Shown: positions 1-64,000 of the stretch, piece by piece | Layout: every line of letters begins with the position of its first letter | Position numbering within the stretch: the stretch's first letter is position 1 | Assembly: GCA_964291285.2 (NCBI GenBank) | Contig: OZ219786.1 | Span: 928,001-992,000, forward strand | Length of the DNA: 64,000 nt | Reading direction: 5' to 3' | Source of the DNA: Alphaproteobacteria bacterium | Lineage (GTDB): Bacteria > Pseudomonadota > Alphaproteobacteria > Bin95 | Translations under genes and position numbers: made by a program | The notes under the pieces: model-generated | What the model was told of the DNA's origin: nothing | Seen by the model: the letters and a program-made list of their open reading frames with translations, nothing else | Databases searched by the model: none

Positions 1-21
1 CCGCCCAGGGAGTTTCGCGCC

Positions 22-1677
22 ATGATCCGCGCTTTCGCCGTTGCGGTCCTGTTGTCCTTCGCCGCCGCGCTGCCCGCCGGGGCGAAGGACCGGCTGGTCA
101 TCGGCATGACCCAGTTCCCCTCGACCCTGCATCCGCTGATCGATTCGATGCTGGCGAAGAGCTATGCGCTCGCGATGGGCATGCGTCCTTTCACCGCCTA
201 CGACCCGGAGTGGCGGCTCGTCTGCATGCTCTGCGTCGAGCTTCCGACCATCGAGAACGGCGGCGCGGTGCGCGAGACGACGTCGGAGGGCAAGGAGGGC
301 ATCGCAGTCACCTACGCCATCCGCCCCGATGCGCGCTGGGGCGACGGGGCGCCGGTGACGACGAGGGACGTGGCCTTCGCCGTCGAAGTCGGCAAGCACC
401 CGCAATCGGGCGTCGCCTCGGCGGAACTCTTCCGGCGCATCCTGGAACTGGAAATCCATGACGACCGCCGGTTCACCCTGCATCTGGACCGGGTGACCTT
501 CGACTACAACGATGTCGGCGTCCTTGTGCTTCCCGCCCATGTCGACCGCGCCAATTTCGACGCGGATCCTGCCGAATACCGGAACCGGACCGCCTTCGAC
601 GCCGACAGCGCCAATCCCGGCCTCTGGTTCGGGCCTTACCGGGTCGTCCGCGTGGAACCGGGCGCCGCCATCGAGCTGAAGCGCAACCCGACCTGGTGGG
701 GCAAGCCGGCGGCCTTCGAGACGGTCATCATCCGCATCGTCGAGAACACGGCGGCGCTCGAGGTCAATCTTCGCTCCGGCGCCATAGACTACATCGCCGG
801 GGAACTCGGCCTCAGCCTGGACCAGGCGGCCGCGATGGAGCAGCGCGAGGGCGACGCCTGGGACTTCTCCTACAAGGCGGGGCTGATCTACGAACATATC
901 GACCTCAATCTCGACAATCCGGCGCTGGCCGATGTCCGGGTCAGGCGCGCGCTGCTGCACGCCATCGACCGGGAGACGATTTCGAAGCGCCTCTTTTTCG
1001 GCCGGCAGCCGGTGGCGCACGGGCCGGTCAGCCCGCTCGACTGGGTCTATGACCCGGACCTGCGCGAGACGCCGTTCGACCCGGACGCGGCGCGGAGGCT
1101 GCTGGACGAGGCGGGGTGGACCGGTGATGCGCCGGGCGCGCCCCGCCGCAACGCCGCCGGAGAGCCGCTCCGGCTCGAACTCGGCACCACCGCCGGCAAC
1201 CGCTCGCGCGAACTCGTGCAGCAGGTGCTGCAGGCGGCGTGGAAGGATGTCGGCATCGATGTGCGCATCCGCAACCAGCCGGCGCGGGTGTTCTTCGGCG
1301 AGACGGTCTCGAAGCGGCAATTCCCGGGCCTCGCCATGTATGCCTGGCTCTCGTCGCCGGAGAGCGTGCCGCGCTCGACGCTGCACTCCACCATGATCCC
1401 GACGGCGGAGAACAACTGGTCCGGACAGAACTACACCGGCTACCGGAACCCGGATATGGACAGGCTGCTCGACGAAATCGAGGTGGAGCTGGACCGCGGG
1501 AAGCGGCGCGCGCTCTGGGCGGAGCTCCAGGCCGCCTATGCGCGCGACCTGCCGGTGCTGCCGCTCTATTTCCGCGCCACGCCCTATGTCTTTCCGAAGT
1601 GGCTGAAGGGCGTGACGCCGACGGGGCACCAGTATCCGACCACGCTCTGGATCGAGGAGTGGCGCGCGGAGGAATGA
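22..1677 (+). CDS. Peptide/nickel ABC transporter substrate-binding protein (family 5, DppA/OppA-like)
   Basis: 551 aa with signal peptide; family-5 motifs (RWGDGAPVTTRDV, VRRALLHAIDR, LPVLPLY); followed by two permeases. Confidence 0.92.
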   Translation: MIRAFAVAVLLSFAAALPAGAKDRLVIGMTQFPSTLHPLIDSMLAKSYALAMGMRPFTAYDPEWRLVCMLCVELPTIENGGAVRETTSEGKEGIAVTYAIRPDARWGDGAPVTTRDVAFAVEVGKHPQSGVASAELFRRILELEIHDDRRFTLHLDRVTFDYNDVGVLVLPAHVDRANFDADPAEYRNRTAFDADSANPGLWFGPYRVVRVEPGAAIELKRNPTWWGKPAAFETVIIRIVENTAALEVNLRSGAIDYIAGELGLSLDQAAAMEQREGDAWDFSYKAGLIYEHIDLNLDNPALADVRVRRALLHAIDRETISKRLFFGRQPVAHGPVSPLDWVYDPDLRETPFDPDAARRLLDEAGWTGDAPGAPRRNAAGEPLRLELGTTAGNRSRELVQQVLQAAWKDVGIDVRIRNQPARVFFGETVSKRQFPGLAMYAWLSSPESVPRSTLHSTMIPTAENNWSGQNYTGYRNPDMDRLLDEIEVELDRGKRRALWAELQAAYARDLPVLPLYFRATPYVFPKWLKGVTPTGHQYPTTLWIEEWRAEE

Positions 1678-2636
1678 GCCGTTTTCTCGCCGGCCGCCTG
1701 TTGCAGGCGGCCATCGTTCTGGCCGTCATGTCCTTCATCGTCTATGGGCTGATCGGCCTGATGCCGGGCGACCCGATCGACGCCATGATCGCGGCCGACC
1801 CGGAATTGACCTCGGAGGACACCGAACGGCTGAAGGCGCTTTACGGCCTCGACCGCCCGGTCTGGGAGCGCTACCTCGCCTGGGCAGGCCAGGCGCTTGG
1901 CGGCGATTTCGGCCACAGCCGCATCTACCACCGCCCGGCGCTCGACCTGCTGGCGGAGCGGCTGCCGCACACCGCGCTGCTGATGGGGCTCGCCTTCGCA
2001 CTCTCGGTCGCGATTGCGCTGCCGACCGGCATTTTCGCCGCGCTCAAGGCTAACCGCTTCGCTGACTACGCCGTCAACTTCCTCTGCTTCGCGGGCATTT
2101 CCACGCCGCCCTTCTGGCTTGCGATCATGGCGATGCTGCTCTTCTCGGTCACGCTCGGCTGGCTGCCGGCGACAGGCTATCCCGCGGCGGGCGACGCGGG
2201 CTGGCTGGAGCGGCTGCGCCATCTGGTGCTGCCGGTCGCGGTTCTGGGGCTGCTCTCGGCCGGCGGCATCACGCGCTATGTCCGCGCCTCCATGCGCGAG
2301 GCGCTGCGCCAGGACTATGTGCGCACCGCGCGCGCCAAGGGCCTCTCGCGCGCCGCCGTCCTGCGCCGCCACGTGCTGCGCAACGCGATGATCCCGGTGG
2401 TGACGATCCTCGCTCTCGACATGGGCGCGCTCTTCTCCGGCGCGCTCATCACCGAGATCATGTTCGGTTATCCCGGCATGGGCGCGCTCATCTACAACGC
2501 CGTGATGGCGAACGATTACAACCTCGCGCTCGTCGGCCTCCTGTTCGCGACCTTCACGACGCTCGCCGCGAATATCGCCGCGGACGGCGCCTATGTGGCG
2601 CTCGATCCGCGCATCGCGTTCCGGGCCGGGGCATGA
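1674..2636 (+). CDS. Peptide ABC transporter permease (DppB/OppB-like)
   Basis: ATG overlaps the upstream TGA (ATGA); MPGDP, EAA loop YVRTARAKGL, LDPRI end. Confidence 0.92.
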   Translation: MSRFLAGRLLQAAIVLAVMSFIVYGLIGLMPGDPIDAMIAADPELTSEDTERLKALYGLDRPVWERYLAWAGQALGGDFGHSRIYHRPALDLLAERLPHTALLMGLAFALSVAIALPTGIFAALKANRFADYAVNFLCFAGISTPPFWLAIMAMLLFSVTLGWLPATGYPAAGDAGWLERLRHLVLPVAVLGLLSAGGITRYVRASMREALRQDYVRTARAKGLSRAAVLRRHVLRNAMIPVVTILALDMGALFSGALITEIMFGYPGMGALIYNAVMANDYNLALVGLLFATFTTLAANIAADGAYVALDPRIAFRAGA

Positions 2637-3505
2637 GCCCGGCCGCGCTTGCATGGCTGCGCTTCCGCCGCCACAGGGCGGGCCTCGCCGGCGCGGTCTT
2701 CCTGCTGCTGCTGGCCGCCGCCGCCTGGTCCGCGCCGCTCATCGAGGCGGCGCTCGGCATCGACGCCGAGTCGGTGGACCTGTTCTCCCGCTATGCGCCG
2801 CCGTCGGCGGCGCACCCGCTGGGGGCCGACGATCTCGGGCGGGACCTGCTGGCGCGGCTGCTCCGGGGCGGGCAGGTCTCGCTCTCGGTCGGTCTTGCCG
2901 CCGCCTTCATCGCCGCGCTCATCGGCACCGGCCTCGGCCTGCTGGCCGGCTATCGCGGCGGCGCGTTCGACACCGCGCTCATGCGGCTGACGGACGGCGT
3001 GATCGCACTGCCGCTCCTGCCGCTGCTGATCGTGCTGGCGGCTATCGATCCCGCAAAGCTCGGCCTCGACGACGGCACGGACGCCAGCCTCTTCCGCGTC
3101 ATCGCCATCGTGGCGCTGGTCGGCTGGACGACGGTAGCCCGGCTGGTGCGCGCCGCCGCGCTCGCCGCCCGCGCCCAAGACTATGTGCGGGCGGCGCGGG
3201 CCCTGGGCGCCGGGAGCGGGCGCATCGCGCTCCGGCATATCCTCCCCAATGTCGCCTCGCCGATCCTGGTGGCGACGACGCTCTCGGTTGGGAACATCAT
3301 CCTGTTCGAAAGCGTCCTCTCCTTTCTCGGGCTCGGCATCCAGCCGCCGGCCGCAAGCTGGGGCAACATGCTCGCCCACGCCCAGGAGACGATCTGGCAG
3401 GCCCCGCGCCTCGCCGTCTGGCCGGGCCTGCTGATCTTCGCGACGGTGATCGCCTTCAACTTCCTCGGCGACGCCCTCCAGGACGCGCTCGACCCGAGGT
3501 CCTGA
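2633..3505 (+). CDS. Peptide ABC transporter permease (DppC/OppC-like)
   Basis: HPLGADDLGRD, YVRAARALG, LSFLGLG, GDALQDALDPR. Confidence 0.92.
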   Translation: MSPAALAWLRFRRHRAGLAGAVFLLLLAAAAWSAPLIEAALGIDAESVDLFSRYAPPSAAHPLGADDLGRDLLARLLRGGQVSLSVGLAAAFIAALIGTGLGLLAGYRGGAFDTALMRLTDGVIALPLLPLLIVLAAIDPAKLGLDDGTDASLFRVIAIVALVGWTTVARLVRAAALAARAQDYVRAARALGAGSGRIALRHILPNVASPILVATTLSVGNIILFESVLSFLGLGIQPPAASWGNMLAHAQETIWQAPRLAVWPGLLIFATVIAFNFLGDALQDALDPRS

Positions 3506-3512
3506 GGCGCGG

Positions 3513-4595
<1,083 letters not shown>

Positions 4596-4665
4596 ATGTT
4601 CGCTCCCCGCTCGCCCGGAGGCCGTTTTTTGCCCCCGCTCCATTCACTGGCCAATTGCATAGAGG

Positions 4666-4680
4666 GAATATTTCAGGAAC
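4666..4680 (-). promoter_or_regulatory. LexA (SOS) box upstream of recA
   Basis: Minus strand GTTC-ctgaaat-ATTC, one mismatch to the alphaproteobacterial GTTC-N7-GTTC box, in an AT-rich promoter-like segment ~70 bp before recA. Confidence 0.75.
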
Positions 4681-4717
4681 ACAAGAGAAAATTTCGTGAT
4701 CCTGCAATTCCGGCCGT

Positions 4718-5260
4718 TCAGGCTCCGAACCAGATCGTGGCGCGGGCGATGACGAGGCGAAGCGCAAGGTCGAGCAGTACGATGGCAACGGCGGGGAAAT
4801 GCTTGATCCCGAGGCCGTGGCGGGCGAGGCGCCACTTGAACAGCAGGATCCAGAACCAGGCCGCCATGAACAGCATGGCCGAGATGGGCTCCGGCAGGAA
4901 GCCTGCGGCATTCACCAGCACGACAAGGGTGAAGACCGCGCTTTGCAGCAGGTTCGCCCAGTTGGTGGCGATGATGAACCGCCAGTAGTGCGGGAAGGCC
5001 AGCATGCGCTCGGCTACAAAGACCATGATGAGCGGGAAGGCGGTCCAGGTACAGATGTAGCCGACGATGTCCGCCGCGATGAGCTTGCCCGTCATCTCGA
5101 AACCGTGCGGCACCATGGCCAGCATCAGCAGGGACAGCGGAAATGCCACAACGGCCGCGCGGAACGAGCGCCAGAAATCGCCGAGCGCCGAAACCGGCCC
5201 CGTGTTCCCGCCCGCCAGCGCCAGTGCGGCGGCGCAGCCCGTCCGAATTTCCCCGAGCAT
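4718..5260 (-). CDS. Hypothetical integral membrane protein
   Basis: 180 aa with about five hydrophobic segments. Confidence 0.7.
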   Translation of the reverse strand: MLGEIRTGCAAALALAGGNTGPVSALGDFWRSFRAAVVAFPLSLLMLAMVPHGFEMTGKLIAADIVGYICTWTAFPLIMVFVAERMLAFPHYWRFIIATNWANLLQSAVFTLVVLVNAAGFLPEPISAMLFMAAWFWILLFKWRLARHGLGIKHFPAVAIVLLDLALRLVIARATIWFGA

Positions 5261-5359
5261 CCGAAACGCTCTCCCGAGCGGTGTGCCGACTAAAACCTAT
5301 TATGGACATTGATGCCGCATCGATACATCACCCTTAGGTCATCCTGCGGCAGAGGCGCC

Positions 5360-5496
5360 ATAACGGAGGATGACGGCAGGAAAAAGCCGCGCTCGGTGAC
5401 GGCCACCGACAGCGACTGGCGCCTGATCCGCACGCGCGCGCAAAACCCGGCAGGTCGGTCCCGGACCTCACTCGTCGAACGCGGGCTCGCCGCCCT
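5360..5496 (+). pseudogene. Remnant of a small ribbon-helix-helix/MobC-like DNA-binding protein
   Basis: ITEDDGRKKPRSVTATDSDWRLIRTRA...LVERGLA; ATA where an ATG would be expected; runs into unrelated sequence. Confidence 0.35.
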
Positions 5497-5590
5497 CCAC
5501 TACGAGCGCGAGGACTTCGACGGAGGGTGGCGTGGAGTTCGTCAAGAGTTTCGCCCTGCGTGGCGGGCACCGGCCAGACTGGAGATGTGG

Positions 5591-5659
5591 CCGGTCGGCT
5601 ATCTGGGCCGGCGCGGCTACCAGGTGGTGCGCACCCGCGACGGCCGCCGCGCGGCCTGA
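5591..5659 (+). pseudogene. narI: C-terminal fragment of respiratory nitrate reductase gamma subunit
   Basis: PVGYLGRRGYQVVRTR-x6-stop resembles the conserved NarI C-terminus; the rest of the gene is absent. Confidence 0.6.
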
Positions 5660-5665
5660 CCGCCC

Positions 5666-5858
5666 ATGGCCGAGATCCGCGTCAACGACCGCTGCATCGA
5701 CGAAGACGCCGTCCTGCGCGAGATGCAGTACCACCCGGCGGAGAACGCCGGCGCGGCGCGCGGCGGCCGAATGGCTGGTGATCCGGGCGCTGCTTCTGGC
5801 CCGCGCCGAGGCCATCGGCATAGACATGGCTGCCGCAACGACGCCGCTGGTGCAGTAA
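5666..5858 (+). pseudogene. Frameshifted N-terminal fragment of the nar-associated PpiC/NifM-type peptidylprolyl isomerase
   Basis: MAEIRVNDRCIDEDAVLREMQYHPAE, then after a frameshift near 5760 AAAEWLVIRALLLARAEAIG; lies directly after the narI tail as in nar operons. Confidence 0.6.
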
Positions 5859-6010
5859 GTCCGGGTTCTACGGCTACGGCATGCACACATCTCCCGCACC
5901 TTGCGGGGCCGACTGTCCGACATAGCGTCTTTTTTCTCCCGAAAACCTGCAATCGCGGAACGGGCCGAAACTCCCGGCTCCCCGGCCGCAACCGGAACCG
6001 GAAGAAGGAC

Positions 6011-6070
6011 ATGCCCGGGATTGCCCTGACTGCGGCCCGCATCGAGGCGCTCAGGCCCCGCAAGGCGGTG
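6011..6070 (+). pseudogene. N-terminal fragment of a phage-type tyrosine integrase (arm-binding domain)
   Basis: GAAGGAC-ATG then MPGIALTAARIEALRPRKA, typical of integrase N-termini; resemblance ends after ~19 codons. Confidence 0.45.
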
Positions 6071-6123
6071 GCGGGGAATCGTGCTTCAGGGCCGATACCG
6101 GGATGCACAATGCAGGACTCATG

Positions 6124-6168
6124 CTGTTACGCCCCCTCCCGCTCGGCGGAGGGCCCCCGGCGTAACAG
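6124..6168. repeat. REP-like hairpin
   Basis: CTGTTACGCC...GGCGTAACAG perfect 10-bp arms with an inner CCCTCC/GGAGGG stem. Confidence 0.6.
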
Positions 6169-6249
6169 GCCTTTGCCGGGCTTCCCCCGCCGCCGCGCTG
6201 GATGCGGCATCCGTTCAGGTTGAAACGGCTTCGCCCGTGAAGCCTCAAT

Positions 6250-6352
6250 CGTCACCCCGGACGGCGCGTCAGCAACGATCCGGGGTCCATCTCCCGGCCT
6301 TTCCGCCAGATCGAAACGGTTGTGGATGGGGCCCGGACGGTCCCGGGCGTCG
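6250..6352 (+). repeat. REP/BIME-like palindromic element, family 1 copy 1
   Basis: CGTCACCCCGG...CCGGGGTCCAT...GATGGGGCCCGG; related copy at 44541-44646. Confidence 0.7.
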
Positions 6353-6357
6353 GGCGG

Positions 6358-8715
6358 TCACCGGTCGCCCGGATCGGGCATGCGGTATCCGACGCCGCGC
6401 TCGTTGAAGATCCAGGCCGGGTGCTGGGCGTCCTCGCCGAGCTTGCGGCGCAGGTTGCGCACGAAGATGCGGACCAGGTTCGGGCCGGCATGCTCCCGCC
6501 CGGCCCAGACCTGGCGGAGCAGCATGTCGTAAGGGACTACCCGTCCGGCATTGAGCGAGAGTACCCGCAGGAGCGCATACTCGGTCGCGGTGAGGTCCGC
6601 CGCGCGCCCTGCCACCGTGACGCGGCGGCTCTCGTAGTCGACCGCGAGGTCGCCCAGCACGAACGGGGCCGGGCGCTCGCGCTTTCTCAGCGCCGCCCGC
6701 ACCCGCGCGGTGAGCTCGGTCGGCGAGAAGGGCTTGACGATGTAGTCCGCGGCGCCGGCGTCGAGCGCCCGCGCGACGGTCTCGTCGCGGCCATAGACGG
6801 AGATGAAGATGACCGGCAGGTCGGAGAGCTCGGGGATCCGGGTCATCAGTTCGACGCCGTCGGCGCCGGGCAGCGCCAGGTCGAGCAGGACGAGCGCCGG
6901 CTTCTCCGCGCGGATGATGCGTGCGAGCTCGTGATGGTCACCCGTAACCAGGGGCGCGTAGCCCTTGGCCGAAAGCGCGTCGCGCACGAAGCGCAGCGTG
7001 CGCGGGTCGTCGTCGACCACGAGGATGCGGACGGGCTCGGCGGCGTCGCGGGGCGGGCGCGACGGTCCCGGGGCGGCACCGGGCGCCTCGCCGCCGGTGT
7101 CCTCGGCCATCGGCACGGTGAAGACGATGGTCGTGCCCTGGCCGGGGCCGGCGCTCTCGGCCCGGATGCGTCCGCCATGCGCCTCCACCAGCCCCTTGCA
7201 GATCGCGAGGCCTAGGCTGTGGCCCGGCGTCTTGCCCTCCGGTCCGCCGCCTTCGGGGGCGATGTGCTTGCGGAACAGATGCGCCAGCCGCTCCGGCGCC
7301 AGGCCCCGGCCCTCGTCGGAGACCGAGATCGCGACATGGGCGCCCTCCTGCACCGCCGAGAGCCGGATGGCGGACGATTCCGGAGCGTTCCGCGCAGCGT
7401 TGGAGAGCAGGTTGTTCAGCACCTGCACGATGCGCCGCCGGTCGGCCATCGCCCGTGGAAGGCCCGGCGGAAGGTCGATGACGACACCGTGCCGCGCGCC
7501 GCCGCTCAGAAACGTGTTCCGCGCGCGCTCCATCAGGTCGGCCACCTCCGAGGGCTCGGGCGCGACCGAGAGCGTGCCGGCCTCGATACGCCCGGCATCG
7601 AGCAGGTCGCCGATCAGGCCGCGCATGTGGTCGGCCTGCTCGATGATGAGGCGGTGGAACTCGCGCATCTCGGCCGGGTCGAGCGCCGGCGTCTCCTCCA
7701 TCAGCGTCACCGCCGAGCCCTTGATGGCGGCCAGCGGCTCGCGCAACTCGTGGCTCACCAGGCCCAGGAACTCGGTCCGCATGCGCTCGATCTCGTCCAG
7801 CGGCGCGAGGTCCTGGGCGGTCACCACAACCGAGCCAATGGCGTCCCCTTCGGCGGGGATCGGGGTGGCGTTGACCAGCGCCCTGACGCTGCGCCCGTCC
7901 GGCACCGAGAGCACCATCTCCTCGACGCGCACCGTCTCGCCGCTGGTGAGCTGCTGCGCGATGGGGATCTCGCTCAGGGACACCTCGCTCCCGTCGGCGC
8001 GCCGGAAGGACATCACCTCCAGGAGTTGTTCGAGCGGACGGCCGGGCATGCGCAGTCTCTCCACGATCCGCCGCATCTCGCGGTTCAGAGACGCCGCCCG
8101 GCCGCGCTTCACATCGAAGACCACGACGCCCACCGGCGAGGTCTCGACCAAGGCCTCGAGATCGGCCCGCGCGCGCTGCTCGGCGCGGTGCGCGCGCGCG
8201 TTGGCGATCGTTGCCGCGGCCTGGGAGGCGAACAGCGTCAGCACTTCCTCGTCCCCGGCGGTGAACGCTTCGCCGTCGGCCTTCTCGGCGAGGAAGAAGC
8301 TGCCGGCCTCCAGGCCCCGGTGGCGCATCGGCATGCCCAGGAAGGTCCGGGAGATCGTCCAGGCAGCCTCGATGCCGAGCGCGCGGACATAGCCCGGGAA
8401 GTCGGCCACCCGCACCGGCTCCGGCCGGGTGCGCAGATGCTCGAACAGGCGGGCATTGCCGGGCCAGGCGAGCTGTTCGCGCTCCTCCTTCGGCGTGAGC
8501 CCCGAGAATATCGGCAACTGGGGCACGCCCTCCTCGTCGAGGACGACGATGACGCCGTAGCGGGCGCCGGTCAGCGCGCGGGCACTCTCCAGCGCCTCGT
8601 CGAGCACGGTGTCGAGGTCCAGGGTGGCGTTGATGCGCAGGATAGCCGCGTTCAGGGCGGAGATGGCCCCGCGCAGCGCCTCATTCTCCCGCCTCAGCTC
8701 GTCGGACTGCGTCAC
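6358..8715 (-). CDS. Soluble hybrid sensor kinase/response regulator fusion (GAF-PAS-HisKA-HATPase-REC-OmpR wHTH)
   Basis: H-box VSHELREPL, N-box VLNNLLSNA, DEGRG, LGLAICKGLVEAHGG, receiver ILVVDDD/LLDLALPG/YIVKPF, KdpE-like tail LRRKLGED...GVGYRM; GTG start. Confidence 0.9.
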   Translation of the reverse strand: MTQSDELRRENEALRGAISALNAAILRINATLDLDTVLDEALESARALTGARYGVIVVLDEEGVPQLPIFSGLTPKEEREQLAWPGNARLFEHLRTRPEPVRVADFPGYVRALGIEAAWTISRTFLGMPMRHRGLEAGSFFLAEKADGEAFTAGDEEVLTLFASQAAATIANARAHRAEQRARADLEALVETSPVGVVVFDVKRGRAASLNREMRRIVERLRMPGRPLEQLLEVMSFRRADGSEVSLSEIPIAQQLTSGETVRVEEMVLSVPDGRSVRALVNATPIPAEGDAIGSVVVTAQDLAPLDEIERMRTEFLGLVSHELREPLAAIKGSAVTLMEETPALDPAEMREFHRLIIEQADHMRGLIGDLLDAGRIEAGTLSVAPEPSEVADLMERARNTFLSGGARHGVVIDLPPGLPRAMADRRRIVQVLNNLLSNAARNAPESSAIRLSAVQEGAHVAISVSDEGRGLAPERLAHLFRKHIAPEGGGPEGKTPGHSLGLAICKGLVEAHGGRIRAESAGPGQGTTIVFTVPMAEDTGGEAPGAAPGPSRPPRDAAEPVRILVVDDDPRTLRFVRDALSAKGYAPLVTGDHHELARIIRAEKPALVLLDLALPGADGVELMTRIPELSDLPVIFISVYGRDETVARALDAGAADYIVKPFSPTELTARVRAALRKRERPAPFVLGDLAVDYESRRVTVAGRAADLTATEYALLRVLSLNAGRVVPYDMLLRQVWAGREHAGPNLVRIFVRNLRRKLGEDAQHPAWIFNERGVGYRMPDPGDR

Positions 8716-9082
8716 GGCTTCTCTCTATTCGAATTCTGTATGTCGTGGGCAAAATTAGCACGTGTTTATCGAAACGACATCGTAAATCTGTAATTCCACA
8801 CGAACATTTAATACATGATGTGCTTGGTATCGGCAAAACTGCAACTATGCGGCTCGACGAAGCGGAAGGCTGACGACCGGGGCGTACCGCTCGGGACCCC
8901 GGACCGGCGCGGTTTTTTTGGGCGAGCGACAGCTCTCGAACGCAAAAGCCGGGGATTGCGGTGGTGATACTCCGGTCGGGTCTCATGGGGCGCCAGGCGG
9001 CGGCATCGACGGGCGCGGACCTCGGCCTCGCCGCCGAACGCGCGCTGGCCCTCGACGCCCGCCTGCGCCCGTAGGAGCCGCT

Positions 9083-9125
9083 CCCTTCGATACGCCTCCC
9101 TCCGGTCGGCTACTCAGGATAAGGG
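9083..9125 (+). repeat. REP-like element, family 2 copy 1
   Basis: CCCTTCGATACGCC-N11-GGCTACTCAGGATAAG; inverted related copy at 62987-63027. Confidence 0.7.
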
Positions 9126-9147
9126 CAGGAGAGAAGCACGAGCGGTG

Positions 9148-10281
9148 TCAGGAGAGGAAATAGCCCGCGAGTATCTTCTCGTAAACGCGCGTCAGGTTCT
9201 CGAGATCCTCGATCTCCAGATATTCGTCCACCTTGTGGGCCGTCTCGCTCACAAGGCCGAGCTCGACCACCGGGCAGTAGTCCTTGATGAAGCGCGCATC
9301 CGACGTGCCGCCCGAAGTGGAGAGTTCCGGCGTCCGGCCCGTGACTTCGCGCATTGCCTCCGCCGCAAGGTCCACCAGCGGTCCCGGCGGCGTGAGGAAG
9401 GATTCGCCGCTGACCGAGACCTCCAGCCCGTAGGCGTGGCCCTGCCGGTCCAGCGCTTGGCGCAGCCGTTCTTCCAGCCCGGCGCCCGTATGCAGGTCGT
9501 TGAAGCGGATGTTGAAACGCGCCTCGGCGCGGGCCGGGATCAGGTTCGTGGTCGGGTTGCCGACATCGACGCTGGTGACCTGGAGCGACGACGGCTGGAA
9601 ATGCGCCGTGCCCCGGTCGAGCGGCGTCGAAGCGAGGCCGTGCGTCATTTCGAGCAGCGGATGGACGGGATTGTCGGCAAGGTCGGGATAGGCGGCGTGA
9701 CCCTGCACGCCTTCCACGACAAGGTGCGCATTGAGCGAGCCCCGCCGGCCGATCTTGATCATCTCGCCGAAGTGCGCGGGATTGGTCGGCTCGCCGACGA
9801 CGCAGGCGTCGATGCGCTCGCCGCGCGCCGCCAGCCGCTCCAGCATCGGCCGGGTGCCGTTGACCGCCGGCCCCTCCTCGTCGCCGGTGATGAGCAGCGC
9901 GATGGAGCCGGGAACCGGGCCGAGGCGTGAAACGGCGGTGACGAATGCCGCGATCGCCCCCTTCATGTCCACCGCGCCGCGCCCGGTGAGCCGCCCATCG
10001 GCGACCGTCGCCGAGAAGGGCGGCATGCTCCAGTCGGCGGGATCGCCCACGGGCACCACATCGGTGTGCCCGGCGAAGCAGAACAGCGGCCCCTCGCTGC
10101 CGCGCCGGGCGTAGAGATTGTCCACATCCGGCGTGCCGGGCGCGCTGAACGGCATGCGCTCGCAGGCGAAGCCGAGCGGCCGGAGCGCCGCTTCCAGCAC
10201 ATCCAGCGCACCCTCGTCGGCCGGCGTGACGCTCGGGCAGCGGATGAGGGCGCGGGCGAGGTCGAGGGCGCCCGCGGACAT
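9148..10281 (-). CDS. dapE: Succinyl-diaminopimelate desuccinylase
   Basis: [39 protein letters not shown]; coupled to dapD. Confidence 0.96.
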
Positions 10282-11123
10282 CAGTCGCGCAGCAGGTCGT
10301 TGATCGCCGTCTTGGCGCGGGTCTGCGCGTCCACGGTCTTGACGATGACGGCGCAGGAGAGGTTCGGCCCCGGGCTGCCGTCCGGCAGCGGCCGGCCCGG
10401 CAGGCTTCCAGGCACGACCACCGCATAGGGCGGCACGCGGCCTGTATGCACCTCGCCGGTATCGCGGTTCACGATCTTGGTGGTGGCGGAAATGAAGGTG
10501 CCCATGGCAAGCACCGCGCCTTCGCCGACGATCACGCCTTCCACCACCTCGCTGCGCGCGCCGATGAAGCAGTTGTCCTCGACGATCACCGGCTCGGCCT
10601 GGAGCGGCTCCAGCACGCCGCCGAGCCCGACGCCGCCGGAAATGTGGCAGTCGGCGCCGACCTGCGCGCAGGAGCCGACCGTGGACCAGGTGTCGATCAT
10701 GGTGTTTTCGCCGACCCGGGCGCCGACGTTGACGAAGCAGGGCATCAGCACGGCGCCGGGCGCGACGTAGGCGGAGTGCCGGACCGCGCAGTTGGGCACG
10801 GCGCGGAAGCCGGCCTCGGCGAAGCGCGCCGCGTCCCAGCCTTCGAACTTGGAAGGCACCTTGTCGTACCAGGACGCCCCGTCGGGACCACCGGCGACCG
10901 GGGCGGAATCGACGAGCCGGAAGGAGAGCAGCACCGCCTTCTTGCACCATTGGTTGACATGCCACGCGCCATCCACCTTCTCGGCGACCCGCACCTCGCC
11001 CCGGTCGAGCGCGTCGAGCGCCGCCTCTATGGCCTCGCGCGCCTCGCCCTTCGTGTCCGGCCCGATGGCGGCGCGATCCTCCCAGGCGCGGTCGATTGCG
11101 GCCTGCATGGTCCCGTCGGACAT
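10281..11123 (-). CDS. dapD: Tetrahydrodipicolinate N-succinyltransferase
   Basis: [45 protein letters not shown]. Confidence 0.97.
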
Positions 11124-11238
11124 GGATAGTCCCCTCCCCGGAAAAGGCCCCGGACCATTCCCGAACCGGCCTGTCCTGTCAATGCGCCGGGATCGTGCTC
11201 TATAGTGCGGGAAACGCTGCGGAGACCGGGAGTCCTCC

Positions 11239-11826
11239 ATGCCGAAACGCCTTGAATTCTGGTTCGATGTCGGCTCGCCGACCGCCTATCTCGCCCACAC
11301 GCAGATGCCCGGCATCGCCGAGCGCACCGGAGCGGAGATCGCCTGGAAGCCGATGCTTCTCGGCGGCGTCTTCAAGGAGACCGGCAACACGCCGCCGGGC
11401 ACCGTGGAGGCCAAGTCGGCCTATTACGGCATCGACCTGCCGCGCTTCGCCAAACGCTACGGCGTGCCGTTCCGGCGCAACCCGTTCTTCCCGATCATGA
11501 CGCTCGGGCTCATGCGCGGCTGCCTCGCCGCCCAGCGCGACGGATACTTCAAGACCTATGCCGACGCCGTGTTCACGGCGATGTGGGTCGAGGAGAAGAA
11601 CACGGGCGACCTCGACGTGCTGCGCGAGGTGCTCACGGCCGCCGGCCTCGACGCCGATGCGCTCTTCGCCGCCACGCAGGAGCCGGAGATCAAGCAACAG
11701 CTGATCGCTAATACCGAAGAGGCCGTGGCCCGCGGCGCGTTCGGCGCGCCCACTTTCTTCGTCGGCGACGAGATGTTCTTCGGCCAGGACCGGCTGGACT
11801 TCGTCGAGGAGGCGCTGGCCTCCTGA
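11239..11826 (+). CDS. 2-hydroxychromene-2-carboxylate isomerase / DsbA-like kappa GST family protein
   Basis: [29 protein letters not shown]. Confidence 0.88.
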
Positions 11827-11833
11827 CCCGGCG

Positions 11834-12538
11834 TCAGGGGCAGCCGAGCCGGTCCGCCAGATCGATGAAGTCGTCCGCGACCACGGTGAAGCCGGGGTCG
11901 GCCTCCAGATCTGTCATCTGGCCGGGGCCGTGTTCCGTCCGGCGGGGCACGAAGGCGGTCGCCATGCCCTGGGCGGCGGCGGCGTGCAGGTCGCCATTGT
12001 GGGCGGCCGTCATCATCACCTCTTCGGGCGCGAGGCCGAGCGCGGCGCAGCTCAGCCGGTAGGCGTCCGGCTGCGGCTTGTAGGCCCGCGCGACCTCCGC
12101 GCCCAGGATCGCGTCCCAGGGCAGCCGGGCATGGCGGGCCATGTTCACCATGAGCGCGATATTGCCGTTGGAGCAGGTGCCGATGATGTATTTGCGCCTG
12201 AGCCGCGAAAGGCCGAGCACCGCATCCGGCCACGGGTCGAGGCGGTGCCAGGCGCGGTTGAGGTCGTCCTTCTCGGCTTCGCTCAGGCCCGACACGCCGA
12301 ACTCGTCCAGCAGGGCCTCCAGGTTCTCCCGGTGGAGCACGTCGAGAATGGTGTAGGGCCTCGCCCCGCTGCGGACTTCCTCCATCGCGGGCTGGTAGCG
12401 GTCCCGCCAGCGCCGCGCGAAACCGTGCCAGTCAAGATCGTAGCCCCTGGGCGCCAGCGCCTTCCTCGCCTCCCGCGCCACCGAGCCCCGCCAGTCCACC
12501 ACCGTGCCGAACACATCGAACAGAAGCGCCTTCACCAT
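11834..12538 (-). CDS. Haloacid dehalogenase type II (HAD family)
   Basis: LLFDVFGTVVDW, WHRLDPWPD, SNGN, YKP, AAHNGDL. Confidence 0.9.
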   Translation of the reverse strand: MVKALLFDVFGTVVDWRGSVAREARKALAPRGYDLDWHGFARRWRDRYQPAMEEVRSGARPYTILDVLHRENLEALLDEFGVSGLSEAEKDDLNRAWHRLDPWPDAVLGLSRLRRKYIIGTCSNGNIALMVNMARHARLPWDAILGAEVARAYKPQPDAYRLSCAALGLAPEEVMMTAAHNGDLHAAAAQGMATAFVPRRTEHGPGQMTDLEADPGFTVVADDFIDLADRLGCP

Positions 12539-12672
12539 CGCCGGTCCTCCCCTCCGCAACCGCGCCGACAGACTGCCTCCGCGCCTCCGCGCCCGCAAGC
12601 GCGGGCCGTGCCGGCGGCAGGCGAAATGCGTTAGGCTGCGCGCGCCGGCGGCAGCGGGGGAAGAGCGGGGCG

Positions 12673-14028
12673 ATGCCAGTCTCCATCATCGACAGCGGAA
12701 TCTACGGGAACCTCTTCGGCTCGGACGCCATGCGGGCCGTGTTTTCCGAACGCGGGCAGGTGCAGAAGTGGCTGGACGTCGAGGCGGCGCTGGCGCGGGT
12801 GCAGGGGCGGCTCGGCATCGTCCCGGAAGAGGCCGCGGCCGAGATTTCCGCCAGGGCCGACGCGGACCTGATCGACATGGACCTCATGCGCGAGGAGGTG
12901 GACCGGGTCGGCTACGCCATCATGCCGCTGGTCCACCGCCTCGCCGCCCTCTGCGAGGGGGATGCGGGGCGCTACGTCCATTGGGGCACGACCACGCAGG
13001 ACATCAAGGACACGGGCGTCGTGCTCCAGATCCGCGACGCGCTGGTTCTCGTGGAAGCGGACCTGCTCGCCATTCGCGACGGGCTGGCACGTCTTGCGCG
13101 CGAGCACCGGGACACGCCGATGGCCGGGCGCTCGCATCTCCAGCACGCGCTGCCGATCACCTTCGGCTACAAGGCGGCGGTGTGGCTTGCGCCCGTCGAG
13201 CGGCATCTGGAGCGGCTCGACCAGCTCCGGCCGCGCGTGCTCACGGGCCAGTTCTCCGGCGCGGCCGGCACGCTCGCCTCGCTGCACGGACGCGGGCTGG
13301 AGGTCGCCGATGCGCTGATGGAGGAGCTCGGCCTCGCCCGGCCCGCCATCGCCTGGCACACGGCGCGCGACACCATCGCCGAGACGGTGGCTTTCCTCGC
13401 GCTCGTCACCGGCTCGCTCGCCAAGATCGCGACCGACGTGGTGCTGCTGACCGCAACCGAGACGGGCGAGGTGTTCGAGCCCTTCGCGCCCGGCCGCGGC
13501 GGGTCCTCCACCATGCCGCAGAAGCGCAACCCGGTTTCCAGCGAACTCATCCTCGCCTGCGCCAAGCAGGTGCAGAGCCGGGCCGCCCTCGTCATGGACG
13601 CGATGGCCGCCGACCTCGAACGCTCCACCGGCCCCTGGCATGTGGAATGGGCCGCGCTGCCGGAAGCCTTCGTGCTGGCCTCCGGCGCGCTCGCCCAGGC
13701 GCGGTTCCTCGTCGAGGGCCTGCGCGTCGATCCGGGCGCCATGCGCGCCAACATGGACCTGACGCGCGGGCTGATCGTCTCCGAGGCGGTGATGATGGGC
13801 CTTGCGCCTGCGCTCGGCCGGCAGGCGGCGCACGACCTCGTCTATGAGGCCTGCCGGATCGCCACCGACGAGCGCCGCGCCCTGCTCGACGTGCTGCTCG
13901 ACATGCCGGAGGTGACCGAAAAGCTCGACCGCGACGAACTCGCCCAACTCTGCGAGCCCGGCAACTATGTGGGCGAGGCGCCGGAGATGGTGGACCGCCT
14001 GCTCGCCGGGCTTGCGCCGCGCGGATGA
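12673..14028 (+). CDS. Fumarase/aspartase superfamily lyase (PcaB / adenylosuccinate lyase-like)
   Basis: VHWGTTTQD, GRSHLQHA, signature SSTMPQKRNP. Confidence 0.85.
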   Translation: MPVSIIDSGIYGNLFGSDAMRAVFSERGQVQKWLDVEAALARVQGRLGIVPEEAAAEISARADADLIDMDLMREEVDRVGYAIMPLVHRLAALCEGDAGRYVHWGTTTQDIKDTGVVLQIRDALVLVEADLLAIRDGLARLAREHRDTPMAGRSHLQHALPITFGYKAAVWLAPVERHLERLDQLRPRVLTGQFSGAAGTLASLHGRGLEVADALMEELGLARPAIAWHTARDTIAETVAFLALVTGSLAKIATDVVLLTATETGEVFEPFAPGRGGSSTMPQKRNPVSSELILACAKQVQSRAALVMDAMAADLERSTGPWHVEWAALPEAFVLASGALAQARFLVEGLRVDPGAMRANMDLTRGLIVSEAVMMGLAPALGRQAAHDLVYEACRIATDERRALLDVLLDMPEVTEKLDRDELAQLCEPGNYVGEAPEMVDRLLAGLAPRG

Positions 14029-14906
14029 GGGTGCCCGACCGGCACACCGCCGCCCGGAACAATGTCGTCGGCGCGCTCTGGATGTGCGCCACGGTGCTCT
14101 GCTTCATGGCGATGGCGGTCGCCGCGCGGCAGCTCTCGGACACCATGTCCACGGCGCAGATCATGGTGTTGCGGAGCTTCGTCGGCCTGTTTGCCGCCCT
14201 GCCGCTGGCGCTTGCCGCCGGGCGCATCGCGACGCGCCGGCCGCTGCTGCACCTCGCCCGCAACGGGGTTCATTTCGTCGGGCAGTTTGCCTGGTTCTAC
14301 GGCATCGCGATGCTGAGCCTCATCGACATGAGCGCGCTGATGGCGACCACGCCGATCTGGGCGACCCTGTTCGCGGTCGCCTTCCTCGGCGAGCGCGCGG
14401 GCTTCCGGCGCTGGGCGGTGATCGCACTCGGCTTCGCGGGCGTGCTGGTCATCCTGCGCCCCCATGCCGTGCCGGTCGAATGGGCGGCGCTGGTGTGCAT
14501 CTTCGGCGCCGCCGGCTATGCGGGCGCCAATGTGCTCTCCAAGGAGTTGATGCGCACCGACACGCCGATCCAGATCGTCCTCTGGATGCTGGTGATCCAG
14601 CTTCCGATCGCGGTGCTCGCCAATTGGGGCCAGTGGACGCCGGTCGTCTGGGAGGACGCCGGCTGGATCGCCATCGTCGGCTTCACGGGCGTGCTCGCGC
14701 ATCTCACCATGAACCAGTCCATCCGCCTCGGCGACATCTCGGTCGTGGTGCCGGTCACCTATATCCAGCTTCCGCTGCTGGGGCTGGTCGGCTTCGTGTT
14801 CTACCTGGAAGTCCCGGAAACGATGGTGCTCCTCGGCGCCGGCATGGTCGTCGCCGGCGCCTGGTGGAACCTTGCCGCCGAAACGCGGATCGCCCGGGGC
14901 CGGTGA
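14025..14906 (+). CDS. DMT/EamA family transporter
   Basis: About ten TM segments; FLGER, GFAGVLVILRP. Confidence 0.88.
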   Translation: MRVPDRHTAARNNVVGALWMCATVLCFMAMAVAARQLSDTMSTAQIMVLRSFVGLFAALPLALAAGRIATRRPLLHLARNGVHFVGQFAWFYGIAMLSLIDMSALMATTPIWATLFAVAFLGERAGFRRWAVIALGFAGVLVILRPHAVPVEWAALVCIFGAAGYAGANVLSKELMRTDTPIQIVLWMLVIQLPIAVLANWGQWTPVVWEDAGWIAIVGFTGVLAHLTMNQSIRLGDISVVVPVTYIQLPLLGLVGFVFYLEVPETMVLLGAGMVVAGAWWNLAAETRIARGR

Positions 14907-14915
14907 AGAGACGGG

Positions 14916-15743
14916 TCATCGGCCGGCCTGCACCATCACGATTCCGGCCGTGACGACCGCAAGGCCCGCGAGTTCCGGCCATGCGAGGCTCTCGCCGAGC
15001 AGCAGCGCGGAGAAGAGCGCGCCGAGCCCCGGCACAAGGCCCGCGAAGACGCCGGTGCGGCCCGCGCCCAGCACGCCGATGGCGTAGCAGTAGAGCCAGA
15101 TCGAGACGATGCCGCCCAGGATGCCATGGACGAAGGCCTGCCAGGCGAGGGAACCGAACGGAATCTCCAGCAGCCGGCTTTCCCCGAACAGGAAGAAGAG
15201 GGGCAGGAAGGCCGCCGTCGAAACCGTGCTCAGAATTGCCGCCGCGTGGAGCGGCGAGACCTCCGCCCGGCGCGCCGTCACCGTGTAGATGGCCCACATC
15301 CAGGCGCCCAGATGGAACAGCGCATAGCCGCCGAGGCCGCCCGGCGGCGCGTGTCCGAGCGCGGAGACGGCGGTGAGGCCCACGCCCGCCACGGTCAGCC
15401 CGACGCCGGCAAGCCGGAGCCCGCCGGCCCGCTCGCGGAGCAGCAGGATGCCGAGCAGTGCCGTCAGCGCCGGGAAGGTGCCGGGAATGAAGATCGCGGC
15501 ATGCGCGGCCGGGGCGTGGAGCAGGCCCGTGCCGAGCACCAGCGCGAAGGGAATGCCGATGGTTCCCGCCATCGCCACGGTTCCCCACCACCCCGCCTTG
15601 CCAGCCTTGAACCCCAGCCGGAGCGCAACCGGCAGCAGCAGCACGCCCGGCAGACCGACCCGGAGGATCGCCAGGTCTTCCGGGGTAATCGACTCGGTGA
15701 CGGAAAGCCGGGAGAGCGGAAACCACGCCCCCCAGAACACCAT
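14916..15743 (-). CDS. DMT/EamA family transporter (true start may be up to ~15815)
   Basis: Multi-TM; LLLRER, LLLGESL; frame stays open upstream of the ATG. Confidence 0.82.
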   Translation of the reverse strand: MVFWGAWFPLSRLSVTESITPEDLAILRVGLPGVLLLPVALRLGFKAGKAGWWGTVAMAGTIGIPFALVLGTGLLHAPAAHAAIFIPGTFPALTALLGILLLRERAGGLRLAGVGLTVAGVGLTAVSALGHAPPGGLGGYALFHLGAWMWAIYTVTARRAEVSPLHAAAILSTVSTAAFLPLFFLFGESRLLEIPFGSLAWQAFVHGILGGIVSIWLYCYAIGVLGAGRTGVFAGLVPGLGALFSALLLGESLAWPELAGLAVVTAGIVMVQAGR

Positions 15744-15811
15744 CGCCAGAAGCGCGGCCGCGACGGCGCGCGCCTCGCGCCCTCCGGCGGGCCGGGTTGC
15801 CGCCTGCTGTG

Positions 15812-16753
15812 TCAGGCCGGATCGCGCCCGGCGAAGCGGCCCCGGACGCGGAAGCGGTCGAGATAGGTCGGGATGACGGTTTCGATATCCTTCGGCTCGA
15901 TGCCGAGATCGGCGAAGCCGGCCGCGGCCTCGGAGACGACATTGTCGTATTTCAGCGACTCAACCTGGTCCGGCGTGATCGGCGCGCCCGGCACGAACTG
16001 GATGAAGGCGGCCTTGGCCTGCATGACCTGGAACGGCACAGGCACCAGCAGGCGCTTGCGGCCGATCTCCTCCAGCAGCAATTCCATCAGCTGCCTGAAG
16101 CTGTAGGTCTTCGGCCCGCCGAGCTCGAACAGGCCGCCCGCCCGGTCGAGAGCCGCAATCGCGGCATCCGCCACATCGCCCACATAGGCCGGCTGGAAGC
16201 GTGTGAAGCCGCCTCCGACGAGCGGCAGCGCAGGCAGCAGCCGGGCCAGGAGCGCGAAGCGGTTGAAGAAGTCGTCCTCCGGTCCGATGATGAGGCTCGG
16301 CCTGAGAATCGCCGCATCGGGGAAGGCCTCGCGGACCGCCGCTTCGCCGGCGGCCTTGGAGCGGGCGTATGCCGCCGTGGACTCCGCATCCGCCCCGATA
16401 GCGGAGATATGCACGAGCCTGCCGGCGCCCGCCTCTGCCGCGGCGGAGGCGACTTCTCCCGCCCCGGCCGCATGGATGGCGCCGAAGGACTGCGCCCCCC
16501 GGCTGACCAGCACGCCGACGCAGTTGACGACGGCATCGACGCCCTCGACCGCCGCGCGCACGCTTTCCGGGTAGCGCAGATTGGCTTGCACCGGCACGAC
16601 CTGGCCGACGCCGCCCGCGGGCTTCAGGAACTTCGCCCTTTCCGGGTCCCGGCAAGCGACCCGGACACCCGCGCCCGCCGCCGCAAGCCGCTTGACGATG
16701 TAGCGCCCGACGAACCCGGCGCCGCCGAACACCGTTACCCGCATTCCCTGCAT
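15812..16753 (-). CDS. Complex I NDUFA9-like NAD(P)-dependent oxidoreductase (atypical SDR)
   Basis: VTVFGGAGFVGRY, HISAIGAD, YARSKAAGE, GPEDDFFNRFA. Confidence 0.9.
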   Translation of the reverse strand: MQGMRVTVFGGAGFVGRYIVKRLAAAGAGVRVACRDPERAKFLKPAGGVGQVVPVQANLRYPESVRAAVEGVDAVVNCVGVLVSRGAQSFGAIHAAGAGEVASAAAEAGAGRLVHISAIGADAESTAAYARSKAAGEAAVREAFPDAAILRPSLIIGPEDDFFNRFALLARLLPALPLVGGGFTRFQPAYVGDVADAAIAALDRAGGLFELGGPKTYSFRQLMELLLEEIGRKRLLVPVPFQVMQAKAAFIQFVPGAPITPDQVESLKYDNVVSEAAAGFADLGIEPKDIETVIPTYLDRFRVRGRFAGRDPA

Positions 16754-16864
16754 GACCGCTCCCGGACCCCGTCTGCGCAGCCGGCACGGAGTGTAGCGCA
16801 CGCCTTCCCGGCGGCAAAACGCTTCGCTACGCTGACGGCCGCAAACGCAGGGGGAGACCGCGTC

Positions 16865-18634
16865 ATGGCCGGGAAGCAGTTGCGCAGCCGGAATTGGTTC
16901 AACGACCCGCACGATCCGGGCATGACCGCCATGTATATCGAGCGATACATGAACTACGGCATCACGCGGGAGGAGCTGCAGTCCGGCAAGCCCATCGTCG
17001 GCATCGCGCAGACCGGCTCCGACCTTTCGCCCTGCAACCGCATCCACCAGACGCTGGCCGAGCGGATGCGCGCCGGAATCCGTGAGGCCGGCGGCATCGC
17101 CATCGAATTCCCGGTCCATCCGATCCAGGAGAGCGGGCGCAGGCCGACTGCCGCCATCGACCGGAACCTCGCCTATCTGGGCCTCGTCGAGGTGCTGCAC
17201 GGCTATCCCATCGACGGGGTTATCCTGACCACCGGCTGCGACAAGACCACGCCGGCGATGATCATGGCGGCGGCGACGGCGAACCTGCCGGCCATCTCGC
17301 TCAATGGCGGGCCGATGTTCAACGGCTGGTGGAAGGGCCGGCGCGTCGGCTCCGGCACCATCGTCTGGGAGGCGCGCAAGCTGCAGGCGGCGGGCGAGAT
17401 CGGCTATGAGGAGTTCATCGAGATGGTGGCCTCCTCCGCGCCGAGCCCCGGCCACTGCAACACCATGGGCACGGCCACGACGATGAACTCGCTCGCCGAG
17501 GCGCTCGGCATGTCGCTGCCGGGCTCGGCCGCGCCGCCCGCCCCGCACAAGGAGCGCGCGCAATACGCCTACGAGACCGGGCGGCGCATCGTCGCCATGA
17601 TCCACGAGGACCTTACGCCCGACCGCATACTGACCCGCGCCGCCTTCGAAAACGCCATCGCCGTCAACAGCGCCATCGGCGGGTCCACCAATGCGCCGAT
17701 CCACATCAACGCCATCGCGCGCCATATGGGCGTCGAGCTGGCGCTGGAGGACTGGCAGGACTGCGGCTACGACATCCCGCTGCTGGTCAACTGCCAGCCG
17801 GCCGGCGGCTATCTGGCCGAGGACTACCACCGCGCAGGCGGCGTGCCCGCCGTCATGGGCGAACTGCTGCGCGCCGGGAAGCTGAACCCGGATGCGCTTA
17901 CCGTCACCGGCAGGACAACCGCCGAAAATATCGGCGACGCCGCTCCGCTCGACGAGGATGTCATCCGGCCCTACGGGCAGCCGTTGAAGGAGCGCGCCGG
18001 CTTCGTCGTCATGGGCGGCAACCTGTTCGACGCCGCGGTGATGAAGACCAGCGTCATCTCCAAGGAGTTCCGCGCGCGCTTCCTGTCCAACCCCGACGAC
18101 CCCGATGCCTTCGAGGGCCGGGCCATCGTGTTCGACGGGCCGGAGGACTATCACGCGCGGCTCGACGACCCGGCGCTCGGCATCGACGGGACTTCCATCC
18201 TGGTGATGCGCGGGGCGGGGCCGGTCGGCTATCCGGGCTCGGCCGAGGTGGTCAACATGCAGCCGCCGGCAGCCCTCATCCGCCAAGGCGTCACCGAGCT
18301 GCCGACCATCGGCGACGGGCGCCAGTCCGGCACTTCGGGCAGTCCATCCATCCTGAACGCGAGCCCGGAGAGCGCGGTCGGCGGCAATCTCGCCATCCTG
18401 GAGACCGGCGACCGGCTGCGCGTGGACCTCCGCAAGCGCCGCGTAGACATCCTGCAGCCGGAAGAGGTGCTGGCCACCCGCCGCGCCGCCTACGACCCGC
18501 CGCCGCTGGAGAACCACACGCCCTGGGAAGAGCTCTACCGCAGCCATGTGGGCCAGCTTGCGGACGGCGGCTGCCTGGAATTCGCCACCCGCTACCACCG
18601 CGTCGCCGCCTCCCCGCCCCGTCACTCGCACTGA
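16865..18634 (+). CDS. IlvD/Edd family dehydratase (sugar-acid dehydratase-like)
   Basis: SPCN, GCDKTTP, GHCNTMGTA, GGSTNA, GDGRQSGTSG. Confidence 0.9.
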   Translation: MAGKQLRSRNWFNDPHDPGMTAMYIERYMNYGITREELQSGKPIVGIAQTGSDLSPCNRIHQTLAERMRAGIREAGGIAIEFPVHPIQESGRRPTAAIDRNLAYLGLVEVLHGYPIDGVILTTGCDKTTPAMIMAAATANLPAISLNGGPMFNGWWKGRRVGSGTIVWEARKLQAAGEIGYEEFIEMVASSAPSPGHCNTMGTATTMNSLAEALGMSLPGSAAPPAPHKERAQYAYETGRRIVAMIHEDLTPDRILTRAAFENAIAVNSAIGGSTNAPIHINAIARHMGVELALEDWQDCGYDIPLLVNCQPAGGYLAEDYHRAGGVPAVMGELLRAGKLNPDALTVTGRTTAENIGDAAPLDEDVIRPYGQPLKERAGFVVMGGNLFDAAVMKTSVISKEFRARFLSNPDDPDAFEGRAIVFDGPEDYHARLDDPALGIDGTSILVMRGAGPVGYPGSAEVVNMQPPAALIRQGVTELPTIGDGRQSGTSGSPSILNASPESAVGGNLAILETGDRLRVDLRKRRVDILQPEEVLATRRAAYDPPPLENHTPWEELYRSHVGQLADGGCLEFATRYHRVAASPPRHSH

Positions 18635-18671
18635 GCGGCGGCGCAGCCCGGAGGCGGCCTGGCCCGCCAAT

Positions 18672-19388
18672 TCAGAAGGTGAGCTTCGCCGCGCCCATCA
18701 TGCGCATCGTGCGGCTGTCCTGGACCAGCAGCGCAACGCCGCCTGCCTCGTCCTGTCCGGTATCGACCTCGATCTCGCCCGCCATCGCCGCGCCGTCCCA
18801 TCGGCCAACCTCGACGATCTCGCGCACGACATTGCTGTAGCTCAGATGCCGGCCGGCGTTCTCGCCGCGCTCGATGTCCTGGTCGAGCTTGCGGGCGAAC
18901 CGCACCAGCTGGATGCGCGCTCCGCCCTCTCCCGCCGGCAGGGAATAGGCGAGACGGCCGGGTTCGCGCCACTCGAGACCGACCGCAACGCGCGCCGCTG
19001 CCAGCGCGTCCGCCTGGGCGATCGCCACCTTGATCCGTTCCGCATCGAAGCCGACCACGTCGTAGCGCCCGTCGATCACCATTTGCGGGGTATAGACATT
19101 GCGGCGGCCGAGCACCGGACTGTAGGCATATTGCCGCTCGGTCCCGTCCTTGGTGGCGAAGGGGTCCGGCCAGCCGAGGCGGTCCCAGTAGTTCACATGG
19201 AAGCCGAGCGCGACCACATCGTCCCGGTCCGCCAGATGGCCGAGGATGCGGTCCGCCGGCGGGCAGGACGAGCAGCCCTGCGAGGTGAAGAGTTCGACCA
19301 CCACCGGCTTCGAGGCGTCGGCCCAGGCGCCGGCGGCAGCAAGCAGGCCGGCCGCGGCGAGCAGCGCGCGGGCGAGAACGGCCCTCAT
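18672..19388 (-). CDS. Secreted thioredoxin-fold protein (DUF1223)
   Basis: Signal peptide; VELFTSQGCSSCPPAD, YWDRLGWPDPF, YTPQMVIDG. Confidence 0.88.
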   Translation of the reverse strand: MRAVLARALLAAAGLLAAAGAWADASKPVVVELFTSQGCSSCPPADRILGHLADRDDVVALGFHVNYWDRLGWPDPFATKDGTERQYAYSPVLGRRNVYTPQMVIDGRYDVVGFDAERIKVAIAQADALAAARVAVGLEWREPGRLAYSLPAGEGGARIQLVRFARKLDQDIERGENAGRHLSYSNVVREIVEVGRWDGAAMAGEIEVDTGQDEAGGVALLVQDSRTMRMMGAAKLTF

Positions 19389-20074
19389 TCGAACACTGCC
19401 ACTGCGCGAATCGGGCTGCCGGTGCCGCCGCGGATCCTGAGCGGGAAGCCGATGAAGCGGAACCGCCCGCGTCCGATCACCGCCTCCAGGTTGGCGAGGC
19501 ACTCCATGTGGGTGATCCGGCGCTCGGCGCAGGCGCGGTGGGCGCGGAAGTTGAGCTCGCCTTCCGGCGCCGGGCTGACCGCCTCGACGCCGAACATGCC
19601 GATCCCCCTGTCGGCGAGCCAGTGGACCGCCTCCGTCGCGAGGCCCGGGAACTCGTGCCCGTAGGCGGGCGTGCCGAACATGCGCCGGTTGACGCCCATG
19701 GCGAGCAGCACGGTGTCGCCCTGGCGGATTTCCTCCCCGGACGCTTCGAGCGCGGCCTCCATCTCCGCCACCGTCACCGCATGGCGGGGCGGCGGCTCGC
19801 CGAGGTCGAGGCAGATGGCGGAGGTGTAGAAGCGCTCCAGCGCCATCCGGTCTATCGATTCCGCCTCCGGGTCGGGGTCGAAATGGCAGAAGGCATCGAC
19901 ATGGGTGCCGGAATGGTCCGACAGCGACATTGTCAGCGACTTCGAGGTGAAGTCGAAGCCGCCGGCGCTCTTGACCTCGGAATGGTCGTTCCAGACCGTC
20001 ACGACCACCGGCGGATGGGACGGGTGGTGGGCGGTGCGGTGGTAAAGCTCGCGGGAGAGGTCGACGAGTTCCAT
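19385..20074 (-). CDS. Cyclase family metal-dependent hydrolase (kynurenine formamidase-like)
   Basis: HSGTHVDAFCHF, PLRIRGGTGSPIRAVA. Confidence 0.88.
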   Translation of the reverse strand: MELVDLSRELYHRTAHHPSHPPVVVTVWNDHSEVKSAGGFDFTSKSLTMSLSDHSGTHVDAFCHFDPDPEAESIDRMALERFYTSAICLDLGEPPPRHAVTVAEMEAALEASGEEIRQGDTVLLAMGVNRRMFGTPAYGHEFPGLATEAVHWLADRGIGMFGVEAVSPAPEGELNFRAHRACAERRITHMECLANLEAVIGRGRFRFIGFPLRIRGGTGSPIRAVAVFE

Positions 20075-20919
20075 CAGACCGGCCTGTCCCCTTCCAGCGT
20101 CACCCGGTGCATGGAGCGGCGGTGGCCCTGATAGTCGTTGAGCGCGTAATGCTGCGTGCAGCGGTTGTCCCAGAAGGCGATCGACCCCCGCTCCCACCGG
20201 AAGCGGCAGGTGAACTCCGGGCGCGCCGCGTGGCGGTAGAGATAGTCGAGCAGCGGCCGGCTCTCCTCCACCGTCCAGCCGTCGATCCGCCGCGTGAACG
20301 CCCCGTTGACGAACAGGCACTTGCGGCCGGTTTCGGGATGGGTGCGCACGACGGGGTGGCTGCTCTCGACGGTCTCGTCCACCTCGTTGAGCTTGGTGGT
20401 GCGAATCGCATTGGCGGCGTCGCGGCGGGCCTTGTTCGTGAAGATGTCGGAGCTGTGGATCGCGCGCAGCCCCTCCAGCATTTCCTTCATGCCGTCGGAC
20501 AGCACCTCCCAGGCACGGTACTGGCTGGCGAACATGGTGTCGCCGCCCGCCGGCGGCACTTCGAGCGCATAGAGGATCGAGCCCAGCGCCGGCTCCGGCA
20601 GGTAGGTGACGTCGGAATGCCAGACGCCGCCGATATTGCCGGTCGCCTCGGGCTCCTTCAGCACGGGCAGAATCTCGGGATGCCCCGGCAGCGACTCGTA
20701 ATAGCCGTGGATGTTGAGGTCGCCGAACCGCCGGCCCAGCTCCTTGTGGCTGTCGGGGTCGAGCTTCTGGCCGCGGAAGAAGATCACCTGGTGATCGAGG
20801 AACGCCCGGCGCAGGATGTCCACCTGCTCACCCGAGAGGCGTTCGGCGAGATCGACGCCGCCGACTTCCGCGCCGAGCGCGCCCGCCACCGGCCGAACCT
20901 CTATGCTGTTGGACTTCAT
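20074..20919 (-). CDS. TauD/TfdA family alpha-ketoglutarate-dependent dioxygenase
   Basis: WHSDVT, GGDTMFA, HPVVRTHPETG, WDNRCTQH. Confidence 0.93.
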   Translation of the reverse strand: MKSNSIEVRPVAGALGAEVGGVDLAERLSGEQVDILRRAFLDHQVIFFRGQKLDPDSHKELGRRFGDLNIHGYYESLPGHPEILPVLKEPEATGNIGGVWHSDVTYLPEPALGSILYALEVPPAGGDTMFASQYRAWEVLSDGMKEMLEGLRAIHSSDIFTNKARRDAANAIRTTKLNEVDETVESSHPVVRTHPETGRKCLFVNGAFTRRIDGWTVEESRPLLDYLYRHAARPEFTCRFRWERGSIAFWDNRCTQHYALNDYQGHRRSMHRVTLEGDRPV

Positions 20920-20979
20920 GGCGTTCCTCCCCTATCACTCCGGCCGGACCTTACTCTATCACGCTCTCAGCAACCAAGC

Positions 20980-21840
20980 ATGACGATGCCCGAACTCCAG
21001 GGCCGCCTCGACCGGGCGGCCCGGCGCCATGAGACGCCCTGCGGCGACGGCCATATGGTCTGGCGCGAATGGGGCGCCGGGCGCACCGTGCTGCTGCTGC
21101 ACGGCTCCTTCGGCGCCTGGACGCACTGGCTGCGCAATATCGAGGCGCTGGCGGCGCATTTCCGGGTGCTGGCCTGCGACCTGCCGGGCATGGGCGAGAG
21201 CGACCTGCCGCCGATGCCGTTCGATGCGGGCAGCCTCGCGGATATCCTGACGGAAGGACTGGAGCAACTCGCGCCGGAGCCGTTCCATCTTGTCGGCTTT
21301 TCCTTCGGCGGCATCGTCGGCGGCCATGTGGCGGTTCGCACCATGCCGCGCGTGATGAGCTACACCGCCATCGGCTCGAACGCGCTCGGCCTACCGATGG
21401 CCGCCAGGGCGCCGCTGCGCAAGCCCAACAGGACAATGAGCGAGGTGGAAATCCTCGATCTCCACCGCCACAATCTCGGCCTCCAGATGTTCGGCGACCC
21501 CGCGAGGATCGACGCCACAGCACTTACAGTCCAGAACGCCAATACGCGCCGGGCGCGCATCCGCTCCGGCAAGATTCCCGCCGGGGACAGCCTCGCCCGG
21601 CGGCTGCGCGAGATGGCTGCCGCCGGCCTGCCGATCCAGGGCATCTGGGGCGAGCGCGACGCCACGGCCGGCGACCTGCTTCATACACGGCGCGACCTGT
21701 TCCGGGCCGTGCAGCCCGGCTGCCCCTTCCATACCGTTCCCGGCGCCGGCCACTGGGCCGCGTTCGAGGCGCCGGACGAAGTGAACCGAATCCTGATCGA
21801 CAGCCTGCCCGCCATGGAGGTCCCCGCGTGCACGCCCTAG
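20980..21840 (+). CDS. Alpha/beta hydrolase
   Basis: LLHGSFG, DLPGMGES, nucleophile elbow GFSFG, GAGHW. Confidence 0.85.
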   Translation: MTMPELQGRLDRAARRHETPCGDGHMVWREWGAGRTVLLLHGSFGAWTHWLRNIEALAAHFRVLACDLPGMGESDLPPMPFDAGSLADILTEGLEQLAPEPFHLVGFSFGGIVGGHVAVRTMPRVMSYTAIGSNALGLPMAARAPLRKPNRTMSEVEILDLHRHNLGLQMFGDPARIDATALTVQNANTRRARIRSGKIPAGDSLARRLREMAAAGLPIQGIWGERDATAGDLLHTRRDLFRAVQPGCPFHTVPGAGHWAAFEAPDEVNRILIDSLPAMEVPACTP

Positions 21841-22496
21841 AAGCCATAGCCACCCGGCGGTCCGTCCGCGCCTTCAGGCCGGACCCGGTGCCGCTGGAAA
21901 TCGTCCACGAGATTCTGGAGGTTTCGGCCCGCGCGCCCTCCGGCACCAACATGCAGCCCTGGAAGGCGCGGGTCGTGACCGGCGCCGCGCGCGAGCGGCT
22001 GACCCGGGCCGCGCTCGCCGCCGGCGCAAACGGCGCGGCGCTGAAGGCGGAGTACAAATACTATCCCGACCGGTTTCCCGAGCCTTACCTCTCCCGCCGC
22101 CGCAAGGTCGGCTGGGACCTCTACGGCCTGCTCGGCATCCAGCGCGGCGAGACCGACAAGATGCGCGCCCAGCACGCCCGCAACCAGATGTTCTTCGATG
22201 CGCCGGTCGGCATCATCTTCAGCGTGGACCGCGTGCTGGAGATCGGAAGCTGGCTCGATTACGGCATGTTCCTGGAGAATGTCATGGTGGCGGCGCGCGC
22301 CTTCGGCCTGCACAGCTGCCCGCAGGTCGCCTGGACGCCGTACCACGAGGTCGTGCGCGAAGTGCTCGGCATGCCGGAGGACGAGGTGGTCGTCTGCGGC
22401 ATGGCGCTCGGCTACGAGGACGAAGAAGCCGTCGAGAACAGCCTGCGCACCGAACGCGCCCCGCTATCCGACTGGGTCTCCTTCCACGAGGAGTGA
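21828..22496 (+). CDS. Nitroreductase family protein
   Basis: GTG start after GGAGG; RRSVRAF, APSGTNMQPW, FFDAP, GMALGY. Confidence 0.9.
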   Translation: MHALEAIATRRSVRAFRPDPVPLEIVHEILEVSARAPSGTNMQPWKARVVTGAARERLTRAALAAGANGAALKAEYKYYPDRFPEPYLSRRRKVGWDLYGLLGIQRGETDKMRAQHARNQMFFDAPVGIIFSVDRVLEIGSWLDYGMFLENVMVAARAFGLHSCPQVAWTPYHEVVREVLGMPEDEVVVCGMALGYEDEEAVENSLRTERAPLSDWVSFHEE

Positions 22497-22518
22497 CGGC
22501 GCGCCGCAGTCAGGACGG

Positions 22519-22700
22519 CCTGTTATCCGGGAAGGTTGCGCATTGACGGCCAAGCAATACGACCTCGCCAAGGCGCTTTCCGAACTGCTGTCCCGCCGCC
22601 GGGCAGGCGAGTTCATCACAGCGGAAGAAATGGACGCCCGGCTGAACAGTATGATCGCCGACAAGAAACGCGCCCGTGGCGTTTCCTCGGTCGGAACGGA
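22519..22700 (+). pseudogene. Remnant of a ParD-like antitoxin, possibly with the first codons of ParE
   Basis: PVIREG...ALSELLSRRRAGEFITAEEMDARLNSMIADKKRARGV with no start codon; overlapping GTG GCG TTT at 22676 aborts at once. Confidence 0.45.
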
Positions 22701-22711
22701 AGCCGGTCCAG

Positions 22712-23470
22712 CTACCGCAGCCCCCCTGTCACGAAGATCGTGTCGGCGGTGAGGTAGCTGGCGCCGTCGGAGCAGGCGAACAGCACCGTCTCGGCGATCT
22801 CCTCGGGCTGGGCCATCCGGCCTATCGGCATCTGCTCGGCATAGGCCTGGAGCACCTCGGACGGCGTGTTGTCGTGGAACGGCGTGTCCACGAGCCCCGG
22901 CGAGATCGACAGGCAGCGCACGTTCCGGCTGGCGAACTCCCGGCCGATACCGAGCGTCATGGTGTGGACCGCGCCCTTGGACGAGGCGTAGTGGACCGAA
23001 TTGCCGGCTCCGCCGATCCTGGCGGCCACGCTGGCGATATTGACGATCACGCCGCCGCCCTTCTCCAGCATGTGCGGGAGGATGGCCTGCGCGCCGTTGA
23101 AGGTGCCGCGGACATTGAGGGCGTAGGTGCGCTCCCAGAGGTCCTCGGTGATCTCCAGGAAGGGCTTCCGGGCGAGCGCCGCACCCGCGGCGTTCAACTC
23201 GAAATCCACCCGTCCGAAATCCGAGACGGCCTGGGCAACGGCTGCATCGACTTCGGCCCGGACGGTCACGTCGCAGGCAACGAATGTCGCCTTCGCGCCG
23301 ACCTGGATGACCTGGTTGGCCGTGCGCTCGGCGGCCTCCGGGTCGATGTCGGCGCAGACCACGTTCGACCCTTCGCGCGCGAACACCAGGGCGGTGGCGC
23401 GGCCGATGCCGCTGCCGGCGCCGGTAATCAGGATGGTCTTGTCCTTGAAATAGTCCGGGTCTCTCGGCAT
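22712..23470 (-). CDS. Short-chain dehydrogenase/reductase
   Basis: TGAGSGIG, YASSK, PGLVDT. Confidence 0.92.
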   Translation of the reverse strand: MPRDPDYFKDKTILITGAGSGIGRATALVFAREGSNVVCADIDPEAAERTANQVIQVGAKATFVACDVTVRAEVDAAVAQAVSDFGRVDFELNAAGAALARKPFLEITEDLWERTYALNVRGTFNGAQAILPHMLEKGGGVIVNIASVAARIGGAGNSVHYASSKGAVHTMTLGIGREFASRNVRCLSISPGLVDTPFHDNTPSEVLQAYAEQMPIGRMAQPEEIAETVLFACSDGASYLTADTIFVTGGLR

Positions 23471-23507
23471 GGCGTCCTCCTCCGCCGGGCGCGCGGCGAA
23501 TCCGTGT

Positions 23508-24299
<792 letters not shown>

Positions 24300-24339
24300 C
24301 GCCTCATATCCGGGCCGTCCGGTTGAAAAGTGTCAAAGC

Positions 24340-24361
24340 GGCGAGGCCCGAAGGCCCCGCC
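24340..24361 (-). terminator. Intercistronic hairpin after the binding-protein gene
   Basis: GGCGAGGCC-CGAA-GGCCCCGCC stem-loop followed by T-rich sequence on the minus strand. Confidence 0.4.
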
Positions 24362-24381
24362 AAAGTCCTGTACGGCAAGCC

Positions 24382-25626
24382 TTACTGGCGGCTCGCATCC
24401 GCTTTCAGGAGTTCCACGACGGCATCGCGGTAGCCCTGGAACCAATCGGTCACGGGCACGAATTTGGCGCCCTGGACCTGGAAGATGCGCACCCAGCCGC
24501 CGCCCTCATGGTCAAAGCCGGTGATCTCCATCGGGGGAACGAGGCCGCCCAGCGTGAAGCCCTTGATCTGCTCCATGCCGTGCCTCACGTCCTCGCCGGT
24601 GATGTCCCCGGAACCCTTGGCCTTGATGGCATTCTCGATGGCCTTCAGGTGGATGGCCGCCGCGAAGACGCCACGGTTGTAATAGACCGTGGAGTTCATC
24701 TCCTCCGGCGCATCCTTGCCGTCGGCCTTGTACATGGCGCGGATCTCGTCGAGCACCGGGTAGTCGGAGCCGACGCCGGCGAACTGCATCGCCGAATAGC
24801 CCTCGACACGGTCGAAGCCGCCCGCCGCCGCAATGTCCGCCTCGCCGCCGGCCCACACGAAGCCAAGCACCTTCTCAAGCGGATAGCCGGCCCGCTTGAA
24901 CTCCTTCATCGACACGGACGGCGCCCGCCCGAAGAGATGGGAGAGCACGAAGTCGGCGCGGTAACGGCGCGTGATGTCGAGCACCTGTGCGGACATCTCG
25001 ATGCCGGGAGGCGGCACGGCGAATTCCTTCAACTCGTAGCCGAGTTCGTCGCGCAGCTTGTGCAGCACCGGCAGCGGCTCGCGCCCCGCCGGATTGTCGT
25101 AATAGATGTAGGCGATCTTCTTGCCCTTGAGGTCTCCGCCGACCTGCGTGCGGACATACTCGAGTCCCGCCGCCGCCTGGCTCCAGTAGGAAGCCGCGAT
25201 CGGGAAGATGTAGGGGAACTTCTCGCCATTGGCCGCCGCGGCGGTGCCGAAGCCCGGAGACGTGCCGGGGATCTTGTCCTCGGTCAGCTTCTGCGTCAGC
25301 GCCTGGGTATGCGGCGTGCCGTAGAGGGAGATCAGGACCGCGCCTTCCTTCTTGTGCAGCGCATAGGCCTCGACACCCGCCGGGACCTTGTATTCGTGGT
25401 CGATCTCAAGGGGCTTTATCATGTGCCCCTCGACCCCGCCCTTGGAGTTCACGAGGCTTACATAGTCGTGGTAGCCGGGGCAGAGGAAGGTGCCCACGGT
25501 CTGGGTCGGGCCGGTGCGGTCGCACTGCAGGCCGATGACGATCTCGGCCGCGCCGGCCGATGTCGCCGCCCCCGCCGCGGCCAGTGCGAGGCCCGCGCCG
25601 AAGAGCAGTTTGTCGAGACGTCTCAT
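24382..25626 (-). CDS. LIV-type ABC transporter substrate-binding protein
   Basis: Signal peptide; DRTGPT, periplasmic type-1 pattern; operon context. Confidence 0.9.
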   Translation of the reverse strand: MRRLDKLLFGAGLALAAAGAATSAGAAEIVIGLQCDRTGPTQTVGTFLCPGYHDYVSLVNSKGGVEGHMIKPLEIDHEYKVPAGVEAYALHKKEGAVLISLYGTPHTQALTQKLTEDKIPGTSPGFGTAAAANGEKFPYIFPIAASYWSQAAAGLEYVRTQVGGDLKGKKIAYIYYDNPAGREPLPVLHKLRDELGYELKEFAVPPPGIEMSAQVLDITRRYRADFVLSHLFGRAPSVSMKEFKRAGYPLEKVLGFVWAGGEADIAAAGGFDRVEGYSAMQFAGVGSDYPVLDEIRAMYKADGKDAPEEMNSTVYYNRGVFAAAIHLKAIENAIKAKGSGDITGEDVRHGMEQIKGFTLGGLVPPMEITGFDHEGGGWVRIFQVQGAKFVPVTDWFQGYRDAVVELLKADASRQ

Positions 25627-25654
25627 TCCACGTCCTCCCTTCGCGTTTCGAGGG

Positions 25655-26722
25655 CTAGTAGGAGAAAGGCCATACCCGGAAGTAGTTCCGGATATTGAGC
25701 CACAGGCGGTTGAGGCCCTCGGGCTCCACCACCAGGAAGAACATGATCAGCGCGCCGAACAGGATGAGGCGGAACTGCGCCGTCACCTGGGCGAGGATCA
25801 CCGGATCGAAGAAGAACGCGCCGATATTGTCCATGAAGATGCGGATCACGATCGGGAACAGCTGGACGAAGATGGCGCCGAAGACTGACCCCAGAACCGA
25901 TCCCAGCCCGCCGATGATGACCATCGCCAGATAGTCGATGGACACGACGATCAGGAACTGCTCGTAGTTGGCGATGCTGAGATAGTAGGTGTAGAGCACG
26001 CCCGCCACGCCGGCGTAGAAGGACGAGATGGCGAAGGCGAAGAGCTTGTAGCGGAAGACGTTGATGCCGATGATCTCGGCTGCGACGTCCTGGTCACGGA
26101 TGGCGATGAAGGCGCGCCCGATGCGCGAGCGCACGAGGTTCATGGTCGCGACGATGGCGATGGCCGCGAACGCCATCAGGAAGAAATAGAGCTCGATCTC
26201 GGTATCCAGCTTTTCGCCGAAGAAGGTCGGGCGCGGCACCTCGATGGACGCCTGCACGCCGCCGGAGATCGCCGGCGTGTGGTTGATGACCCACTCGATG
26301 ATGAACTGCGCCGCCAGGGTGGCGATGGCGAGATAGAGGCCCTTGATGCGCAGCGACGGAATGCCGAACAACGCGCCGACGGCCGCCGCCATGATGCCGC
26401 CCGACGGCACCGCCAGCCAGAACGGCCAGTCGAGCTTGGTAATCAGGTTCGCTGCGGTGTAGGCGCCGACGGACATGAACGCCGCATGGCCTATGGAGAT
26501 CTGGCCCGCATAGCCCAGCAGAATGTTCAGCCCGAGCGCGCCGACGATGGCGATGGCGATCAGGCAGAGAACCGAGAGGTAGTAGGGTTCGAGGAACAGC
26601 GGCACCACGACCAGGAAAAGGACGCCGATCAGCGCGACCGACCACCGCCCCACGGGCAGCGGATAGAAGGCCATGTCCCCCTTGTAGGTCGTCTTGTAAT
26701 AGCCGCTCTCGCGATGGAACAT
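25655..26722 (-). CDS. LIV-type ABC permease (LivM-like)
   Basis: GYAGQISIGHAAF, GLYLAIATLA, IIGGLGS. Confidence 0.92.
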   Translation of the reverse strand: MFHRESGYYKTTYKGDMAFYPLPVGRWSVALIGVLFLVVVPLFLEPYYLSVLCLIAIAIVGALGLNILLGYAGQISIGHAAFMSVGAYTAANLITKLDWPFWLAVPSGGIMAAAVGALFGIPSLRIKGLYLAIATLAAQFIIEWVINHTPAISGGVQASIEVPRPTFFGEKLDTEIELYFFLMAFAAIAIVATMNLVRSRIGRAFIAIRDQDVAAEIIGINVFRYKLFAFAISSFYAGVAGVLYTYYLSIANYEQFLIVVSIDYLAMVIIGGLGSVLGSVFGAIFVQLFPIVIRIFMDNIGAFFFDPVILAQVTAQFRLILFGALIMFFLVVEPEGLNRLWLNIRNYFRVWPFSY

Positions 26723-26728
26723 GGGGGA

Positions 26729-27634
26729 TCAGATCCTCTCGATGATCGGCTTGCCGAACAGCCCGTAGGGCTTGAACATCAGCATCAGGATCATGAGCAC
26801 ATAGGGCGTGAAGTCCTTGGTGCCGCCGCCCACCATCGGGTCGAGATAGCCGGCAGCCAGGTTCTCGACGACGCCGACGATGATGCCGCCGACGATGACG
26901 CCGACGATCGAGTCGAGGCCGCCCAGGATCACCACCGGGAACACCTTGAGGCCGATGATCGCGAGCTGCGTATCGACGCCGAGCAGGCTGCCCCAGATGA
27001 CGCCGCCGAGCGCCGCCACGACGCCCGCCATCACCCAGGCGAGCGCGAAATAGCGCTGCACATTGATGCCCATAGCCATCGACACCTGGTGGCTGTCTGC
27101 GACCGCGCGCATGGCCACGCCCTTGCGGCTCTTCAGGAAGAACCAGCCGAAGCCGAGCAGGAAGAGCACCGCCGCGACGGCGCCCAAGAGGTGGATCGGG
27201 TTCAGGTAGATGAAGTGGTCGCCGATGATGATCGGCGCATCGTCAATCGGCAGGTTGAGCGGGCGTGTCTCGGCGCCGAAGAAGAACGGCCCGGCACCCC
27301 TCAGCAGCGCTGCAAGCCCGATGGTCGCCATGATGATCGCCACGATCGGCCGCCCGATCATCGGGCGCAGCACCGTGCGCTCCAGCCCGACATTGAAGAG
27401 CACCATGAAGCCGACCGACAGCGAGATCGCGAGCCAGAGCGGCAGGCCGTAGGAGGCCGCGCAGGCGCCGACGATGATGCCCGCGATCATAACGAACTCG
27501 CCCTGGGCGAAGTTGATCGCGTCGGTGGACTTGTAGATCAGCACGAAGCCCAGCGCGATCAGCGAATACATCAGCCCGATCAGGACGCCGGAGACCACCA
27601 GCTCCAGGAAAAAGCCCCAATTGAAATCCGCCAT
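26729..27634 (-). CDS. LIV-type ABC permease (LivH-like)
   Basis: ALGFVLIY, INFAQGE, VILGGLDS. Confidence 0.92.
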   Translation of the reverse strand: MADFNWGFFLELVVSGVLIGLMYSLIALGFVLIYKSTDAINFAQGEFVMIAGIIVGACAASYGLPLWLAISLSVGFMVLFNVGLERTVLRPMIGRPIVAIIMATIGLAALLRGAGPFFFGAETRPLNLPIDDAPIIIGDHFIYLNPIHLLGAVAAVLFLLGFGWFFLKSRKGVAMRAVADSHQVSMAMGINVQRYFALAWVMAGVVAALGGVIWGSLLGVDTQLAIIGLKVFPVVILGGLDSIVGVIVGGIIVGVVENLAAGYLDPMVGGGTKDFTPYVLMILMLMFKPYGLFGKPIIERI

Positions 27635-27650
27635 AAGGGATGCGCTCCTC

Positions 27651-29537
27651 TCAGGCCGCGTCTTGGATCTGCATGCGGTTGTCGATGAAGGCTTCGCGCC
27701 CGTCTTCGAAGGTGACGGCGGTGCGCAGCTCGACGGAGGTTCCGCCGGAATAGAACGCCTCGATCACGTCGGCGTATTTGTCGGCGATGAAGGACCGGCG
27801 CAGCTTGCGCGTTCGCGTGATCTCCGCATCGTCCGCATCGAGGTCCTTGCCGAGCAGCAGGAAGCGTTTCACACGGCCCGCCTCGGGAAGGCCGCGATTG
27901 ATGCGTTCGATCTCGCTGCGGATGAGTTCGTAGGTTTCCGGCTTCTGGCTGAGGTCCATGTAGTTTGTGTAGGCAAGCGCCTGGCGCTCCGCCCAGTTGC
28001 CGACCGTGTTGAGATCGATCGCCACCATCGCGCAGATGAAGGGGCGTTTGTCGCCGAACGACACCACTTCGCTGATATAGGGCGAGAATTTCAGCTTGTT
28101 CTCGACGAATTGCGGCGCATAGGCAGAGCCGTCGGAGAGTTGGCCGACATCCTTGGCGCGGTCGATCACGACGATATGGCCGCGCTCGTCCATGAGCCCA
28201 GCATCGCCGGTGCGGAACCAGCCCTCCTCGTCGAACGCCTCCTCCGTCGCCTCCTCGGCCTTGTAGTAGCCGTTGAACACGCCGGGGCTCTTGACGAGAA
28301 TCTCGCCGGTGTCGGCGATGCGCACCGTTACCCCGTCGCAGACGGGGCCGACCGTGTCCGGATTGGCCTGCCCGTCCGGCTGCACCGAGATCACGCCCGT
28401 GACCTCCGTGGAGCCGTAAACCTGTTTCAGGTTGACGCCGAAGGACCGGAAGAAGCGGAAGGTATCCGGCCCGAGCGGCGCGCCGCCGGTCAGCGCCCAG
28501 CGCGTGCGGCGGAAGCCCAGCTGGTCGCGCACCGGCCCGTAAACCAGGAATTCGCCGAGCCGGTAGCGCAGGCGGAGCCCCGACGGGACGGGCCTGTCCT
28601 CCACCCGGCAGGTCTCCACCTGTTCGGCGACCTTGCGGAAATAGCCGAACACCCGCCGCTTCAGGGCGGAGGAGTCGTTCGCGCGCACCAGAATGTCGGA
28701 GAGCATCATCTCCCACATGCGCGGCGCCGCGATGATGCCCATGGGGCTGAGTTCGCGGAGGTCCCGGCGCAGGGTCTCCGGGCTCTCCGGGCAGTTGATC
28801 GCCGAACCCACCATCAGGGCGGCGCACAGCCCGTAGAGCGAATCCCCGACCCAGGCCATCGGCAGATAGGCGAGGTAGTCGTCGCTCTCCCGCACATCCT
28901 CGGCCTTGCAGTAGATCTCCGCCGTCCGGACAAGGTTCTCATGGCTCAGCATGACGCCCTTGGGACGTCCGGTGGTGCCGGAGGTGTAGCAGATGAGGCC
29001 GATATCCTCGGGCGCCACCTCCCTGCAGAGCGCCTCGAAATTGCCCTTGGCGCCGCGTCCTTCCTCCAGAAGGTCGGAAAACGAGGCCAGGATGTCCTCG
29101 TCGTAATCCGTCATGCCGCGGGGGTCGGAATAGACGATCAGTTCCAGGGCCGGCAATTCCTCGCGGATCGAAAGGATCTTATCCGCCTGTTCCTGGTCCT
29201 CGGCGACGACGACCTTCGCCTCGGCATGGTGGAGCACGAAGGAGAGTTCGCGCGCGATCGAGTCCTGATAGACCGGCACGGCCGAGCCGCCGAGGCACAT
29301 CGCAGCCAGTTGCGCCCAGTAGAGATGCGGGCGGTTGTCGCCGATCACGGCGAGCTTGTCGCCCTTGCCGAAACCGCGCGCCCTGAGGCCGAGCGCGCAG
29401 GCGCGGACATTGTCGGCATAGTCCCGCCAGTTCCATGTCTCCCAGATGCCGTAAAGCTTCTCGCGGATCGCCGGCTTGTCAGGCCGCGTTACGGTATTGG
29501 CGAGCAGCAGCGCGGGAACCGTCCTTGCCTCGGCCAT
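27651..29537 (-). CDS. Long-chain acyl-CoA synthetase (AMP-binding)
   Basis: YTSGTTGRPKG, YGSTE, WFRTGDAG, DRAKD. Confidence 0.92.
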   Translation of the reverse strand: MAEARTVPALLLANTVTRPDKPAIREKLYGIWETWNWRDYADNVRACALGLRARGFGKGDKLAVIGDNRPHLYWAQLAAMCLGGSAVPVYQDSIARELSFVLHHAEAKVVVAEDQEQADKILSIREELPALELIVYSDPRGMTDYDEDILASFSDLLEEGRGAKGNFEALCREVAPEDIGLICYTSGTTGRPKGVMLSHENLVRTAEIYCKAEDVRESDDYLAYLPMAWVGDSLYGLCAALMVGSAINCPESPETLRRDLRELSPMGIIAAPRMWEMMLSDILVRANDSSALKRRVFGYFRKVAEQVETCRVEDRPVPSGLRLRYRLGEFLVYGPVRDQLGFRRTRWALTGGAPLGPDTFRFFRSFGVNLKQVYGSTEVTGVISVQPDGQANPDTVGPVCDGVTVRIADTGEILVKSPGVFNGYYKAEEATEEAFDEEGWFRTGDAGLMDERGHIVVIDRAKDVGQLSDGSAYAPQFVENKLKFSPYISEVVSFGDKRPFICAMVAIDLNTVGNWAERQALAYTNYMDLSQKPETYELIRSEIERINRGLPEAGRVKRFLLLGKDLDADDAEITRTRKLRRSFIADKYADVIEAFYSGGTSVELRTAVTFEDGREAFIDNRMQIQDAA

Positions 29538-29550
29538 CGCCCCGTCCTCC

Positions 29551-30348
29551 CTAGTGCGCGGTGCCGAGATAGGCCTGGATCACCTTGGGGTCGGCGCGCA
29601 CTTCATCGGGCGTGCCCTCGGCGATCTTCTCACCCATATCCAGCACCGCGACGCGGTCAGAAATGTCCATCACCACGCCCATGTCGTGCTCGATCAGCAC
29701 GATGGTGGTGCCCCATTCGGCGGAGACGTCGAGGACATAGCGCACCATGTCCTCCTTCTCCTCCTGGTTCATGCCCGCCATCGGCTCGTCCAGCAGCAGC
29801 AGAGTCGGGTCCGAGGCGAGCGCGCGGCCGAGCTCTACGCGTTTCTGCAGGCCGTAGGCGAGCGCGCCGGCCGGCGTCTTGCGCAGGTCCGAGAGCTTCA
29901 GGAAATCGATGATCTCCTCGCAGCGCCGGCGATGGCGGATTTCCTCCCTCTGCGCCGGCCCCCAGTAAAGCAGGGAGGAGAACACGCCGGACTTGAGCCG
30001 AACATGGCGCCCGAGCATCAGGTTGTCGAGGACCGTCAGGCCGCGAAACAGGGCGATGTTCTGGAAGGTCCGCGCGATGCCGAGCTCGGCGATCTCGTTC
30101 GGCTTCAACCGGCCGATGTCCCTCTCCCGGAACAGGATCGCGCCCTCGTCCGGCTTGTAGAAGCCGGACACCATGTTGAGCAATGTGGTCTTGCCCGCGC
30201 CGTTGGGGCCGATAATGGCGAAGATCTCGCCTTTCCTGACGGCGGTGGAGACGCCTGCAACGGCGCGCACGCCGCCGAAGTTCTTGCTCACCCCTTCGAC
30301 CGACAGGGCCGGGCCGTCGTCCGGCCCTCCGTTTATGCCGTCTGGCAT
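29551..30348 (-). CDS. LIV-type ABC transporter ATPase (LivG-like)
   Basis: GPNGAGKTT, RTFQN, LLLLDEPMAG, EHDM, AYLG. Confidence 0.92.
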   Translation of the reverse strand: MPDGINGGPDDGPALSVEGVSKNFGGVRAVAGVSTAVRKGEIFAIIGPNGAGKTTLLNMVSGFYKPDEGAILFRERDIGRLKPNEIAELGIARTFQNIALFRGLTVLDNLMLGRHVRLKSGVFSSLLYWGPAQREEIRHRRRCEEIIDFLKLSDLRKTPAGALAYGLQKRVELGRALASDPTLLLLDEPMAGMNQEEKEDMVRYVLDVSAEWGTTIVLIEHDMGVVMDISDRVAVLDMGEKIAEGTPDEVRADPKVIQAYLGTAH

Positions 30349-30451
30349 CCTCCCCCCTTGCCGACTCGTATCTGTCACACTGACGCTAGACAGTTCCAGC
30401 GCAAACCGGAAGACAAAAAATCTCGGCCCGCTTCGGGAAAATGGCGGCCGT

Positions 30452-31192
30452 TCAGCCCAGACGGCGCCGATAGAGGGCGAGCAGGCGTTCCCAGTGCCGT
30501 TCCGCCGCCGGCAGGTCGTAGCACCAGCGTTCCGGGAAGGCGAAGCCGTGATGCACGCCCGCATGGATCTCCAATTCGCCCGGAGTGCCCGAAGCGTCGA
30601 ACAGCCCCCTGAGTTCCGCCACCATGTCGAGCGGCGCCAGGTCGTCATGCTCGGCGCAGGCGATGTAGAGCTCGCCCTTCGCGCGGCCCAGCGACAGATG
30701 CGGGCTCTCCTCGGCATCGGAAACCAGCCAGGTGCCGTAGAAGGACGCCGCGGCCGCGACCCGGTCCGGGTAGCGGGCCGCGGCGGCAAGCGCATAGGGG
30801 CCGCTCATGCAATAGCCGTGCGCGCCCACCGGGCCGGGGGCTGCGTCCGCCTGTCCGTCGAGCCAGGCCAGCATGTCGCCCACATCCTCCATGACCGGAG
30901 GGATCGTCATGCCCGTGCGGACCGCCCGCATGGCGGTATGGTCGGCGCTGCCGGCCGTCAGCACGTCCGGGCCGTATTTCGTGTCCCGCCCGGCGCGGTA
31001 ATAGAGATTCGGCAGCAGCACGAAATAGCCGACCGACGCCAGCCGCCGGGCCATTTGATACAGCTCCTCGCGGATACCGGGCGCATCCATCAGGAACAGC
31101 ACGGGCGGGAACGGCCCGCCCCGCTCCGGACGGCAGGTGAAGGTTTCCATCGCGCCCGCGCGCGTTTCGATATCTGCGATCGCCTCGATCAT
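30452..31192 (-). CDS. Dienelactone hydrolase family protein
   Basis: MDAPGIR, PNLYYR, GYCMSG, HGFAF. Confidence 0.9.
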   Translation of the reverse strand: MIEAIADIETRAGAMETFTCRPERGGPFPPVLFLMDAPGIREELYQMARRLASVGYFVLLPNLYYRAGRDTKYGPDVLTAGSADHTAMRAVRTGMTIPPVMEDVGDMLAWLDGQADAAPGPVGAHGYCMSGPYALAAAARYPDRVAAAASFYGTWLVSDAEESPHLSLGRAKGELYIACAEHDDLAPLDMVAELRGLFDASGTPGELEIHAGVHHGFAFPERWCYDLPAAERHWERLLALYRRRLG

Positions 31193-31283
31193 CGCGGTCC
31201 CTCTCCCTCCGGTCCCGCTGCACTATACAGTGGCGGGGAAATGGGCCACCATTTTCTCCGGAACCGGACCGGAGGAGCGCCCG

Positions 31284-31841
31284 ATGCACGCTTCGGATAT
31301 CGTCTTCGCCCTCAAGGAAGCTGCGGAAGGCCCGCATGCGCTTCAGAATGTCCGCCGCGTGCTGAACGACTGGCGCGACCGCATCGACGAGATTTCGGCG
31401 GCGCTCGACTTCATTCCCGGCACTGACGGCAACGCCAACCAGGCCTTCTACCGCACGCCGGAGCTCAGCGTTCTCAAGGTGCTGTTCCCTTCCGGACGGC
31501 GGACGCCGCCGCACGACCACGGCTCGTGGGCGGCGATCCTGGTGCTTTCGGGCTCGGAAAAGAACACGATCTACCGCCGCGGCGATGACGGCCTCGAATA
31601 CGCCAACGAGGCCGTGCTGACGCCGGGCGCCATCCTGACCATGCCGGCCGACGCCGCGCATGTGGCTGAATGCCTGGGCGGGGAACCGGCAATCGGGCTG
31701 CATGTCTATGGCGGCGACGTGCTGGGCGTGGAGCGCAGCATGTGGGACCCGGAGACGCTCGAAGAACACCCGCTCGAGTGGGACCATTACGAGATTCTGG
31801 CGCGGAAGGCGTCCGATGCCGGCAAGCCGCCGCTGACCTGA
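31284..31841 (+). CDS. Cysteine dioxygenase-like cupin
   Basis: GGAGGAG RBS; PPHDHGSWA, AAHVAE, LHVYGG. Confidence 0.78.
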   Translation: MHASDIVFALKEAAEGPHALQNVRRVLNDWRDRIDEISAALDFIPGTDGNANQAFYRTPELSVLKVLFPSGRRTPPHDHGSWAAILVLSGSEKNTIYRRGDDGLEYANEAVLTPGAILTMPADAAHVAECLGGEPAIGLHVYGGDVLGVERSMWDPETLEEHPLEWDHYEILARKASDAGKPPLT

Positions 31842-31899
31842 CGCGCGCTGCGCTTTCCGAGCCTGTTCCAATTTCCATTTCCTGTGCAGAAGGAGAGCC

Positions 31900-32346
31900 A
31901 TGCCCATGGCTGAAACCGGCAAACCCGCCCCGGCATTCCGGGTCGTCAACCAGGACGGCGCGCCCGTCGGCCTGGAGGACTTCGCCGGGCGGAACGTGCT
32001 GATCTGGTGGTATCCGAAGGCCGACACGCGCGGTTGAACCATCGAAGGCAACGGGTTCCGTGACCGAATCCAGGACTTCGAGGCGAAGAACACGGCGATT
32101 GTCGGATGCAGTTTCGACACGCCCGGGGACAACAAGGCGTTCCGCGACAAGCACTCTTTCCCGTTCGACCTGCTGAGCGATGCTGACAGGGCGATGTCGA
32201 TGGCCTATGGCGCGACGGCGGACGCCGAAGCCGAGCGGCCGAAGCGCATCTCGGTGCTGATCGGCCCGGACGGGACGGTCGTGAAGCGCTACGACGCGGT
32301 GACGCCCGCCGACCACCCGGACGAGGTGCTCGCCGACCTGGGCTGA
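31900..32346 (+). CDS. bcp: Peroxiredoxin Bcp/PrxQ family, probable selenoprotein (in-frame TGA at 32035-32037)
   Basis: AAGGAGAG RBS; MPMAETGKPAPAF...WWYPKADTRG[TGA]TIEGNGFRD...GCSFD...FPFDLLSD...RISVLIGPDG...HPDEVLADLG-stop; TGA occupies the peroxidatic Cys of PKADTPGCT. Confidence 0.88.
32047..32065 (+). promoter_or_regulatory. Candidate bacterial SECIS hairpin
   Basis: GG-CA-ACGG-GTT-CCGT-GA-CC; apical loop begins with G, 17 nt after the UGA. Confidence 0.62.
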
Positions 32347-32356
32347 CCGGCGCGCG

Positions 32357-33517
32357 TCAGTCCAGGATGAAATGCGGGACGAAACAGGCGTCGTCGGTGG
32401 TGACGGCGCCTTCGTCTTCGCGAATGCACATCCCTGCCGGCTCGCTCGCCACCAGCCAGACGCCGCACATCGGCCGCCGGCCGTCGAATGACGGCAGCGG
32501 CGCCAGCGCCTGGCGCACGAACCCCTCGGCGCCATACGGTCCGTCGAGGCCCGTGGACGCCCGTCCGTTCTCAACGAAGGTGATGTTCGCGCCTTCCCGG
32601 GACAGCAACGGCTTGCGGACATAACGCCCGCCGAGGGACGACGCCTTCGGGTCGTCCTCGAAGAAGGCCGGCAGCAGGTTCGGGTGGCCCTCGAACATCT
32701 CCCACAGCAGCGCCAGCAGGCCCTTGTTGGACAGCACCGCCTTCCAGCCGGGCTCGATGAACTGCGTGCCCGAGCCCGGAATGCGGCTGCCGAACTCCTC
32801 CTCCATCAGCCATTCCCAGGGATAGAGCTTGAAAAGCCAGCGGACCGGCTCGTCGTCGAGATCGGTGAAGCGGCCATTGTCGGCAAGGCCGATATCCTCG
32901 ATGAACAGGCGCCGGGTCGCCAGGCCTGCCTGCCGGCCGCAGTCCTCCAGATATTCGATGGTGCCGAGGTCCTCGTCCGTGTCGCGGGCGCAGGCGAGAT
33001 GCAGAGGGCCCTCGATGCCGAAACGCCCGAATGCTCCGATCAGCCGTTCGTGCAGCGAGTTGAACTGGTCCGCCCCTTCCGGGATGAGGCCCTGCTCCAT
33101 GGCCTGTTCGAGCCATATCCACTGGAAGATGGCGCTCTCGTAAAGCGACGTCGGCGTGTCCGCATTGTATTCGTAGAGCTTCGCCGGCCCATTCCCGTCA
33201 TAGCGGAAGTCCATGCGCCCGTAGAGGTTCCGTTCCCGGTTCCGCCAGCTGTCGGCCACATAGCCCCGGAACATCTCCGGGATCGCCAGCCGCTTCAGCA
33301 CCTCCTCGTCGGCCACGGCCCGCTCGACGACCTCGAAGCACATCTGCTCCAGCTCTTCCGCCGGGTCTTCGAGGTCGTCCTCGATTTCCCGGAGCGTGAA
33401 GCGGTAGGTGTGCGTCTCGTCCCAATAGCGCTCGCCGTCGGGCGTGTGGAAGGTAAACCCGTGCTCCTCCGCGACCTCGCGCCAGTTGTCGCGCGGCCTG
33501 ACCGGCAGGCGCTCCAT
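32357..33517 (-). CDS. Glutathionylspermidine synthase-like ATP-grasp protein (YgiC family)
   Basis: YWDET, YGRMDF, EYNADTPTSLYE, FKLYPWEW, SREGAN, FVPH. Confidence 0.92.
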   Translation of the reverse strand: MERLPVRPRDNWREVAEEHGFTFHTPDGERYWDETHTYRFTLREIEDDLEDPAEELEQMCFEVVERAVADEEVLKRLAIPEMFRGYVADSWRNRERNLYGRMDFRYDGNGPAKLYEYNADTPTSLYESAIFQWIWLEQAMEQGLIPEGADQFNSLHERLIGAFGRFGIEGPLHLACARDTDEDLGTIEYLEDCGRQAGLATRRLFIEDIGLADNGRFTDLDDEPVRWLFKLYPWEWLMEEEFGSRIPGSGTQFIEPGWKAVLSNKGLLALLWEMFEGHPNLLPAFFEDDPKASSLGGRYVRKPLLSREGANITFVENGRASTGLDGPYGAEGFVRQALAPLPSFDGRRPMCGVWLVASEPAGMCIREDEGAVTTDDACFVPHFILD

Positions 33518-34053
33518 CAGGCGCCGGCGCCGAATCCCGTGGCGCGCGCACGCGCGCCGAAGCCGCCCCGCTGTTGCGTGTAGAGCTTCTGGGCGGGACG
33601 CCCGGCGGCGCGTTCGGCCACCTGCGTGCGCCCGATCGCGCCGCCGACGGAGCGGTTGTTCGCCGTGCGGAAATTCTTGCCGTCGTCCCCCGAGCGGTAG
33701 AGCGGCTGCGTGTGCGCCCGGCCGCCCATCATCTGCCCCATCATGAAACCCGCCATGAGCGGCATGAACACGCTGCCGCCGGTATTGGTCGTGTATGGCG
33801 AGACCTCGCAGCCCTCGGCGCCGAAATCGGCCTCGCAATCGGCGCGCGAGGTGTATTTGGGCGCGACCTCAGCATGCTGCGCCTTCGCCGTATTAAATTC
33901 GCCATAGCACTGCTCCGCCGTGATGCCCTGTTCGGCGATGCACTGCTCCACCGTCTCGAAGATTGCCGCGTCCGTCCTCGGTTCCTCGCAAGCGCTAAGG
34001 GTGAGTGCCGAGGTTCCCATCATGACCAGGGCGATCCGGCTCGAGCGTTTCAT
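33517..34053 (-). CDS. DUF1190 (YgiB-like) lipoprotein
   Basis: Lipobox LSAC; APKYTSRADCEADFG, FMPLMAGFMMG; usual partner of YgiC. Confidence 0.88.
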   Translation of the reverse strand: MKRSSRIALVMMGTSALTLSACEEPRTDAAIFETVEQCIAEQGITAEQCYGEFNTAKAQHAEVAPKYTSRADCEADFGAEGCEVSPYTTNTGGSVFMPLMAGFMMGQMMGGRAHTQPLYRSGDDGKNFRTANNRSVGGAIGRTQVAERAAGRPAQKLYTQQRGGFGARARATGFGAGA

Positions 34054-34082
34054 GGCAGGGCCCTCCTTCTGAGCAAAGACCT

Positions 34083-35252
34083 TCAGCGGGCGAGGCGCAT
34101 CTCGACCAGATTGGCGAAATAGCTCGACCCGACGGGCAGCACCTCGTCGTTGAAGTCGTAGCGCGGATGATGCAGGCCGGGATCGTCGCCCGTCACGCCG
34201 CCGCCGAGCCAGATATAGGCACCCGGCCGCTCGAGCAGCATGTAGGAGAAGTCCTCGCCGCCCATCACCGGCGGCACGGTGCTGTCCACCTTGGCCTCGC
34301 CGACGGTCGCGGCGGCGGCGGCCTCGGCGAAGCCGGTCTCGCGCTCATGGTTGACGGTCGGCGGATAGCCGCGGTCATAGTTGAAGTCCGCGCTTCCGCC
34401 CATTGCCGCCGCCACAGCCTCGGCGATGCGCGTCATGCCCGCTTCCATGGCGTCGCGCATATCGGGGTCGAAGGTCCGTACCGTGCCGTCGAGCGAAGCC
34501 GTGTCCGGGATCACGTTGAAGGCCGTGCCGGCGTGGAACATGGTCGTGCTGATGACCGCCGACTTGATCGGATCGGCGGTGCGCGACACCAGGGTCTGCC
34601 AGGTCGTGACGATCTGCGCGCCGATGGCGACCGGATCGACGGAAAGATGCGGCATGGCGGCGTGCCCGCCCTTGCCCTGGACGGTCAGCGAGAAACGGTC
34701 CGCCGCCGCCATCATCGGCCCCGGAACGACGCCGATGGTGCCCGCCGGAAGCATGGGAGCATTGTGCAGGCCGTAAACCTCGTCGCAGGGGAAGCGGTCG
34801 AACAGCCCCTCCTCGACCATCTTGAGCCCGCCGGCGCCGCCTTCCTCCGCCGGCTGGAAGATGAGGTGCACGGTGCCGTCGAAATTCCGCGTCTCGGCCA
34901 GATACTTGGCCGCACCCAGCAGCATGGTCGTGTGGCCGTCATGTCCGCAGGCATGCATCCGTCCGGGATTGACCGACTTCCAGGGAGACTCGTTCTCCTC
35001 GTCCATCGGCAGGCAGTCCATATCCGCGCGCAGCCCGATGGTGCGCCCGGAAGACCCGTTGCCCCAGATGACGCCGACCAGACCGGTCCCGGCGATATTC
35101 CGCGTCACCTCGACCCCCCAGCTTTCCAGCCGTTCGGCGACAAGGTCCGAGGTCCGGTGCTCCTCGTAGCCAAGCTCGGGATGCATGTGGAAGTCGCGCC
35201 GCCACTCGGTCAGCTGCTCATGATCGGCGGCGATGGAATTGACGATCGGCAT
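34083..35252 (-). CDS. M20D amidohydrolase (hippurate hydrolase-like)
   Basis: HPELGYEE, LRADMD, MHACGHDGH, FQPAEE, GEDF, LHHPRYDFND. Confidence 0.93.
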   Translation of the reverse strand: MPIVNSIAADHEQLTEWRRDFHMHPELGYEEHRTSDLVAERLESWGVEVTRNIAGTGLVGVIWGNGSSGRTIGLRADMDCLPMDEENESPWKSVNPGRMHACGHDGHTTMLLGAAKYLAETRNFDGTVHLIFQPAEEGGAGGLKMVEEGLFDRFPCDEVYGLHNAPMLPAGTIGVVPGPMMAAADRFSLTVQGKGGHAAMPHLSVDPVAIGAQIVTTWQTLVSRTADPIKSAVISTTMFHAGTAFNVIPDTASLDGTVRTFDPDMRDAMEAGMTRIAEAVAAAMGGSADFNYDRGYPPTVNHERETGFAEAAAAATVGEAKVDSTVPPVMGGEDFSYMLLERPGAYIWLGGGVTGDDPGLHHPRYDFNDEVLPVGSSYFANLVEMRLAR

Positions 35253-35258
35253 TGCTCC

Positions 35259-36653
35259 TCAAGCCTCCCTGGCTGCTTCCGTCTTGGACGGCCCGGCGAC
35301 GAGCGCCGCATTCTCCGTCTCGAGTTCCTGTTCGATCGCGGCGATCGCGGCTGCCTGGCCGGGCGCCGGCGGCGCCGGCGGCCGCCACTCCAGACTATCG
35401 AAAACCCCGCACTGGGGACAAGCGCCGCTCCAATCGGGCGACATGGCGCTGCACGCCCGGCAGATCCATGCCGGATCCCCGGGCGCCAGCCGCGCCCGCG
35501 CCAGCCAGTTTCTGGCCCCGTCCGTATCGCCGTCCGCCAGCGCAATGCTCGCCATCAGCCGGCAGATGCGCGCCGGCGCGCCTTCGCCCGCAAGGGGCTC
35601 GACCAGCCTGCGGGCTTCCGCCTGCTGCCCGGCCGCGAGAGCCAGATCGGCCAGCAGCGCGCGCGTCTCCGGCCGCGCGGTATCGCCCTTCAGCAGGCGT
35701 TGCCCCTGCGTGAAGCGCACGGCCGGCGTCAGCCGGCCCCACAATGCCGCCAGTGTCTCGCCCAGCATCGGGTGGGCGGCCTTCGTCCAGCCGTCGCGAA
35801 GGATCTTCTCCGCCCTGCTGCCATGACCGGCAGCGCCTTCCAGGCGCGCCACGCGGGCCGTTGCGGCAGGCATGGAAGGGGCGAGCTTCCAGGCGGTGCG
35901 GGCGTAGTTGAGGGCCGCGGCGCTGTCTTCGCGCTCCTCGGCAAGGCGGGACCGCTCCACCGCGATGACCGCGCGCCGGCGCCTCAGGTCCTCTCCCCGC
36001 ACGAGCTTCCTGCCCGCCAGCGCCTCCAGCGCCGCCGACGCGCCGTCCCAGTCGCCATTCGCCGTGCGCAGGTTGAACAGCGCCTCGAGGACCCAGGGTG
36101 TGCCCGGCCGCTCCTTCTGCGCGCGGGCGGCAATTGCGAGCGCTTCGGCCCGGTCGCCGGCGCGGTCGGCCTGCGCCATCAGGCCGCGCAGGCCGAGCAG
36201 GCTGGTCTCCGGCTCGTCCACCATCGCCTCGAAGAACTTGCGGGCCGCGCTGTCGTCGCCGTTCAATTGCGCCGCCTGCGCTGCAAGCAGCAGGGTCAGG
36301 GGGGCGCCGTCGAGCATCCGGTCGGCCTCGCGGGCGCGGCGCCTGGCTTCGTCGGCCGCGCCTGCCGCAACCGCCACCATGCCGAGGCTCAGCGCCCGGT
36401 ATCCGCGCTCGCGGCGGCGCCCGGCGCGCCCGAACCGCATGGCCTGCGGCGCGCGGCGGAGCGCCAGCCAGGACCGGTAAGCGAACGCTGCCAGCAGGCC
36501 GATAAGGAGGAGCGCCACCAGCAACCCGCCGGTCCGGGCATTAATACGCCACTGCCCAAGGCTGAATTCGCCATCGCCCGGCATCTGCGCCAGCAGGACG
36601 GCCGCAGCCACGACGAGCCCGATCTTGAGCAGCGTCCATAACAGGCGGATCAT
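35259..36653 (-). CDS. HemY-like (HemY_N/TPR) membrane protein
   Basis: Two N-terminal TMs, TPR-like helices, C-terminal WxCxxC...W...CPxC; position after the mitofilin-like gene. Confidence 0.85.
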   Translation of the reverse strand: MIRLLWTLLKIGLVVAAAVLLAQMPGDGEFSLGQWRINARTGGLLVALLLIGLLAAFAYRSWLALRRAPQAMRFGRAGRRRERGYRALSLGMVAVAAGAADEARRRAREADRMLDGAPLTLLLAAQAAQLNGDDSAARKFFEAMVDEPETSLLGLRGLMAQADRAGDRAEALAIAARAQKERPGTPWVLEALFNLRTANGDWDGASAALEALAGRKLVRGEDLRRRRAVIAVERSRLAEEREDSAAALNYARTAWKLAPSMPAATARVARLEGAAGHGSRAEKILRDGWTKAAHPMLGETLAALWGRLTPAVRFTQGQRLLKGDTARPETRALLADLALAAGQQAEARRLVEPLAGEGAPARICRLMASIALADGDTDGARNWLARARLAPGDPAWICRACSAMSPDWSGACPQCGVFDSLEWRPPAPPAPGQAAAIAAIEQELETENAALVAGPSKTEAAREA

Positions 36654-37927
36654 CTGCCGTCCCCGGCGGTAAGCGCCTGCAACTCCGCATCGGCCGCCAG
36701 CCGGTCCCGGGCGGCGAGGCGCCAGCCGTCGAACGGCAGCGGCAGGTCGCCGCCGAGCTCCGCAACCGCGCCCGCCAGATTGCCGTCCTCGATATGGGCT
36801 TCCGCACGGCCGAGTGCCGCATCGGCGCCGTCGCCGGCCAGGTCCTTGGAAACCCGGCGGACGCTTACGACATCGGAGAGCCGCCCGATCACGTCGTCGA
36901 GCCAGGGCGTGCCGGTCGCCCCCTCGGGCCGGAGGGTGCGGGCGCGGGCCAGCTCCTTGAACCGCCGCGCCAGCGCGTCCGCCGTCGGCAGGCCCTGTTC
37001 GGCATGCGCCGTCCACGAGCCGAAGCCGGGGCCGCCGGCCGCCCGAAGCGCCTCCAGCTCCTCCTTGAACGGCACGCCGGAGTCCACCGCGAACCTGAGG
37101 CGCGCGGCGGCCAGCTTGACCCCGCCGCCCGCCTCGTCCGAGAGGGCGAGGTTCGCGACCGCGTCGCGCAGCACGGCCAGCTCCGCAAGCGCCTTGTCCG
37201 CAGACGCGCCGGCCTCGCCCGCGGCGCGGTCCGTCGCCGCCATCCACGCATCCAGATCGTTCGTCCTGCCGTCCGCTTCGAGGCCCTCCACACGCATGTC
37301 CAGCGCCGCGACCGCCGCCTTGAGCGACGCCAGCCCCGGGTCCGCAGCCGCAGAGCCGTCGGCCGTGGGCCGCGCCTCCAATGCGGCGAGCCCTTCCCTG
37401 AGGCCGGCAATCTCGGCGGCGACCGCCGGATCGACGACCGGCTCCGCCTGTTCGAGAGCCGCGACCCGCGCTTCCAGCGACTCCAGCCGGGCGTCGAGCC
37501 GCCGTTCGAATGCCTCCAGGGCTTCGCGCAGAGCGGCGGCTTCGCCGGCCACCGTTGCGATAGTCTCCCGGTTGCCCGTTATCGCCGCCGAGTGCGCGTC
37601 CAGATGCGCCCGGTCAGCCGATTCGACCTCCGCTTTCAGCACCCGTTCGGTCAGGCGCTGTATATCGTCTGTCGTCGCCATGTCGGGCGGCTGGCCGGCG
37701 AGGAAGGCGGCAAGGCGCTCCGGCTGAGCGGCGACCAGATAGCCCAGCGCCGCAATGAGCACGACCGGCAGGAGCCAGAGCAGCAGGAACAGCCGTCCGC
37801 GACGCCGGCGGCGGGCCGCCGCCCTTTCTTCCGGCGTTCCGGCGGATTCCGCGGCCGGGCGGTCCTCCGCGACCGCCTCGACCTCTATCGGCTCCGCCTC
37901 GTCTCCCGGTCGATCCGTCATCGGCAT
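36650..37927 (-). CDS. Mitofilin/Mic60-like (COG4223) membrane protein
   Basis: Single TM, long coiled coil, C-terminal AVDSGVPFKEEL, GLPT, VVSVRR, AEAHIEDGNLAGA; downstream of hemD. Confidence 0.78.
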   Translation of the reverse strand: MPMTDRPGDEAEPIEVEAVAEDRPAAESAGTPEERAAARRRRRGRLFLLLWLLPVVLIAALGYLVAAQPERLAAFLAGQPPDMATTDDIQRLTERVLKAEVESADRAHLDAHSAAITGNRETIATVAGEAAALREALEAFERRLDARLESLEARVAALEQAEPVVDPAVAAEIAGLREGLAALEARPTADGSAAADPGLASLKAAVAALDMRVEGLEADGRTNDLDAWMAATDRAAGEAGASADKALAELAVLRDAVANLALSDEAGGGVKLAAARLRFAVDSGVPFKEELEALRAAGGPGFGSWTAHAEQGLPTADALARRFKELARARTLRPEGATGTPWLDDVIGRLSDVVSVRRVSKDLAGDGADAALGRAEAHIEDGNLAGAVAELGGDLPLPFDGWRLAARDRLAADAELQALTAGDGR

Positions 37928-38664
37928 CCTTCGCCGGCAATGCCGGGCGCTTCCAGGATACGGTCCACTTCCGCCATCATCGCCTCGTGATCCGGCCGGC
38001 CGGCAACACAGACCTCGCGCCAGGCAACGCCTTCCAGAGCCCGGCCCACGGCCTCGCTGAGGACGCAGGCATGAACGCAGCGGCAGGACTCTTCGACGCC
38101 GCTCCGCAGCGCCAATCTAGCAAACACCGCCGCCGTCCGGGGAGAGAAAAACAGGGCGAAGCCGAGACTCCCGACAGTCAATTCCTCCATGAGCGCCGGG
38201 CTGAACGCTTTGACGGCAAGGGCGCGGTAAAGCACCTCGCGCCGCACGACGAACCCCGCCTCCGCCAGACTGCCTGCCAGGTTCCCCGCAACGGCCTCGC
38301 CCGAGGCATGGAGCAGGGGCCCGGCCGAGGGAGCGCAGCGCGCCGCCGCCAGTCCCGCCAGTTCGCGGGCGCCGCCGGCCGCGCTGTCGATCCGAAGGAA
38401 GCCCGCCGCGCGCGCTTCCCGCGCCGTTGCATCTCCCGCCGCGAATGCCGGCAGGCCGCGCTCCGGCGAGGCGGCCGCGAAGGCGCGCACCCCGTTCGCG
38501 CTCGTGAACAGCAGGGCTTGCACATCCGTAATGTCGAGGACCGGCGCCGGCAGGAACTCGATCCTGAGCATCGGCTCGACCAGGGCGGCGACGCCGCGCG
38601 CCGCCAGCGCATCGGCAGTGCGGTCGGCGTCGGGCAACGGCCGGGTGACGAGGGCCCGGATCAC
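37918..38664 (-). CDS. hemD: Uroporphyrinogen-III synthase
   Basis: GTG overlapping the hemC stop; LVTRP, FTSANGV, FFSPRTA. Confidence 0.92.
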
Positions 38665-39566
38665 CCGTCGAGCGCCCCCGGCGGCGCGTCTGCGCGGAGC
38701 GCCTCCCCCGCTTCCAGCCCGATGGCCGCAGCCTCGTCGGCCGGCCCCGACCGGCACACTTCCCGCATCTCCGCCCCGTCCGGCGTCAGCAGCCGGCCCC
38801 GAAGCACGAGTTCGCCGTCCTGGAGGCGCGCATGGGCGGCAATCGGCGTCCGGCAGGACCCGTCGAGCGCCGCGAGCAGGGCGCGCTCGGCCGTCACGCA
38901 GCAGGAGGTGGGCCCGTGGTCGATGGCGGCGAGGCGCTCGCGCAGGGCGCAATCCCCGGCGCGGCACTCGATGCCGACCGCGCCCTGCCCCGCCGCCGGC
39001 AGCATGTCCTCCGGCGCAAGGGGGACGGCGCGCTCCGCCATGCCGAGCCGCGCGAGGCCGGCCATCGCCAGGAAGGTCGCGTCGAATTCCCCGGCGCGCA
39101 CCCGCTCCAGCCGCGTCCCGACATTGCCGCGGATGAGCGCGGGCACGAGATCGGGCCGCCGGGCCAGCATCTGCGCCTGCCGGCGGAGCGAGGCCGTGCC
39201 GACTCGCGCGCCCGGCGCCAGGTCGGCGAGTGTGGGCGCCCCGCCCGCCAGCCCGTCGCGGGGGTCTTCGCGCTCCAGCATGGCGGCCAGCACGAAGCCT
39301 TCCGGCAGCACCGTCTCCAGGTCCTTCACCGAGTGGACTGCGGCGTCGATCCGCCCCTCGGCCAGCGCCGCCTCGATCTCCTTTGCAAACAGGCCCTTGC
39401 CGCCGATATCGGCCAGCCGCGGGTCGCGTATCCGGTCCCCTGTCGTGCGGATGGCGACGATCTCGACATCGAGGTCAGGATCATGCGCCCGCAGGGCGGC
39501 CGCCACCTCTTCCGCCTGCCGGAGGGCAAGCGGGCTGCCGCGCGTGCCGAGACGGATTTTTGCCAT
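38661..39566 (-). CDS. hemC: Hydroxymethylbilane synthase
   Basis: [36 protein letters not shown]. Confidence 0.96.
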
Positions 39567-39674
39567 GCGCCGCGGGTTACCCCTTCCGGCGGCCGGGCGC
39601 AATCCGTCGCCGCGCCCGCCGACGGGCGCAATCGGTCATTGCGCGGGCAGGCGGGCCCTGTAATGTCCGGCGCC

Positions 39675-40706
39675 ATGCAGGTCCTCGGCATCGAGACGAG
39701 TTGCGACGAGACGGCGGCGGCCGTGGTGGACGCCGACCGGCGCATCCTCGCCGAGCGCCTGTTGTCGCAAATCCGCGAACACGAACCCTATGGCGGCGTC
39801 GTGCCCGAAATCGCGGCCCGCGCCCATCTCGACCATCTCGACCGGCTGGTCGCGGAGACGATGGCGGAGGCCGGCATCGGCTTCGCCGGACTCGACGGCA
39901 TCGCGGTGGCCGCCGGACCCGGCCTGATCGGCGGGCTGCTGGTGGGCGCGACCGCGGCGAAGGCGATGGCGCTGGCGAGCGGCCGGCCTTTCCTCGCCGT
40001 CAACCACCTGGAAGCGCACGCGCTGACCGCGCGGCTCACGGACGGGCTCGACTTCCCCTATCTGCTGCTGCTGGTCTCCGGCGGACACACGCAATTGCTG
40101 GCGGTCGAAGGCGTCGGCCGCTACCGGCTCTACGGCGAGACCGAGGACGACGCGCTGGGCGAGGCGTTCGACAAGGCGGCCCGCCTGCTCGGGCTCGGCT
40201 TTCCCGGCGGGCCGGCGGTCGAGAAGGCTGCGGAAGCGGGCGATCCGGCGCGATTCCGCCTGCCGCGCCCGCTCGCCGGACGGCCCGGCGCCGGCTTCTC
40301 CTTCTCCGGCCTGAAGACCGCGCTCCGCCGCGCCGTCGAGGCGCTGCCCGCGCCGCGCGACCGGGACATTGCGGACCTCGCCGCCTCGTTCCAGGCCGCC
40401 GCCGCCGACACGCTGGCCGACCGCACCGGCAATGCCGCCGCCATGTTCCGGCGGGACTGCCCGGCCGGCCGCACACTCGTAGCGGCCGGCGGCGTTGCCG
40501 CAAACCGGAGCCTCAGGACGCGCCTGCAACGGGTGGCCGAGGAACACGGTCTTGCCTTCGCCGCCCCGCCGCCGCGCCTCTGCACCGACAATGCCGCCAT
40601 GATCGCCTGGGCCGGGCTGGAGCGGCTGAGGCTGGGCGGGCGCGACGGCCTCGACTTCCGGCCCCGGCCGCGCTGGCCGCTCGCACCCGCGACCGGCGCG
40701 TCATGA
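39675..40706 (+). CDS. tsaD: tRNA N6-adenosine threonylcarbamoyltransferase
   Basis: [43 protein letters not shown]; alternative start at 39663. Confidence 0.96.
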
Positions 40707-41557
40707 TGGTCGGCGTGCTGGGCGCGGGCGCCTGGGGACGCGCGCTGGCGAAAACGGCGGACCGCGCCGGGCACGAAGTCGCGCTCTGGGGCCGGGCCGA
40801 CGGTACGCACCGCTTCGAGGCCGCCGCCTCGGCCGAGGTCGTGGTCCTGGCGGTCCCGGCCCAGGCCATGGCCGCACTGGCGGACCGGCTCGACCCCGGA
40901 ACGGTGCACGGCGTGCCGGTGATCGCCGCCAAGGGCTTGGAGCGCGGCACGGGCCGGCTGATGAGCGAGGTGCTGGGCCCGGGTTTTGCCGCAGGCGTGC
41001 TGTCCGGCCCCAATTTCGCCGCCGAGGTCGCCGCCGGCCTGCCGACGGCGGCGGTGCTGGCGGGCGCGCCGCAGGCCGCCTTCGCCACGAGCGGCTTCCG
41101 CGTCTATGAGAGCCGCGATGTCGTCGGCGTGCAGCTATGCGGGGCGCTCAAGAACGTCATCGCCATCGCGGCGGGGATTACCGAAGGACGCCGGCTCGGC
41201 GAGAACGCCCGCGCCGCCCTGATGACGCGGGGTCTCGCGGAAATCCGCCGCCTCGTCATCGCCGAGGGCGGCGAGGCCGAAACGGTCGCCGGGCTGGCCG
41301 GCCTCGGCGACCTGATGCTGACTGCGACCAGCCCCACCTCGCGCAACTATGCCTACGGAGTGGCGTTGGGCGCGGCGGAGCCGCCGCCTGACGCGCTTGC
41401 CGAAGGCGCGACCACGGCCGAGCCCGCCCTGCTCCGCGCAGCGCGCGCCGGTGTGGAGTTGCCGATTGCAGCGGCCGTCGCCGATATTGTCGCGGGGCGC
41501 GTCGATATAGAAACCGCCATGAAGCGGCTGCTCGCCCGCCCCGCCGGCCGCGAATGA
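40703..41557 (+). CDS. gpsA: NAD(P)H-dependent glycerol-3-phosphate dehydrogenase (compact form)
   Basis: [36 protein letters not shown]. Confidence 0.92.
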
Positions 41558-41583
41558 CCGGACATGGAAGAGGAAACCGACCG

Positions 41584-41997
41584 ATGAATTACTGGCTGTT
41601 CAAGAGCGAGCCCGGCGCCTGGTCGTGGCAGAACCAGCTGGATGCCGGCACGGCCGAATGGGACGGCGTGCGCAACTATCAGGCCGCCAACAACATGAAG
41701 GCGATGAAGGTCGGCGACCGGGGCTTCTTCTACCATTCTGTCGGCGAGCGGGCGATCGTCGGCACGGTCGAGGTGGTGAAGGAATACTACCCCGACCCGA
41801 CGGACGCCTCGGGCCGCTTCGGCATGGTGGACGTGCGCGCCGTCGAGAGCGCGGCCCGCCCGGTGACGCTCGCGGAGATCAAGGCCGACCCCGATTTCGC
41901 CGAGCTTCCGCTCGTGCGCCAGTCGCGGCTGTCCGTCTCGCCGGTGCCGGCTCCGCTCTGGACCAAGCTCTGCGCGATGGCCGGCGTCTCCGGCTGA
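41584..41997 (+). CDS. EVE domain protein
   Basis: YWLFKSEP, WDGVRNYQA, FYHS, SRLSV. Confidence 0.93.
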   Translation: MNYWLFKSEPGAWSWQNQLDAGTAEWDGVRNYQAANNMKAMKVGDRGFFYHSVGERAIVGTVEVVKEYYPDPTDASGRFGMVDVRAVESAARPVTLAEIKADPDFAELPLVRQSRLSVSPVPAPLWTKLCAMAGVSG

Positions 41998-42007
41998 CCC
42001 GCCGCGC

Positions 42008-42883
42008 ATGGGCTGGCTCGACCGCATCGCCGAATGCAACCGGCACGACCTGTCCGGCTTCCTGCCGTTCGAGGTCGGGGAAAAGCGGATCGGCTGGGTC
42101 CGCCGCAGCCTGGCGGAACGGCTTGCCGGGCGGCCGGAAGTCTTCGCCGTCGGGGCCGGCTCGGCCGGTTTCGCGCCCGCCCTCGACACGCCCGAACAGC
42201 GGACCGCCGCGCTCGCCGGGATCGTCCGCGAATGGCACGGGAACGGCCTGCTGCGCCGGGTCAGCGGGGAGCTGCTTGCCGTCGGCGCAAGCCTCGCCGA
42301 GCCGCCGCTTTTCCTGATCGACCGCTCGGCCGTGCAGGCCTTCGGCTTCAGCGCGGTGGGCGTGCATGTGAACGGCTATGTGCAGCGCCCGGACGGGCTG
42401 CATGTCTGGATCGCCGAGCGCGCCGCCGGGCGCCACAGCTATCCGGGCATGCTCGACAACATGGTCGCCGGGGGCCAGCCGGCCGGCCTCTCGCTGATGG
42501 AGAACGTCGTCAAGGAAGCGGGCGAGGAGGCCGGTATCCCCTCTGCGCTCGCCGGGACCGCGCGGCCCGCCGGCGCCGTCACCTACTGCCTCGAAACCGA
42601 AGCCGGCCTGCGCCCGGATATCCTCTACGTGTACGACCTCGAGCTCCCGGCCGGGTTCCAGCCTCGCAACAGCGACGGCGAGGTCGCCTGCTTCGAACTC
42701 TGGCCGGCAGGACGCCTGGCCGAAACCGTGCGGGACACCGGGCGGTTCAAGTTCAACTGCAATCTCGTCATCATCGACTTCCTCATCCGCCGGGGCGTTC
42801 TCGGCCCGGAAGAGCCGGACTATCCCGCCATTCTCGCCGGCCTCCGCCCCGCTCTGCCCATCGACCCCTGGCGGTTGTGGTAG
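42008..42883 (+). CDS. Nudix hydrolase with DUF4743-like N-terminus
   Basis: GVHVNGY, LDNMVAGG, KEAGEEAG, FKFNCNLVIIDF. Confidence 0.88.
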   Translation: MGWLDRIAECNRHDLSGFLPFEVGEKRIGWVRRSLAERLAGRPEVFAVGAGSAGFAPALDTPEQRTAALAGIVREWHGNGLLRRVSGELLAVGASLAEPPLFLIDRSAVQAFGFSAVGVHVNGYVQRPDGLHVWIAERAAGRHSYPGMLDNMVAGGQPAGLSLMENVVKEAGEEAGIPSALAGTARPAGAVTYCLETEAGLRPDILYVYDLELPAGFQPRNSDGEVACFELWPAGRLAETVRDTGRFKFNCNLVIIDFLIRRGVLGPEEPDYPAILAGLRPALPIDPWRLW

Positions 42884-42915
42884 TCTGCGTTTATCCGGCG
42901 AAGCGGGAGGTTCCG

Positions 42916-43809
42916 ATGGTCCACGATGTCCTGAGTGACGGTTTCCTGGAGGTCGTCGACCCGGACGCGGCGCCGGAAAAGATCGGCGGCGGCTTCGATT
43001 TCACCGAGGGGCCGGTCTGGCATCCGCGCGACAGGACCGTGGTCTTCTCCGACATGCCGGGCAACCACATGCGCGTGTGGACCGAGGCCGGCGGCGTCGC
43101 CACCTTCCGCAAGCCCAGCAACATGGCGAACGGCAATGCCTACGACCTCGAAGGCCGGCTCGTCACCTGCGAGCACGCCACCAGCCGGGTGACGCGCACG
43201 GGCCATGACGGCGGCATCGAGGTGCTCGCCAGCCACTATGACGGCAAGGAGCTCAACAGCCCGAACGACATCATCGTGGCTTCCGACGGCGCGATAATCT
43301 TCACCGATCCGGGCTTCGGCCGCATGGCCTATTACGGCGTCGAGCGCGAGTCCCAACTGGATTTCCGCGGCGTCTACCGGCTGGAAGCGGGCGGCGGAGG
43401 ACCGCGCCTGCTGGCCTCGGATTTCGACCAGCCGAACGGCCTCTGCCTCTCGCTCGACGAAAAGCGGCTCTGGATCAACGACACCATGCGCGGCCACATC
43501 CGCGTTTTCGATGTCGGTGCCGGCGGCGCGCTTTTCTCCGGCCGCATCTGGGCGGAGGTTGCAGGCGAGGGGCCGGGCCTGCCCGACGGCATGAAGATCG
43601 ACGCGGAGGAGCGGATCTATTGCACCGGCCCCGGCCCCGGTATCCATGTATTCGACCGCGACGCGCAACCGCTGGGCGTCATCCGCATCCCGGAAGGCTG
43701 CGCCAATTTCTGCTTCGGCGGCGAAGATATGCGCACCCTCTTCGCCACCGCCTCCACCTCCCTCTACCGCATCCCCCTGCGCGCGGCGGGGCCGGCATTG
43801 CGGTTCTGA
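42916..43809 (+). CDS. SMP-30/gluconolactonase family protein
   Basis: FTEGPVW, LNSPND, PNGL, PDGMKID. Confidence 0.92.
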   Translation: MVHDVLSDGFLEVVDPDAAPEKIGGGFDFTEGPVWHPRDRTVVFSDMPGNHMRVWTEAGGVATFRKPSNMANGNAYDLEGRLVTCEHATSRVTRTGHDGGIEVLASHYDGKELNSPNDIIVASDGAIIFTDPGFGRMAYYGVERESQLDFRGVYRLEAGGGGPRLLASDFDQPNGLCLSLDEKRLWINDTMRGHIRVFDVGAGGALFSGRIWAEVAGEGPGLPDGMKIDAEERIYCTGPGPGIHVFDRDAQPLGVIRIPEGCANFCFGGEDMRTLFATASTSLYRIPLRAAGPALRF

Positions 43810-43895
43810 AGCAGACCGTTGCGAGACGGCTCGCTGCAGGAGAGGTTGTGAACTGTCAATATATGTTCGCCAAACGAACTTCTGAAGGTTACGTC

Positions 43896-44084
43896 ATGGC
43901 GGCCGGAAAATCCGACCCGGTGATTGCCGAACTCCGGGCCGTCAAGGACCCCTGCGCGGCGGAATTCGACTTCGATATCGACGCGATTTGCGACCATCTG
44001 GTTTCTGCAGAGAAAACTTCCGGACAGACTTAGGTCCCTTATCTTCCGCGCCGTGTCCTGGTGGAAGCGCCGCACGGCGAGTGA
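43896..44084 (+). pseudogene. Small antitoxin-like protein with a probable premature TAG at 44031
   Basis: MAAGKSDPVIAELRAVKD...FDFDIDAI...SGQT[TAG]VPYLPRR resembles the small DP(I/V)xxE(L/V)R...SGRxYV proteins often found beside PIN toxins (recalled, not searched). Confidence 0.4.
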
Positions 44085-44251
44085 TCGTGTCCGGGACGGC
44101 CCCGGTGAAGTCGAACAAAGCGTGGCCTTGACCGGCATTTGGCGGGGTTTCCCGATCGGTATTTGGCGCGGCCGGTGACCGGGGCCGGGGCGGGAGGCAG
44201 TCCCCCTCCAAAGTCGCAAAGAATGAAAAAAATCTAATGATTTTGACTTTT

Positions 44252-44293
44252 GTTCGTGTTTTGATCTTGACATCTGGCGGATTGTGATATGAT
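44252..44293 (+). promoter_or_regulatory. Promoter-like motif of element copy A with a degenerate LexA box
   Basis: GTTC-N7-GATC (44252-44266) abutting TTGACA (44267) and TG-A-TATGAT (44285-44293). Confidence 0.5.
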
Positions 44294-44525
44294 GGTCCCC
44301 GGGGAAGCGGATCCGGAGCCGCGTCCCCGGGTGCCGCGCGGCCGAGCGGCGCTATTTCTGAAAACCCGTGAGAAGCCGACGGGAGACGTGCGCCCTCTGC
44401 CTCGCGCGCGCAATCAGGCGCGCGAACCGCGCCGGCGCCGACACGCGCCCGGGCAGGCGCGGGCGCCCGCGCAGGATACGCGCGGAAAAGGGACCCGCTC
44501 CCGGTCGGAGCAAGGAGGAACGATG
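44281..44525 (+). repeat. Conserved structured leader, copy A (candidate ncRNA or cis element)
   Basis: Collinear conserved blocks shared with 56481-56746(-), including 38 identical nt at 44407-44444. Confidence 0.85.
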
Positions 44526-44540
44526 ACCGCAAAGCGCAAC

Positions 44541-44646
44541 CGTCACCCCGGCCGGAGCGGAGCGGAGAGCCGGGGTCCATCCTCCGCCCTCTCTACCGGG
44601 CTGCAACGGTCAGGGATGGGCCCCGGCTCCGGGGCCGGGGCGACGG
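44541..44646 (+). repeat. REP/BIME-like palindromic element, family 1 copy 2
   Basis: CGTCACCCCGG...CCGGGGTCCAT...GATGGGCCCCGG...CCGGGGCGACGG. Confidence 0.72.
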
Positions 44647-44731
44647 TGAACGCAAGACACAGAAGGAGACCGAAGAGTGGATGACTTCATGCCGGAAACG
44701 GCTACAGCATATAAACCCTGCGCATGGAAAA

Positions 44732-44801
44732 CATGACACTTCATGACATGTTGCGCAGTGTCCTGCGGGGCCCGCATGACAAAACATGACATCTCATGAC
44801 A
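44732..44801 (+). repeat. CATGACA direct-repeat array (2+3 copies, 10-bp period)
   Basis: CATGACA at 44732, 44742, 44775, 44785, 44795. Confidence 0.9.
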
Positions 44802-44849
44802 TCGGCCGGGGAGGCGCGGCGCGTCCGCATTGCGGTCCTGCCGCTTTGT

Positions 44850-45881
44850 TCAGCGGTCGTCGGGCCAGGTGTCGGCGAGGCGGTAGCCGCGCGGCCAGGG
44901 GTCGTCGGGATCGACCATGATCTGGCGCGTGCCGGTGATCCAGGCGCGGCCGGCGAGCGAGGGCAGGATGGCCGGGCGGCCGCCCACCGTGGTCTCGCCC
45001 TCGATCAGGCAGTCGAAACGGGAATCGATCAGCGAGACGCCCACAAAGCTGTCACCCGCGCGGAGAACGCCCCTGGCGTGCAGCGTGGCGAGCCGGGCGG
45101 AGCAGCCGGTGCCGCAGGGCGAGCGGTCGATCTTGCCGGGGCGGATGGCGACCGCATTGCGGCCGTGAGGGATGCCGCCGCGGGTTTCGAGCGGGGCGGC
45201 GAACTGGCAGAAGGAGAGGTGCGCCCAGTCCGCCTGCTCGGGATGGCGGAAGCCGATCTGTTCGTTTGCGGCGCTGACGATGCGCATGCCGGTGACGGCG
45301 AGGTCGCGCGCCTCGTCGGGCCGGAGCACGAAGCCGAGCGCGGCCGCGTCCACGATGGCGTAGCTGTCGCCGCCATAGGCGGTATCGACCCGGAGCGTGC
45401 CGAAGCCCTCGACTTCGAGCGGCGCGTCGAGCCGGTCGGCGAAGGACGGGACATTGCGGATGCGCACCCGCTCGGCCTTGCCGTCCCGGCAGGCGGCGAC
45501 CGCCTCGACCAGCCCGCCCGGCGCCTCCAGCAGGAAGCGGGTCTCCGGTTCCTCCATCGCCACGATGCCGGTTTCCAGAGCCACGGTCGCGACGCACATC
45601 GCGTTGGAGCCGGACATGGGCGGCGTGTCCTCCGGTTCCATGACGATGAAGCCCATCGCCGCGGCCGGGTCCTTTGCCGGCACGAGCAGGTTCACATGGC
45701 GGAAAACGCCGCCGCGCGGCTCGTTCAGCACCACGTCGCGCAGCCAGCCGTCCCGCTCGATGAAGTTCCTCTGCTCCCAGAGCGTCGCCCCCGGCGGCGG
45801 CGCCACCCCGCCCACGATCACGTCCCCCACCTCGCCCTCGGCATGGCAGCCGACGACATGGATCAGCTGCGTCGTCCGCAT
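44850..45881 (-). CDS. Proline racemase family protein (Ser/Cys catalytic pair)
   Basis: [31 protein letters not shown]. Confidence 0.9.
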
Positions 45882-45905
45882 GGTTCAGCGCGAGGCCCGG
45901 CCGGC

Positions 45906-47075
45906 CTATCCACCCGTTCCCGCGAACAGCGCCGGGTCGGGCGATTCGAGCAGGCGCTTCAGCCGCGAGAGGAAGCGCCCGGCGGGGGCGCCGTCGAGGG
46001 CTCGGTGGTCGAAGGTGACGACGAAGGTGGCGATGTCGCGGATCGCGACCTCATTGCCGGCCACGGCAGGCATGCGCCGCATCCGGCCGACGCCGAGAAT
46101 GGCGCATTGCGGCGGGTTGAGCACCGGCGTGAACCAGTCCACGCCGAGCGCGGCGAGGTTGGTGACCGTGAAGGTGGCGCCCTCGAAGTCCGCCGGGGCG
46201 AGCTTGCGGGACTTTGCCCTTGCCGCGAGGTCCGCCGCGGCGTGCGCGATGCCGCCGAGGTCCAGCCTGCCGGCGTCGCGCAGCACCGGCACCACGAGCC
46301 CGTCCTCGACATCCACGGCCATGCCGAGATTGATCTCCCGGTAGCGGTGGATCGCCCCGTCGACGAGGGCCGCGTTGAGCGCCGGGTTCGCCTCCAGCGC
46401 GGCGGCGGCGGCCTTCAGCACGATGTCGTTGAGCGCCGGCACGATGCCGTAGGCCGCGCGCCATTCGCTGCGGTTGGCGTTGCGGAAGGCCCGCATGGCG
46501 GTCATGTCAATATCGAGGCCTTCGGTCACCTGCGGCGCGCCGGTCCAGTGCGCGCTGAGGCGCTCGGCCGTGACCCGGCGGATGCCTTCGAGCGGCACCA
46601 CGTCATGCGCGGGCTCGCCCGAGGGCTTCTCTTCCAGCGGCGGGGCGTCACCCGAGTCGACGGCGCGCTGCACGTCCTCCTTGGTGACGCGCCCGCCGGG
46701 TCCGGTGCCCTCCAGCCGGTCGGCGTCCACGCCGTGCCGTTCCGCGAGGCGCCGCGCGACGGGCGTGACGCGCTGTTCGTCCGACACGGCCGCCGGCGCC
46801 GCCGCCGTCTCGTCCGTCCTGTCCGGCAGGTCCTCGCCCGCGTCGCCGATCCAGGCGAGCGTGGCGCCCACCGGGTATTCCCGGTCCGCCTCCGCGTCGA
46901 TGCGCAGCAGCACGCCGCCGGCCGGCGCCTCGACATCGACCGTCGCCTTGTCGGTCTCGACGGAGTAGAGCGGCGCGCCCTGTTCGACCGGAGCGCCTTC
47001 GGCCGCATACCATTCCACGATCCTGCCGCGCTCCATGGTGTGGCCGAGCGCGGCGAGCCTGAGGCGGACCGCCAT
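45906..47075 (-). CDS. 2-oxoacid dehydrogenase E2 (dihydrolipoamide acyltransferase)
   Basis: Lipoyl ETDKA, E3-binding GTGPGGRVTKEDV, catalytic DHRALDG. Confidence 0.92.
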   Translation of the reverse strand: MAVRLRLAALGHTMERGRIVEWYAAEGAPVEQGAPLYSVETDKATVDVEAPAGGVLLRIDAEADREYPVGATLAWIGDAGEDLPDRTDETAAAPAAVSDEQRVTPVARRLAERHGVDADRLEGTGPGGRVTKEDVQRAVDSGDAPPLEEKPSGEPAHDVVPLEGIRRVTAERLSAHWTGAPQVTEGLDIDMTAMRAFRNANRSEWRAAYGIVPALNDIVLKAAAAALEANPALNAALVDGAIHRYREINLGMAVDVEDGLVVPVLRDAGRLDLGGIAHAAADLAARAKSRKLAPADFEGATFTVTNLAALGVDWFTPVLNPPQCAILGVGRMRRMPAVAGNEVAIRDIATFVVTFDHRALDGAPAGRFLSRLKRLLESPDPALFAGTGG

Positions 47076-48046
47076 CAGGCCATGACCTTCCGCACGGCTG
47101 CCGAGACGTCCCCGACATCGGGAACCGTGACGTTGACCAGTTCCTCGGCGAAGGGCATGGGCACATGCGGGCTGCCGACCCGCACGATGGGTGCGCGCAG
47201 GTCGTGAAAGCACTGCTCGGCGAGCGCGGCCGCGATCTCCGCGCCGGTGCCGGCGAAGGAGGAATCCATCTCGCAAACCACGGCGCGCCCGGTGCGGCGC
47301 ACGGATTCGCAGATCGTCTCCATGTCGAGCGGGGCCAGCGTCCTCGGGTCCACGACCTCGATGTCGTAGCCCTCGTCCTCCAGCGCGATGCCCGCCTCCA
47401 GCGCGCGGGGCACCATGCCGCCGATGGCGACCACGGTCGCGTCCTCGCCTTCCCGCTTGATGTCCGCCTTGCCGAAGGGGATGACATAGTCCTCCTCCGG
47501 CACCCCGCCCTCGCTGACATAGAGCGCCTTGTATTCGAAGAACGCCACGGGGTCGGGGCTGCGGATCGCGGTCTTCATCAGCCCCTTGGCGTCATAGGGC
47601 GTGCTCGGCGCCGCCACCTGGAGGCCCGGCACGTGCATGAACCAGGATTCCATGATCTGCGAATGCTGGGCCGCGACCAGCCGGGCGGGCCCGCAGGGCA
47701 GGCGGATGACGATGGGCACGCTCGCCTGCCCGCCGGTCATGTAGCGCATCTTGGCGGCCTGGTTGACGACCTCGTCCATCGCGCAGGTGATGAAATCGAC
47801 ATACATGATCTCGACCACCGGGCGCATGCCGGCGAGCGCGGCGCCGACCCCGAGGCCGACAATGCCCGCCTCCGCAATCGGCGTCTCGAAGATCCGGTCC
47901 GGCCACTTGTCCACGATGCCCTGGGTGACGGTATAGGGGCCGCCATGAGCGATCACGTCCTCGCCGATGACGAACACGCTCTCGTCGCGGGCCATTTCCT
48001 CGTGCAGCGCTTCCCGGAGCGCGTCGCGGAGCGCGATGGTCCTCAT
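47075..48046 (-). CDS. 2-oxoacid/acetoin dehydrogenase E1 beta subunit
   Basis: GEDV, ETPIAEAG, NQAAKMRYM, QHSQ, DPRTLAPLD. Confidence 0.93.
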   Translation of the reverse strand: MRTIALRDALREALHEEMARDESVFVIGEDVIAHGGPYTVTQGIVDKWPDRIFETPIAEAGIVGLGVGAALAGMRPVVEIMYVDFITCAMDEVVNQAAKMRYMTGGQASVPIVIRLPCGPARLVAAQHSQIMESWFMHVPGLQVAAPSTPYDAKGLMKTAIRSPDPVAFFEYKALYVSEGGVPEEDYVIPFGKADIKREGEDATVVAIGGMVPRALEAGIALEDEGYDIEVVDPRTLAPLDMETICESVRRTGRAVVCEMDSSFAGTGAEIAAALAEQCFHDLRAPIVRVGSPHVPMPFAEELVNVTVPDVGDVSAAVRKVMA

Positions 48047-49026
48047 GCCGAAACCCTCCATTCCGTATCCAGCACGTCGGTCAGCACGTCCTCCGGGTCC
48101 GGCAGCGGGCTCTCCTCGGCATAGGCCACGGACTTCGCGACCTCCGCCGTCACTTCCGCCTGGATCGCCTCGTCCTCATCGTCGCCCAGCCACTGGCGCT
48201 CCTTCATCCACGCGCTGAACAGCTTGATCGGGTCGCGGTTCTCGCGCCAGTCATCGACTTCCTCGCGCGAGCGGTATTCCTCCATGTCGCCGAGGCTGTG
48301 CCCGTAGAAGCGGTAGGTCCGCGCCTCGATCAGCGTCGGGCCCTCGCCGCGCCGGGCGCGCTCCACCGCCTCCCCGGCGGCGTCATAGACCGCCTCAAGG
48401 TCCTGCCCGTCCACCGAGACGCCGGGGATGGCGTAGGAGGCCGCCATGTCGGCCACCGAGTCCACCACGGCGACATTCCTGCGCGGCACCCATTGCTGGT
48501 AGCCGTTGTTTTCGCAGACATAGACGACCGGCAGCTTCCAGAGCGAGCCGAACAGGAGGCCCTCATGGAAGGGGCCGCGCGCTGCCGCCCCGTCGCCGAA
48601 GAAGACAACCGACACCTGGTCGCTCCTGCGGATCCTGCTCGCAAGCGCCGTGCCGGTGCCGGGGCCGATGCCGCCGGCGACGATGCCGTTCGCGCCCAGT
48701 ATGTTGCGGGAGAAGTCGGCGATATGCATGGAGCCGCCCTTGGCGCGGCAACTGCCGGTCGCGCGCCCGAACAGCTCCGCCATCATGCGGTCCATCGGCG
48801 CGCCCTTGGCGAGGCAGTGCCCGTGGCTGCGGTGGGTTCCCAGCACATAGTCGTCGTCGCGCAGATGCGCGCACACCGCGACCGCAATGGCTTCCTCGCC
48901 GCAATAGGTGTGGAGCGTGCCCTTGACGGAGCCGAGGCTGGTCTGGCGCAGCGCTTCTTCCTCGAAGAGGCGGATTCGCCACATGTCCGTGTAGATCCTG
49001 CGGCTGAGCTCGGCATTGAGAGTCAT
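48043..49026 (-). CDS. 2-oxoacid/acetoin dehydrogenase E1 alpha subunit (TPP-dependent)
   Basis: THRSHGH, KGGSMH, FFGDGA...ENN, TYRFYGHS. Confidence 0.93.
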   Translation of the reverse strand: MTLNAELSRRIYTDMWRIRLFEEEALRQTSLGSVKGTLHTYCGEEAIAVAVCAHLRDDDYVLGTHRSHGHCLAKGAPMDRMMAELFGRATGSCRAKGGSMHIADFSRNILGANGIVAGGIGPGTGTALASRIRRSDQVSVVFFGDGAAARGPFHEGLLFGSLWKLPVVYVCENNGYQQWVPRRNVAVVDSVADMAASYAIPGVSVDGQDLEAVYDAAGEAVERARRGEGPTLIEARTYRFYGHSLGDMEEYRSREEVDDWRENRDPIKLFSAWMKERQWLGDDEDEAIQAEVTAEVAKSVAYAEESPLPDPEDVLTDVLDTEWRVSA

Positions 49027-49201
49027 GGCGCCTCCGGTTCGCTGTTCGGGCCTGTCGCCGCCTATATTCACGGAGACGCGCCCGGATGTCATCAGGAGTT
49101 GCGGCGGGTCGCAGACAGGCCCGGCTGCCGAAACGCAACCGGTTCAACCGGACGGGCCGCGGCCCGATGCCCGACGCCGGTTCCCGGAACCCCGGAAGGC
49201 G

Positions 49202-50287
49202 CTACTCCGCCGCCTCCGCCCCGAACGCCGGCGAGAAGTGGGGGGCGACTTCGCGGGCGAAGCGGGCCATGACTTCCCGTTGCAGGTCCTTGGGCATGCC
49301 GGGCGTGGCGGCGGAAACGAGCGCGTAGTCAAAGCCGAGCGCCGCATAGCCCCTGAGGCGCTCCACGGCGGTTTCGGGCGAGCCGACAAGGTTCATCTCG
49401 CAATAAGGGCCGAGCTCGTCCGGGTCCGCCATCTTGCGCAGATTGGCGAACATGCGGGAGAACTGCTGGTATTCTTCGATATTCTCCCAGGGGTTCGCGT
49501 CCGCTTCGTAATGGTCCGCCTGGATGGTGAAATAGGGCGGGAAATAGCGCCGGGCGAGCTTCAGGGCCTCGTCGTCGCTGTCGGCGATCAGCATCTTGAT
49601 CGAGATGGCCTTGGTCCGATCCGCCCTGGCGGGCGCGCTCTCGTTCCAGGTCCCGAGAATCCTCTCCAGAAGACGGGCCGGGAAGGTGGAGAGGCAGAGC
49701 GGCGGCAGCTCCAGCCCCGCCATCACGCCGGCGCTCTGCGGGCTGCCGATGGCGCCGTAGAACTTCACCGGCTTGCCCACCGGCTCCGGGCGCAGGCGGA
49801 CCGGGCGCGGCACCTTGTAGTAGGCCCCGTCATGGATGAATTCCTGCCCCGAGAGGCCCTTGCGGATGATGTCCAGCGATTCCGCGAACCGGCCCCGCGC
49901 TTCCGGCATGGACACCCCGTAAGCGTCGTATTCCGACTTCGCCGTGCCGCGCCCGAGGCCCAGATGCAGCGTGCCGCGCGTCAGCGAGTTCAGCATCGCG
50001 ATCTCTTCGGCAATCCGCACCGGATGGTACCAGGGCAGCACGAGCACCGAGGTGCCGAGCCCGATATCCGGGCAGAGCGCCGCCACATGCGCCATGAACA
50101 GCAGCGGGCTCGGCGTCGGGTAGTAGTCCGAGAAATGGTGCTCCAGCATCCAGACCGATTCGTAGCCCAGCGTTTCGGCGAGCTTCACGTCCTCGATCAC
50201 CTCGTCGTAGAGCACCTTGTCGGACTTGCGGACATCGGTGGAGGGCGCGGTCTGCACACCGAAGGTCATGGCTCGGACCGTCGTCAT
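49202..50287 (-). CDS. Luciferase-like (LLM) flavin-dependent monooxygenase
   Basis: WMLEHHF, PSPLL, LPWYHPVRIAEE, LGLGRG. Confidence 0.9.
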   Translation of the reverse strand: MTTVRAMTFGVQTAPSTDVRKSDKVLYDEVIEDVKLAETLGYESVWMLEHHFSDYYPTPSPLLFMAHVAALCPDIGLGTSVLVLPWYHPVRIAEEIAMLNSLTRGTLHLGLGRGTAKSEYDAYGVSMPEARGRFAESLDIIRKGLSGQEFIHDGAYYKVPRPVRLRPEPVGKPVKFYGAIGSPQSAGVMAGLELPPLCLSTFPARLLERILGTWNESAPARADRTKAISIKMLIADSDDEALKLARRYFPPYFTIQADHYEADANPWENIEEYQQFSRMFANLRKMADPDELGPYCEMNLVGSPETAVERLRGYAALGFDYALVSAATPGMPKDLQREVMARFAREVAPHFSPAFGAEAAE

Positions 50288-50417
50288 GGGCGCGGCTTCC
50301 TTTGCTTGCGGGCCTGGAGAGCGGAGGCTACCCGCCAAGCGTCACGGTCGGCAAGCGCAAGCGGCGCTGCCGAACCGACAGCGCCGCCCGGACTGCGTCA
50401 GGGGCGCGAATTCTCCG

Positions 50418-52080
<1,663 letters not shown>

Positions 52081-52126
52081 TGCCGTTTCCGAACTCCTGC
52101 AGAGGACGACCGTTCCTCCAGAAAGA

Positions 52127-52142
52127 CGCAAATTGCGTGCCG
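52127..52142 (-). promoter_or_regulatory. Sigma54 (-24/-12) promoter for amtB-glnK
   Basis: Minus strand CGGCACGCAATTTGCG = GG-N10-GC, matching TGGCACG-N4-TTGC, 46 bp upstream of amtB. Confidence 0.8.
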
Positions 52143-52170
52143 TAAGGCGGCAATGTGCCGGGAGAACCGT

Positions 52171-52575
52171 CTATCCTCCCTTGCGCGGCCGCTCGGCGAC
52201 CGGCCCGCCGGCGTCCTTCCAGGCCGTGAAGCCGCCTTCGATATGGGCGACGGGCTCCAGGCCCATATCCTGCAGCGTTTCCGTCGCCAGGGCCGAGCGC
52301 CAGCCGCTGGCGCAGTAGAAGACGAACTTCTTGCCGCTCGCGAACACATCGCGGTGATAGGGGCTCGCCGGATCGACCCAGAATTCCAGCATGCCGCGCG
52401 GCGCATGCAGCGCGCCCGGGATCATGCCGTCGCGGTCGAGCTCGCGCACGTCGCGGATATCGACGATCTGCACGGACTCGCTGTCCTGGAGCGCCAGAGC
52501 CTCGGCGGCAGGGATTTCCTCGATCTTTGCGCGCGCGGCGGCGAGGAGTTGGTCGATGCCCTTGGTGATGGCCAT
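52171..52575 (-). CDS. Rhodanese-like domain protein
   Basis: VDIRDVRE, RGMLEFWVDP, YCASGWRS, GGFTAW. Confidence 0.9.
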   Translation of the reverse strand: MAITKGIDQLLAAARAKIEEIPAAEALALQDSESVQIVDIRDVRELDRDGMIPGALHAPRGMLEFWVDPASPYHRDVFASGKKFVFYCASGWRSALATETLQDMGLEPVAHIEGGFTAWKDAGGPVAERPRKGG

Positions 52576-52604
52576 GGGATACGGTCGCTTTCCTGGTTTG
52601 CGGG

Positions 52605-53663
52605 TCAGACGATGCCGACGGGGTTGGCGGGGGAGCCGACCGCGCCCGGCAGGCGCAGCGGCTGGCAGGTGGTGAAAAAGCGTGTCCGGCCGAGCTCGCG
52701 CAGGCGGCGGGCGAGATCGCCCAGATACCAGAGTTCGCCGAGCGGCACGCCGAGCTTGAACAGGCAGTGCTGGTGCAGCGGCGAGTGGGCGTAGCGCTCT
52801 CCCGGCGCCGGCCGGGCAGGCGATTGCTCGACGGCGTAGTTGTCGGCGAAGAGCGCCGCGACACCCGAATCCGTGATCCATTGCAGCAGCCGGTCGTCGC
52901 GCCCGTCGAGCGCCGCGCAGCTGTTTGCCAGGCGCGGGCCGTCCGGCTCCCTCTCCATCTCCAGCAGCAGGTCCGCGAAACCGGTATAGAAGAAGGCGAG
53001 GTCGCCTTCCTTGACGGCGGCCCCGGTTTCCTCCAGCACGCGCATCAGGTCTTCATAGGTGACGAGGTGGCGCCCCTCGCGCCCGAAGAAGCGTTCCAGG
53101 TCGATCATCACGCCCCGGCCCACCACGCCCTTCTCCGCGAAGGTCTCGATGCCGAGCCTGCGCGCGCCCATCGCTTCCGGGCGCGGGGTCTGCGAGCCGT
53201 CAGCGTGGTAGTCCACCGGCCCGATGATGTCCTCGCCGCCCCTGAAGCCGTTGTAGAAGCGGATTTCCGGGATGCCGTCGCCGTCCGCATCGAACATCTG
53301 CCCCATATGGCAGAAGGCGTCCCACTGCGAGGAATATTGCAGCGTCATCTGCACCCGGTCGTCGCAGCCGACATCGATATGGCGCGGGTCTTCGAGCTGG
53401 AGCGGAAAGTTGTAGCGCGGCGCGCCGTCGGGCCCCCGGGTCGGCTCCAGCACCGGCGGATGGCGGCGCGGATTGAGGACGTTGCGGCCCGGATAGTCCA
53501 GCGGCAGGGACAGGCAATAGACTTCGCCCAGGCGGATTTCCTCGCGCGCTGCCAGCACCCGCTCCGGCGTCAGCAGGTTCAACCGGCCGAGCTGGTCATC
53601 CGGCCCCCAGTCGCCCCAGGTGGACCCCTCCGGACGCCGTTTCCAGCGCGCATTTTCCCTCAT
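52605..53663 (-). CDS. Cyclase family metal-dependent hydrolase
   Basis: WGPDDQLGRLN, SQWDAFCH, GRGVMID, LGELW, GSPANP. Confidence 0.88.
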   Translation of the reverse strand: MRENARWKRRPEGSTWGDWGPDDQLGRLNLLTPERVLAAREEIRLGEVYCLSLPLDYPGRNVLNPRRHPPVLEPTRGPDGAPRYNFPLQLEDPRHIDVGCDDRVQMTLQYSSQWDAFCHMGQMFDADGDGIPEIRFYNGFRGGEDIIGPVDYHADGSQTPRPEAMGARRLGIETFAEKGVVGRGVMIDLERFFGREGRHLVTYEDLMRVLEETGAAVKEGDLAFFYTGFADLLLEMEREPDGPRLANSCAALDGRDDRLLQWITDSGVAALFADNYAVEQSPARPAPGERYAHSPLHQHCLFKLGVPLGELWYLGDLARRLRELGRTRFFTTCQPLRLPGAVGSPANPVGIV

Positions 53664-53740
53664 GCGTCCCTTTCTCCCGCTTGCCGCCGGCGCAGTTGCG
53701 GCTACGGTAACGGAACCCGAATGCATAAGGAAACGCCGAA

Positions 53741-54517
53741 ATGAGCAATCCCTTCAGCCTCGAAGGCCGCAATGTCCTGGTCACGGGCGCCGCACAGGGC
53801 GTCGGCCGGGAGGTCGCGCGCACCGTCGTCTCGATGGGCGGCCGCGTCGCTGTCGTCGATCTCAACAAGGAAGGCATCGACAGCCTCGTCGCCGAGCTCG
53901 GCGAGGACAGGGCGATGGGCTTCCACGGCTCGGTCACCGAACAGGACCTGGCGGACGGCATCGTCGAGGCGGTGGTGGGCGAGTGGGGCTCGATCACCGG
54001 CCTTGTCAACAATGCCGGCATCGTCCGTGCCGCCATGATCCACAAGATGAGCCGCGAATACTGGGACGAGGTCATCAATGTGAACCTCACCGCCGTCTAT
54101 CTGGTGCTGCAGTCGGTCGGCAGGCGGATGATCGCGCAGTCGGAGACCGGCGAGTTCGGCGTCTGCCCCGGCCAGATCGTCAATGTGTCCTCGATCGCCG
54201 GCACGGCCGGCACCATCGGCCAGATCAACTACGGCGCGGCCAAGGCCGGCGTGCTCGGCATCACCATGAGCGCGGCGCGCGAATGGGCGCGCTACGGCAT
54301 CTGCGTGAATTCGGTGGCGTTCGGCACTGTCGTCACCCCGATGACCGAAGTGATCCGGGGCCCGAAATTCGGCGCCCAGACGATGGCCCGCATTCCGCTC
54401 GGCCGCTATGCCGAGACCAGCGATGTGGCGCCGGCCGTCTGCTTCCTGCTCGCGCCGGGGGCCAACTACATCACCGGCAAGAACCTCACCATCGACGGCG
54501 GCATGACCGCGATGTGA
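53741..54517 (+). CDS. SDR, FabG-like 3-oxoacyl reductase
   Basis: TGAAQGVG, NNAG, GQINYGAAKAG. Confidence 0.9.
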   Translation: MSNPFSLEGRNVLVTGAAQGVGREVARTVVSMGGRVAVVDLNKEGIDSLVAELGEDRAMGFHGSVTEQDLADGIVEAVVGEWGSITGLVNNAGIVRAAMIHKMSREYWDEVINVNLTAVYLVLQSVGRRMIAQSETGEFGVCPGQIVNVSSIAGTAGTIGQINYGAAKAGVLGITMSAAREWARYGICVNSVAFGTVVTPMTEVIRGPKFGAQTMARIPLGRYAETSDVAPAVCFLLAPGANYITGKNLTIDGGMTAM

Positions 54518-54526
54518 GGCAGGGGC

Positions 54527-55414
54527 GTGACCGCTCTTTCGACGGGGCCCTGGCGGAGCTTCCTGTTCGCCCCGGCCAACCATGCGCGCATGGCGGAGAA
54601 GGTGTTCCGGGCGGGCGCCGACGCGGCGATCCTGGACCTTGAGGACGCGGTCGCGGTCGCGGAGAAGCCGGCCGCTCGCGCCGACGCGGTCGCCGCTCTC
54701 AGGCGGCCGCGGCCTTGCAAAGGCTTCGTGCGCGTCAACGCCGCCGAGACGGAGTGGTGCTTCGGGGACATGGAGGCGATCGTCGGGCCGTGGCTCGACG
54801 GCATCGTGCTGCCGAAGCTCGAGAGCGCGGCCATGCTCCGGACCATCGACTGGACGCTGGCCCAGCTCGAGCGCAAGGCCGGGCTGGAACCGGGCAGCAT
54901 CGACCTCATGCCCATCGTCGAGACCGGCCTCGGCATCTCCAACCTGAAGGAGATCGCCGCCTGCCGCTCGCGCCTCGGGCGGCTCTGCTTCGGGGCCGGC
55001 GACTACACGCTCGATGTCGGGATGCGCTGGTCGCTGGACGAGACGGAGCTGGCGCATGCGCGCGCGGCGATGGTGGTGGAATCGCGCGCGGGCGGGCTGG
55101 AGCCGCCGGTCGATACGGTGTTCATCGAGTTGCGCGAGACGGAGGCCTTCGCGGCCTCGGCGCGCCGCGCGCTCGCGCTCGGCTTCCAGGGCAAGCTCTG
55201 CATCCATCCGAGCCAGGTGGGGCCGGTCAACGACGCCTTCTCGCCGACGGAGGAGGAGACGACACGCGCGCGGCGCATCGTCGCGGCGTTCGACGAAGCC
55301 GAGGCCGCCGGCTCCGCCTCCATCCAGGTGGACGGCTATTTCGTCGATTACCCCATCGTCGAAAAGGCCCGCCGCACCCTGGCCCTGGCGGACCGCATAG
55401 CGGAGCGGGGCTGA
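54527..55414 (+). CDS. CitE/malyl-CoA lyase family CoA-ester lyase
   Basis: LDLEDAV, FVRVN, LPK, IVET, GKLCIHPSQ. Confidence 0.9.
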   Translation: MTALSTGPWRSFLFAPANHARMAEKVFRAGADAAILDLEDAVAVAEKPAARADAVAALRRPRPCKGFVRVNAAETEWCFGDMEAIVGPWLDGIVLPKLESAAMLRTIDWTLAQLERKAGLEPGSIDLMPIVETGLGISNLKEIAACRSRLGRLCFGAGDYTLDVGMRWSLDETELAHARAAMVVESRAGGLEPPVDTVFIELRETEAFAASARRALALGFQGKLCIHPSQVGPVNDAFSPTEEETTRARRIVAAFDEAEAAGSASIQVDGYFVDYPIVEKARRTLALADRIAERG

Positions 55415-55421
55415 GGGCGGG

Positions 55422-55451
55422 TATGTGCCGGGGTCCATGGACCGGCGCATA
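55422..55451. terminator. Hairpin between convergent genes
   Basis: TATGTGCC-GG-GGTCCATGGACC-GGCGCATA fold-back with no strong U tract. Confidence 0.35.
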
Positions 55452-55470
55452 GGGGCCACTCCACGCGCCG

Positions 55471-55497
55471 TGTCATGGAATGTCATGATCTGTCATG
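55471..55497 (-). repeat. CATGACA direct-repeat array (3 copies, 10-bp period)
   Basis: Plus strand TGTCATG at 55471, 55481, 55491; overlaps the stop codon of the TerS-like ORF. Confidence 0.9.
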
Positions 55498-56483
55498 TCC
55501 GGGGGCGAATTCGACGCTGTCGAACCGGTCGCCGCCCGCCGGTCCGGGTCGCCGGTCCAGTCCTCTTCCTCATCGCCGTCGCCGTCCCGGTCGCCGCTCC
55601 AGTCGTTGTCTTCGTCTTCGCCCCGCTCTTCCCGTTCGAGGCGGCTCTGCCTGCGCTCCTCGACCTGCTCCGGGGCCCAGGGGTCGTAGATGTCGTCGTA
55701 TCCGTTGCGGCGCTGGTAGAGCCAGTCATGTTCGGCGCCGTCGGCCCGGTCGTCGTCGGTGCTGTCCTCGTGGCCGGGCGCGGCGGCGGCGGCCCACGGG
55801 CAGTCTTCGTAGGTCTCCTCCGGCGGGTCGTCGGCCGGCGGCAGGTCGTTTGCCGGCGCGGGCGGGGGGCCGAAGCTCACGGGCAGGCGGGAGCGCTCCT
55901 CGACGGCCGCGGCGAGCCTGCGGGCGGCCTCCTCATGCGCGGCCCCGTCGAAGCCCTCCTGCGCCTCCATCTCCTCCCGTCGCTCGCGGTGGCGGGCGAG
56001 CGCTCGTTCGGCCCGGGCATGGCCGCTGCGCACGGCGTCTGCGAGCGGTCCGGGTTCGGTGCCGGTCTCCTGCGCCTCGCCCGCTTCGATCTCGCCGAAC
56101 TCGTCCTCGTGCGGCAGCGGCCAGAGGCGGGCCCGGTTCGCGCCGGCCGGACTGACAAGCCCGGCGATCTCGGCCTGGAAGCGCAGCACCCGGAGCATCA
56201 TGTAAGCCGAGCCGCTGGCGACGGCGGCGTCCCAGGCCTGCTCCGAGCGGGCGAGCAGGATGCGGGCCTCGTCGCGTTCGGTGCGCTTCCAGGACAGGCG
56301 GATGCGGCGCACGCGCTCGACGATCCAGGGCCGCTCCAGCAGGGCGCATCCGGTCTGTCGTGCGGAGCGCTCGGCATAGCCGGCCTGCCTTGCAGCGTCT
56401 GCGGCATTGCCGGAGGCGGTGTAGTGGCGGCAGAAGGCTTCCTGGCGGGTGGAAAGCGCGACGGCGGGGTCGATGACGGGCAT
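55473..56483 (-). CDS. Orphan terminase-small-subunit-like HTH protein with a long acidic low-complexity tail
   Basis: AAAGGAG RBS; LSTRQEAFCRHYTASGNAADAARQAGYAERSARQTGCALL matches the TerS N-terminal HTH pattern; D/E-rich C-terminal part; no other phage genes nearby. Confidence 0.75.
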   Translation of the reverse strand: MPVIDPAVALSTRQEAFCRHYTASGNAADAARQAGYAERSARQTGCALLERPWIVERVRRIRLSWKRTERDEARILLARSEQAWDAAVASGSAYMMLRVLRFQAEIAGLVSPAGANRARLWPLPHEDEFGEIEAGEAQETGTEPGPLADAVRSGHARAERALARHRERREEMEAQEGFDGAAHEEAARRLAAAVEERSRLPVSFGPPPAPANDLPPADDPPEETYEDCPWAAAAAPGHEDSTDDDRADGAEHDWLYQRRNGYDDIYDPWAPEQVEERRQSRLEREERGEDEDNDWSGDRDGDGDEEEDWTGDPDRRAATGSTASNSPPDMTDHDIP

Positions 56484-56760
56484 GGTGTGCGGCTCCTTTC
56501 GTTCCGCTGGCGTTCGACAGGCAGGCCCGGCGGGGAGCGACCCTTATTCGCGCGTATCCTGCGCGCGCCTGTGCCGGCGCGGGCGGGTGTCGGCGCCGGC
56601 GCGGTTCGCGCGCCTGATTGCGCGGGCGCGAGGCGGGCGCAGGGCACACCTCGCCTGTCGGCTGAATCGGGGTCGTTCCGCACCGGGCCGGCGCGGGCGG
56701 GAAGCGGCTCCGGATGCCTCCTCCCTCGCACCCATCATACCACAATTTCTGAAAATGCAA
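56481..56760 (-). repeat. Conserved structured leader plus promoter-like motif, copy B
   Basis: TTGCAT-N15-TATGAT, then the same blocks as 44281-44525; 38-nt core at 56587-56624. Confidence 0.85.
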
Positions 56761-56869
56761 GCCCCATTATAAGAATTATTACATAAACTTCAGGAACGAC
56801 TTGTTATATGCCTTCATCACCCGCTCTCGCCTCCGGGCAGAGGCGCCGGTGCCTCGTGCGGCCGCAGCC

Positions 56870-57067
56870 TCACTGCCGGAGGTCCCGGCCCGCCCTCCGG
56901 CCGCCGGCGCAGGCGTCTTCCGTCAACAGGCGAGCGTCGCGGCGGTCGCGGTAAATCGCCCCGCCGATGAGTTGCCTATCCCTGAAATCGCGCCGGAGTC
57001 TCCTGTCCTGCGTGTAGAGGAGCCGGACGCCGGTGGCGCGGGCGAGCGCGACGACATGCGGGTCACG
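56870..57067 (-). pseudogene. C-terminal fragment of a PIN-like domain protein
   Basis: Frame not in the ORF list: RDPHVVALARATGVRLLYTQDRRLRRDF...; no in-frame start; truncated where the AT-rich sequence begins. Confidence 0.5.
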
Positions 57068-57295
57068 TGAGTATATATATTTGGAGCATCCTCTGATCCA
57101 TATGGATCGACTGTTTGTCGACGACCAGCCATCGGCTTTGCCTCATTTCGTCGCCTTGGGCCCCAATCCGAGGTGACGGTTGGGATCTACAGACGAGACT
57201 GTTTTAATTCGAACGGCTCATGCTCTAAATTGCGTATCACGTATTCCAAATATCATTAATGATAGTCATGGAGAAAATATTGCCTCAGACCAAAG

Positions 57296-57580
57296 TCAGA
57301 AAACAAAAAAATATCGCCTTCTTCTTCCTTCACCCTGTGCATTTACTGTAGGGTATGCATGATGTTTATCTTGAAAATTCCTGATAAAAATATGCTCCAT
57401 CAGCGTTGGAATTGTATTTCTCCAAGGACGAACAAGACATACAATCATTCGGACACCTGCCAAATATCCATGAACTTTCATAGGAAGTTTGTAACCATAT
57501 AAAACTAGGTAATTTCTTCGCATATCGTCGAGAAACCGATTGCCGAAATCGTTTGTCTTGCCGATGTAAACCACTTCCAT
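57296..57580 (-). CDS. Low-GC GIY-YIG-like nuclease fragment or small ORF
   Basis: VVYIGKTNDFGNRF...MEHIFIRNF...HHAYPTVN; AT-rich islet; first GIY strand missing or frameshifted. Confidence 0.45.
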   Translation of the reverse strand: MEVVYIGKTNDFGNRFLDDMRRNYLVLYGYKLPMKVHGYLAGVRMIVCLVRPWRNTIPTLMEHIFIRNFQDKHHAYPTVNAQGEGRRRRYFFVF

Positions 57581-57706
57581 TATCTCGCCGCAAGAAATCG
57601 AGGTAGTCCACTGGCCGCCCTATCCTTTTGTTCCCCAGCAGAGAACTGCCAACATCGTTTGTGCCTCATTTATATAGCGCAACTCCCGATGACCTGCTTT
57701 CGTGGA

Positions 57707-58504
57707 CTATCCAGCATCCTCATTGTCTACGGCCCACGGCGGCGGGCGCTTTTCGTTGAAGGCGTCTATGCCGGCGCGGGCGGCGGGGGCTCGGAGGAGG
57801 GCGGCTATGGTGTGCGCGGCGTCGTCCAGGGTTTCGTTCACCGGGCGGTCGGAGGCGGAGATGACCAGGCGCTTGGCCTGCGCGACGGCCCCGGGCTCCG
57901 AGCGGCGGACCTGATCGAGCACCCCGGCCAGCGCCGAATCGGCGTCCTCCCGGCTGGCCGCGAGAATGTGGGCGAGGCCGTCGCGGAGCGCGTCGCGGCC
58001 GTCCAGTATGGTGCCGGTCGCGACCAGCCGCCGGGTCCAGCCCTCGCCCATGCGCCGCACGATGTGGGGGATGACCTGGGCCGGGATGAAGCCGGAGCGC
58101 GCCTCGGGCAGGCCGATCTTCGCGTCCTCGGTGACGATCACGACATCGGAGCAGCAGGCCATGCCGAGGCCGCCGCCCGTGCAGGCGCCCTCGACCACCG
58201 CGATGACGGCCTGCGGCAGCGCGTTCAGCAACTCCAGAACATGGCCCATCCTGCGATAGACGGGAAAGAGCGGGTCCGGATCCGCGGCCGGCGGGACGTC
58301 TCCCAGCATCGACATGTCGCCGCCGGCCGAGAACTGCCCGCCCTCGCCCCGCAGCACGACGGCGCGCGCGTCCGACGCCCCGGCTTCCCGAAAGGCGGCC
58401 AGCAGCGCGTCCATTGTCTCCTGGGTCAGCGCGTTGCGGCGCCCGGGCCGCGTCAGCCGGACATGAAGGGCGATTCCCTCCCGCTCGACCCGGACCGGGC
58501 TCAC
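57707..58504 (-). CDS. Enoyl-CoA hydratase/isomerase family protein
   Basis: RRNALT, FSAGGD, GACTGGG, GLPEARSG. Confidence 0.9.
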   Translation of the reverse strand: MSPVRVEREGIALHVRLTRPGRRNALTQETMDALLAAFREAGASDARAVVLRGEGGQFSAGGDMSMLGDVPPAADPDPLFPVYRRMGHVLELLNALPQAVIAVVEGACTGGGLGMACCSDVVIVTEDAKIGLPEARSGFIPAQVIPHIVRRMGEGWTRRLVATGTILDGRDALRDGLAHILAASREDADSALAGVLDQVRRSEPGAVAQAKRLVISASDRPVNETLDDAAHTIAALLRAPAARAGIDAFNEKRPPPWAVDNEDAG

Positions 58505-60087
58505 GACGGGGACCCGAACCCGCCCGCGCCGGGGGTCTCGACGCGGAGCCCTTCACCCTCGCGCACAATGACGCCCGACGGCTTGATCTCAAGAGGGGTT
58601 TCGGACCCGGAGCCGTCCAGAAGCGCGAACCGGCCCCGGCCGCCGGGCTCTCCGCCGGCAAGGCCCCAGGGCGCGTTGGAGAAGCGCTCGCCCGCACCGT
58701 TGAAGAGGCAGTCATGCCCCACCGGCCTGACCACTCGATAGAGCCCACGCCCGCCCCGGAACCGCCCCGCGCCGCCGGAGCCTTCCAGCAGGCCGTAGCG
58801 CTCGACCATCAGCGGGTATTCGGTCTCGATGGCCTCGACCGGCAGGTTGGAGGTGTTGGTGATGCCGACCTGCACGCCGTCCTTGCCGTGCCCGCCCGGC
58901 CAGCCGCCGGCGCCGCCGCCGAGCGTTTCCAGATAGAGGTAGCCTTCGCCCGTTCGCGGGTCGATGCCGGAGAAGACGGCGGTGGTGTTGGCGCCGTTGC
59001 CGGCCGCCGGCGCACGGTCGGGCACGGCCGGCGCAAGCGCGCCGAACACGGTGTCGATGATCCGCTGGCAGGTATGCGCCCGCGCCGCCACCGGGGCGGG
59101 GAAGACGGCGTTGAGCAGCGAGCCGCGCGGGGCTGAAATCTCCACGCAGTCGATCACCGCCTGGTTGTTCGGCACTTCGGGGTCCAGCAGCGCCTTGAGC
59201 GTGTAGGTGACCGCGGCGACGGTCGCGTTCATGGTCACATTGACGTTGCCGGGCACCTGCGGCGCGGTGCCGGAGAAGTCGAAGCTGGCGCGCCCGCCCT
59301 TCTTCTCGACCGTCAGCACGATTGGGATGTCGCGGGCCTCCAGCCCGTCATCGTCCATGACGTCGTCGAAGCGGTAGGTGCCGTCGGGGATCGCGCGGAT
59401 GGCGTCCGCCATGCGTCCGGCAGTGCGCGCCAGCATGTCCTCGAAGGCGGCGAGCACGGTATCGGCGCCGTAGGCCGCGACGGTCTCCGCCATGCGCCTC
59501 ACGCCCAGATTGCAGGCCGCGACCTGGGCGAAATAGTCCCCGCGCCGCTCGTTCGGCAGCCGCACGTTCAGCAGTACGAGGTCGAACAGCTCCTGTTGCA
59601 GCACGCCCCGGCGGAAGAGCTTGACCACCGGCACGCGCAGCCCTTCCTGGTAGATCTCCGACATGCCGCCGGCCATCGACCCCGGCGCCATGCCGCCGAC
59701 ATCGGCATGGTGGGCGATATTGCAGACCCAGGCGACGATGCGCCCGTCCGCGAACACCGGCGCGGCCATGTTGATGTCGGGAAGGTGGGTGCCGCCGGCC
59801 GTGTGCGGATCGTTGGCGATGACGATATCGCCTTCCTCGATATCGTCGCCGTAGCGGGCCAGCAGGCAGTCCATCAGCCCGCTCATCGACGCGATGTGGA
59901 TCGGCAGGGACTGCTCCGCCTGCGCGATCAGCCGGCCCTGCGCGTCCATGACCGCGGTCGAGTGGTCGTGCCGCTCCTTTATGTTCGTGGAGTAGGCGCT
60001 CTTCATCAGCGCGGCGAAGGTTTCGTCGGTTATGGAGCGCAGCGCGTTGGCGAGGATTTCGAGGCCGATGGGGTCGAGGGCGGTCAT
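58501..60087 (-). CDS. Hydantoinase B/oxoprolinase family protein
   Basis: SAYSTNIKERHDHS, NDPHTAGGTHLPD, HHADVGG, IYQEG, TPGAGGFG. Confidence 0.93.
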   Translation of the reverse strand: MTALDPIGLEILANALRSITDETFAALMKSAYSTNIKERHDHSTAVMDAQGRLIAQAEQSLPIHIASMSGLMDCLLARYGDDIEEGDIVIANDPHTAGGTHLPDINMAAPVFADGRIVAWVCNIAHHADVGGMAPGSMAGGMSEIYQEGLRVPVVKLFRRGVLQQELFDLVLLNVRLPNERRGDYFAQVAACNLGVRRMAETVAAYGADTVLAAFEDMLARTAGRMADAIRAIPDGTYRFDDVMDDDGLEARDIPIVLTVEKKGGRASFDFSGTAPQVPGNVNVTMNATVAAVTYTLKALLDPEVPNNQAVIDCVEISAPRGSLLNAVFPAPVAARAHTCQRIIDTVFGALAPAVPDRAPAAGNGANTTAVFSGIDPRTGEGYLYLETLGGGAGGWPGGHGKDGVQVGITNTSNLPVEAIETEYPLMVERYGLLEGSGGAGRFRGGRGLYRVVRPVGHDCLFNGAGERFSNAPWGLAGGEPGGRGRFALLDGSGSETPLEIKPSGVIVREGEGLRVETPGAGGFGSPS

Positions 60088-62126
60088 GCGGCGATCCGTA
60101 TGGCGAGGTTGCCGTGAGCGTCCACCGCGGCGCTGTCGCCCGGATAGACGATGGCGGTGGCGTCGAGCTGCTCGATGACGGCGGGGCCGGCGATGCGGCT
60201 GCCGGCTCCGAGCGCCGCGCGGTCGTAAACCGGCGTCTCCGGGAACGCCCGTCCCGCAAAGCGGACGGGCCGGGTCTCCCTCGGCGGGGGCGGCCCGTCG
60301 GCAGGCGGCAGCGTGGTCATGGGCGCGCGGTAGAGGCGGGCTTTCGCCGTCAGGCGCAGATTGACGATCTCGACCGGGTCCTCCGGATTGCGGAAGCCGT
60401 AGGCGGACTCGTGCGCGTCGAGGAACCGGTCGCGCAGATCGTCGAGACTGTCCGGCAATGCCACCGCGAGCTCGAAATTCTGCCCGACATGGCGCATGTC
60501 GAGCGAGACCTCCGTCTGCCGGCCTTCCGCGGCACCTTCGCCCGCGAACCAGAGCCGGGCCTGTTCCTCCAGCGCCTCCAGGATGGCGGCGATGCGCGGG
60601 AACGCCTCGGGCGCCACGGCGATGCGCTCGCTGCGGGTGAAGGTCTCGCGCAGGTCCGAGACCAGCAGCCCCTCCGCGCAGACGATGCCGGGCGCCGGCG
60701 GCACGAGGATTTCGCCGATGCCGATGCCGGCGGCCACGTCGCGCGCATGCAGCGGCCCGGCCCCGCCGAAGGCGGCCAGCACATAGCCGCGCGGGTCGTG
60801 GCCGCGCTCCACCGAGACCGTGCGGATGGCGCGGATCATGTTGGCGGCCACGATGTCGAGCACGCCTTCCGCGGTGCGCTCGACCGAGAGGCCGAGGCGC
60901 CGGGCCGCCGGCTCGAAGGCGGCGCGGGCCCTCTCCTCGTCGAGGCTCATGCCGCCGTCCAGCAGGCCGCGCGCGCTGAGCCGGCCGAGCAGCAGGTTGG
61001 CGTCGGTGACGGTCGGCTCGGTGTTGCCGCGCCCGTAACAGGCGGGGCCGGGGTCGGCGCCGGCGCTCTGCGGGCCGACCTTCATCAGCCCGTCGCGGTC
61101 GAACCAGGCGATGGACCCGCCGCCCGCGCCGATGGTCGCGATGTCGATCTGCGGCAGGCGGATCGGGAAGCCCGCCACGGCCCGCTCATAGGCAATGTCC
61201 GCCTCGCCGCCCCGGATGAGCGCCATGTCGGCGCTGGTGCCGCCCATGTCGAGCGTGACGAGGTCGCGCAAGCCCGCGCTGCGGGCCGCGTGGACGGCGC
61301 CGACGACGCCCGCCGCCGGCCCCGAAAGCGCGGTGCGGACCGGGAAGGCCCGCGCGCGGTCCACCGACATCAGCCCGCCGCTCGACTGGTTGATGCCCAG
61401 CGCGGCACGGGGCGCGGTTTCGGACAGGCCCCGCTCCAGCCGGCCGAGATAGCGGTCCATCACCGGCTGCAGCCAAGCGTTCGCGGTCGTGGTCGAGAAG
61501 CGCTCGAACTCCCGGAACTCCGGCTGGACCTCGCAGGAGAGCGAGACATGCAGGTCCGGCAGCGCCGCGCCGAGCGCCTCGGCCATCGCGCGTTCGTGCG
61601 CGCCGTTCAGGTAGGCGAACAGGAAGCAGACCGCGCAGGCGTCCGCCCCGCTCGCCCGCACCGCCTCGACGGCCGCCCTTATGTCCGCCGGGGCCGGCGC
61701 GCGCACCGCCCCGCCCGCCGCGTCCATGCGCTCGGCAAGCTCGAAGCGCCGCTCCGGCGGCACCGGCGGCGGCGGGAAGCTGCGGCGGAAGTCGTACATG
61801 TGCGGGCGCACCTGCCGGCCGATCTCCAGCAGGTCCCGGAAGCCTTCGGTGGTCACCAGCGCCACCTTGCCGCCCCTGCCCTGGAGCAGCGCGTTGGTGG
61901 CGACCGTGGTGCCGTGCGCCAGGCGGGAGACCGCGTCCAGCCCGATCCCGCAGGCCGCCGCCATCTCCCGGAGGCCGTCGAGGATGGCGCGGCTCGGGTC
62001 GTCCGGCGTCGAGGGCCGCTTGAAAACATGCGTCTCGCCGGTGCGGTCGTTGACCGCGGAGAAGTCGGTGAAGGTGCCGCCGACATCCACCCCGACGATC
62101 CAGGACCCGCCCTCAGGCCCGTTCAT
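60084..62126 (-). CDS. Hydantoinase A/oxoprolinase family protein
   Basis: VDVGGTFTD, HGTTVATN, SGPAAG, DMGGTS, GAGGGS, FGGAGPLH. Confidence 0.93.
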   Translation of the reverse strand: MNGPEGGSWIVGVDVGGTFTDFSAVNDRTGETHVFKRPSTPDDPSRAILDGLREMAAACGIGLDAVSRLAHGTTVATNALLQGRGGKVALVTTEGFRDLLEIGRQVRPHMYDFRRSFPPPPVPPERRFELAERMDAAGGAVRAPAPADIRAAVEAVRASGADACAVCFLFAYLNGAHERAMAEALGAALPDLHVSLSCEVQPEFREFERFSTTTANAWLQPVMDRYLGRLERGLSETAPRAALGINQSSGGLMSVDRARAFPVRTALSGPAAGVVGAVHAARSAGLRDLVTLDMGGTSADMALIRGGEADIAYERAVAGFPIRLPQIDIATIGAGGGSIAWFDRDGLMKVGPQSAGADPGPACYGRGNTEPTVTDANLLLGRLSARGLLDGGMSLDEERARAAFEPAARRLGLSVERTAEGVLDIVAANMIRAIRTVSVERGHDPRGYVLAAFGGAGPLHARDVAAGIGIGEILVPPAPGIVCAEGLLVSDLRETFTRSERIAVAPEAFPRIAAILEALEEQARLWFAGEGAAEGRQTEVSLDMRHVGQNFELAVALPDSLDDLRDRFLDAHESAYGFRNPEDPVEIVNLRLTAKARLYRAPMTTLPPADGPPPPRETRPVRFAGRAFPETPVYDRAALGAGSRIAGPAVIEQLDATAIVYPGDSAAVDAHGNLAIRIAA

Positions 62127-62276
62127 CGCTCGACCCCGCTTCCATGCGGCTTTCCCCCTGCGTCCCGGCCCGTCCCGGCGTTCCCGTCCGGCGGCGCGGG
62201 CCAATCTAGCCCACATTCCCCGCCGGGGTCACGGGCCGCGCGCCGCTACCGAGATGGTATTTTTCCCTAAAAGGGG

Positions 62277-62309
62277 TTGCATTCCGTGAGATATGTTCTA
62301 TATTAGTTC
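62277..62309 (+). promoter_or_regulatory. Promoter with an overlapping perfect LexA box
   Basis: TTGCAT (62277)-N16-TATATT; GTTC-TATATTA-GTTC at 62295-62309 straddles the -10. Confidence 0.75.
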
Positions 62310-62539
62310 CAATCATGCCATTCGAGGGAGCCGGAAGAGGCCATGACTTGATAGCGAAAGCGGCGGTGCCGCTCCTGCAGAAGGCGAACGCGCGGTGGCG
62401 AGGGGGCGGCCGCACAACAGGGCAGGTGCGCGCGCCGGGCCGCGGCTATTCATCGGGGTTCGAACACTTCCGGGGCCGGGCGGGCGCAATGTTCATCGCA
62501 ACCGGGCAGGCGGCATCCGGGAAGGGAGACACGGGAGAC

Positions 62540-62974
62540 ATGGGGAACATGAAGGACATGACGGTGGTGAGCAGGCGGGGCCTTGCGATCGGCGAGCATC
62601 TCAGGCGCCGCGCGGTCGCGGCGGTGCTGGAGAAGGGGATGAGCATGCGCGCCGCGGCGCAGCTCTACGAGGTGAGCGAGACCAGCGTCTGGCTCTGGGT
62701 GCAGCGTTTCCGCGAGCGCGGCCATGTCCGGCCCGACAGGCAGGGCGGCGGCGGGGTCTCGCGGATCGAGCCGGAGCGGGAGCGGATTCTTCGCATTCTG
62801 GCGGCGCGGCCGGCACTCTCCATCCACGGGCTGTGCAAGGCGCTGGCCGCCGAGGGCCTCACCTTCAGCTTCTCAACGGTGCAGCGCTTCCTGAAGCGCC
62901 ACGGCCTCGAACGCAGCAAACGCCTCGCCGCCGCAGAGCTCGTCCGGAAGTCCCGGCCGCGGACAGGCGGGTGA
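62540..62974 (+). CDS. IS630-family transposase-derived HTH protein (no DDE domain)
   Basis: LRRRAVAAVLEKGMSMRAAAQLYEVSETSVWLWVQRFRERG...STVQRFLKRHGL; no catalytic ORF or TIRs seen; alternative ATGs at 62549 and 62558. Confidence 0.72.
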   Translation: MGNMKDMTVVSRRGLAIGEHLRRRAVAAVLEKGMSMRAAAQLYEVSETSVWLWVQRFRERGHVRPDRQGGGGVSRIEPERERILRILAARPALSIHGLCKALAAEGLTFSFSTVQRFLKRHGLERSKRLAAAELVRKSRPRTGG

Positions 62975-62986
62975 GTCCGGCGACCG

Positions 62987-63027
62987 CTCATCCTGAGCAG
63001 CCTGCCTCCGGCGGGCGAATCGAAGGA
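62987..63027 (-). repeat. REP-like element, family 2 copy 2
   Basis: Reverse complement TCCTTCGATTCGCC-N11-GGCTGCTCAGGATGAG matches 9083-9125. Confidence 0.7.
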
Positions 63028-63119
63028 CGGCCCGGCCACCCCCGCACAGGCCATATGCTCGCAATATGCTGCCGCTACTGGCAAAGTGCGGGCTTGCCGG
63101 CCGCGCCGTGCCGCCCCCT

Positions 63120-64000
63120 TCAGATCGCGCGGGCGGCGCGCATGTCGGCGATTTCGGCTTTCGAATAGCCGAGCTCGGCCAGGATTTCGTCATTGTGCTC
63201 GCCGAGCTCGGGCGTGGCGGTGCGGATCGCGGAGGGGGTGCGCGAGAGCTTCGCGGCCTGGCCTACGATCTCGAAGGTCCCGAGGCGGGGATGGTCCACC
63301 GGCACCGCCATCTCGACATGGCGCACCTGCGGGTCGGCGAACATCTCGTCCATGCGGTAGATCGGCCCGCAGGGCACGCCGGCGGCGTTGAGCGTCTCCA
63401 TCCATTCCGCGGAGGGCTTCTGCCGGGTGATGACGGCAATCTCCTCATGCAGGGCCGCGCGGTTGTCGGAGCGCGCCTTGCCGGTGGCGTAGTCGGGGTT
63501 CTGCAGCCAGCGTTCGGCCCCGAGCGCCGCCGCGAACCGCTTCCAGATAAGGTCCCCGGCCGCGGCGATGTTCACATAGCCGTCCGCGGTCTCGAACACC
63601 CCGGTCGGGATCGAGGTCGGATGGTCGTTGCCGGCCTGCTTCGGCACCTCGCCGTCCTTGAGGTAGCGGGCGGCCTGGAAGTCGAGCATCTGGATCATCG
63701 CCTCCAGCAGCGAGGTCTTCACCCACTGGCCGCGCCCCGATACCTCCCGCTCCAGCAGCGCCACCAGGATGCCCTGGGCGCAGAAGACGCCGGCGCAGAG
63801 GTCCGCCACGGGAATGCCGGCGCGCACCGGACCGCCGCCCCGATGGCCGGTGATCCACATGACCCCGCCCATGCCCTGCGCGATCTGGTCGAAGCCCGGC
63901 CGCGCGGCCGTCGGCCCGTCCTGCCCGAAGCCCGAAATCGAGCCCAGCACGATGCGCGGATTGACCTTCGAGAGCGCCTCGTAACCGATGCCGAGCCGGT
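63120..64000 (-). CDS. CoA transferase family III (CaiB/BaiF), 5' part outside the window
   Basis: GSISGFGQDGP, GFDQIAQGMGG, GRGQ, GNDHP, PELGEH. Confidence 0.92.
   Translation of the reverse strand, partial: RLGIGYEALSKVNPRIVLGSISGFGQDGPTAARPGFDQIAQGMGGVMWITGHRGGGPVRAGIPVADLCAGVFCAQGILVALLEREVSGRGQWVKTSLLEAMIQMLDFQAARYLKDGEVPKQAGNDHPTSIPTGVFETADGYVNIAAAGDLIWKRFAAALGAERWLQNPDYATGKARSDNRAALHEEIAVITRQKPSAEWMETLNAAGVPCGPIYRMDEMFADPQVRHVEMAVPVDHPRLGTFEIVGQAAKLSRTPSAIRTATPELGEHNDEILAELGYSKAEIADMRAARAI

Follow-up and report, generated by a model that had tools for sequence, protein, structure and literature searches.

In the 64,000-nucleotide stretch of alphaproteobacterial DNA analysed here (the window), two loci, denoted A and B, carry the same series of features, i.e., a promoter-like region, a leader, an open reading frame (ORF) and a terminal array of the heptamer CATGACA. 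What kind of element do they represent, and what might the arrays do? The initial annotation interpreted them as a dispersed element that exists in a cargo-carrying (B) and a cargo-less (A) form. We put a probability of roughly one half on a related interpretation, i.e., that both loci are members of a so far undescribed family, restricted to one lineage, of small selfish dispersed elements in which a terminase-derived protein would bind the terminal arrays.

Architecture of copies A and B

Copy A, on the plus strand (44213-44812), has an SGL/gluconolactonase-like gene on one side and a proline-racemase-family gene on the other; copy B, on the minus strand (55421-56803), is flanked by an HpcH/HpaI aldolase gene and by an unnamed minus-strand ORF. 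With these flanking genes identified, the placement of each copy between convergent host genes holds, and the shared features recur in the same order at both loci, as initially described. The "TA-like or nuclease debris" assigned to the upstream sides was not recovered: none of the five small upstream ORFs tested has a Pfam match.

At the 5' end of copy A, similarity sets in at 44213-44227, between GCAAAGAATG and AAAAAAATC, in an alignment of 18 A-type copies; in copy B, copy alignments and column information place the boundary zone at 56790-56803, between GTCGTTCCTG and AAGTTTATG. By ~15 nt 5' of model position 1, column information has dropped to background. The promoter-like region that follows consists of TTGACA (44267-44272) and TGn-TATGAT (44288-44293) in A (44267-44293; conserved in 81 paralogues) and of TTGCAT (56760-56755) and TGn-TATGAT (56739-56734) in B (56734-56760), in both cases with the 15-nt spacer noted before. 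A consensus promoter scan of positions 44000-57000 returned no promoters because it demands a 16-18-nt spacer; promoter activity is predicted from the motifs.

The leader extends over 44294-44511 in A, where it includes AGCCGACGGGAGACGTGCGCCCT, and over 56484-56733 in B. Common to both are ATCCGGAGCCGC, AGCCGAC..GTG.GCCCT, an identical 38-nt core (44407-44444 in A, 56624-56587 in B) and CGCGCAGGATACGCGCG..AAGGG, followed by an AAGGAG ribosome-binding site (RBS) and ATG (A 44512-44525; B 56498-56481, with the AAGGAG near 56498-56493). In copy B the gene (55473-56483) encodes a 336-aa protein and ends at a TGA within the terminal triple CATGACA, which has period 10 (55471-55497) and is followed by a 3' tail (55421-55470, CGGCGCGTGGAGTGG..). 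In copy A the segment 44512-44731 holds AAGGAGG, the ATG (44523) and an ORF remnant starting MTAK.., which is interrupted by a 103-nt REP-like nested palindrome (44542-44644), in line with the earlier description of a short ORF occupied by a REP element. A CATGACA pair at period 10 (44732-44748) precedes the terminal triple (44775-44801), whose heptamers lie exactly 10 bp apart as in B; a tail of ~11 nt, TCGGCCGGGGAGG, completes the copy at 44812. Judged by its sequence, copy A is not a cargo-less form of B but belongs, in decayed form, to a second subfamily (class ii) with an unrelated gene.

A family of about one hundred copies

A profile of the promoter-like region and leader (~300 nt) yields 106 matches in the genome that contains the window, corresponding to 99 copies on all five contigs. 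The two copies reported earlier were thus a large undercount, which rules out an old duplication confined to these loci. For 85 of 98 leader 3' ends, a phased CATGACA array is located on the same strand at most 1.2 kb downstream, i.e., leader and arrays co-occur at other loci as well; seen from the arrays, which are polar and distributed across all five contigs, 84 of 113 clusters are linked to a leader. CATGACA occurs 901 times in the genome (312 expected), and adjacent heptamers are found at period 10 in 252 cases, at period 9 in none and at period 11 in two. Because only 0.008 period-10 pairs are expected, chance is excluded. Exact triples number 91, against none for the reversed control.

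The elements are ~0.4-1.4 kb in size, intergenic, GC-rich with hairpins, and have a single ORF. Their parts are, in order, a short AT-rich 5' end, an extended -10 promoter-like region, a leader of ~250 nt that is very conserved in sequence, a strong RBS and the ORF, and a 3' terminus, holding the stop codon of the ORF, in which two to eight CATGACA heptamers recur at intervals of exactly one DNA turn. The position of this terminus is evident from the most similar element pairs (96-97% identity over 1.05-1.3 kb), in which the alignment ends 0-6 nt past the last heptamer, and ten aligned copies likewise place the array there. Decayed copies are common, and dozens of remnants retain leader and array.

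Three blocks of the leader are at least 90% identical across the 81 paralogues. The minimum-free-energy z-score of the copy A leader is -2.1, and covariation gives little or no support to an RNA fold. Rfam covariance models gave no match in the whole window at the gathering score and, at a relaxed threshold, only a chance-level DnaX match (E 3.4) in the leader.

We found neither a transposase nor an integrase in the elements, and no inverted repeats at their termini, in agreement with the initial annotation. No inverted pair joins both termini (0 of 17 in B, 0 of 8 in A), and the two ends are unlike each other in ten copies. The Y1 transposase family PF01797 (Y1_Tnp) has no hit in the genome, while the control matched in 6 of 14 genomes; the Y2 transposase PF04986 also gave none, and here the control matched no genome either. 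Three separate IS families sit inserted in the element but do not form it.

Terminase-like protein and other cargo

The gene of copy B had been described as TerS-like, and this assignment is borne out by a Pfam Terminase_2 match (E 1.1e-10) confined to residues 11-72. PHROG small-terminase families also match the protein, as do, by sequence, the PDB entries 2cmp (1.9e-6), 4zc3 and 3zqp. In Foldseek comparisons, in which E-values are weak (0.04-0.18), the SF6 small-terminase DNA-binding domain (4zc3/2cmp) aligns with a TM score of 0.82 (target-normalised) at 40% identity, and a full-length SPP1-like small terminase (3zqq) aligns over 127-133 columns with a probability of 0.97-0.98, an E-value of 0.08-0.18 and a high rmsd. 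An AlphaFold model, confident only at about residues 10-110, displays helices at 52-90 and 93-106. The predicted layout is an N-terminal helix-turn-helix (HTH) of the SF6/SPP1 small-terminase type, then a helical core (~52-106), and lastly a C-terminal half of variable, acidic sequence for which disorder is predicted.

Ten intact copies of this gene, encoding 329-336 aa, are found in the genome. Over 45 pairs of these paralogues the overall dN/dS of 0.33, which falls to 0.21 for the N-terminal 135 residues, shows that the protein is under purifying selection. The genome has 12 Terminase_2 matches, each of them inside one of these elements. The class-ii cargo is a ~200-aa protein (192-218 aa), unrelated to the terminase-like protein, with four to five intact genes; its 192-aa member has no Pfam match. 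A third cargo type is a single isochorismatase-family gene, and a transposase-encoding parent element is not among the cargo. The 99 leader copies and three types of cargo gene bear out the proposal of a dispersed family whose 5' and 3' modules are fixed while the cargo varies. All cargo ORFs terminate at TGA inside the array, and three heptamers at period 10 provide TGA in all three reading frames.

Distribution among relatives

Triple-array counts per genome within the genus are 129, 98, 91, 85, 67, 61, 33, 7, 0, 0 and 0; none was found in 20 genomes of two sister genera or in 300 other genomes of the class. Paralogues are up to 97-98% identical, compared with 89-94% for orthologous flanks in the nearest relatives. 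This closeness, together with the uneven counts across the genus, suggests recent spread.

Empty sites, which the initial annotation suggested looking for, exist for copy B: in 7 of 16 relatives the flanks lie 25-34 bp apart. The block that replaces this intergenic stretch (55421-57731) is composed of element B, GC-rich DNA (56800-57060) and an AT-rich segment (57060-57730) that relative G007 does not have. The 3' tail of copy B is present with a decayed element at the orthologous site in G007 and missing from the empty sites. The inserted block extends beyond the element at either end, so that precise transposition may not have been how it was gained. A second element (C3:978064-978495) is missing in two relatives (G013 and G003). 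At neither of these sites was a target-site duplication or clean junction found, and the genome itself holds no interrupted repeat having an intact copy.

The pairing of gene and array persists down to 41-46% protein identity. Relatives at this distance with an unchanged SARQTG helix carry phased C[ACG]TGAC[AG] after the gene, and, of 23 loci inspected, 16 have CATGAC at least twice near the 3' end. In a genome of a distant lineage (G287) the recognition helix of the homologous gene reads NARGQATRLL, and all three genes are followed, directly after the stop codon, by an array of GCC(C/G)ACA with period 10; 16 phased pairs are found at ~12 loci in that genome vs one in the control. The heptamer thus changes with the recognition helix, a co-variation based on two motif classes only. 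Homologues in another genome (G027) have no obvious array.

A model for the arrays and its alternatives

The arrays are probably docking sites for the phage-derived DNA-binding protein that some modules encode. The idea that the HTH protein binds its own phased repeats, proposed initially, receives indirect support from the conserved gene-array pairing and from the changed heptamer with a changed helix. It is also backed by the 10-bp array spacing, which fits SF6-type small-terminase rings, described as having adjacent HTH motifs about one B-DNA turn apart (PMC4737164). The same source describes the SF6 DNA-binding domain, the closest solved relative, as binding DNA weakly and with almost no sequence preference (PMC4737164). 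Packaging steered by a resident helper lacks support, as three large-terminase Pfam families have no hit in the complete genome and no full-length member of the protein family turned up among IMG/VR viral contigs.

In the model, whose statements on binding, mobility and the enzyme responsible are inferred, some copies are autonomous-like and encode the small-terminase-derived protein with its HTH, helical core and acidic tail. The protein would oligomerise and place successive HTH motifs on successive heptamers, forming a wrapped nucleoprotein complex at the element end. Because class-ii elements and the isochorismatase cassette have arrays without a terminase-like gene, the model requires action in trans, presumably on all ~100 copies, decayed ones included. 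Bound there, the complex would flag the terminus so that an enzyme encoded outside the element could propagate the element, and may also block element transcription from entering neighbouring genes. With ten intact genes of the terminase-like type, four to five intact ones of class ii and dozens of remnants, the copies form a pattern like that of autonomous and non-autonomous elements.

An unlikely alternative is a domesticated or host-tolerated regulatory module, in which a strong promoter drives an abundant ~250-nt leader RNA or a small protein, neighbouring genes are insulated by the arrays, whether as a bound roadblock or as a Rho-loading, three-frame-stop terminator, and the high copy number reflects old spread and gene conversion. 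The conserved leader blocks, the stop codons within the arrays, the G-poor, A/C-rich composition of the arrays both here and in G287, and the location of A and B between convergent genes are all consistent with such a role. However, the G287 heptamer, GCCSACA, contains neither TGA nor ATG and still keeps the 10-bp phasing, and exact heptamer identity together with phasing points to a sequence-specific DNA binder. Little or no RNA-structure covariation is seen, no Rfam family matches, and a range of 0 to 129 copies in one genus is more readily accounted for by a selfish burst than by a conserved regulon.

In small terminases, contact with the large subunit is usually made by the C-terminal half. 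We consider it improbable that the arrays are dispersed pac-like sites at which the bound protein brings in a large terminase supplied by an infecting pac-type phage or by a gene transfer agent, such that host DNA is packaged from ~100 starts (satellite-like hitch-hiking, a transduction platform or a phage decoy). This reading draws on the homology of the N-terminal domain to SF6/SPP1 small terminases, on the polarity and five-contig distribution of the arrays, and on phage pac sites being described in or next to the small-terminase gene, with direct repeats (PMC4737164). Against it, the large-terminase families PF03237, PF03354 and PF04466 have no hits in the 100%-complete genome, a single weak capsid-like match is all that was found, and no phage genes surround A or B. 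Among 48 IMG/VR loci, 46 match the HTH alone (residues 8-79 or shorter), two reach residues 84 and 140, and none is a full-length relative. Moreover, the C-terminal half of the element's protein varies in sequence, is acidic and has predicted disorder, and the retention of promoter and leader by decayed copies is not explained. We attach an equally low probability to a new mobile or satellite-like class with a domesticated small terminase as its only dedicated protein, in which the genome would become a substrate for terminase-initiated cutting and packaging on pac-type phage infection. If true, ~100 phased-heptamer sites on all replicons could enable genome-wide transduction or act as a phage-blunting packaging decoy, and the element would spread by riding in packaged DNA.

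An ordinary known repeat (MITE, REP/BIME, IS end or an old two-locus duplication) is largely refuted and very improbable: the intergenic position, GC-rich hairpins, high copy number and frequent decayed copies would fit, but there are 99 copies rather than two, no terminal inverted repeats and no transposase cargo or parent (against a MITE or IS-derived element), neither a Y1 transposase nor a RAYT in the genome (against REP/BIME-RAYT or an IS200/IS605 derivative), and three IS families inserted into the element rather than making it.

Comparison with known systems

No named family fits, in accordance with the initial annotation. The G1P-type small terminases of SPP1/SF6 with their pac sites share the homologous N-terminal HTH followed by a helical hairpin, candidate sites that are direct repeats next to or inside the protein's own gene, and a repeat spacing equal to the one-turn HTH spacing described round the ring (PMC4737164). 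The element differs in having no large terminase or phage gene adjoining and no large terminase elsewhere in the genome, in its 10 intact copies and ~100 sites per genome, in the long acidic C-terminal half of its protein, in its own promoter-like region and 250-nt leader, and in a full-length protein family not found in viral contigs (IMG/VR).

Named non-autonomous repeats include Correia elements, REP/BIME with RAYT and the IS200/IS605-derived PATEs. Like MITEs and such repeats, the element is small, intergenic, present in ~100 copies, retains its ends in decayed copies and serves as an IS landing site, to which ISPpu9 within REP sequences offers a parallel (PMC8450116). In contrast to them, it has asymmetric ends, no inverted repeats, no transposase parent, no Y1 transposase in the genome, and a promoter-like region, long leader and translated ORF.

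PICI-type islands are phage satellites with their own small terminase, i.e., 5-15-kb islands with integrase, regulation, replication and packaging-redirection genes. The element resembles them as a chromosomal non-phage element with a small-terminase-like protein and candidate cognate sites. A satellite of this kind was rejected, because the element spans 0.4-1.4 kb, has a single gene, is present in ~100 copies, carries no integrase, replication, packaging-redirection or capsid-remodelling genes, and has no helper large terminase in the genome.

The excisionases of lambda and of mycobacteriophages (Xis) are small HTH proteins that occupy three or four head-to-tail sites with ~10-bp phasing at a mobile-element boundary. 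The element has no integrase partner and its protein is ~330 aa with a terminase-type HTH; it would share with Xis an HTH protein that binds phased sites at the element boundary.

Two look-alike loci in the window

The window holds two loci about 12 kb apart, copy A (44252-44801, +) and copy B (55471-56760, -), which, as the initial annotation described, have the same parts in identical order. Both comprise an AT-rich 5' end, a promoter-like motif (TTGACA or TTGCAT, a 15-nt spacer and TGn-TATGAT), a leader with the blocks ATCCGGAGCCGC and AGCCGAC..GTG.GCCCT, an identical 38-nt core (A 44407-44444, +; B 56624-56587, -) and CGCGCAGGATACGCGCG..AAGGG, an AAGGAG ribosome-binding site with ATG, and an array of three CATGACA heptamers with an exact 10-bp period (A 44775-44801, +; B 55471-55497, -). 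Copy A has two additional heptamers at 44732-44748 (+). A consensus promoter scan of the A/B region returned no sites because it requires a 16-18-nt spacer, and the putative promoter is therefore proposed from its sequence.

The open reading frame (ORF) between leader and array, referred to here as the cargo, is in B indeed a TerS-like gene (55473-56483, 336 aa), with a Pfam Terminase_2 match confined to residues 11-72. In A, a nested REP-like palindrome (44542-44644) interrupts a short ORF, and convergent host genes lie on either side of both copies, again as reported. The "TA-like or nuclease debris" said to lie upstream found no backing, i.e., none of the five small upstream ORFs matched Pfam.

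REP-like palindromes of the form GTCRCCCCGG...CCGGGGYGAC amount to 414 half-sites genome-wide, with one nested pair inside the ORF of A. An AT-rich segment of ~0.67 kb (57060-57730) adjoining B, whose ORFs have no Pfam match, is missing from the related genome G007 and from the empty sites, and looks like a separate foreign insertion. The sequence TGGAGTGG 3' of the array in B was considered as an IS3 remnant, which is ruled out by the orthologous G007 copy, where the family-typical tail CGCCAGGGAG is found at this position.

Copy number and boundaries

The own genome (G000; 6.13 Mb, 68% G+C, five contigs), in which the window occupies C2:928001-992000, contains 99 leader copies rather than the two originally noted. 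They were obtained from 106 hits of an iterated nhmmer leader profile and are found on all contigs; 89 of the 99 cover model positions 25-270. The family is not a simple two-copy duplication. Leader and array were found to co-occur at other loci, where 85 of 98 leader 3' ends have a phased array on the same strand no more than 1.2 kb downstream. Conversely counted, 84 of the 113 array clusters are leader-linked; the clusters contain three (43), five (33), four (14), two (14), six (6), seven (2) or eight (1) heptamers. CATGACA occurs 901 times, compared to 312 expected from base composition, and adjacent heptamer pairs have a period of 10 in 252 cases, 9 in none and 11 in two. Exact triples number 91, against none in a reversed control. 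A plasmid collection gave no match.

At the 5' end, column information climbs ~10-15 nt ahead of the AT-rich stretch, near TTGTTC(A/C)TG. At the 3' end, the alignment of the most similar pairs (96-97% over 1.05-1.3 kb) stops 0-6 nt past the last heptamer, and ten aligned copies have only ~11 bases, CNNCGCNRGGR, in common beyond the array; the array is thus truly terminal. No terminal inverted repeats were found. In many copies a pair array is followed by a ~25-nt spacer and a triple array, and the stop codon of every cargo ORF is the TGA inside a heptamer, which yields the C-termini ..HDKT, ..HDIP or ..HDIS. At ~10-12 loci (e.g., G000:C1:228056-228281) a conserved GC-rich unit of ~170 nt, "module Y", lies between two arrays and has its own AAGGAGG and a 12-codon ORF (MPCERPERRPAP) whose stop codon lies in the following array. 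The gene contexts of 72 elements were convergent (20), divergent (20) or tandem (32), counts that are too rough for a claim of any preference because the crude gene caller covers ~70%.

Cargo and the terminase-like protein

Four kinds of cargo were found. The first is the terminase-like protein (329-336 aa), which is intact in ten copies and also occurs as truncated remnants; each of the 12 Terminase_2 matches of the own genome falls within one of these elements. The second (class-ii) is a 192-218-aa protein (MTATDPRP...), intact in four to five copies and present as numerous remnants. It matches no Pfam family, BLASTP shows no similarity between it and the terminase-like protein, its only PHROG hit has E 0.015 and Atlas hits reach at most 0.85. 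Because class-ii cargo accompanies the A-type leader, copy A, earlier taken for a cargo-less B, is by leader type and cargo a decayed member of the class-ii subfamily. The third is an isochorismatase-family gene (PF00857, E 3.4e-25) flanked by leader and triple array at G000:C3:1747460-1748580 (-), the sole ordinary enzyme gene seen among the copies, and the fourth consists of short ORFs of 31-41 codons and other remnants.

A profile of 16 homologues of the terminase-like protein matched, in a PDB search, solely SF6/SPP1-type small-terminase chains, at residues 7-59. The AlphaFold model is confident between about residues 10 and 110, where it shows a helix-turn-helix followed by two long helices, and the C-terminal half is acidic and variable with low model confidence. 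The top-ranked Foldseek match is the SF6 DNA-binding domain (TM 0.82, target-normalised; 40% identity), followed by a full-length SPP1-like small terminase with a probability of 0.97-0.98 but E 0.08-0.18. A four-copy complex predicted from residues 1-135 scored 0.14 (mark 0.42), which weighs neither for nor against an oligomer. The ten paralogues have a dN/dS of 0.33 overall and 0.21 for the N-terminal 135 residues (dS 0.16), which indicates that the gene is kept as a protein. Public sources name its relatives "terminase small subunit", a label that would wrongly suggest prophages; 312 clusters reach E<=1e-5 among the 8000 candidates scored.

Coupling of the gene to the array and distribution

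In relatives at 41-46% protein identity both the recognition helix SARQTG and a 10-bp-phased C[ACG]TGAC[AG] 3' of the gene are kept. Two or more CATGAC lie near the 3' end at 16 of 23 loci inspected, and four of the remaining loci are cut off or mis-called. Homologues in genome G027 have no obvious array. A smaller sister family is found in G287, a genome of a different family in a distant alphaproteobacterial lineage, with three homologous genes (G287:C1:9000-11300, 20700-23000 and 453694-457122), each preceded by a promoter-like region and a short leader. Here, the recognition helix reads NARGQATRLL and, directly past the stop codon of all three genes, GCC(C/G)ACA recurs at period 10; phased pairs number 16 at ~12 loci, compared to one in the control. 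A changed helix and a changed heptamer at unchanged phasing are what a cognate protein-site pair would predict, as judged from only two motif classes. A conserved role of the array in providing stop codons in three frames was also considered and is weakened, as the G287 heptamer has no TGA.

A tblastn search of genome_contigs yielded 118 relatives, of which 80 loci were kept, all in metagenome-assembled genomes labelled Alphaproteobacteria or Rhodospirillaceae; many copies per genome are common among them, and the leader is found upstream of the gene at 59 of the 80. Within the genus, exact triple arrays per genome number 129, 98, 91 (own), 85, 67, 61, 33, 7, 0, 0 and 0. The three genomes with none are the smallest and most divergent, and element number tracks genome size (0 at 3.4-3.8 Mb; 61-129 at 4.3-6.1 Mb). 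Two sister genera (20 genomes) and 300 further genomes of the class have no exact triple arrays, and the protein profile (E<=1e-12) matched 6 of 301 class genomes. In IMG/VR (48 loci) only the helix-turn-helix matched, and no full-length relative was found. The window's stretch is present in one sponge metagenome run.

Insertion sequences within the elements

Three IS families target fixed sites in the elements. Five leader copies are split at one model position, 164/165, four by a 1.12-kb IS110-family element (DEDD_Tnp_IS110 and Transposase_20) and one by a 3.3-kb composite (G000 C1:640191-641314, C1:858924-860046, C2:876821-877943, C3:1276529-1277652 and C2:1145192-1148468); the IS110-family element is site-specific and inserts into the leader. 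Eight leader copies end at model position 272-274 (e.g., G000:C1:257693-260000), adjoined in either orientation by a ~2-kb IS with a 599-aa DDE_Tnp_1 transposase. An IS3-family element (HTH_Tnp_1 OrfA; HTH_21 and rve OrfB) has its TGGAGTGGGCCCC end, which the element tail CGC.RGGR resembles, exactly 5-6 nt past the last heptamer in either orientation, at no fewer than 7 of 113 arrays (e.g., G000:C2:1255100-1258000 and G000:C2:730500-733000).

Empty sites and synteny

Several observations are signs of possible mobility. Paralogues are up to 97-98% identical, while orthologous flanks share 89-94% identity with those of the nearest relatives. The empty-site comparison suggested by the initial annotation showed that only 25-34 bp separate the flanks of B in 7 of 16 relatives. 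G013 and G003 lack the element at C3:978064-978495, and the convergent genes directly adjoin each other there. At the B site G007 has a decayed copy, and G006 and G010 have ~1.84 kb of other DNA. The extra block at B (55421-57731) exceeds the element and includes the AT-rich segment. The junctions are not clean and no target-site duplication is readable at the empty sites; nor did the own genome contain an interrupted repeat together with its intact copy.

Synteny blocks shared with 16 relatives start and stop at elements (e.g., G000:C3:970000-989900 and C2:862000-881000); two further 19-kb queries returned only blocks ending at elements. In single-contig relatives neighbouring blocks are far apart or inverted, which suggests rearrangement between copies of the element.

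Interpretation

The best-supported reading, to which we assign a probability of about one half, is that these loci are a selfish dispersed element of an undescribed family, whose two ends are asymmetric. No account of a comparable element came up in the literature searches. Copying or moving would need an enzyme outside the element's own genes. No Y1 transposase was found in the own genome, and in the search for Y2 transposases the control gave a signal in no genome.

A regulatory or insulating cassette is a considerably weaker candidate. RNAalifold of 20 leader sequences predicted 31 pairs, of which only three have a compensatory change, and a pair script applied to 81 paralogues gave 13 pairs with none, identically on the antisense strand; leader MFE z-scores are only -2.1 and -2.3. 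No Rfam family matched and there is little or no covariation, yet three blocks are >=90% identical across the 81 paralogues, which points to recognition of the leader sequence itself. In assembled contigs the leader core has the top summed depth in the one RNA library and likewise in the three DNA or unknown libraries, so that depth gives no evidence on expression, transcript ends or circular forms.

Still less probable are dispersed pac-like sites for the terminase of an incoming phage. In the PDB profile search the protein's matches were all small terminases, but a resident partner is absent, as the large-terminase families PF03237, PF03354 and PF04466 gave no hits in the own genome with working controls. 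The one capsid-like match there is weak (HK97-type, 28.9 bits; G000:C2:88158-88493, in a 467-aa open frame) and has no terminase. An ordinary MITE, REP or duplication is largely refuted.

Returning to the element, its copies also shape how genomes evolve in a group of uncultured Alphaproteobacteria whose relatives are metagenome-assembled genomes: synteny breaks at the elements, the three IS families target them and their number tracks genome size. The exactly phased heptamers and the compact promoter-leader cassette are a candidate for a testable protein-DNA recognition system, in which an oligomer of the terminase-derived protein would bind the heptamers, spaced one DNA turn apart, that form the 3' end of every copy. 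Neighbouring helix-turn-helix motifs in small-terminase rings are spaced by about one turn of B-DNA, whereas the isolated SF6 domain binds DNA weakly and nearly non-specifically (PMC4737164). If the element is mobile, it shows how DNA can reach ~100 copies per genome although no transposase, integrase or inverted ends are recognisable, and it would use a re-purposed phage packaging protein to bind its ends.

Follow-up and report, generated by a model that had tools for sequence, protein, structure and literature searches.

A conserved GC-rich leader as the 5' module of a dispersed element of about 100 copies with a small-terminase-like gene in an alphaproteobacterial genome

Two copies of a GC-rich leader lie in the window (the whole 64,000-nucleotide stretch of alphaproteobacterial DNA analyzed here): copy A at 44281-44525 on the (+) strand and copy B, located by a 15-base search, at 56746-56527 on the (-) strand. 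The two align with 175 identities in 236 columns (74%; E 2e-37) and 24 gap positions. With gap lengths of 1, 2, 5 and 6 nt, no one reading frame persists through the whole leader. A first-pass annotation had described two leader copies with common blocks and frame-breaking indels, and this description is borne out. The number of copies is another matter: a blastn search of the host genome (that of a sponge symbiont; 6.1 Mb in 5 contigs, 68% GC) gives about 97 leader copies, at 62-100% identity. The 229-bp stretch singled out by that annotation as a candidate ncRNA is the 5' module of a dispersed element of about 100 copies, and not an RNA gene on its own or in duplicate.

Element copy A (44222-44846, +; ~0.62 kb) is a short MITE-like deletion derivative, delimited by its similarity to other genomic copies, which starts at about 44181-44223 and stops at 44834-44846. 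(In a left-end alignment of 16 A-type copies, the first column falls at ...ATGAAAAAAATCTAATGA.) All of its parts are on the (+) strand. A promoter-like site, assigned by reading of the sequence, occupies 44267-44293 (TTGACA at 44267-44272, a 15-nt spacer, TG at 44285-86 and TATGAT at 44288-44293). Hairpin P1 (CCCCGGGGAAGCGG / CCGCGTCCCCGGG; 44297-44331), recognized by covariation across 96 distinct leaders, is at the inferred 5' end of the transcript or a few nucleotides away from it, and is followed by hairpin P2 (GCCGC-GCGGCCGA-GCGGC) and the U-rich CTATTTCT, together at 44333-44359. The parts of a candidate 7-bp helix extend over 44388-44423, with GTGCGCC at 44388-44394, CAATCAGG at 44411-44418 and GGCGCGC at 44417-44423. 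The hairpins of the first-pass annotation can be drawn within 44402-44484: CGCGCGCG-CAATCAGG-CGCGCG (about 44402-44425), a variable hairpin, and CGCGC-AGGATAC-GCGCG (44468-44484). A ribosome-binding site (AAGGAGG) and a remnant ORF of 53 codons, with its ATG at 44523, occupy 44510-44684; the remnant has no Pfam match. Nested within A, at 44527-44658, is a separate repeat that also exists as solitary copies (for example at 6235-6353 of the window). The 3' module (44723-44802) consists of phased CATGAC repeats in two groups, starting at 44723, 44732 and 44742, and at 44775, 44785 and 44795.

Element copy B (55450-56830, -) is full-length, at about 1.35 kb, and its parts are all on the (-) strand. 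Its promoter-like site (56734-56760, also by sequence reading) has TTGCAT at 56760-56755, a 15-nt spacer and TATGAT at 56739-56734. The leader (56484-56732) contains P1 at about 56726-56698, P2 at 56696-56678 (CCGCGCC/GGTGCGG) and the parts of the 7-bp helix: GTGTGCC at 56649-56643, CAATCAGG at 56620-56613 and GGCGCGC at 56614-56608. A covariance model of the leader (described below) matches it at 56732-56521 with 110.4 bits. A perfect GAAC-N7-GAAC box (56515-56501) follows about 215 nt after the promoter-like site and directly upstream of the ribosome-binding site. The ORF (55476-56483; 336 aa) is predicted to encode a small-terminase-like HTH domain, further helices and an acidic disordered tail. 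Three phased CATGAC repeats (55470-55497) lie at the 3' end of this ORF, whose terminus, ...MTDHDIP, falls inside them. Nine other copies match B at 81-93% DNA identity over about 56803-55465 (~1.35 kb), and their terminase-like ORFs are 83-97% identical to that of B in amino acid sequence. Copy B is an intact member of the family and copy A a decayed, internally deleted one.

The order of parts within the element is, 5' to 3', an A/T-rich promoter-like stretch (~70 bp), the GC-rich leader of ~230 nt, a ribosome-binding site with a small ORF, and the CATGAC repeats, of which there are 2-6 in 10-11 bp phase. Element size ranges from 0.35 to 1.4 kb, and the ORF is often deleted. Counting by the anchor CAATCRGGYR finds 138 motif sites in the genome, 102 of them clustering as one family. 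At least two phased CATGAY follow 83 of the 97 leaders, on the same strand and 57-1160 nt downstream; for 8 further leaders CATGAY is 1.4-4.5 kb away (several of these copies are IS-interrupted), and for the remaining 6 none is found within 8 kb. A near-full terminase-like ORF is present in 10 copies, including B, and a second ORF family, acidic, of about 200-234 aa and without a Pfam or PHROG match, in about 7. Copy A keeps the first codons of this second family (MTA...) and diverges afterwards. The modules recombine: two copies that have a pS of only 0.009 nevertheless have a leader difference of 0.072. In the portion of the full-text literature open to searching, no description of such an element was found.

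Residues 11-72 of the ORF product of B score 42.7 bits with Pfam Terminase_2 (cut-off 26.1; E 1.1e-10), the ORF also matches the PHROG terminase small subunit (E 8.6e-12), and a profile search of the PDB returns only the DNA-binding domain of SF6/SPP1-like small terminases (2cmp, 4zc3 and 3zqp; E 1.8e-6 to 1.1e-5). An AlphaFold (AF2) model made with 15 relatives is all-helical, with a mean pLDDT of 65.9 and pTM of 0.35; it is confident at about residues 11-110, has long helices after the DNA-binding domain, and leaves the acidic tail disordered. The top fold matches of this model are small terminases (for 4zc3, TM 0.85 and rmsd 1.6 Å over 56 columns). The product is thus a small-terminase-like predicted DNA-binding protein. 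Its gene has been under purifying selection (pN 0.038 vs pS 0.128 over 45 pairs; pN/pS about 0.30). The gene in B is solitary and multi-copy, its neighbors are metabolic genes, and no large terminase is adjacent. Searches of the genome with three TerL Pfam families (Terminase_6N, TerL_ATPase and Terminase_3) gave no match, and one for a resident phage helper yielded a single weak capsid match (28.9 bits); a resident helper for a terminase role was rejected on these two grounds.

On one speculative and quite improbable reading, the elements are dispersed terS-pac hitch-hikers that spread by biased transduction, not transposition, and the genus-specific structured leader is the RNA switch that times the process. 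After DNA damage, the terminase-like protein would bind the phased CATGAC at its own gene and at the ~100 deleted copies; the bound protein would then recruit the large terminase of an infecting phage, and each copy would serve as a packaging start. Were this so, the element would be mobile while encoding no recombinase.

Relatives of the terminase-like gene are found only in metagenome-assembled genomes titled Alphaproteobacteria or Rhodospirillaceae, one of which is named for the sponge genus Spongia. Of 16 other genomes of the genus that were searched, 14 have the leader; it is missing from all 8 genomes that represent two sister genera and from all 16 of other families, which leaves no occurrence in the 24 genomes searched outside the genus. 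The B locus is flanked by convergent genes for an HpcH-type aldolase and an enoyl-CoA hydratase. Ten loci of relatives are readable here; at five of them the two flanking genes lie close together and the element is missing, and at the three of these five that have intergenic sequence matching the window the stop codons are 6 nt apart. One relative has the filled junction in common with B, and three of the ten loci lack one probe. At the filled site the element is accompanied by some 0.9 kb of additional A/T-rich DNA, and the hydratase gene has had its final codons replaced; with this extra DNA in place, no clean target-site duplication is readable against the empty sites. Copy A sits at a rearranged junction, synteny being rearranged in relatives as well, and no junction is readable there. 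Contigs from public DNA runs end at the edges of both element copies.

No transposase is recognized inside the element by Pfam or PHROG. Terminal inverted repeats are not seen at its ends either: the left end is A/T-rich and poorly conserved, and the right end is formed by direct CATGAC repeats. Terminal inverted repeats in common with a transposase-coding parent IS, by which a MITE or other IS-derived element would be known, were accordingly not found. An abundant IS of 2014 bp, with 44 full copies, encodes a 599-aa protein that is taken, from its sequence, to be an IS4/IS5-type transposase; the ends of this IS (CCCGACTTCCGC...) are unrelated to those of the element. It was considered as mobilizer and rejected. 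Its targets are YTAR sites, one of which is contained in the leader motif AAYTAGGG, and this accounts for several leader copies being cut at one and the same place.

Many copies, conserved hairpins and no recognizable transposase of its own are also what might be expected if the leader were an ssDNA structure for movement, that is, a nicking, origin or end-recognition hairpin of IS200/IS605 or REP type. Yet the hairpins are internal, behind the promoter-like site, rather than at the ends of the element, whose left end is the poorly conserved A/T-rich stretch just described, and the distant relatives considered below are multi-copy and have no long leader. Nor is there a partner enzyme: the Y1 transposase (IS200/RAYT, Pfam PF01797) has 0 matches in this 100%-complete genome and occurs in just 1 of 17 genomes of the genus. 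The nicking or origin structure that had been entertained from the two copies is consequently very improbable.

The history of the leader can be read in part from 13 distant homologues of the terminase-like gene (44-57% identity, several per genome), which have a leader of only about 40 nt. In these short leaders similar promoter hexamers are followed by GAAC-N7-GAAC and then by the ribosome-binding site. The box is perfect in nine of the 13 and retains 7 of 8 half-site bases in three, the last locus being one for which there is no upstream sequence; in four of the 13, three CATGAC at a period of 10 come after the gene. B-type copies keep the GAAC half-sites around a variable spacer (GCCAGCG or CGAAGCG), and copy A has no GAAC-N7-GAAC. 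We take GAAC-N7-GAAC to be the alphaproteobacterial LexA-box consensus, and thus a putative operator. That distant homologues have a short, box-bearing leader implies that the long GC-rich leader is an addition within the genus. It would have been added between an older promoter and an older putative SOS-type operator.

The promoter itself is not called by a consensus scan (two hexamers with a 16-18 nt spacer; 0 at both copies). The scan misses the sites because the hexamers are 15 nt apart and TATGAT is TG-extended (a TG in front of TATGAT is the extended -10 form); in one subtype the spacer is 17 nt. We infer a promoter because three sequence variants of this region among the copies each keep the two hexamers at fixed spacing, and because a ribosome-binding site lies downstream. 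Part of the stretch is covered by one RNA run, a metatranscriptome from a sponge metagenome, which consists of contigs that give no starts, ends or strand. Element depth in it is about 19 times that of the neighbors, as compared with 23-59 times in DNA runs, and, being no higher than in DNA, reflects copy number.

Conservation of the leader is not at the level of protein, as the first reading of the two copies had already maintained: across the family there are frame-breaking indels and there is no consistent codon pattern. Of five gap-free runs, one shows period-3 variation, one shows the reverse and three show none. All three frames are open over the whole leader in 47-64 of 91 sequences, which makes open frames uninformative here. 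A leader peptide or upstream ORF would have to use the frame K-P-T-G-E/D-V-R...RNQAREPRRRRH, which A keeps open and in phase with the ATG at 44523. In its favor are the 15-nt run GGGAGAGGTGCGCCC, with 34.0, 8.0 and 5.6 minor alleles per site by phase, and the 6-nt indel between A and B, which keeps the frame over about 25 codons. The very next block (CGC AAT CAG ...) is least variable at third positions, however (1.6 vs 6.5 and 7.9), 28 of 136 sequences have an off-frame distance from one conserved block to the other, and no start codon with a ribosome-binding site follows the inferred transcript start. A coding leader is hardly credible and was rejected; the short periodic run remains as an unexplained feature.

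The hairpins that were named in the first-pass annotation (with loops CAATCAG and AGGATAC) can be drawn in both copies, and show no covariation above shuffled alignments. Across the family 88.9% of their cells are paired, as compared with 89.0% in shuffles (412 of 500 reach the observed value), and 2 cells are changed on both sides, as compared with 1.4. Sliding the 3' partner by +2 columns leaves 88.6% paired, because (CG)n runs pair in any even register. The claim that the A/T-containing loops are invariant is nearly right for CAATCAGG, with a largest minor-allele count of 5 among 136 unique sequences at the eight positions of this block, and wrong for the GATAC loop, which varies (GATAC, GAAAC, CATTAC, GATTG).

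P1 and P2 behave differently from the named hairpins. Plain MAFFT alignments say little about the leader as a whole (RNAalifold retains 5 pairs on a 57-sequence alignment and, on the 17 T-type sequences, only invariant long-range CG pairings) and, not being structure-aware, were replaced by alignment to a covariance model. The model was built from the 17 T-type leaders with five hand-set helices; its 97 matches (in the window, the host genome and relatives) were aligned and gave 96 distinct rows. This alignment is biased in favor of the structure supplied to it. In the 96 leaders it pairs 82.5% of cells, a figure that falls to 34-50% once the 3' partners are slid. There are 269 cells with changes on both sides; shuffles give 116 (0 of 500 reach 269) and slides 35-94. 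The copies being related, these cells are not independent events. In P1, both-side changes are seen at all 13 model pairs and 82% of cells are paired (for example, AU in 29 and GC in 22 leaders at one pair, CG in 22 and GC in 21 at another); the plain MAFFT alignment shows such changes at 8 of 11 pairs. Of the 6 model pairs of P2, 4 have them too (at one, UA in 29 leaders and CG in 28), and the place of P2 is taken by a strong hairpin in every subtype, with a sequence that differs between subtypes. All-against-all mutual information was tried and set aside, the subtype signal being dominant.

P1 and P2 accordingly have good comparative support as structure, which would most simply be the structure of an RNA acting in cis, and to this extent the proposal that the leader is conserved like a structured RNA or ssDNA holds; it does not extend to the hairpins named with it. 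The 7-bp helix GUGCGCC:GGCGCGC is of another kind. It consists of standard pairs in 95-100% of 136 unique sequences and varies through wobble only; on the model-guided alignment 98.1% of its cells are paired and none is changed on both sides. Its GGCGCGC strand overlaps the end of CAATCAGG, so that CAAUCA falls in the loop. The 14 positions of the helix have 93 C>T and 9 G>A changes, the flanking block 131 and 149, and an excess of C>T confined to the helix points to pairing of one strand, the (+) strand, as RNA.

The thermodynamic signal of the leader fold is modest to weak. Set against 200 dinucleotide shuffles each, copy A has a z-score of -1.06, with 37 shuffles folding at least as well, and copy B one of -2.85, with a single shuffle doing so. 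P1, moreover, has 44 G-U pairs and 54 A-C pairs on the MAFFT alignment, and with G-U not above A-C this hairpin by itself identifies neither the strand nor the molecule that pairs. Leader divergence among the 10 full copies is about as high as synonymous divergence (0.107 vs 0.128), from which it follows that much of the similarity of the leaders is due to recent copying and not to selection. Together with CG-rich hairpins that pair in any even register, and with the recombination of modules, these observations suit a leader composed of REP-like palindromes that have accumulated at the level of DNA in a repeat and have no RNA function beyond the promoter and start site. We regard this as unlikely, if the most substantial of the alternatives: the pairing of P1 and P2 survives both-side changes across subtypes and species, the core persists across genomes that have different ORFs or have lost them, and the restriction of the 7-bp helix to wobble changes is specific to one strand.

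At the other extreme, the leader might be a regulatory RNA in the strict sense: a riboregulator that senses a ligand or protein, a two-hairpin anti-termination RNA such as phages have right behind their promoters, or (in the A subtype, as P1, P2 and the U-run) a short trans-acting RNA. Two covarying hairpins straight after a promoter-like site would fit such a role, as would the U-rich run behind P2 in the A subtype, the invariant CAAUCAGG between conserved strands, and the mutually exclusive pairings that are possible in the central part of the leader. But in other subtypes P2 is followed by an A-run, and a terminator scan does not call P2 of A. The leader has no Rfam match at any threshold: 0 matches are found in the whole window at gathering score, and at E up to 1 only mir-2320 (19 bits against a gathering score of 90), inside the nested repeat of A, with none in the region of B. 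There is also no sign of gating of the ribosome-binding site, whose unpaired probability in 29 copies is 0.55, as compared with 0.54 with shuffled leaders; its occlusion was rejected as a mechanism. A strict regulatory RNA is for these reasons doubtful, and decidedly less probable than accumulated DNA palindromes.

What remains, and is favored with modest confidence, is a leader that is transcribed but does not code, forms the 5' module of a selfish element not described before, and most likely acts as RNA in cis. P1 would fold at the very 5' end of the message, with the GC-rich P2 directly after it, and the two would be determinants of transcript stability and of early elongation (by pausing or attenuation). 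Less certainly, the central CG-rich platform might, by pairing of GUGCGCC with GGCGCGC, display CAAUCA, perhaps to a protein or RNA partner. Added within the genus between the older promoter and the older LexA box with its ribosome-binding site, the leader would overlay an SOS-type control. The z-score of A, the lack of a G-U excess in P1, the parity of leader and synonymous divergence, the promoter scan that calls nothing, and the ribosome-binding site that is not occluded all count against this explanation.

If it is correct, genomes of sponge symbionts carry small, hitherto undescribed elements, each bringing with it a promoter, a structured leader and a start site, at about 100 sites per genome and converging on the 3' ends of ordinary genes. 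In annotation, element copies may pass for small-RNA genes, leaders or short ORFs. For assembly, the concern is the ending of DNA-run contigs at the edges of both copies. For the biology of mobile elements, the point of interest is that the sole conserved protein would be a terminase-like DNA binder and not a transposase. The leader, for its part, occurs in each genome as about a hundred natural variants, a resource for trying hypotheses of RNA structure.

Several known systems resemble the element in part. REP/REPIN-RAYT sequences and the ends of IS200/IS605 likewise are GC-rich palindromic hairpins in many copies; they differ in having a Y1 transposase, and the present unit is far larger, with a promoter-like site and an ORF, and has its hairpins inside. 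Stem-loops at the 5' terminus of mRNA stabilize or attenuate transcripts in a variety of 5' UTRs, and the put-type RNAs of phages consist of two hairpins. The leader is like these in having two covarying hairpins at a promoter-like site in the context of a phage-derived gene, and unlike them in having no Rfam match and in being carried by a ~100-copy repeat. Phages of the SPP1/SF6 type package from a pac site in or beside the terS gene. The terminase-like protein of the element has a homologous N-terminal DNA-binding domain, and its gene also ends in phased short repeats; its C-terminal part, on the other hand, is acidic and disordered, with no β-barrel predicted, and the gene is solitary and multi-copy, with no large terminase beside it. 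There is also a resemblance to the promoter-bearing dispersed intergenic repeats (Correia of Neisseria, and mosaics of the ERIC/BIME/RIME type). These, too, are hundreds of bp long, intergenic, modular or mosaic, and present in tens to hundreds of copies, with hairpins, promoter-like hexamers and many internally deleted members. The element departs from them in that no terminal inverted repeats or target duplication are seen and its 3' end is made of phased CATGAC in direct and not inverted orientation, and, further, in that its full-length members come with a ribosome-binding site of their own and with a conserved ORF that is under purifying selection.

Both copies of the element in the window coincide with breaks in the assemblies: the listed contigs from three DNA runs of the organism stop at the element edges (window 43967-44900 and 55642-57042), and summed depth at both elements in these runs is 23-59x that of neighbouring bins. 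The contig ends and the excess depth are consistent with a repeat whose copies have been collapsed into one and at which short-read assemblies break off.

Other repeats lie within the elements and beside them. Most of the 53-codon ORF of copy A is made of a separate nested repeat of ~110-130 bp (window 44527-44658), of which there is a solitary copy at window 6235-6353 and which occurs at 10 or more further genomic sites. Copy B is adjoined by ~0.9 kb of A/T-rich DNA (window 56831-57731; its two short ORFs have no Pfam match) that belongs to the same insertion, and this insertion has replaced the last codons of an enoyl-CoA hydratase gene.

The elements are in turn targets of a 2014-bp IS with the terminal repeat CCCGACTTCCGCAACTCGG (L113:1-365, which is G000:C4:199242-199606 of the organism's own genome; G000:C3:941311-943330; and further sites), which encodes a 599-aa protein, by its sequence a putative transposase of IS4/IS5 type. 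Its 44 full copies (99.8-100% protein identity) duplicate a YTAR target, and, as judged by eye, about 10 of them lie inside leader-bearing elements, mostly at the leader motif AAYTAGGG. In the leader, a 15-nt run, GGGAGAGGTGCGCCC (columns 203-217 of the alignment of 96 distinct leaders; window 44381-44395), varies almost exclusively at every third base; despite this periodicity, the leader as a whole shows no coding pattern.

At the right ends of some of the 82 elements examined (G000:C2:1255600-1256700 and G000:C1:691000-691250, among others), the last CATGAC repeat is followed immediately by one of two other shared modules, the first containing TGGAGTGGGCCCC and the second CCACGGTGGAGAGGACGGTCCCGCCGCC. 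Several repeat families are therefore combined into mosaics in this genome.

The terminase-like gene of copy B has a GAAC-N7-GAAC box upstream of its RBS (window 56501-56515, minus strand), and the same box is found just upstream of position 1501 or of the gene start at nine loci of distant homologues in other genomes (L185, L186, L187, L190, L192, L195, L196, L199 and L201). Because the half-sites are kept while the spacer varies, the box suggests that this multi-copy gene family may be under SOS (LexA) control. A perfect hairpin repeat, GTAGGGGAGGGTTTCAAACCCTCCCCTAC, also recurs upstream of terminase-like genes in another genome (L185:1150-1300, L190, L195 and L196), and looks like a REP-type unit.

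Follow-up and report, generated by a model that had tools for sequence, protein, structure and literature searches.

What role might be played by a gene resembling the small subunit of a viral terminase (TerS) when it is located amongst the metabolic genes of an alphaproteobacterium, given that small terminases belong to viral packaging motors and are used by satellites to redirect those motors? The question arose from a 64,000-nucleotide stretch of chromosomal DNA (hereafter the window), for which an original prediction had described an orphan terminase-like gene with an acidic disordered tail and no phage context, interpreting it as a packaging redirector, an anti-phage decoy of the large terminase subunit (TerL), or a domesticated DNA-binding regulator, and suggesting that the tail could mimic DNA. 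The predicted ORF was present at 55473..56483 on the minus strand as a coding sequence for 336 amino acids with an ATG start and the stop codon included (ORF list, Pfam and PHROG). Its neighbours encode a putative cyclase, a short-chain dehydrogenase, an HpcH/HpaI aldolase, an enoyl-CoA hydratase, hydantoinases B and A and an ammonium transporter, with no TerL, portal or capsid gene among them, exactly as had been claimed. By way of contrast, the term orphan held only in this contextual sense: the genome contains twelve matches to Terminase_2, and ten full-length paralogs sharing 83–97.6% protein identity with the window copy. Taken as a whole, the results point away from a virus-packaging gene and towards a selfish or regulatory element not previously described.

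The N-terminal part of the protein (residues 1–115; 56139..56483, minus strand) is predicted to consist of a helix-turn-helix (HTH) followed by a long helix at residues 52–90 and a second helix at 93–107, the AlphaFold2 model giving pLDDT values of 84–96 in 10-residue blocks over residues 11–110. The suggested resemblance of the first ~110 residues to TerS was borne out by both profile and structural matches. The Pfam family Terminase_2 (PF03592) matched residues 11–72 well above its cut-off (E = 1.1e-10; 42.7 bits against 26.1), with the match spanning only positions 2–63 of the 141 in the profile, of which positions ~64–141 represent the central oligomerisation core; PHROG terS families 51, 2606 and 641 also matched, and a search of NCBIfam with the same protein returned no family. 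When the profile of a family alignment of 32 sequences (A1) was compared with the PDB, it retrieved the SF6 small terminase chains 2cmp_A, 4zc3_A and 3zqp_A (E values of 1e-8 to 6e-8), and Foldseek superposed the model on 4zc3 and 2cmp with a TM(target) of 0.82, an rmsd of 0.8–1.3 Å and 40% identity over 50 columns. On the basis of these profile and model comparisons, the HTH is homologous to the DNA-binding domain of SF6 G1P. A longer Foldseek alignment, with 3zqq_C, extended over 124 columns at a probability of 0.92, but with an rmsd of 8.1 Å. Distant matches obtained with phmmer were proteins of ~120–320 amino acids aligned to residues 9–115. The small-terminase core forms a ring of 8–11 subunits; a four-copy complex predicted from residues 1–125 scored 0.33 against a mark of 0.42, a value that counts neither for nor against assembly.

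The ~220-residue extension that follows is rich in acidic residues and proline, as originally described, with 62 D + E and 22 P among the 226 residues at positions 111–336 (37%) and a net charge of −38. Its designation as a disordered tail was upheld in part. AlphaFold2 gave pLDDT values below 50 at residues 131–142, 203–239 and most of 291–336, whereas residues 146–198 (55890..56048, minus strand) were modelled at 82–92 as a helical hairpin carrying the block GP-LA-AVR-GR-RAE-RALA-H, in which G145, P146, A150, G154 and R157 are near-invariant in alignment A1. No lead to this hairpin came from the PDB or the ESM Atlas, the Atlas query comprising residues 120–336 and returning no usable match. 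The acidic, proline-rich tail proper (residues 199–336; 55476..55889, minus strand) contains 42 D + E and 17 P in 138 residues, has pLDDT values mostly below 50–65, and ends variably, although alignment A1 retains the motif D-AEH-WLYQRR-GY--IYDPW-PE within it. The last ~40 residues of the window copy differ from those of eight of the nine other paralogs; eight of the ten paralogs end in ...KKQKKKKGKKRR...APDHDKT, a lysine-rich terminus unlike that of the window copy. The predicted structure consists of helices only, and no enzyme fold appeared amongst the Foldseek matches.

Since long spurious frames arise in high-GC DNA, and a 453-residue open frame does indeed occupy the strand opposite the gene, it was relevant to consider whether coding is confined to the HTH, with the acidic tail a read-through of GC-rich non-coding repeat DNA, a reading to which the divergent last ~40 residues of the window copy would also be congenial. 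The comparative data leave it next to no chance of being correct. Amongst the ten paralogs, pN/pS was 0.25 for residues 1–110, 0.35 for residues 111–200 and 0.29 for residues 201–297, with pS at ~0.13, so that on the proposed head-versus-tail comparison both head and tail proved to be conserved; GC at the third codon position was 0.87 in the frame of the gene, whereas the two alternative frames gave 0.77 and 0.55; the extension contains conserved blocks and the confidently predicted hairpin; and homologs of 44–57% identity align as far as residues 200–270 and beyond. The idea of a non-coding tail was thereby largely refuted, and by the measure of its substitution pattern the 336-residue ORF is a real gene subject to purifying selection on its head, middle and tail.

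Alignment of the ten full-length copies, together with sites that are empty in relatives, defined the boundaries of a repeat unit of 1.35 kb in which a promoter-like box is followed in turn by a GC-rich leader of ~250 nt, by the gene and by CATGACA repeats in an array that overlaps the stop codon. The promoter-like box and its AT-rich upstream stretch (56734..56795, minus strand) are conserved in leader alignments, the box itself being retained in an alignment of 82 leader copies and in all ten full-length copies. In the window it reads CTTGCA (56761–56756), 16 nt, then TATGAT (56739–56734) preceded by TGG, and the family consensus is CTTGACA ... GTGATATGAT. A simple sigma-70 scan (TTGACA, 16–18 nt, TATAAT) returned no site at the box, and its interpretation as TTGACA-17-TATGAT was rejected, the spacing counting as 15 nt, or as 16 nt from CTTGAC. 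We infer a promoter function for the box from its conservation only. The leader (56484..56733, minus strand) extends from the box to the start codon and ends in a Shine–Dalgarno-like GAAAGGAG; blastn recorded many matches to positions 56527–56746 at 68–92% identity. Its RNA was predicted to fold at −144.8 kcal/mol (z = −3.35), none of 200 shuffled sequences folding as well, and in an RNAalifold analysis of 81 copies GC/AU exchanges were confined to the first hairpin, the other stems barely varying. Rfam gave no match at E ≤ 1 over positions 55000–58000, and a search upstream of distant homologs from other genera did not detect the leader. At the opposite end of the unit, the 3′ flank (55421..55471, minus strand) runs from the repeats to the point at which homology with the empty sites of relatives resumes, as placed by junction comparison with five such sites (L099, L100, L102, L104 and L107), and contains TGGAGTGGCCCC, a sequence resembling the end of an IS3-family element of the same genome (TGGAGTGGGCCCC).

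The repeats themselves are exactly phased iterons. The array in the window (55472..55497, minus strand) consists of three CATGACA units at an exact 10-bp spacing, overlaps the stop codon and encodes the last residues of the protein, ...MTDHDIP. The pattern CATGAC-N4-CATGAC was matched five times in the window against 0.00 expected, and throughout the genome pairs of ATGAC numbered 284 at a spacing of 10 compared with 1–50 at any other spacing from 5 to 40. Of the 150 arrays, 126 have a same-strand leader no more than 3 kb upstream; conversely, an array lies within 3 kb downstream of 87 of the 96 leaders that nhmmer detected in the genome. Arrays of TGAC(A/G) at or after the stop codon are also retained in homologs of 44–57% identity. 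Exact phased 5-mers near ordinary phage terS genes were recorded at none of 46 viral loci, as against 25 of 230 control windows, and an analogy with pac repeats thus gains no support from this crude test.

In the window's genome the units number ~100, scattered over all five contigs. All ten full-length copies carry both the leader and the 3′ motif, as the proposed count of paralogs and their leaders established, with nhmmer matches running from model positions 3–27 to 1336–1370. In some 86 further units, leader and repeats are retained but accompany a 41-codon ORF, an unrelated 192-residue ORF or truncated genes; the possibility that the second cargo ORF was homologous to the tail of the TerS-like protein was rejected (BLASTP, E = 0.5). 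Deletion derivatives at different loci share common breakpoints, four copies joining model position 410 to 1279 and three joining 511 to 1277. One short form is present in the window itself at 44233..44810 on the plus strand, consisting of a leader (nhmmer match C2:972233–972502, model positions 24–290) and two iteron arrays (44732–44800) and lacking the TerS-like gene. Units at the three sites examined lie at the 3′ ends of genes or between convergent genes rather than at host-gene promoters, two IS families land on units repeatedly, and unit copies coincide with breaks in synteny.

Comparison with congeneric genomes confirmed that the gene family and the iteron arrays occur together, in 13 of 17 genomes: each carrier has 33–171 triple-iteron matches, the four non-carriers have 0, 0, 0 and 9, and a reversed-pattern control gave none in any of the 17. 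The family is also multicopy in several genera. Individual sites are polymorphic, that of the window's unit being empty in 7 of 12 congeners and that of the copy at C2:1255270 in two (G006 and G022), while the window's own genome is empty at two sites filled in relatives (L045 and L035). Other sites are shared, copies L047 and L027 lying at positions orthologous to the C2:76k and C1:388k copies with flanks 86–90% identical. In a quick tree with SH-aLRT support only, copies nevertheless grouped by genome, with seven label changes, the minimum possible, compared with a shuffled mean of 31.5 and no equally low value in 200 shuffles; one of the ten copies of the window's genome, C2:130870, fell outside the main clade. 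Since copies cluster by genome even at shared sites, concerted evolution is indicated.

The mode of insertion is less clearly marked. Imperfect 10-bp flanking repeats were seen at one site, none were visible at the window's site, and a repeat of 21–22 bp was recorded where a unit is nested inside the inverted repeats of another element; at the unit at C3:978044–978509, element-free congeners are only 71–77% identical, too divergent for boundary placement. None of 17 inverted pairs has its arms at the two ends of the unit, and searches of Pfam, PHROG and NCBIfam detected no transposase or recombinase domain in it, the only matches being to Terminase_2 and terS. As there are no transposase and no inverted repeats at the ends, and target duplications are inconsistent, transposition proper, as distinct from duplication, conversion and deletion, is only putative.

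Equivalent searches for a packaging partner located one phage-like head module in the genome at C2:85.3–91.4 kb, comprising TerL (phrog_9, E = 1e-48), capsid, S78 protease and portal. This single TerL (C2:89785–91365) is situated 12.6 kb from the nearest paralog, the C2:76k copy, and terL adjoins neither that copy nor the window copy, the two examined. TerL homologs were found in just 4 of the 17 congeners, at 28–47% identity outside the window's genome, as against 13 of 17 for the TerS-like family, and packaging-related functions lose ground because of this disparity. In the 80 viral-contig loci covered, the best of 102 relatives, the match was confined to residues 1–91, the HTH region, at 36–53% identity, and none bore the tail; homologs of the protein are chromosomal and lie outside prophages.

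We consider that the available data are best accommodated, with about an even chance of being right, by a family of dispersed and probably selfish cassettes, the protein component of which would derive from TerS and bind the phased repeats of its own cassette. The protein would then be a sequence-specific DNA binder derived from an SPP1/SF6-type small terminase, combining the HTH and helical core with the hairpin and acidic tail, and would not serve as a packaging subunit; of the three original proposals, the domesticated DNA-binding protein comes closest. Most likely, an oligomer of the TerS-like protein would bind the iterons at the 3′ end of its own and derivative units, with each helical turn occupied by a single HTH, in the manner supposed for small terminases at the phased repeats of pac. 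The TGACA of its own −35 box may be a further target, leading to self-repression. Another protein, for example a response regulator, could instead be the iteron binder. The unit behaves like selfish DNA in its site-wise gain and loss, its absence from some congeners and its decayed copies, and recombination between the shared leader and iteron ends would homogenise copies within a genome and could swap cargo between them.

A function for the host would likewise be compatible with purifying selection on ten copies and with the retention of copies at sites orthologous between species, and it is possible, if unlikely, that the paralogs are redundant transcription factors or architectural proteins of a regulatory or nucleoid-organising system, kept for the benefit of the cell, with the ~150 arrays as their binding sites. 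That all parts of all ten copies are under selection, that the multicopy family persists in several genera and that each unit has its own conserved promoter-like box are consistent with such a system, but it would have to be reconciled with the failure to find family and arrays in 3 of 17 congeners, a fourth having nine arrays and no gene, with sites empty in close relatives, gene loss in most units, positions away from host promoters at the three sites examined, and repeated hits by two IS families and coincidence with synteny breaks. Very improbable, by comparison, is an effector directed to the nucleus of an animal host and modelled on bacterial nucleomodulins, in which the HTH would bind DNA, the acidic aromatic tail would act as an activation-like domain and the lysine-rich KKQKKKKGKKRR end would be a nuclear localisation signal. 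The lysine-rich end and the make-up of the tail agree with such a role, homologs come from sponge-associated bins, and one DNA run with a moderate word share (0.29) is labelled sponge metagenome; the cognate-looking repeats, however, are in the bacterium's own genome and at the gene's own 3′ end, and the lysine-rich stretch is missing from the window copy and many homologs.

It is distinctly unlikely, in our estimation, that the protein is a working TerS, with the iterons as pac, which would partner the TerL of either an infecting phage or the resident head module and initiate headful packaging of host DNA at ~100 sites, thereby effecting self-transduction of a GTA-like or lateral-transduction-like kind, or acting as an anti-phage decoy that wastes capsids. 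The TerS-type HTH and helical core, an array resembling a recognition site inside or adjoining the gene (in pac phages, the pac site is known to lie within terS), a long C-terminal extension that could bind TerL (as TerS C-termini of several phages do) and the single head module with its TerL all speak for such a system. Set against these are the scarcity of TerL amongst carriers, the lack of terL beside the two copies examined, the lack of tail-bearing relatives in the viral contigs covered, the Pfam match limited to positions 2–63 of 141, and decay and miniaturisation like that of selfish repeats, with unrelated cargo in some units. A further proposition, to which we would allow only a small chance, is a new selfish element amounting to a minimal satellite of "TerS plus pac only": its sole protein would be a terminase-derived DNA binder accompanied by pac-like phased repeats, a compatible phage terminase would package host DNA and the element from ~100 packaging-start-like sites on every replicon, and within a genome the copies would be spread and homogenised by recombination between their conserved ends.

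Under the favoured interpretation, that of a repeat-binding protein within a dispersed cassette family, the only gene of a repeat family would be one for a DNA-binding module of terminase type, accompanied by phased repeats that look cognate to it. The family represents a visible share of the repeat content across a genus of uncultured marine, largely sponge-associated Alphaproteobacteria, and marks points of genome rearrangement; it is also a preferred landing place of two insertion-sequence families. If the protein does bind the repeats, nature would here have matched a protein in a simple way with a 10-bp phased site, and the system would be a test case of a DNA-binding protein devoid of a known catalytic domain riding in, or driving, a multicopy element; if the packaging reading were true, no smaller satellite-like system would be known, and symbiont populations would have in it a means of gene transfer. 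A limited full-text literature search found nothing on a multicopy terminase-like gene or on CATGACA repeats.

Several known systems invite comparison with the unit. Like SF6 G1P (3zqq, 3zqp, 2cmp and 4zc3), the protein has an N-terminal HTH, after which come predicted helices whose alignment with the terminase core is the loose one, at 8.1 Å, to 3zqq_C; as in several pac phages, phased direct repeats lie at the gene itself; unlike SF6 G1P, it possesses ~220 extra residues forming the predicted hairpin and acidic tail, lacks adjacent terL or head genes, and is encoded ten times per genome, every copy of the gene having a promoter-like box and a leader to itself, with repeats that are exact 10-bp iterons in ~150 arrays genome-wide. 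Phage satellites (PICI/SaPI TerS) and gene transfer agents (RcGTA g1) also encode small terminases, and here too a TerS homolog outside a complete phage could redirect packaging by TerL. Satellites, however, possess an integrase, genes for replication and regulation, and att sites that are defined, and the terS of a GTA sits in a head–tail cluster, whereas the present unit is 1.35 kb with a single ORF, has no integrase, replication module or att sites, and has no TerL conserved amongst its carriers (4 versus 13 of 17 genomes).

With respect to its genomic behaviour, the unit resembles IS/MITE pairs and REP/BIME families in its ~100 dispersed copies, few of them long and coding and many short ones keeping both ends, in its shared deletion breakpoints and presence or absence at orthologous sites, and in the synteny breaks at copies and their use as preferred landing sites by other IS elements. 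Unlike IS/MITE, it has no transposase, recombinase or HUH domain and no terminal inverted repeats or consistent target duplication, its ends being instead the promoter-like box plus leader and the iteron array. Finally, plasmid Rep–iteron and ParR–parC modules, in which the gene for a small DNA-binding protein adjoins phased repeats bound by its product, differ in having an unrelated fold, a partner ATPase or replication origin, and one array per replicon rather than arrays chromosome-wide, but share with the unit described here the juxtaposition of the gene for a (predicted) DNA binder and phased direct repeats.

A blastn comparison of window positions 53000-59500 with their own genome (G000; 6.13 Mb in five contigs, the window being G000:C2:928001-992000) located the TerS-like gene within a repeated stretch at ~55452-56804, and alignment of 10 copies with 600-bp flanks confirmed that similarity drops sharply beyond this unit. 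The unit consists of an AT-rich stretch with a promoter-like box (family consensus CTTGACA...GTGATATGAT; CTTGCA, 16 nt and TATGAT in the window copy), a leader of ~250 nt with the 3' end GAAAGGAG, the ORF of the TerS-like protein (55473-56483, minus strand), and three CATGACA iterons at 10-bp spacing that overlap the stop codon. By tblastn, 10 copies proved to be full-length, with 83-97.6% identity to the window copy, and 8 further matches were partial; Terminase_2 was matched 12 times in the genome, each time over the cut-off. The gene is consequently not the orphan of the original prediction, and the paralog count and leader check proposed there established that box and leader form part of the 10-copy unit. 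A simple sigma-70 scan detected nothing, owing to a spacer of 15 nt as counted from TTGACA. CTTGAC-N16-17 is a promoter form of alphaproteobacteria which the unit's box fits, and conservation across 82 aligned copies suggests that the box serves as a promoter.

The 336-residue product, initiated at ATG, matched Pfam Terminase_2 over residues 11-72 (E = 1.1e-10; score 42.7 bits, cut-off 26.1), covering profile positions 2-63 of 141 only, and also PHROG terS families 51, 2606 and 641; no NCBIfam family matched. Residues 111-336 contain 62 D + E and 22 P in 226 (net charge -38), confirming the predicted combination of a TerS-like head with an acidic, D/E/P-rich tail. AlphaFold2 modelling with a 32-sequence alignment of homologs (mean pLDDT 69) predicted an HTH, a long helix (52-90) and a further helix (93-107), with pLDDT of 84-96 for 10-residue blocks over 11-110, followed by a helical hairpin (146-198; pLDDT 82-92), confidence being low elsewhere. 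The PDB profile matches were to the SF6 small terminase (2cmp, 4zc3 and 3zqp; E from 1e-8 to 6e-8), and the same entries were the best Foldseek matches (DNA-binding domain TM(target) 0.82; rmsd 0.8-1.3 A), with 124 columns aligned to 3zqq_C. Of 818 matches at E ≤ 1e-3 in a library of 1.84 billion cluster representatives, just 42 reached E ≤ 1e-30; the distant ones were proteins of ~120-320 aa aligned to residues 9-115, as expected of ordinary phage small terminases. Past the head, the homolog alignment retained the conserved blocks GP-LA-AVR-GR-RAE-RALA-H, VEER and AEH-WLYQRR-GY--IYDPW-PE, and 8 of the 10 paralogs carry a lysine-rich C-terminal stretch, KKQKKKKGKKRR, which an acidic variant replaces in the window copy.

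Throughout the genome, pairs of ATGAC spaced by exactly 10 bp numbered 284, as against 1-50 at each other spacing in the range 5-40. They make up 150 arrays, and for 126 of these a leader start lies upstream on the same strand at a distance of up to 3 kb (up to 600 bp for 75 arrays, 600-1500 bp for 45 and 1500-3000 bp for 6); no such leader start precedes the remaining 24. Conversely, 87 of 96 leader copies are followed by an array. Within the window, CATGAC-N4-CATGAC occurred five times (0.00 expected), twice at the TerS-like gene and three times in a second, short unit at 44233-44810.

Homologous proteins numbered 312 at E ≤ 1e-3, the best 120 being 68-93% identical and several of them sharing long contigs; the 80 loci kept from genome contigs, many per assembly, all belong to entries whose titles read Alphaproteobacteria or Rhodospirillaceae bacterium, including one Spongia bin. 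Within the genus the family was present in 13 of 17 genomes (6-17 matches each) and was not found at E ≤ 1e-10 in the other four (3.4-3.9 Mb). The triple-iteron pattern followed suit, with 33-171 occurrences per genome in the 13 carriers versus 0, 0, 0 and 9 in the non-carriers, and a reversed-pattern control gave 0 in all 17. Relatives of 53-57% identity (loci L072, L074, L083 and L088) carry TGAC(A/G) arrays with the 10-bp spacing, located at the stop codon or beyond it, and in those of 44-45% identity (L076 and L077) such arrays lie 107-283 nt downstream of the gene. No leader was detected upstream of these distant homologs, so that gene and iterons are the old core and the leader a lineage-specific addition.

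Comparison of the window's locus in 12 congeners revealed an empty site, with an aldolase-hydratase gap of 24-38 bp, in seven (G002, G003, G004, G005, G008, G009 and G011), a decayed unit at the same junction in G007, and a different insert of 1.8 kb in G006; G001, G010 and G012 were placed in neither the empty nor the filled group. The copy at C2:1255270, flanked by an imperfect 10-bp repeat (GCTTCGRYRA), is missing in G006 and G022, and sites filled in the relatives' loci L045 and L035 are empty in the window's genome; insertion of the unit is polymorphic among these genomes. No terminal inverted repeats were found in the window unit. In L045 (3553-5236) a TerS-like unit sits between two imperfect inverted repeats of 22 bp (GGGYAGTGTC..GTTTGAC), with a hairpin-like target forming a direct repeat of 21-22 bp on its flanks; the same inverted repeats bound two 3.1-kb elements in G000 (C3:12091-15223 and C3:1268791-1271922). 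As these repeats belong to another IS family, the case illustrates hitch-hiking rather than a mechanism of the unit itself.

A quick maximum-likelihood tree was built from 47 copies in 8 assemblies. Copies grouped by assembly with 7 label changes, the minimum; shuffled labels averaged 31.5, and none of 200 shuffles reached so low a value. One clade with support of 99 united 9 of the 10 copies in the window's genome. At the orthologous sites L047/C2:76k and L027/C1:388k the flanks are 86-90% identical, and the L047 and L027 proteins share just 71% and 81% identity with the window copy. Old insertions that appear young within each genome imply homogenisation by recombination among copies, for which the common leader and iteron ends supply homology; these ends would also permit cargo exchange between units. 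At L115 (G000:C3:970000-989999) homology to most congeners breaks exactly at repeat units (~8010-8530 and 18590-18650), the two sides of each break mapping to distant places or different contigs, so that units mark rearrangement points and assembly breaks.

An nhmmer model of the unit gave 136 matches in the genome, among them a subfamily of 38 short units with a common interior (~365-830 bp, together with two of ~2.5 kb into which an IS has inserted), the consensus of which, derived from 28 members, encodes a 41-codon ORF (MPKTR...HDIS) and two iteron arrays. Seven units contain an unrelated ORF, which in the examined copy (L089 487-1065 = G000:C2:43786-44364; about 6 paralogs) specifies 192 aa (MTATDPRP...) rich in proline and acidic residues. 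It matched no Pfam family and did not resemble the TerS-like protein (E = 0.5), shares the leader of the TerS-like gene, and its end, ...HDKT, is likewise encoded within iterons. Truncated TerS-like units have breakpoints common to different loci (model positions 410 to ~1279 in 4 copies; 511 to ~1277 in 3), indicating that deleted forms multiplied, or were copied, after deletion.

Several features of the flanks were also recorded. A low-GC island (57060-57700; 43-45% GC versus 66-73% in most surrounding windows) separates the unit from the enoyl-CoA hydratase gene. It is absent from the relatives' empty sites and seems to have taken the place of that gene's original 3' end; its 94-aa ORF (57296-57580, minus strand; N-terminal start MEVVYIGKTNDFGNRF) had no Pfam, PHROG or NCBIfam match. 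The ~260 bp on the promoter side of the unit (56805-57060, minus strand), ending at this island, translate to ...LLYTQDRRLRRDFRDRQLIGGAIY..., which we take to resemble the C-terminal end of a PIN/VapC-type protein, the two ORFs listed there having no Pfam match; the same stretch adjoins the decayed unit of G007 (L103). An IS3-family element (L213, G000:C2:1256608-1257890; HTH_Tnp_1 and rve ORFs; ends TGGAGTGGGCCCC), with 8 further copies at 99-100% identity, directly abuts iteron arrays on either side and in either orientation, as seen at the sequence level in six places, and a 12-mer resembling its end (TGGAGTGGCCCC) lies just past the iterons of the window unit. Seven leader copies end at model position 273-275, and the two checked (L211, C1:257955; L212, C2:676626) adjoin DNA that codes for one and the same 599-aa DDE_Tnp_1 transposase, once per orientation; a single point of the leader is apparently the target of this IS. 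An ORF at 62315-62974 with transposase-type domains (HTH_23, HTH_Tnp_Tc3_2 and HTH_Tnp_1) is probably part of an insertion sequence.

As originally predicted, the neighbours of the window copy are metabolic (putative cyclase, short-chain dehydrogenase, HpcH/HpaI aldolase, enoyl-CoA hydratase, hydantoinase B and A, and ammonium transporter). The one phage-like head module in the genome (C2:85300-91400, minus strand; 11333-17366 of locus L114), which is ~0.9 Mb away from the window and has its nearest paralog of the TerS-like gene at a distance of 12.6 kb, encodes TerL (phrog_9, E = 1e-48; TerL_nuclease), capsid (PF05065), S78 prohead protease and portal, with no recognisable terS adjoining TerL; this gene order is unusual, and a weak DUF5906 match lies upstream. 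Homologs of its TerL were found in 4 of 17 congeners, and the best 80 of 102 relatives on IMG/VR contigs match within residues 1-91 only (36-53% identity); these results lend no support to a packaging partner that is both resident and conserved. A phage from outside could conceivably fill that role, and a packaging satellite or decoy, for all its TerS-like head, is considered distinctly improbable.

That the HTH-bearing protein and its dispersed arrays constitute a host regulator or architectural system is credible but unlikely, given sites that are filled in some congeners and empty in others, and an effector aimed at an animal host is very doubtful indeed. A non-coding tail hardly merits consideration: among the 10 paralogs (pS ~0.13) the proposed comparison of head and tail gave pN/pS of 0.25 (residues 1-110), 0.35 (111-200) and 0.29 (201-297), and with a GC3 of 0.87 for the frame these values indicate a tail that is coding and constrained. 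The preferred reading sees in the protein a DNA binder of terminase origin, probably oligomeric, which would recognise the 10-bp phased CATGACA arrays ending its own and derivative units, and in the unit a dispersed, probably selfish cassette family whose copies would be kept alike by recombination between their ends; taken whole, it stands in our judgement evenly poised between right and wrong. The analysis establishes how the unit is built and how many copies exist, that the gene is under selection and occurs together with the arrays, and that insertion is polymorphic and evolution concerted; DNA binding, oligomerisation, transcription and the manner of colonising new sites are inferences.

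The unit makes up an unusual system that is real and testable, with a function that we infer, and the result listings of full-text literature searches contained no description of it. Fold and profile place the head among the Terminase_2 small terminases, but the gene lacks the adjacent terL that is the contextual hallmark of a working terminase and, its oligomerisation core being a candidate only, the protein is filed as terminase-derived and not as a small terminase. Although the transposase, inverted ends and fixed target duplication that define an IS or MITE family are missing, the unit behaves like one.
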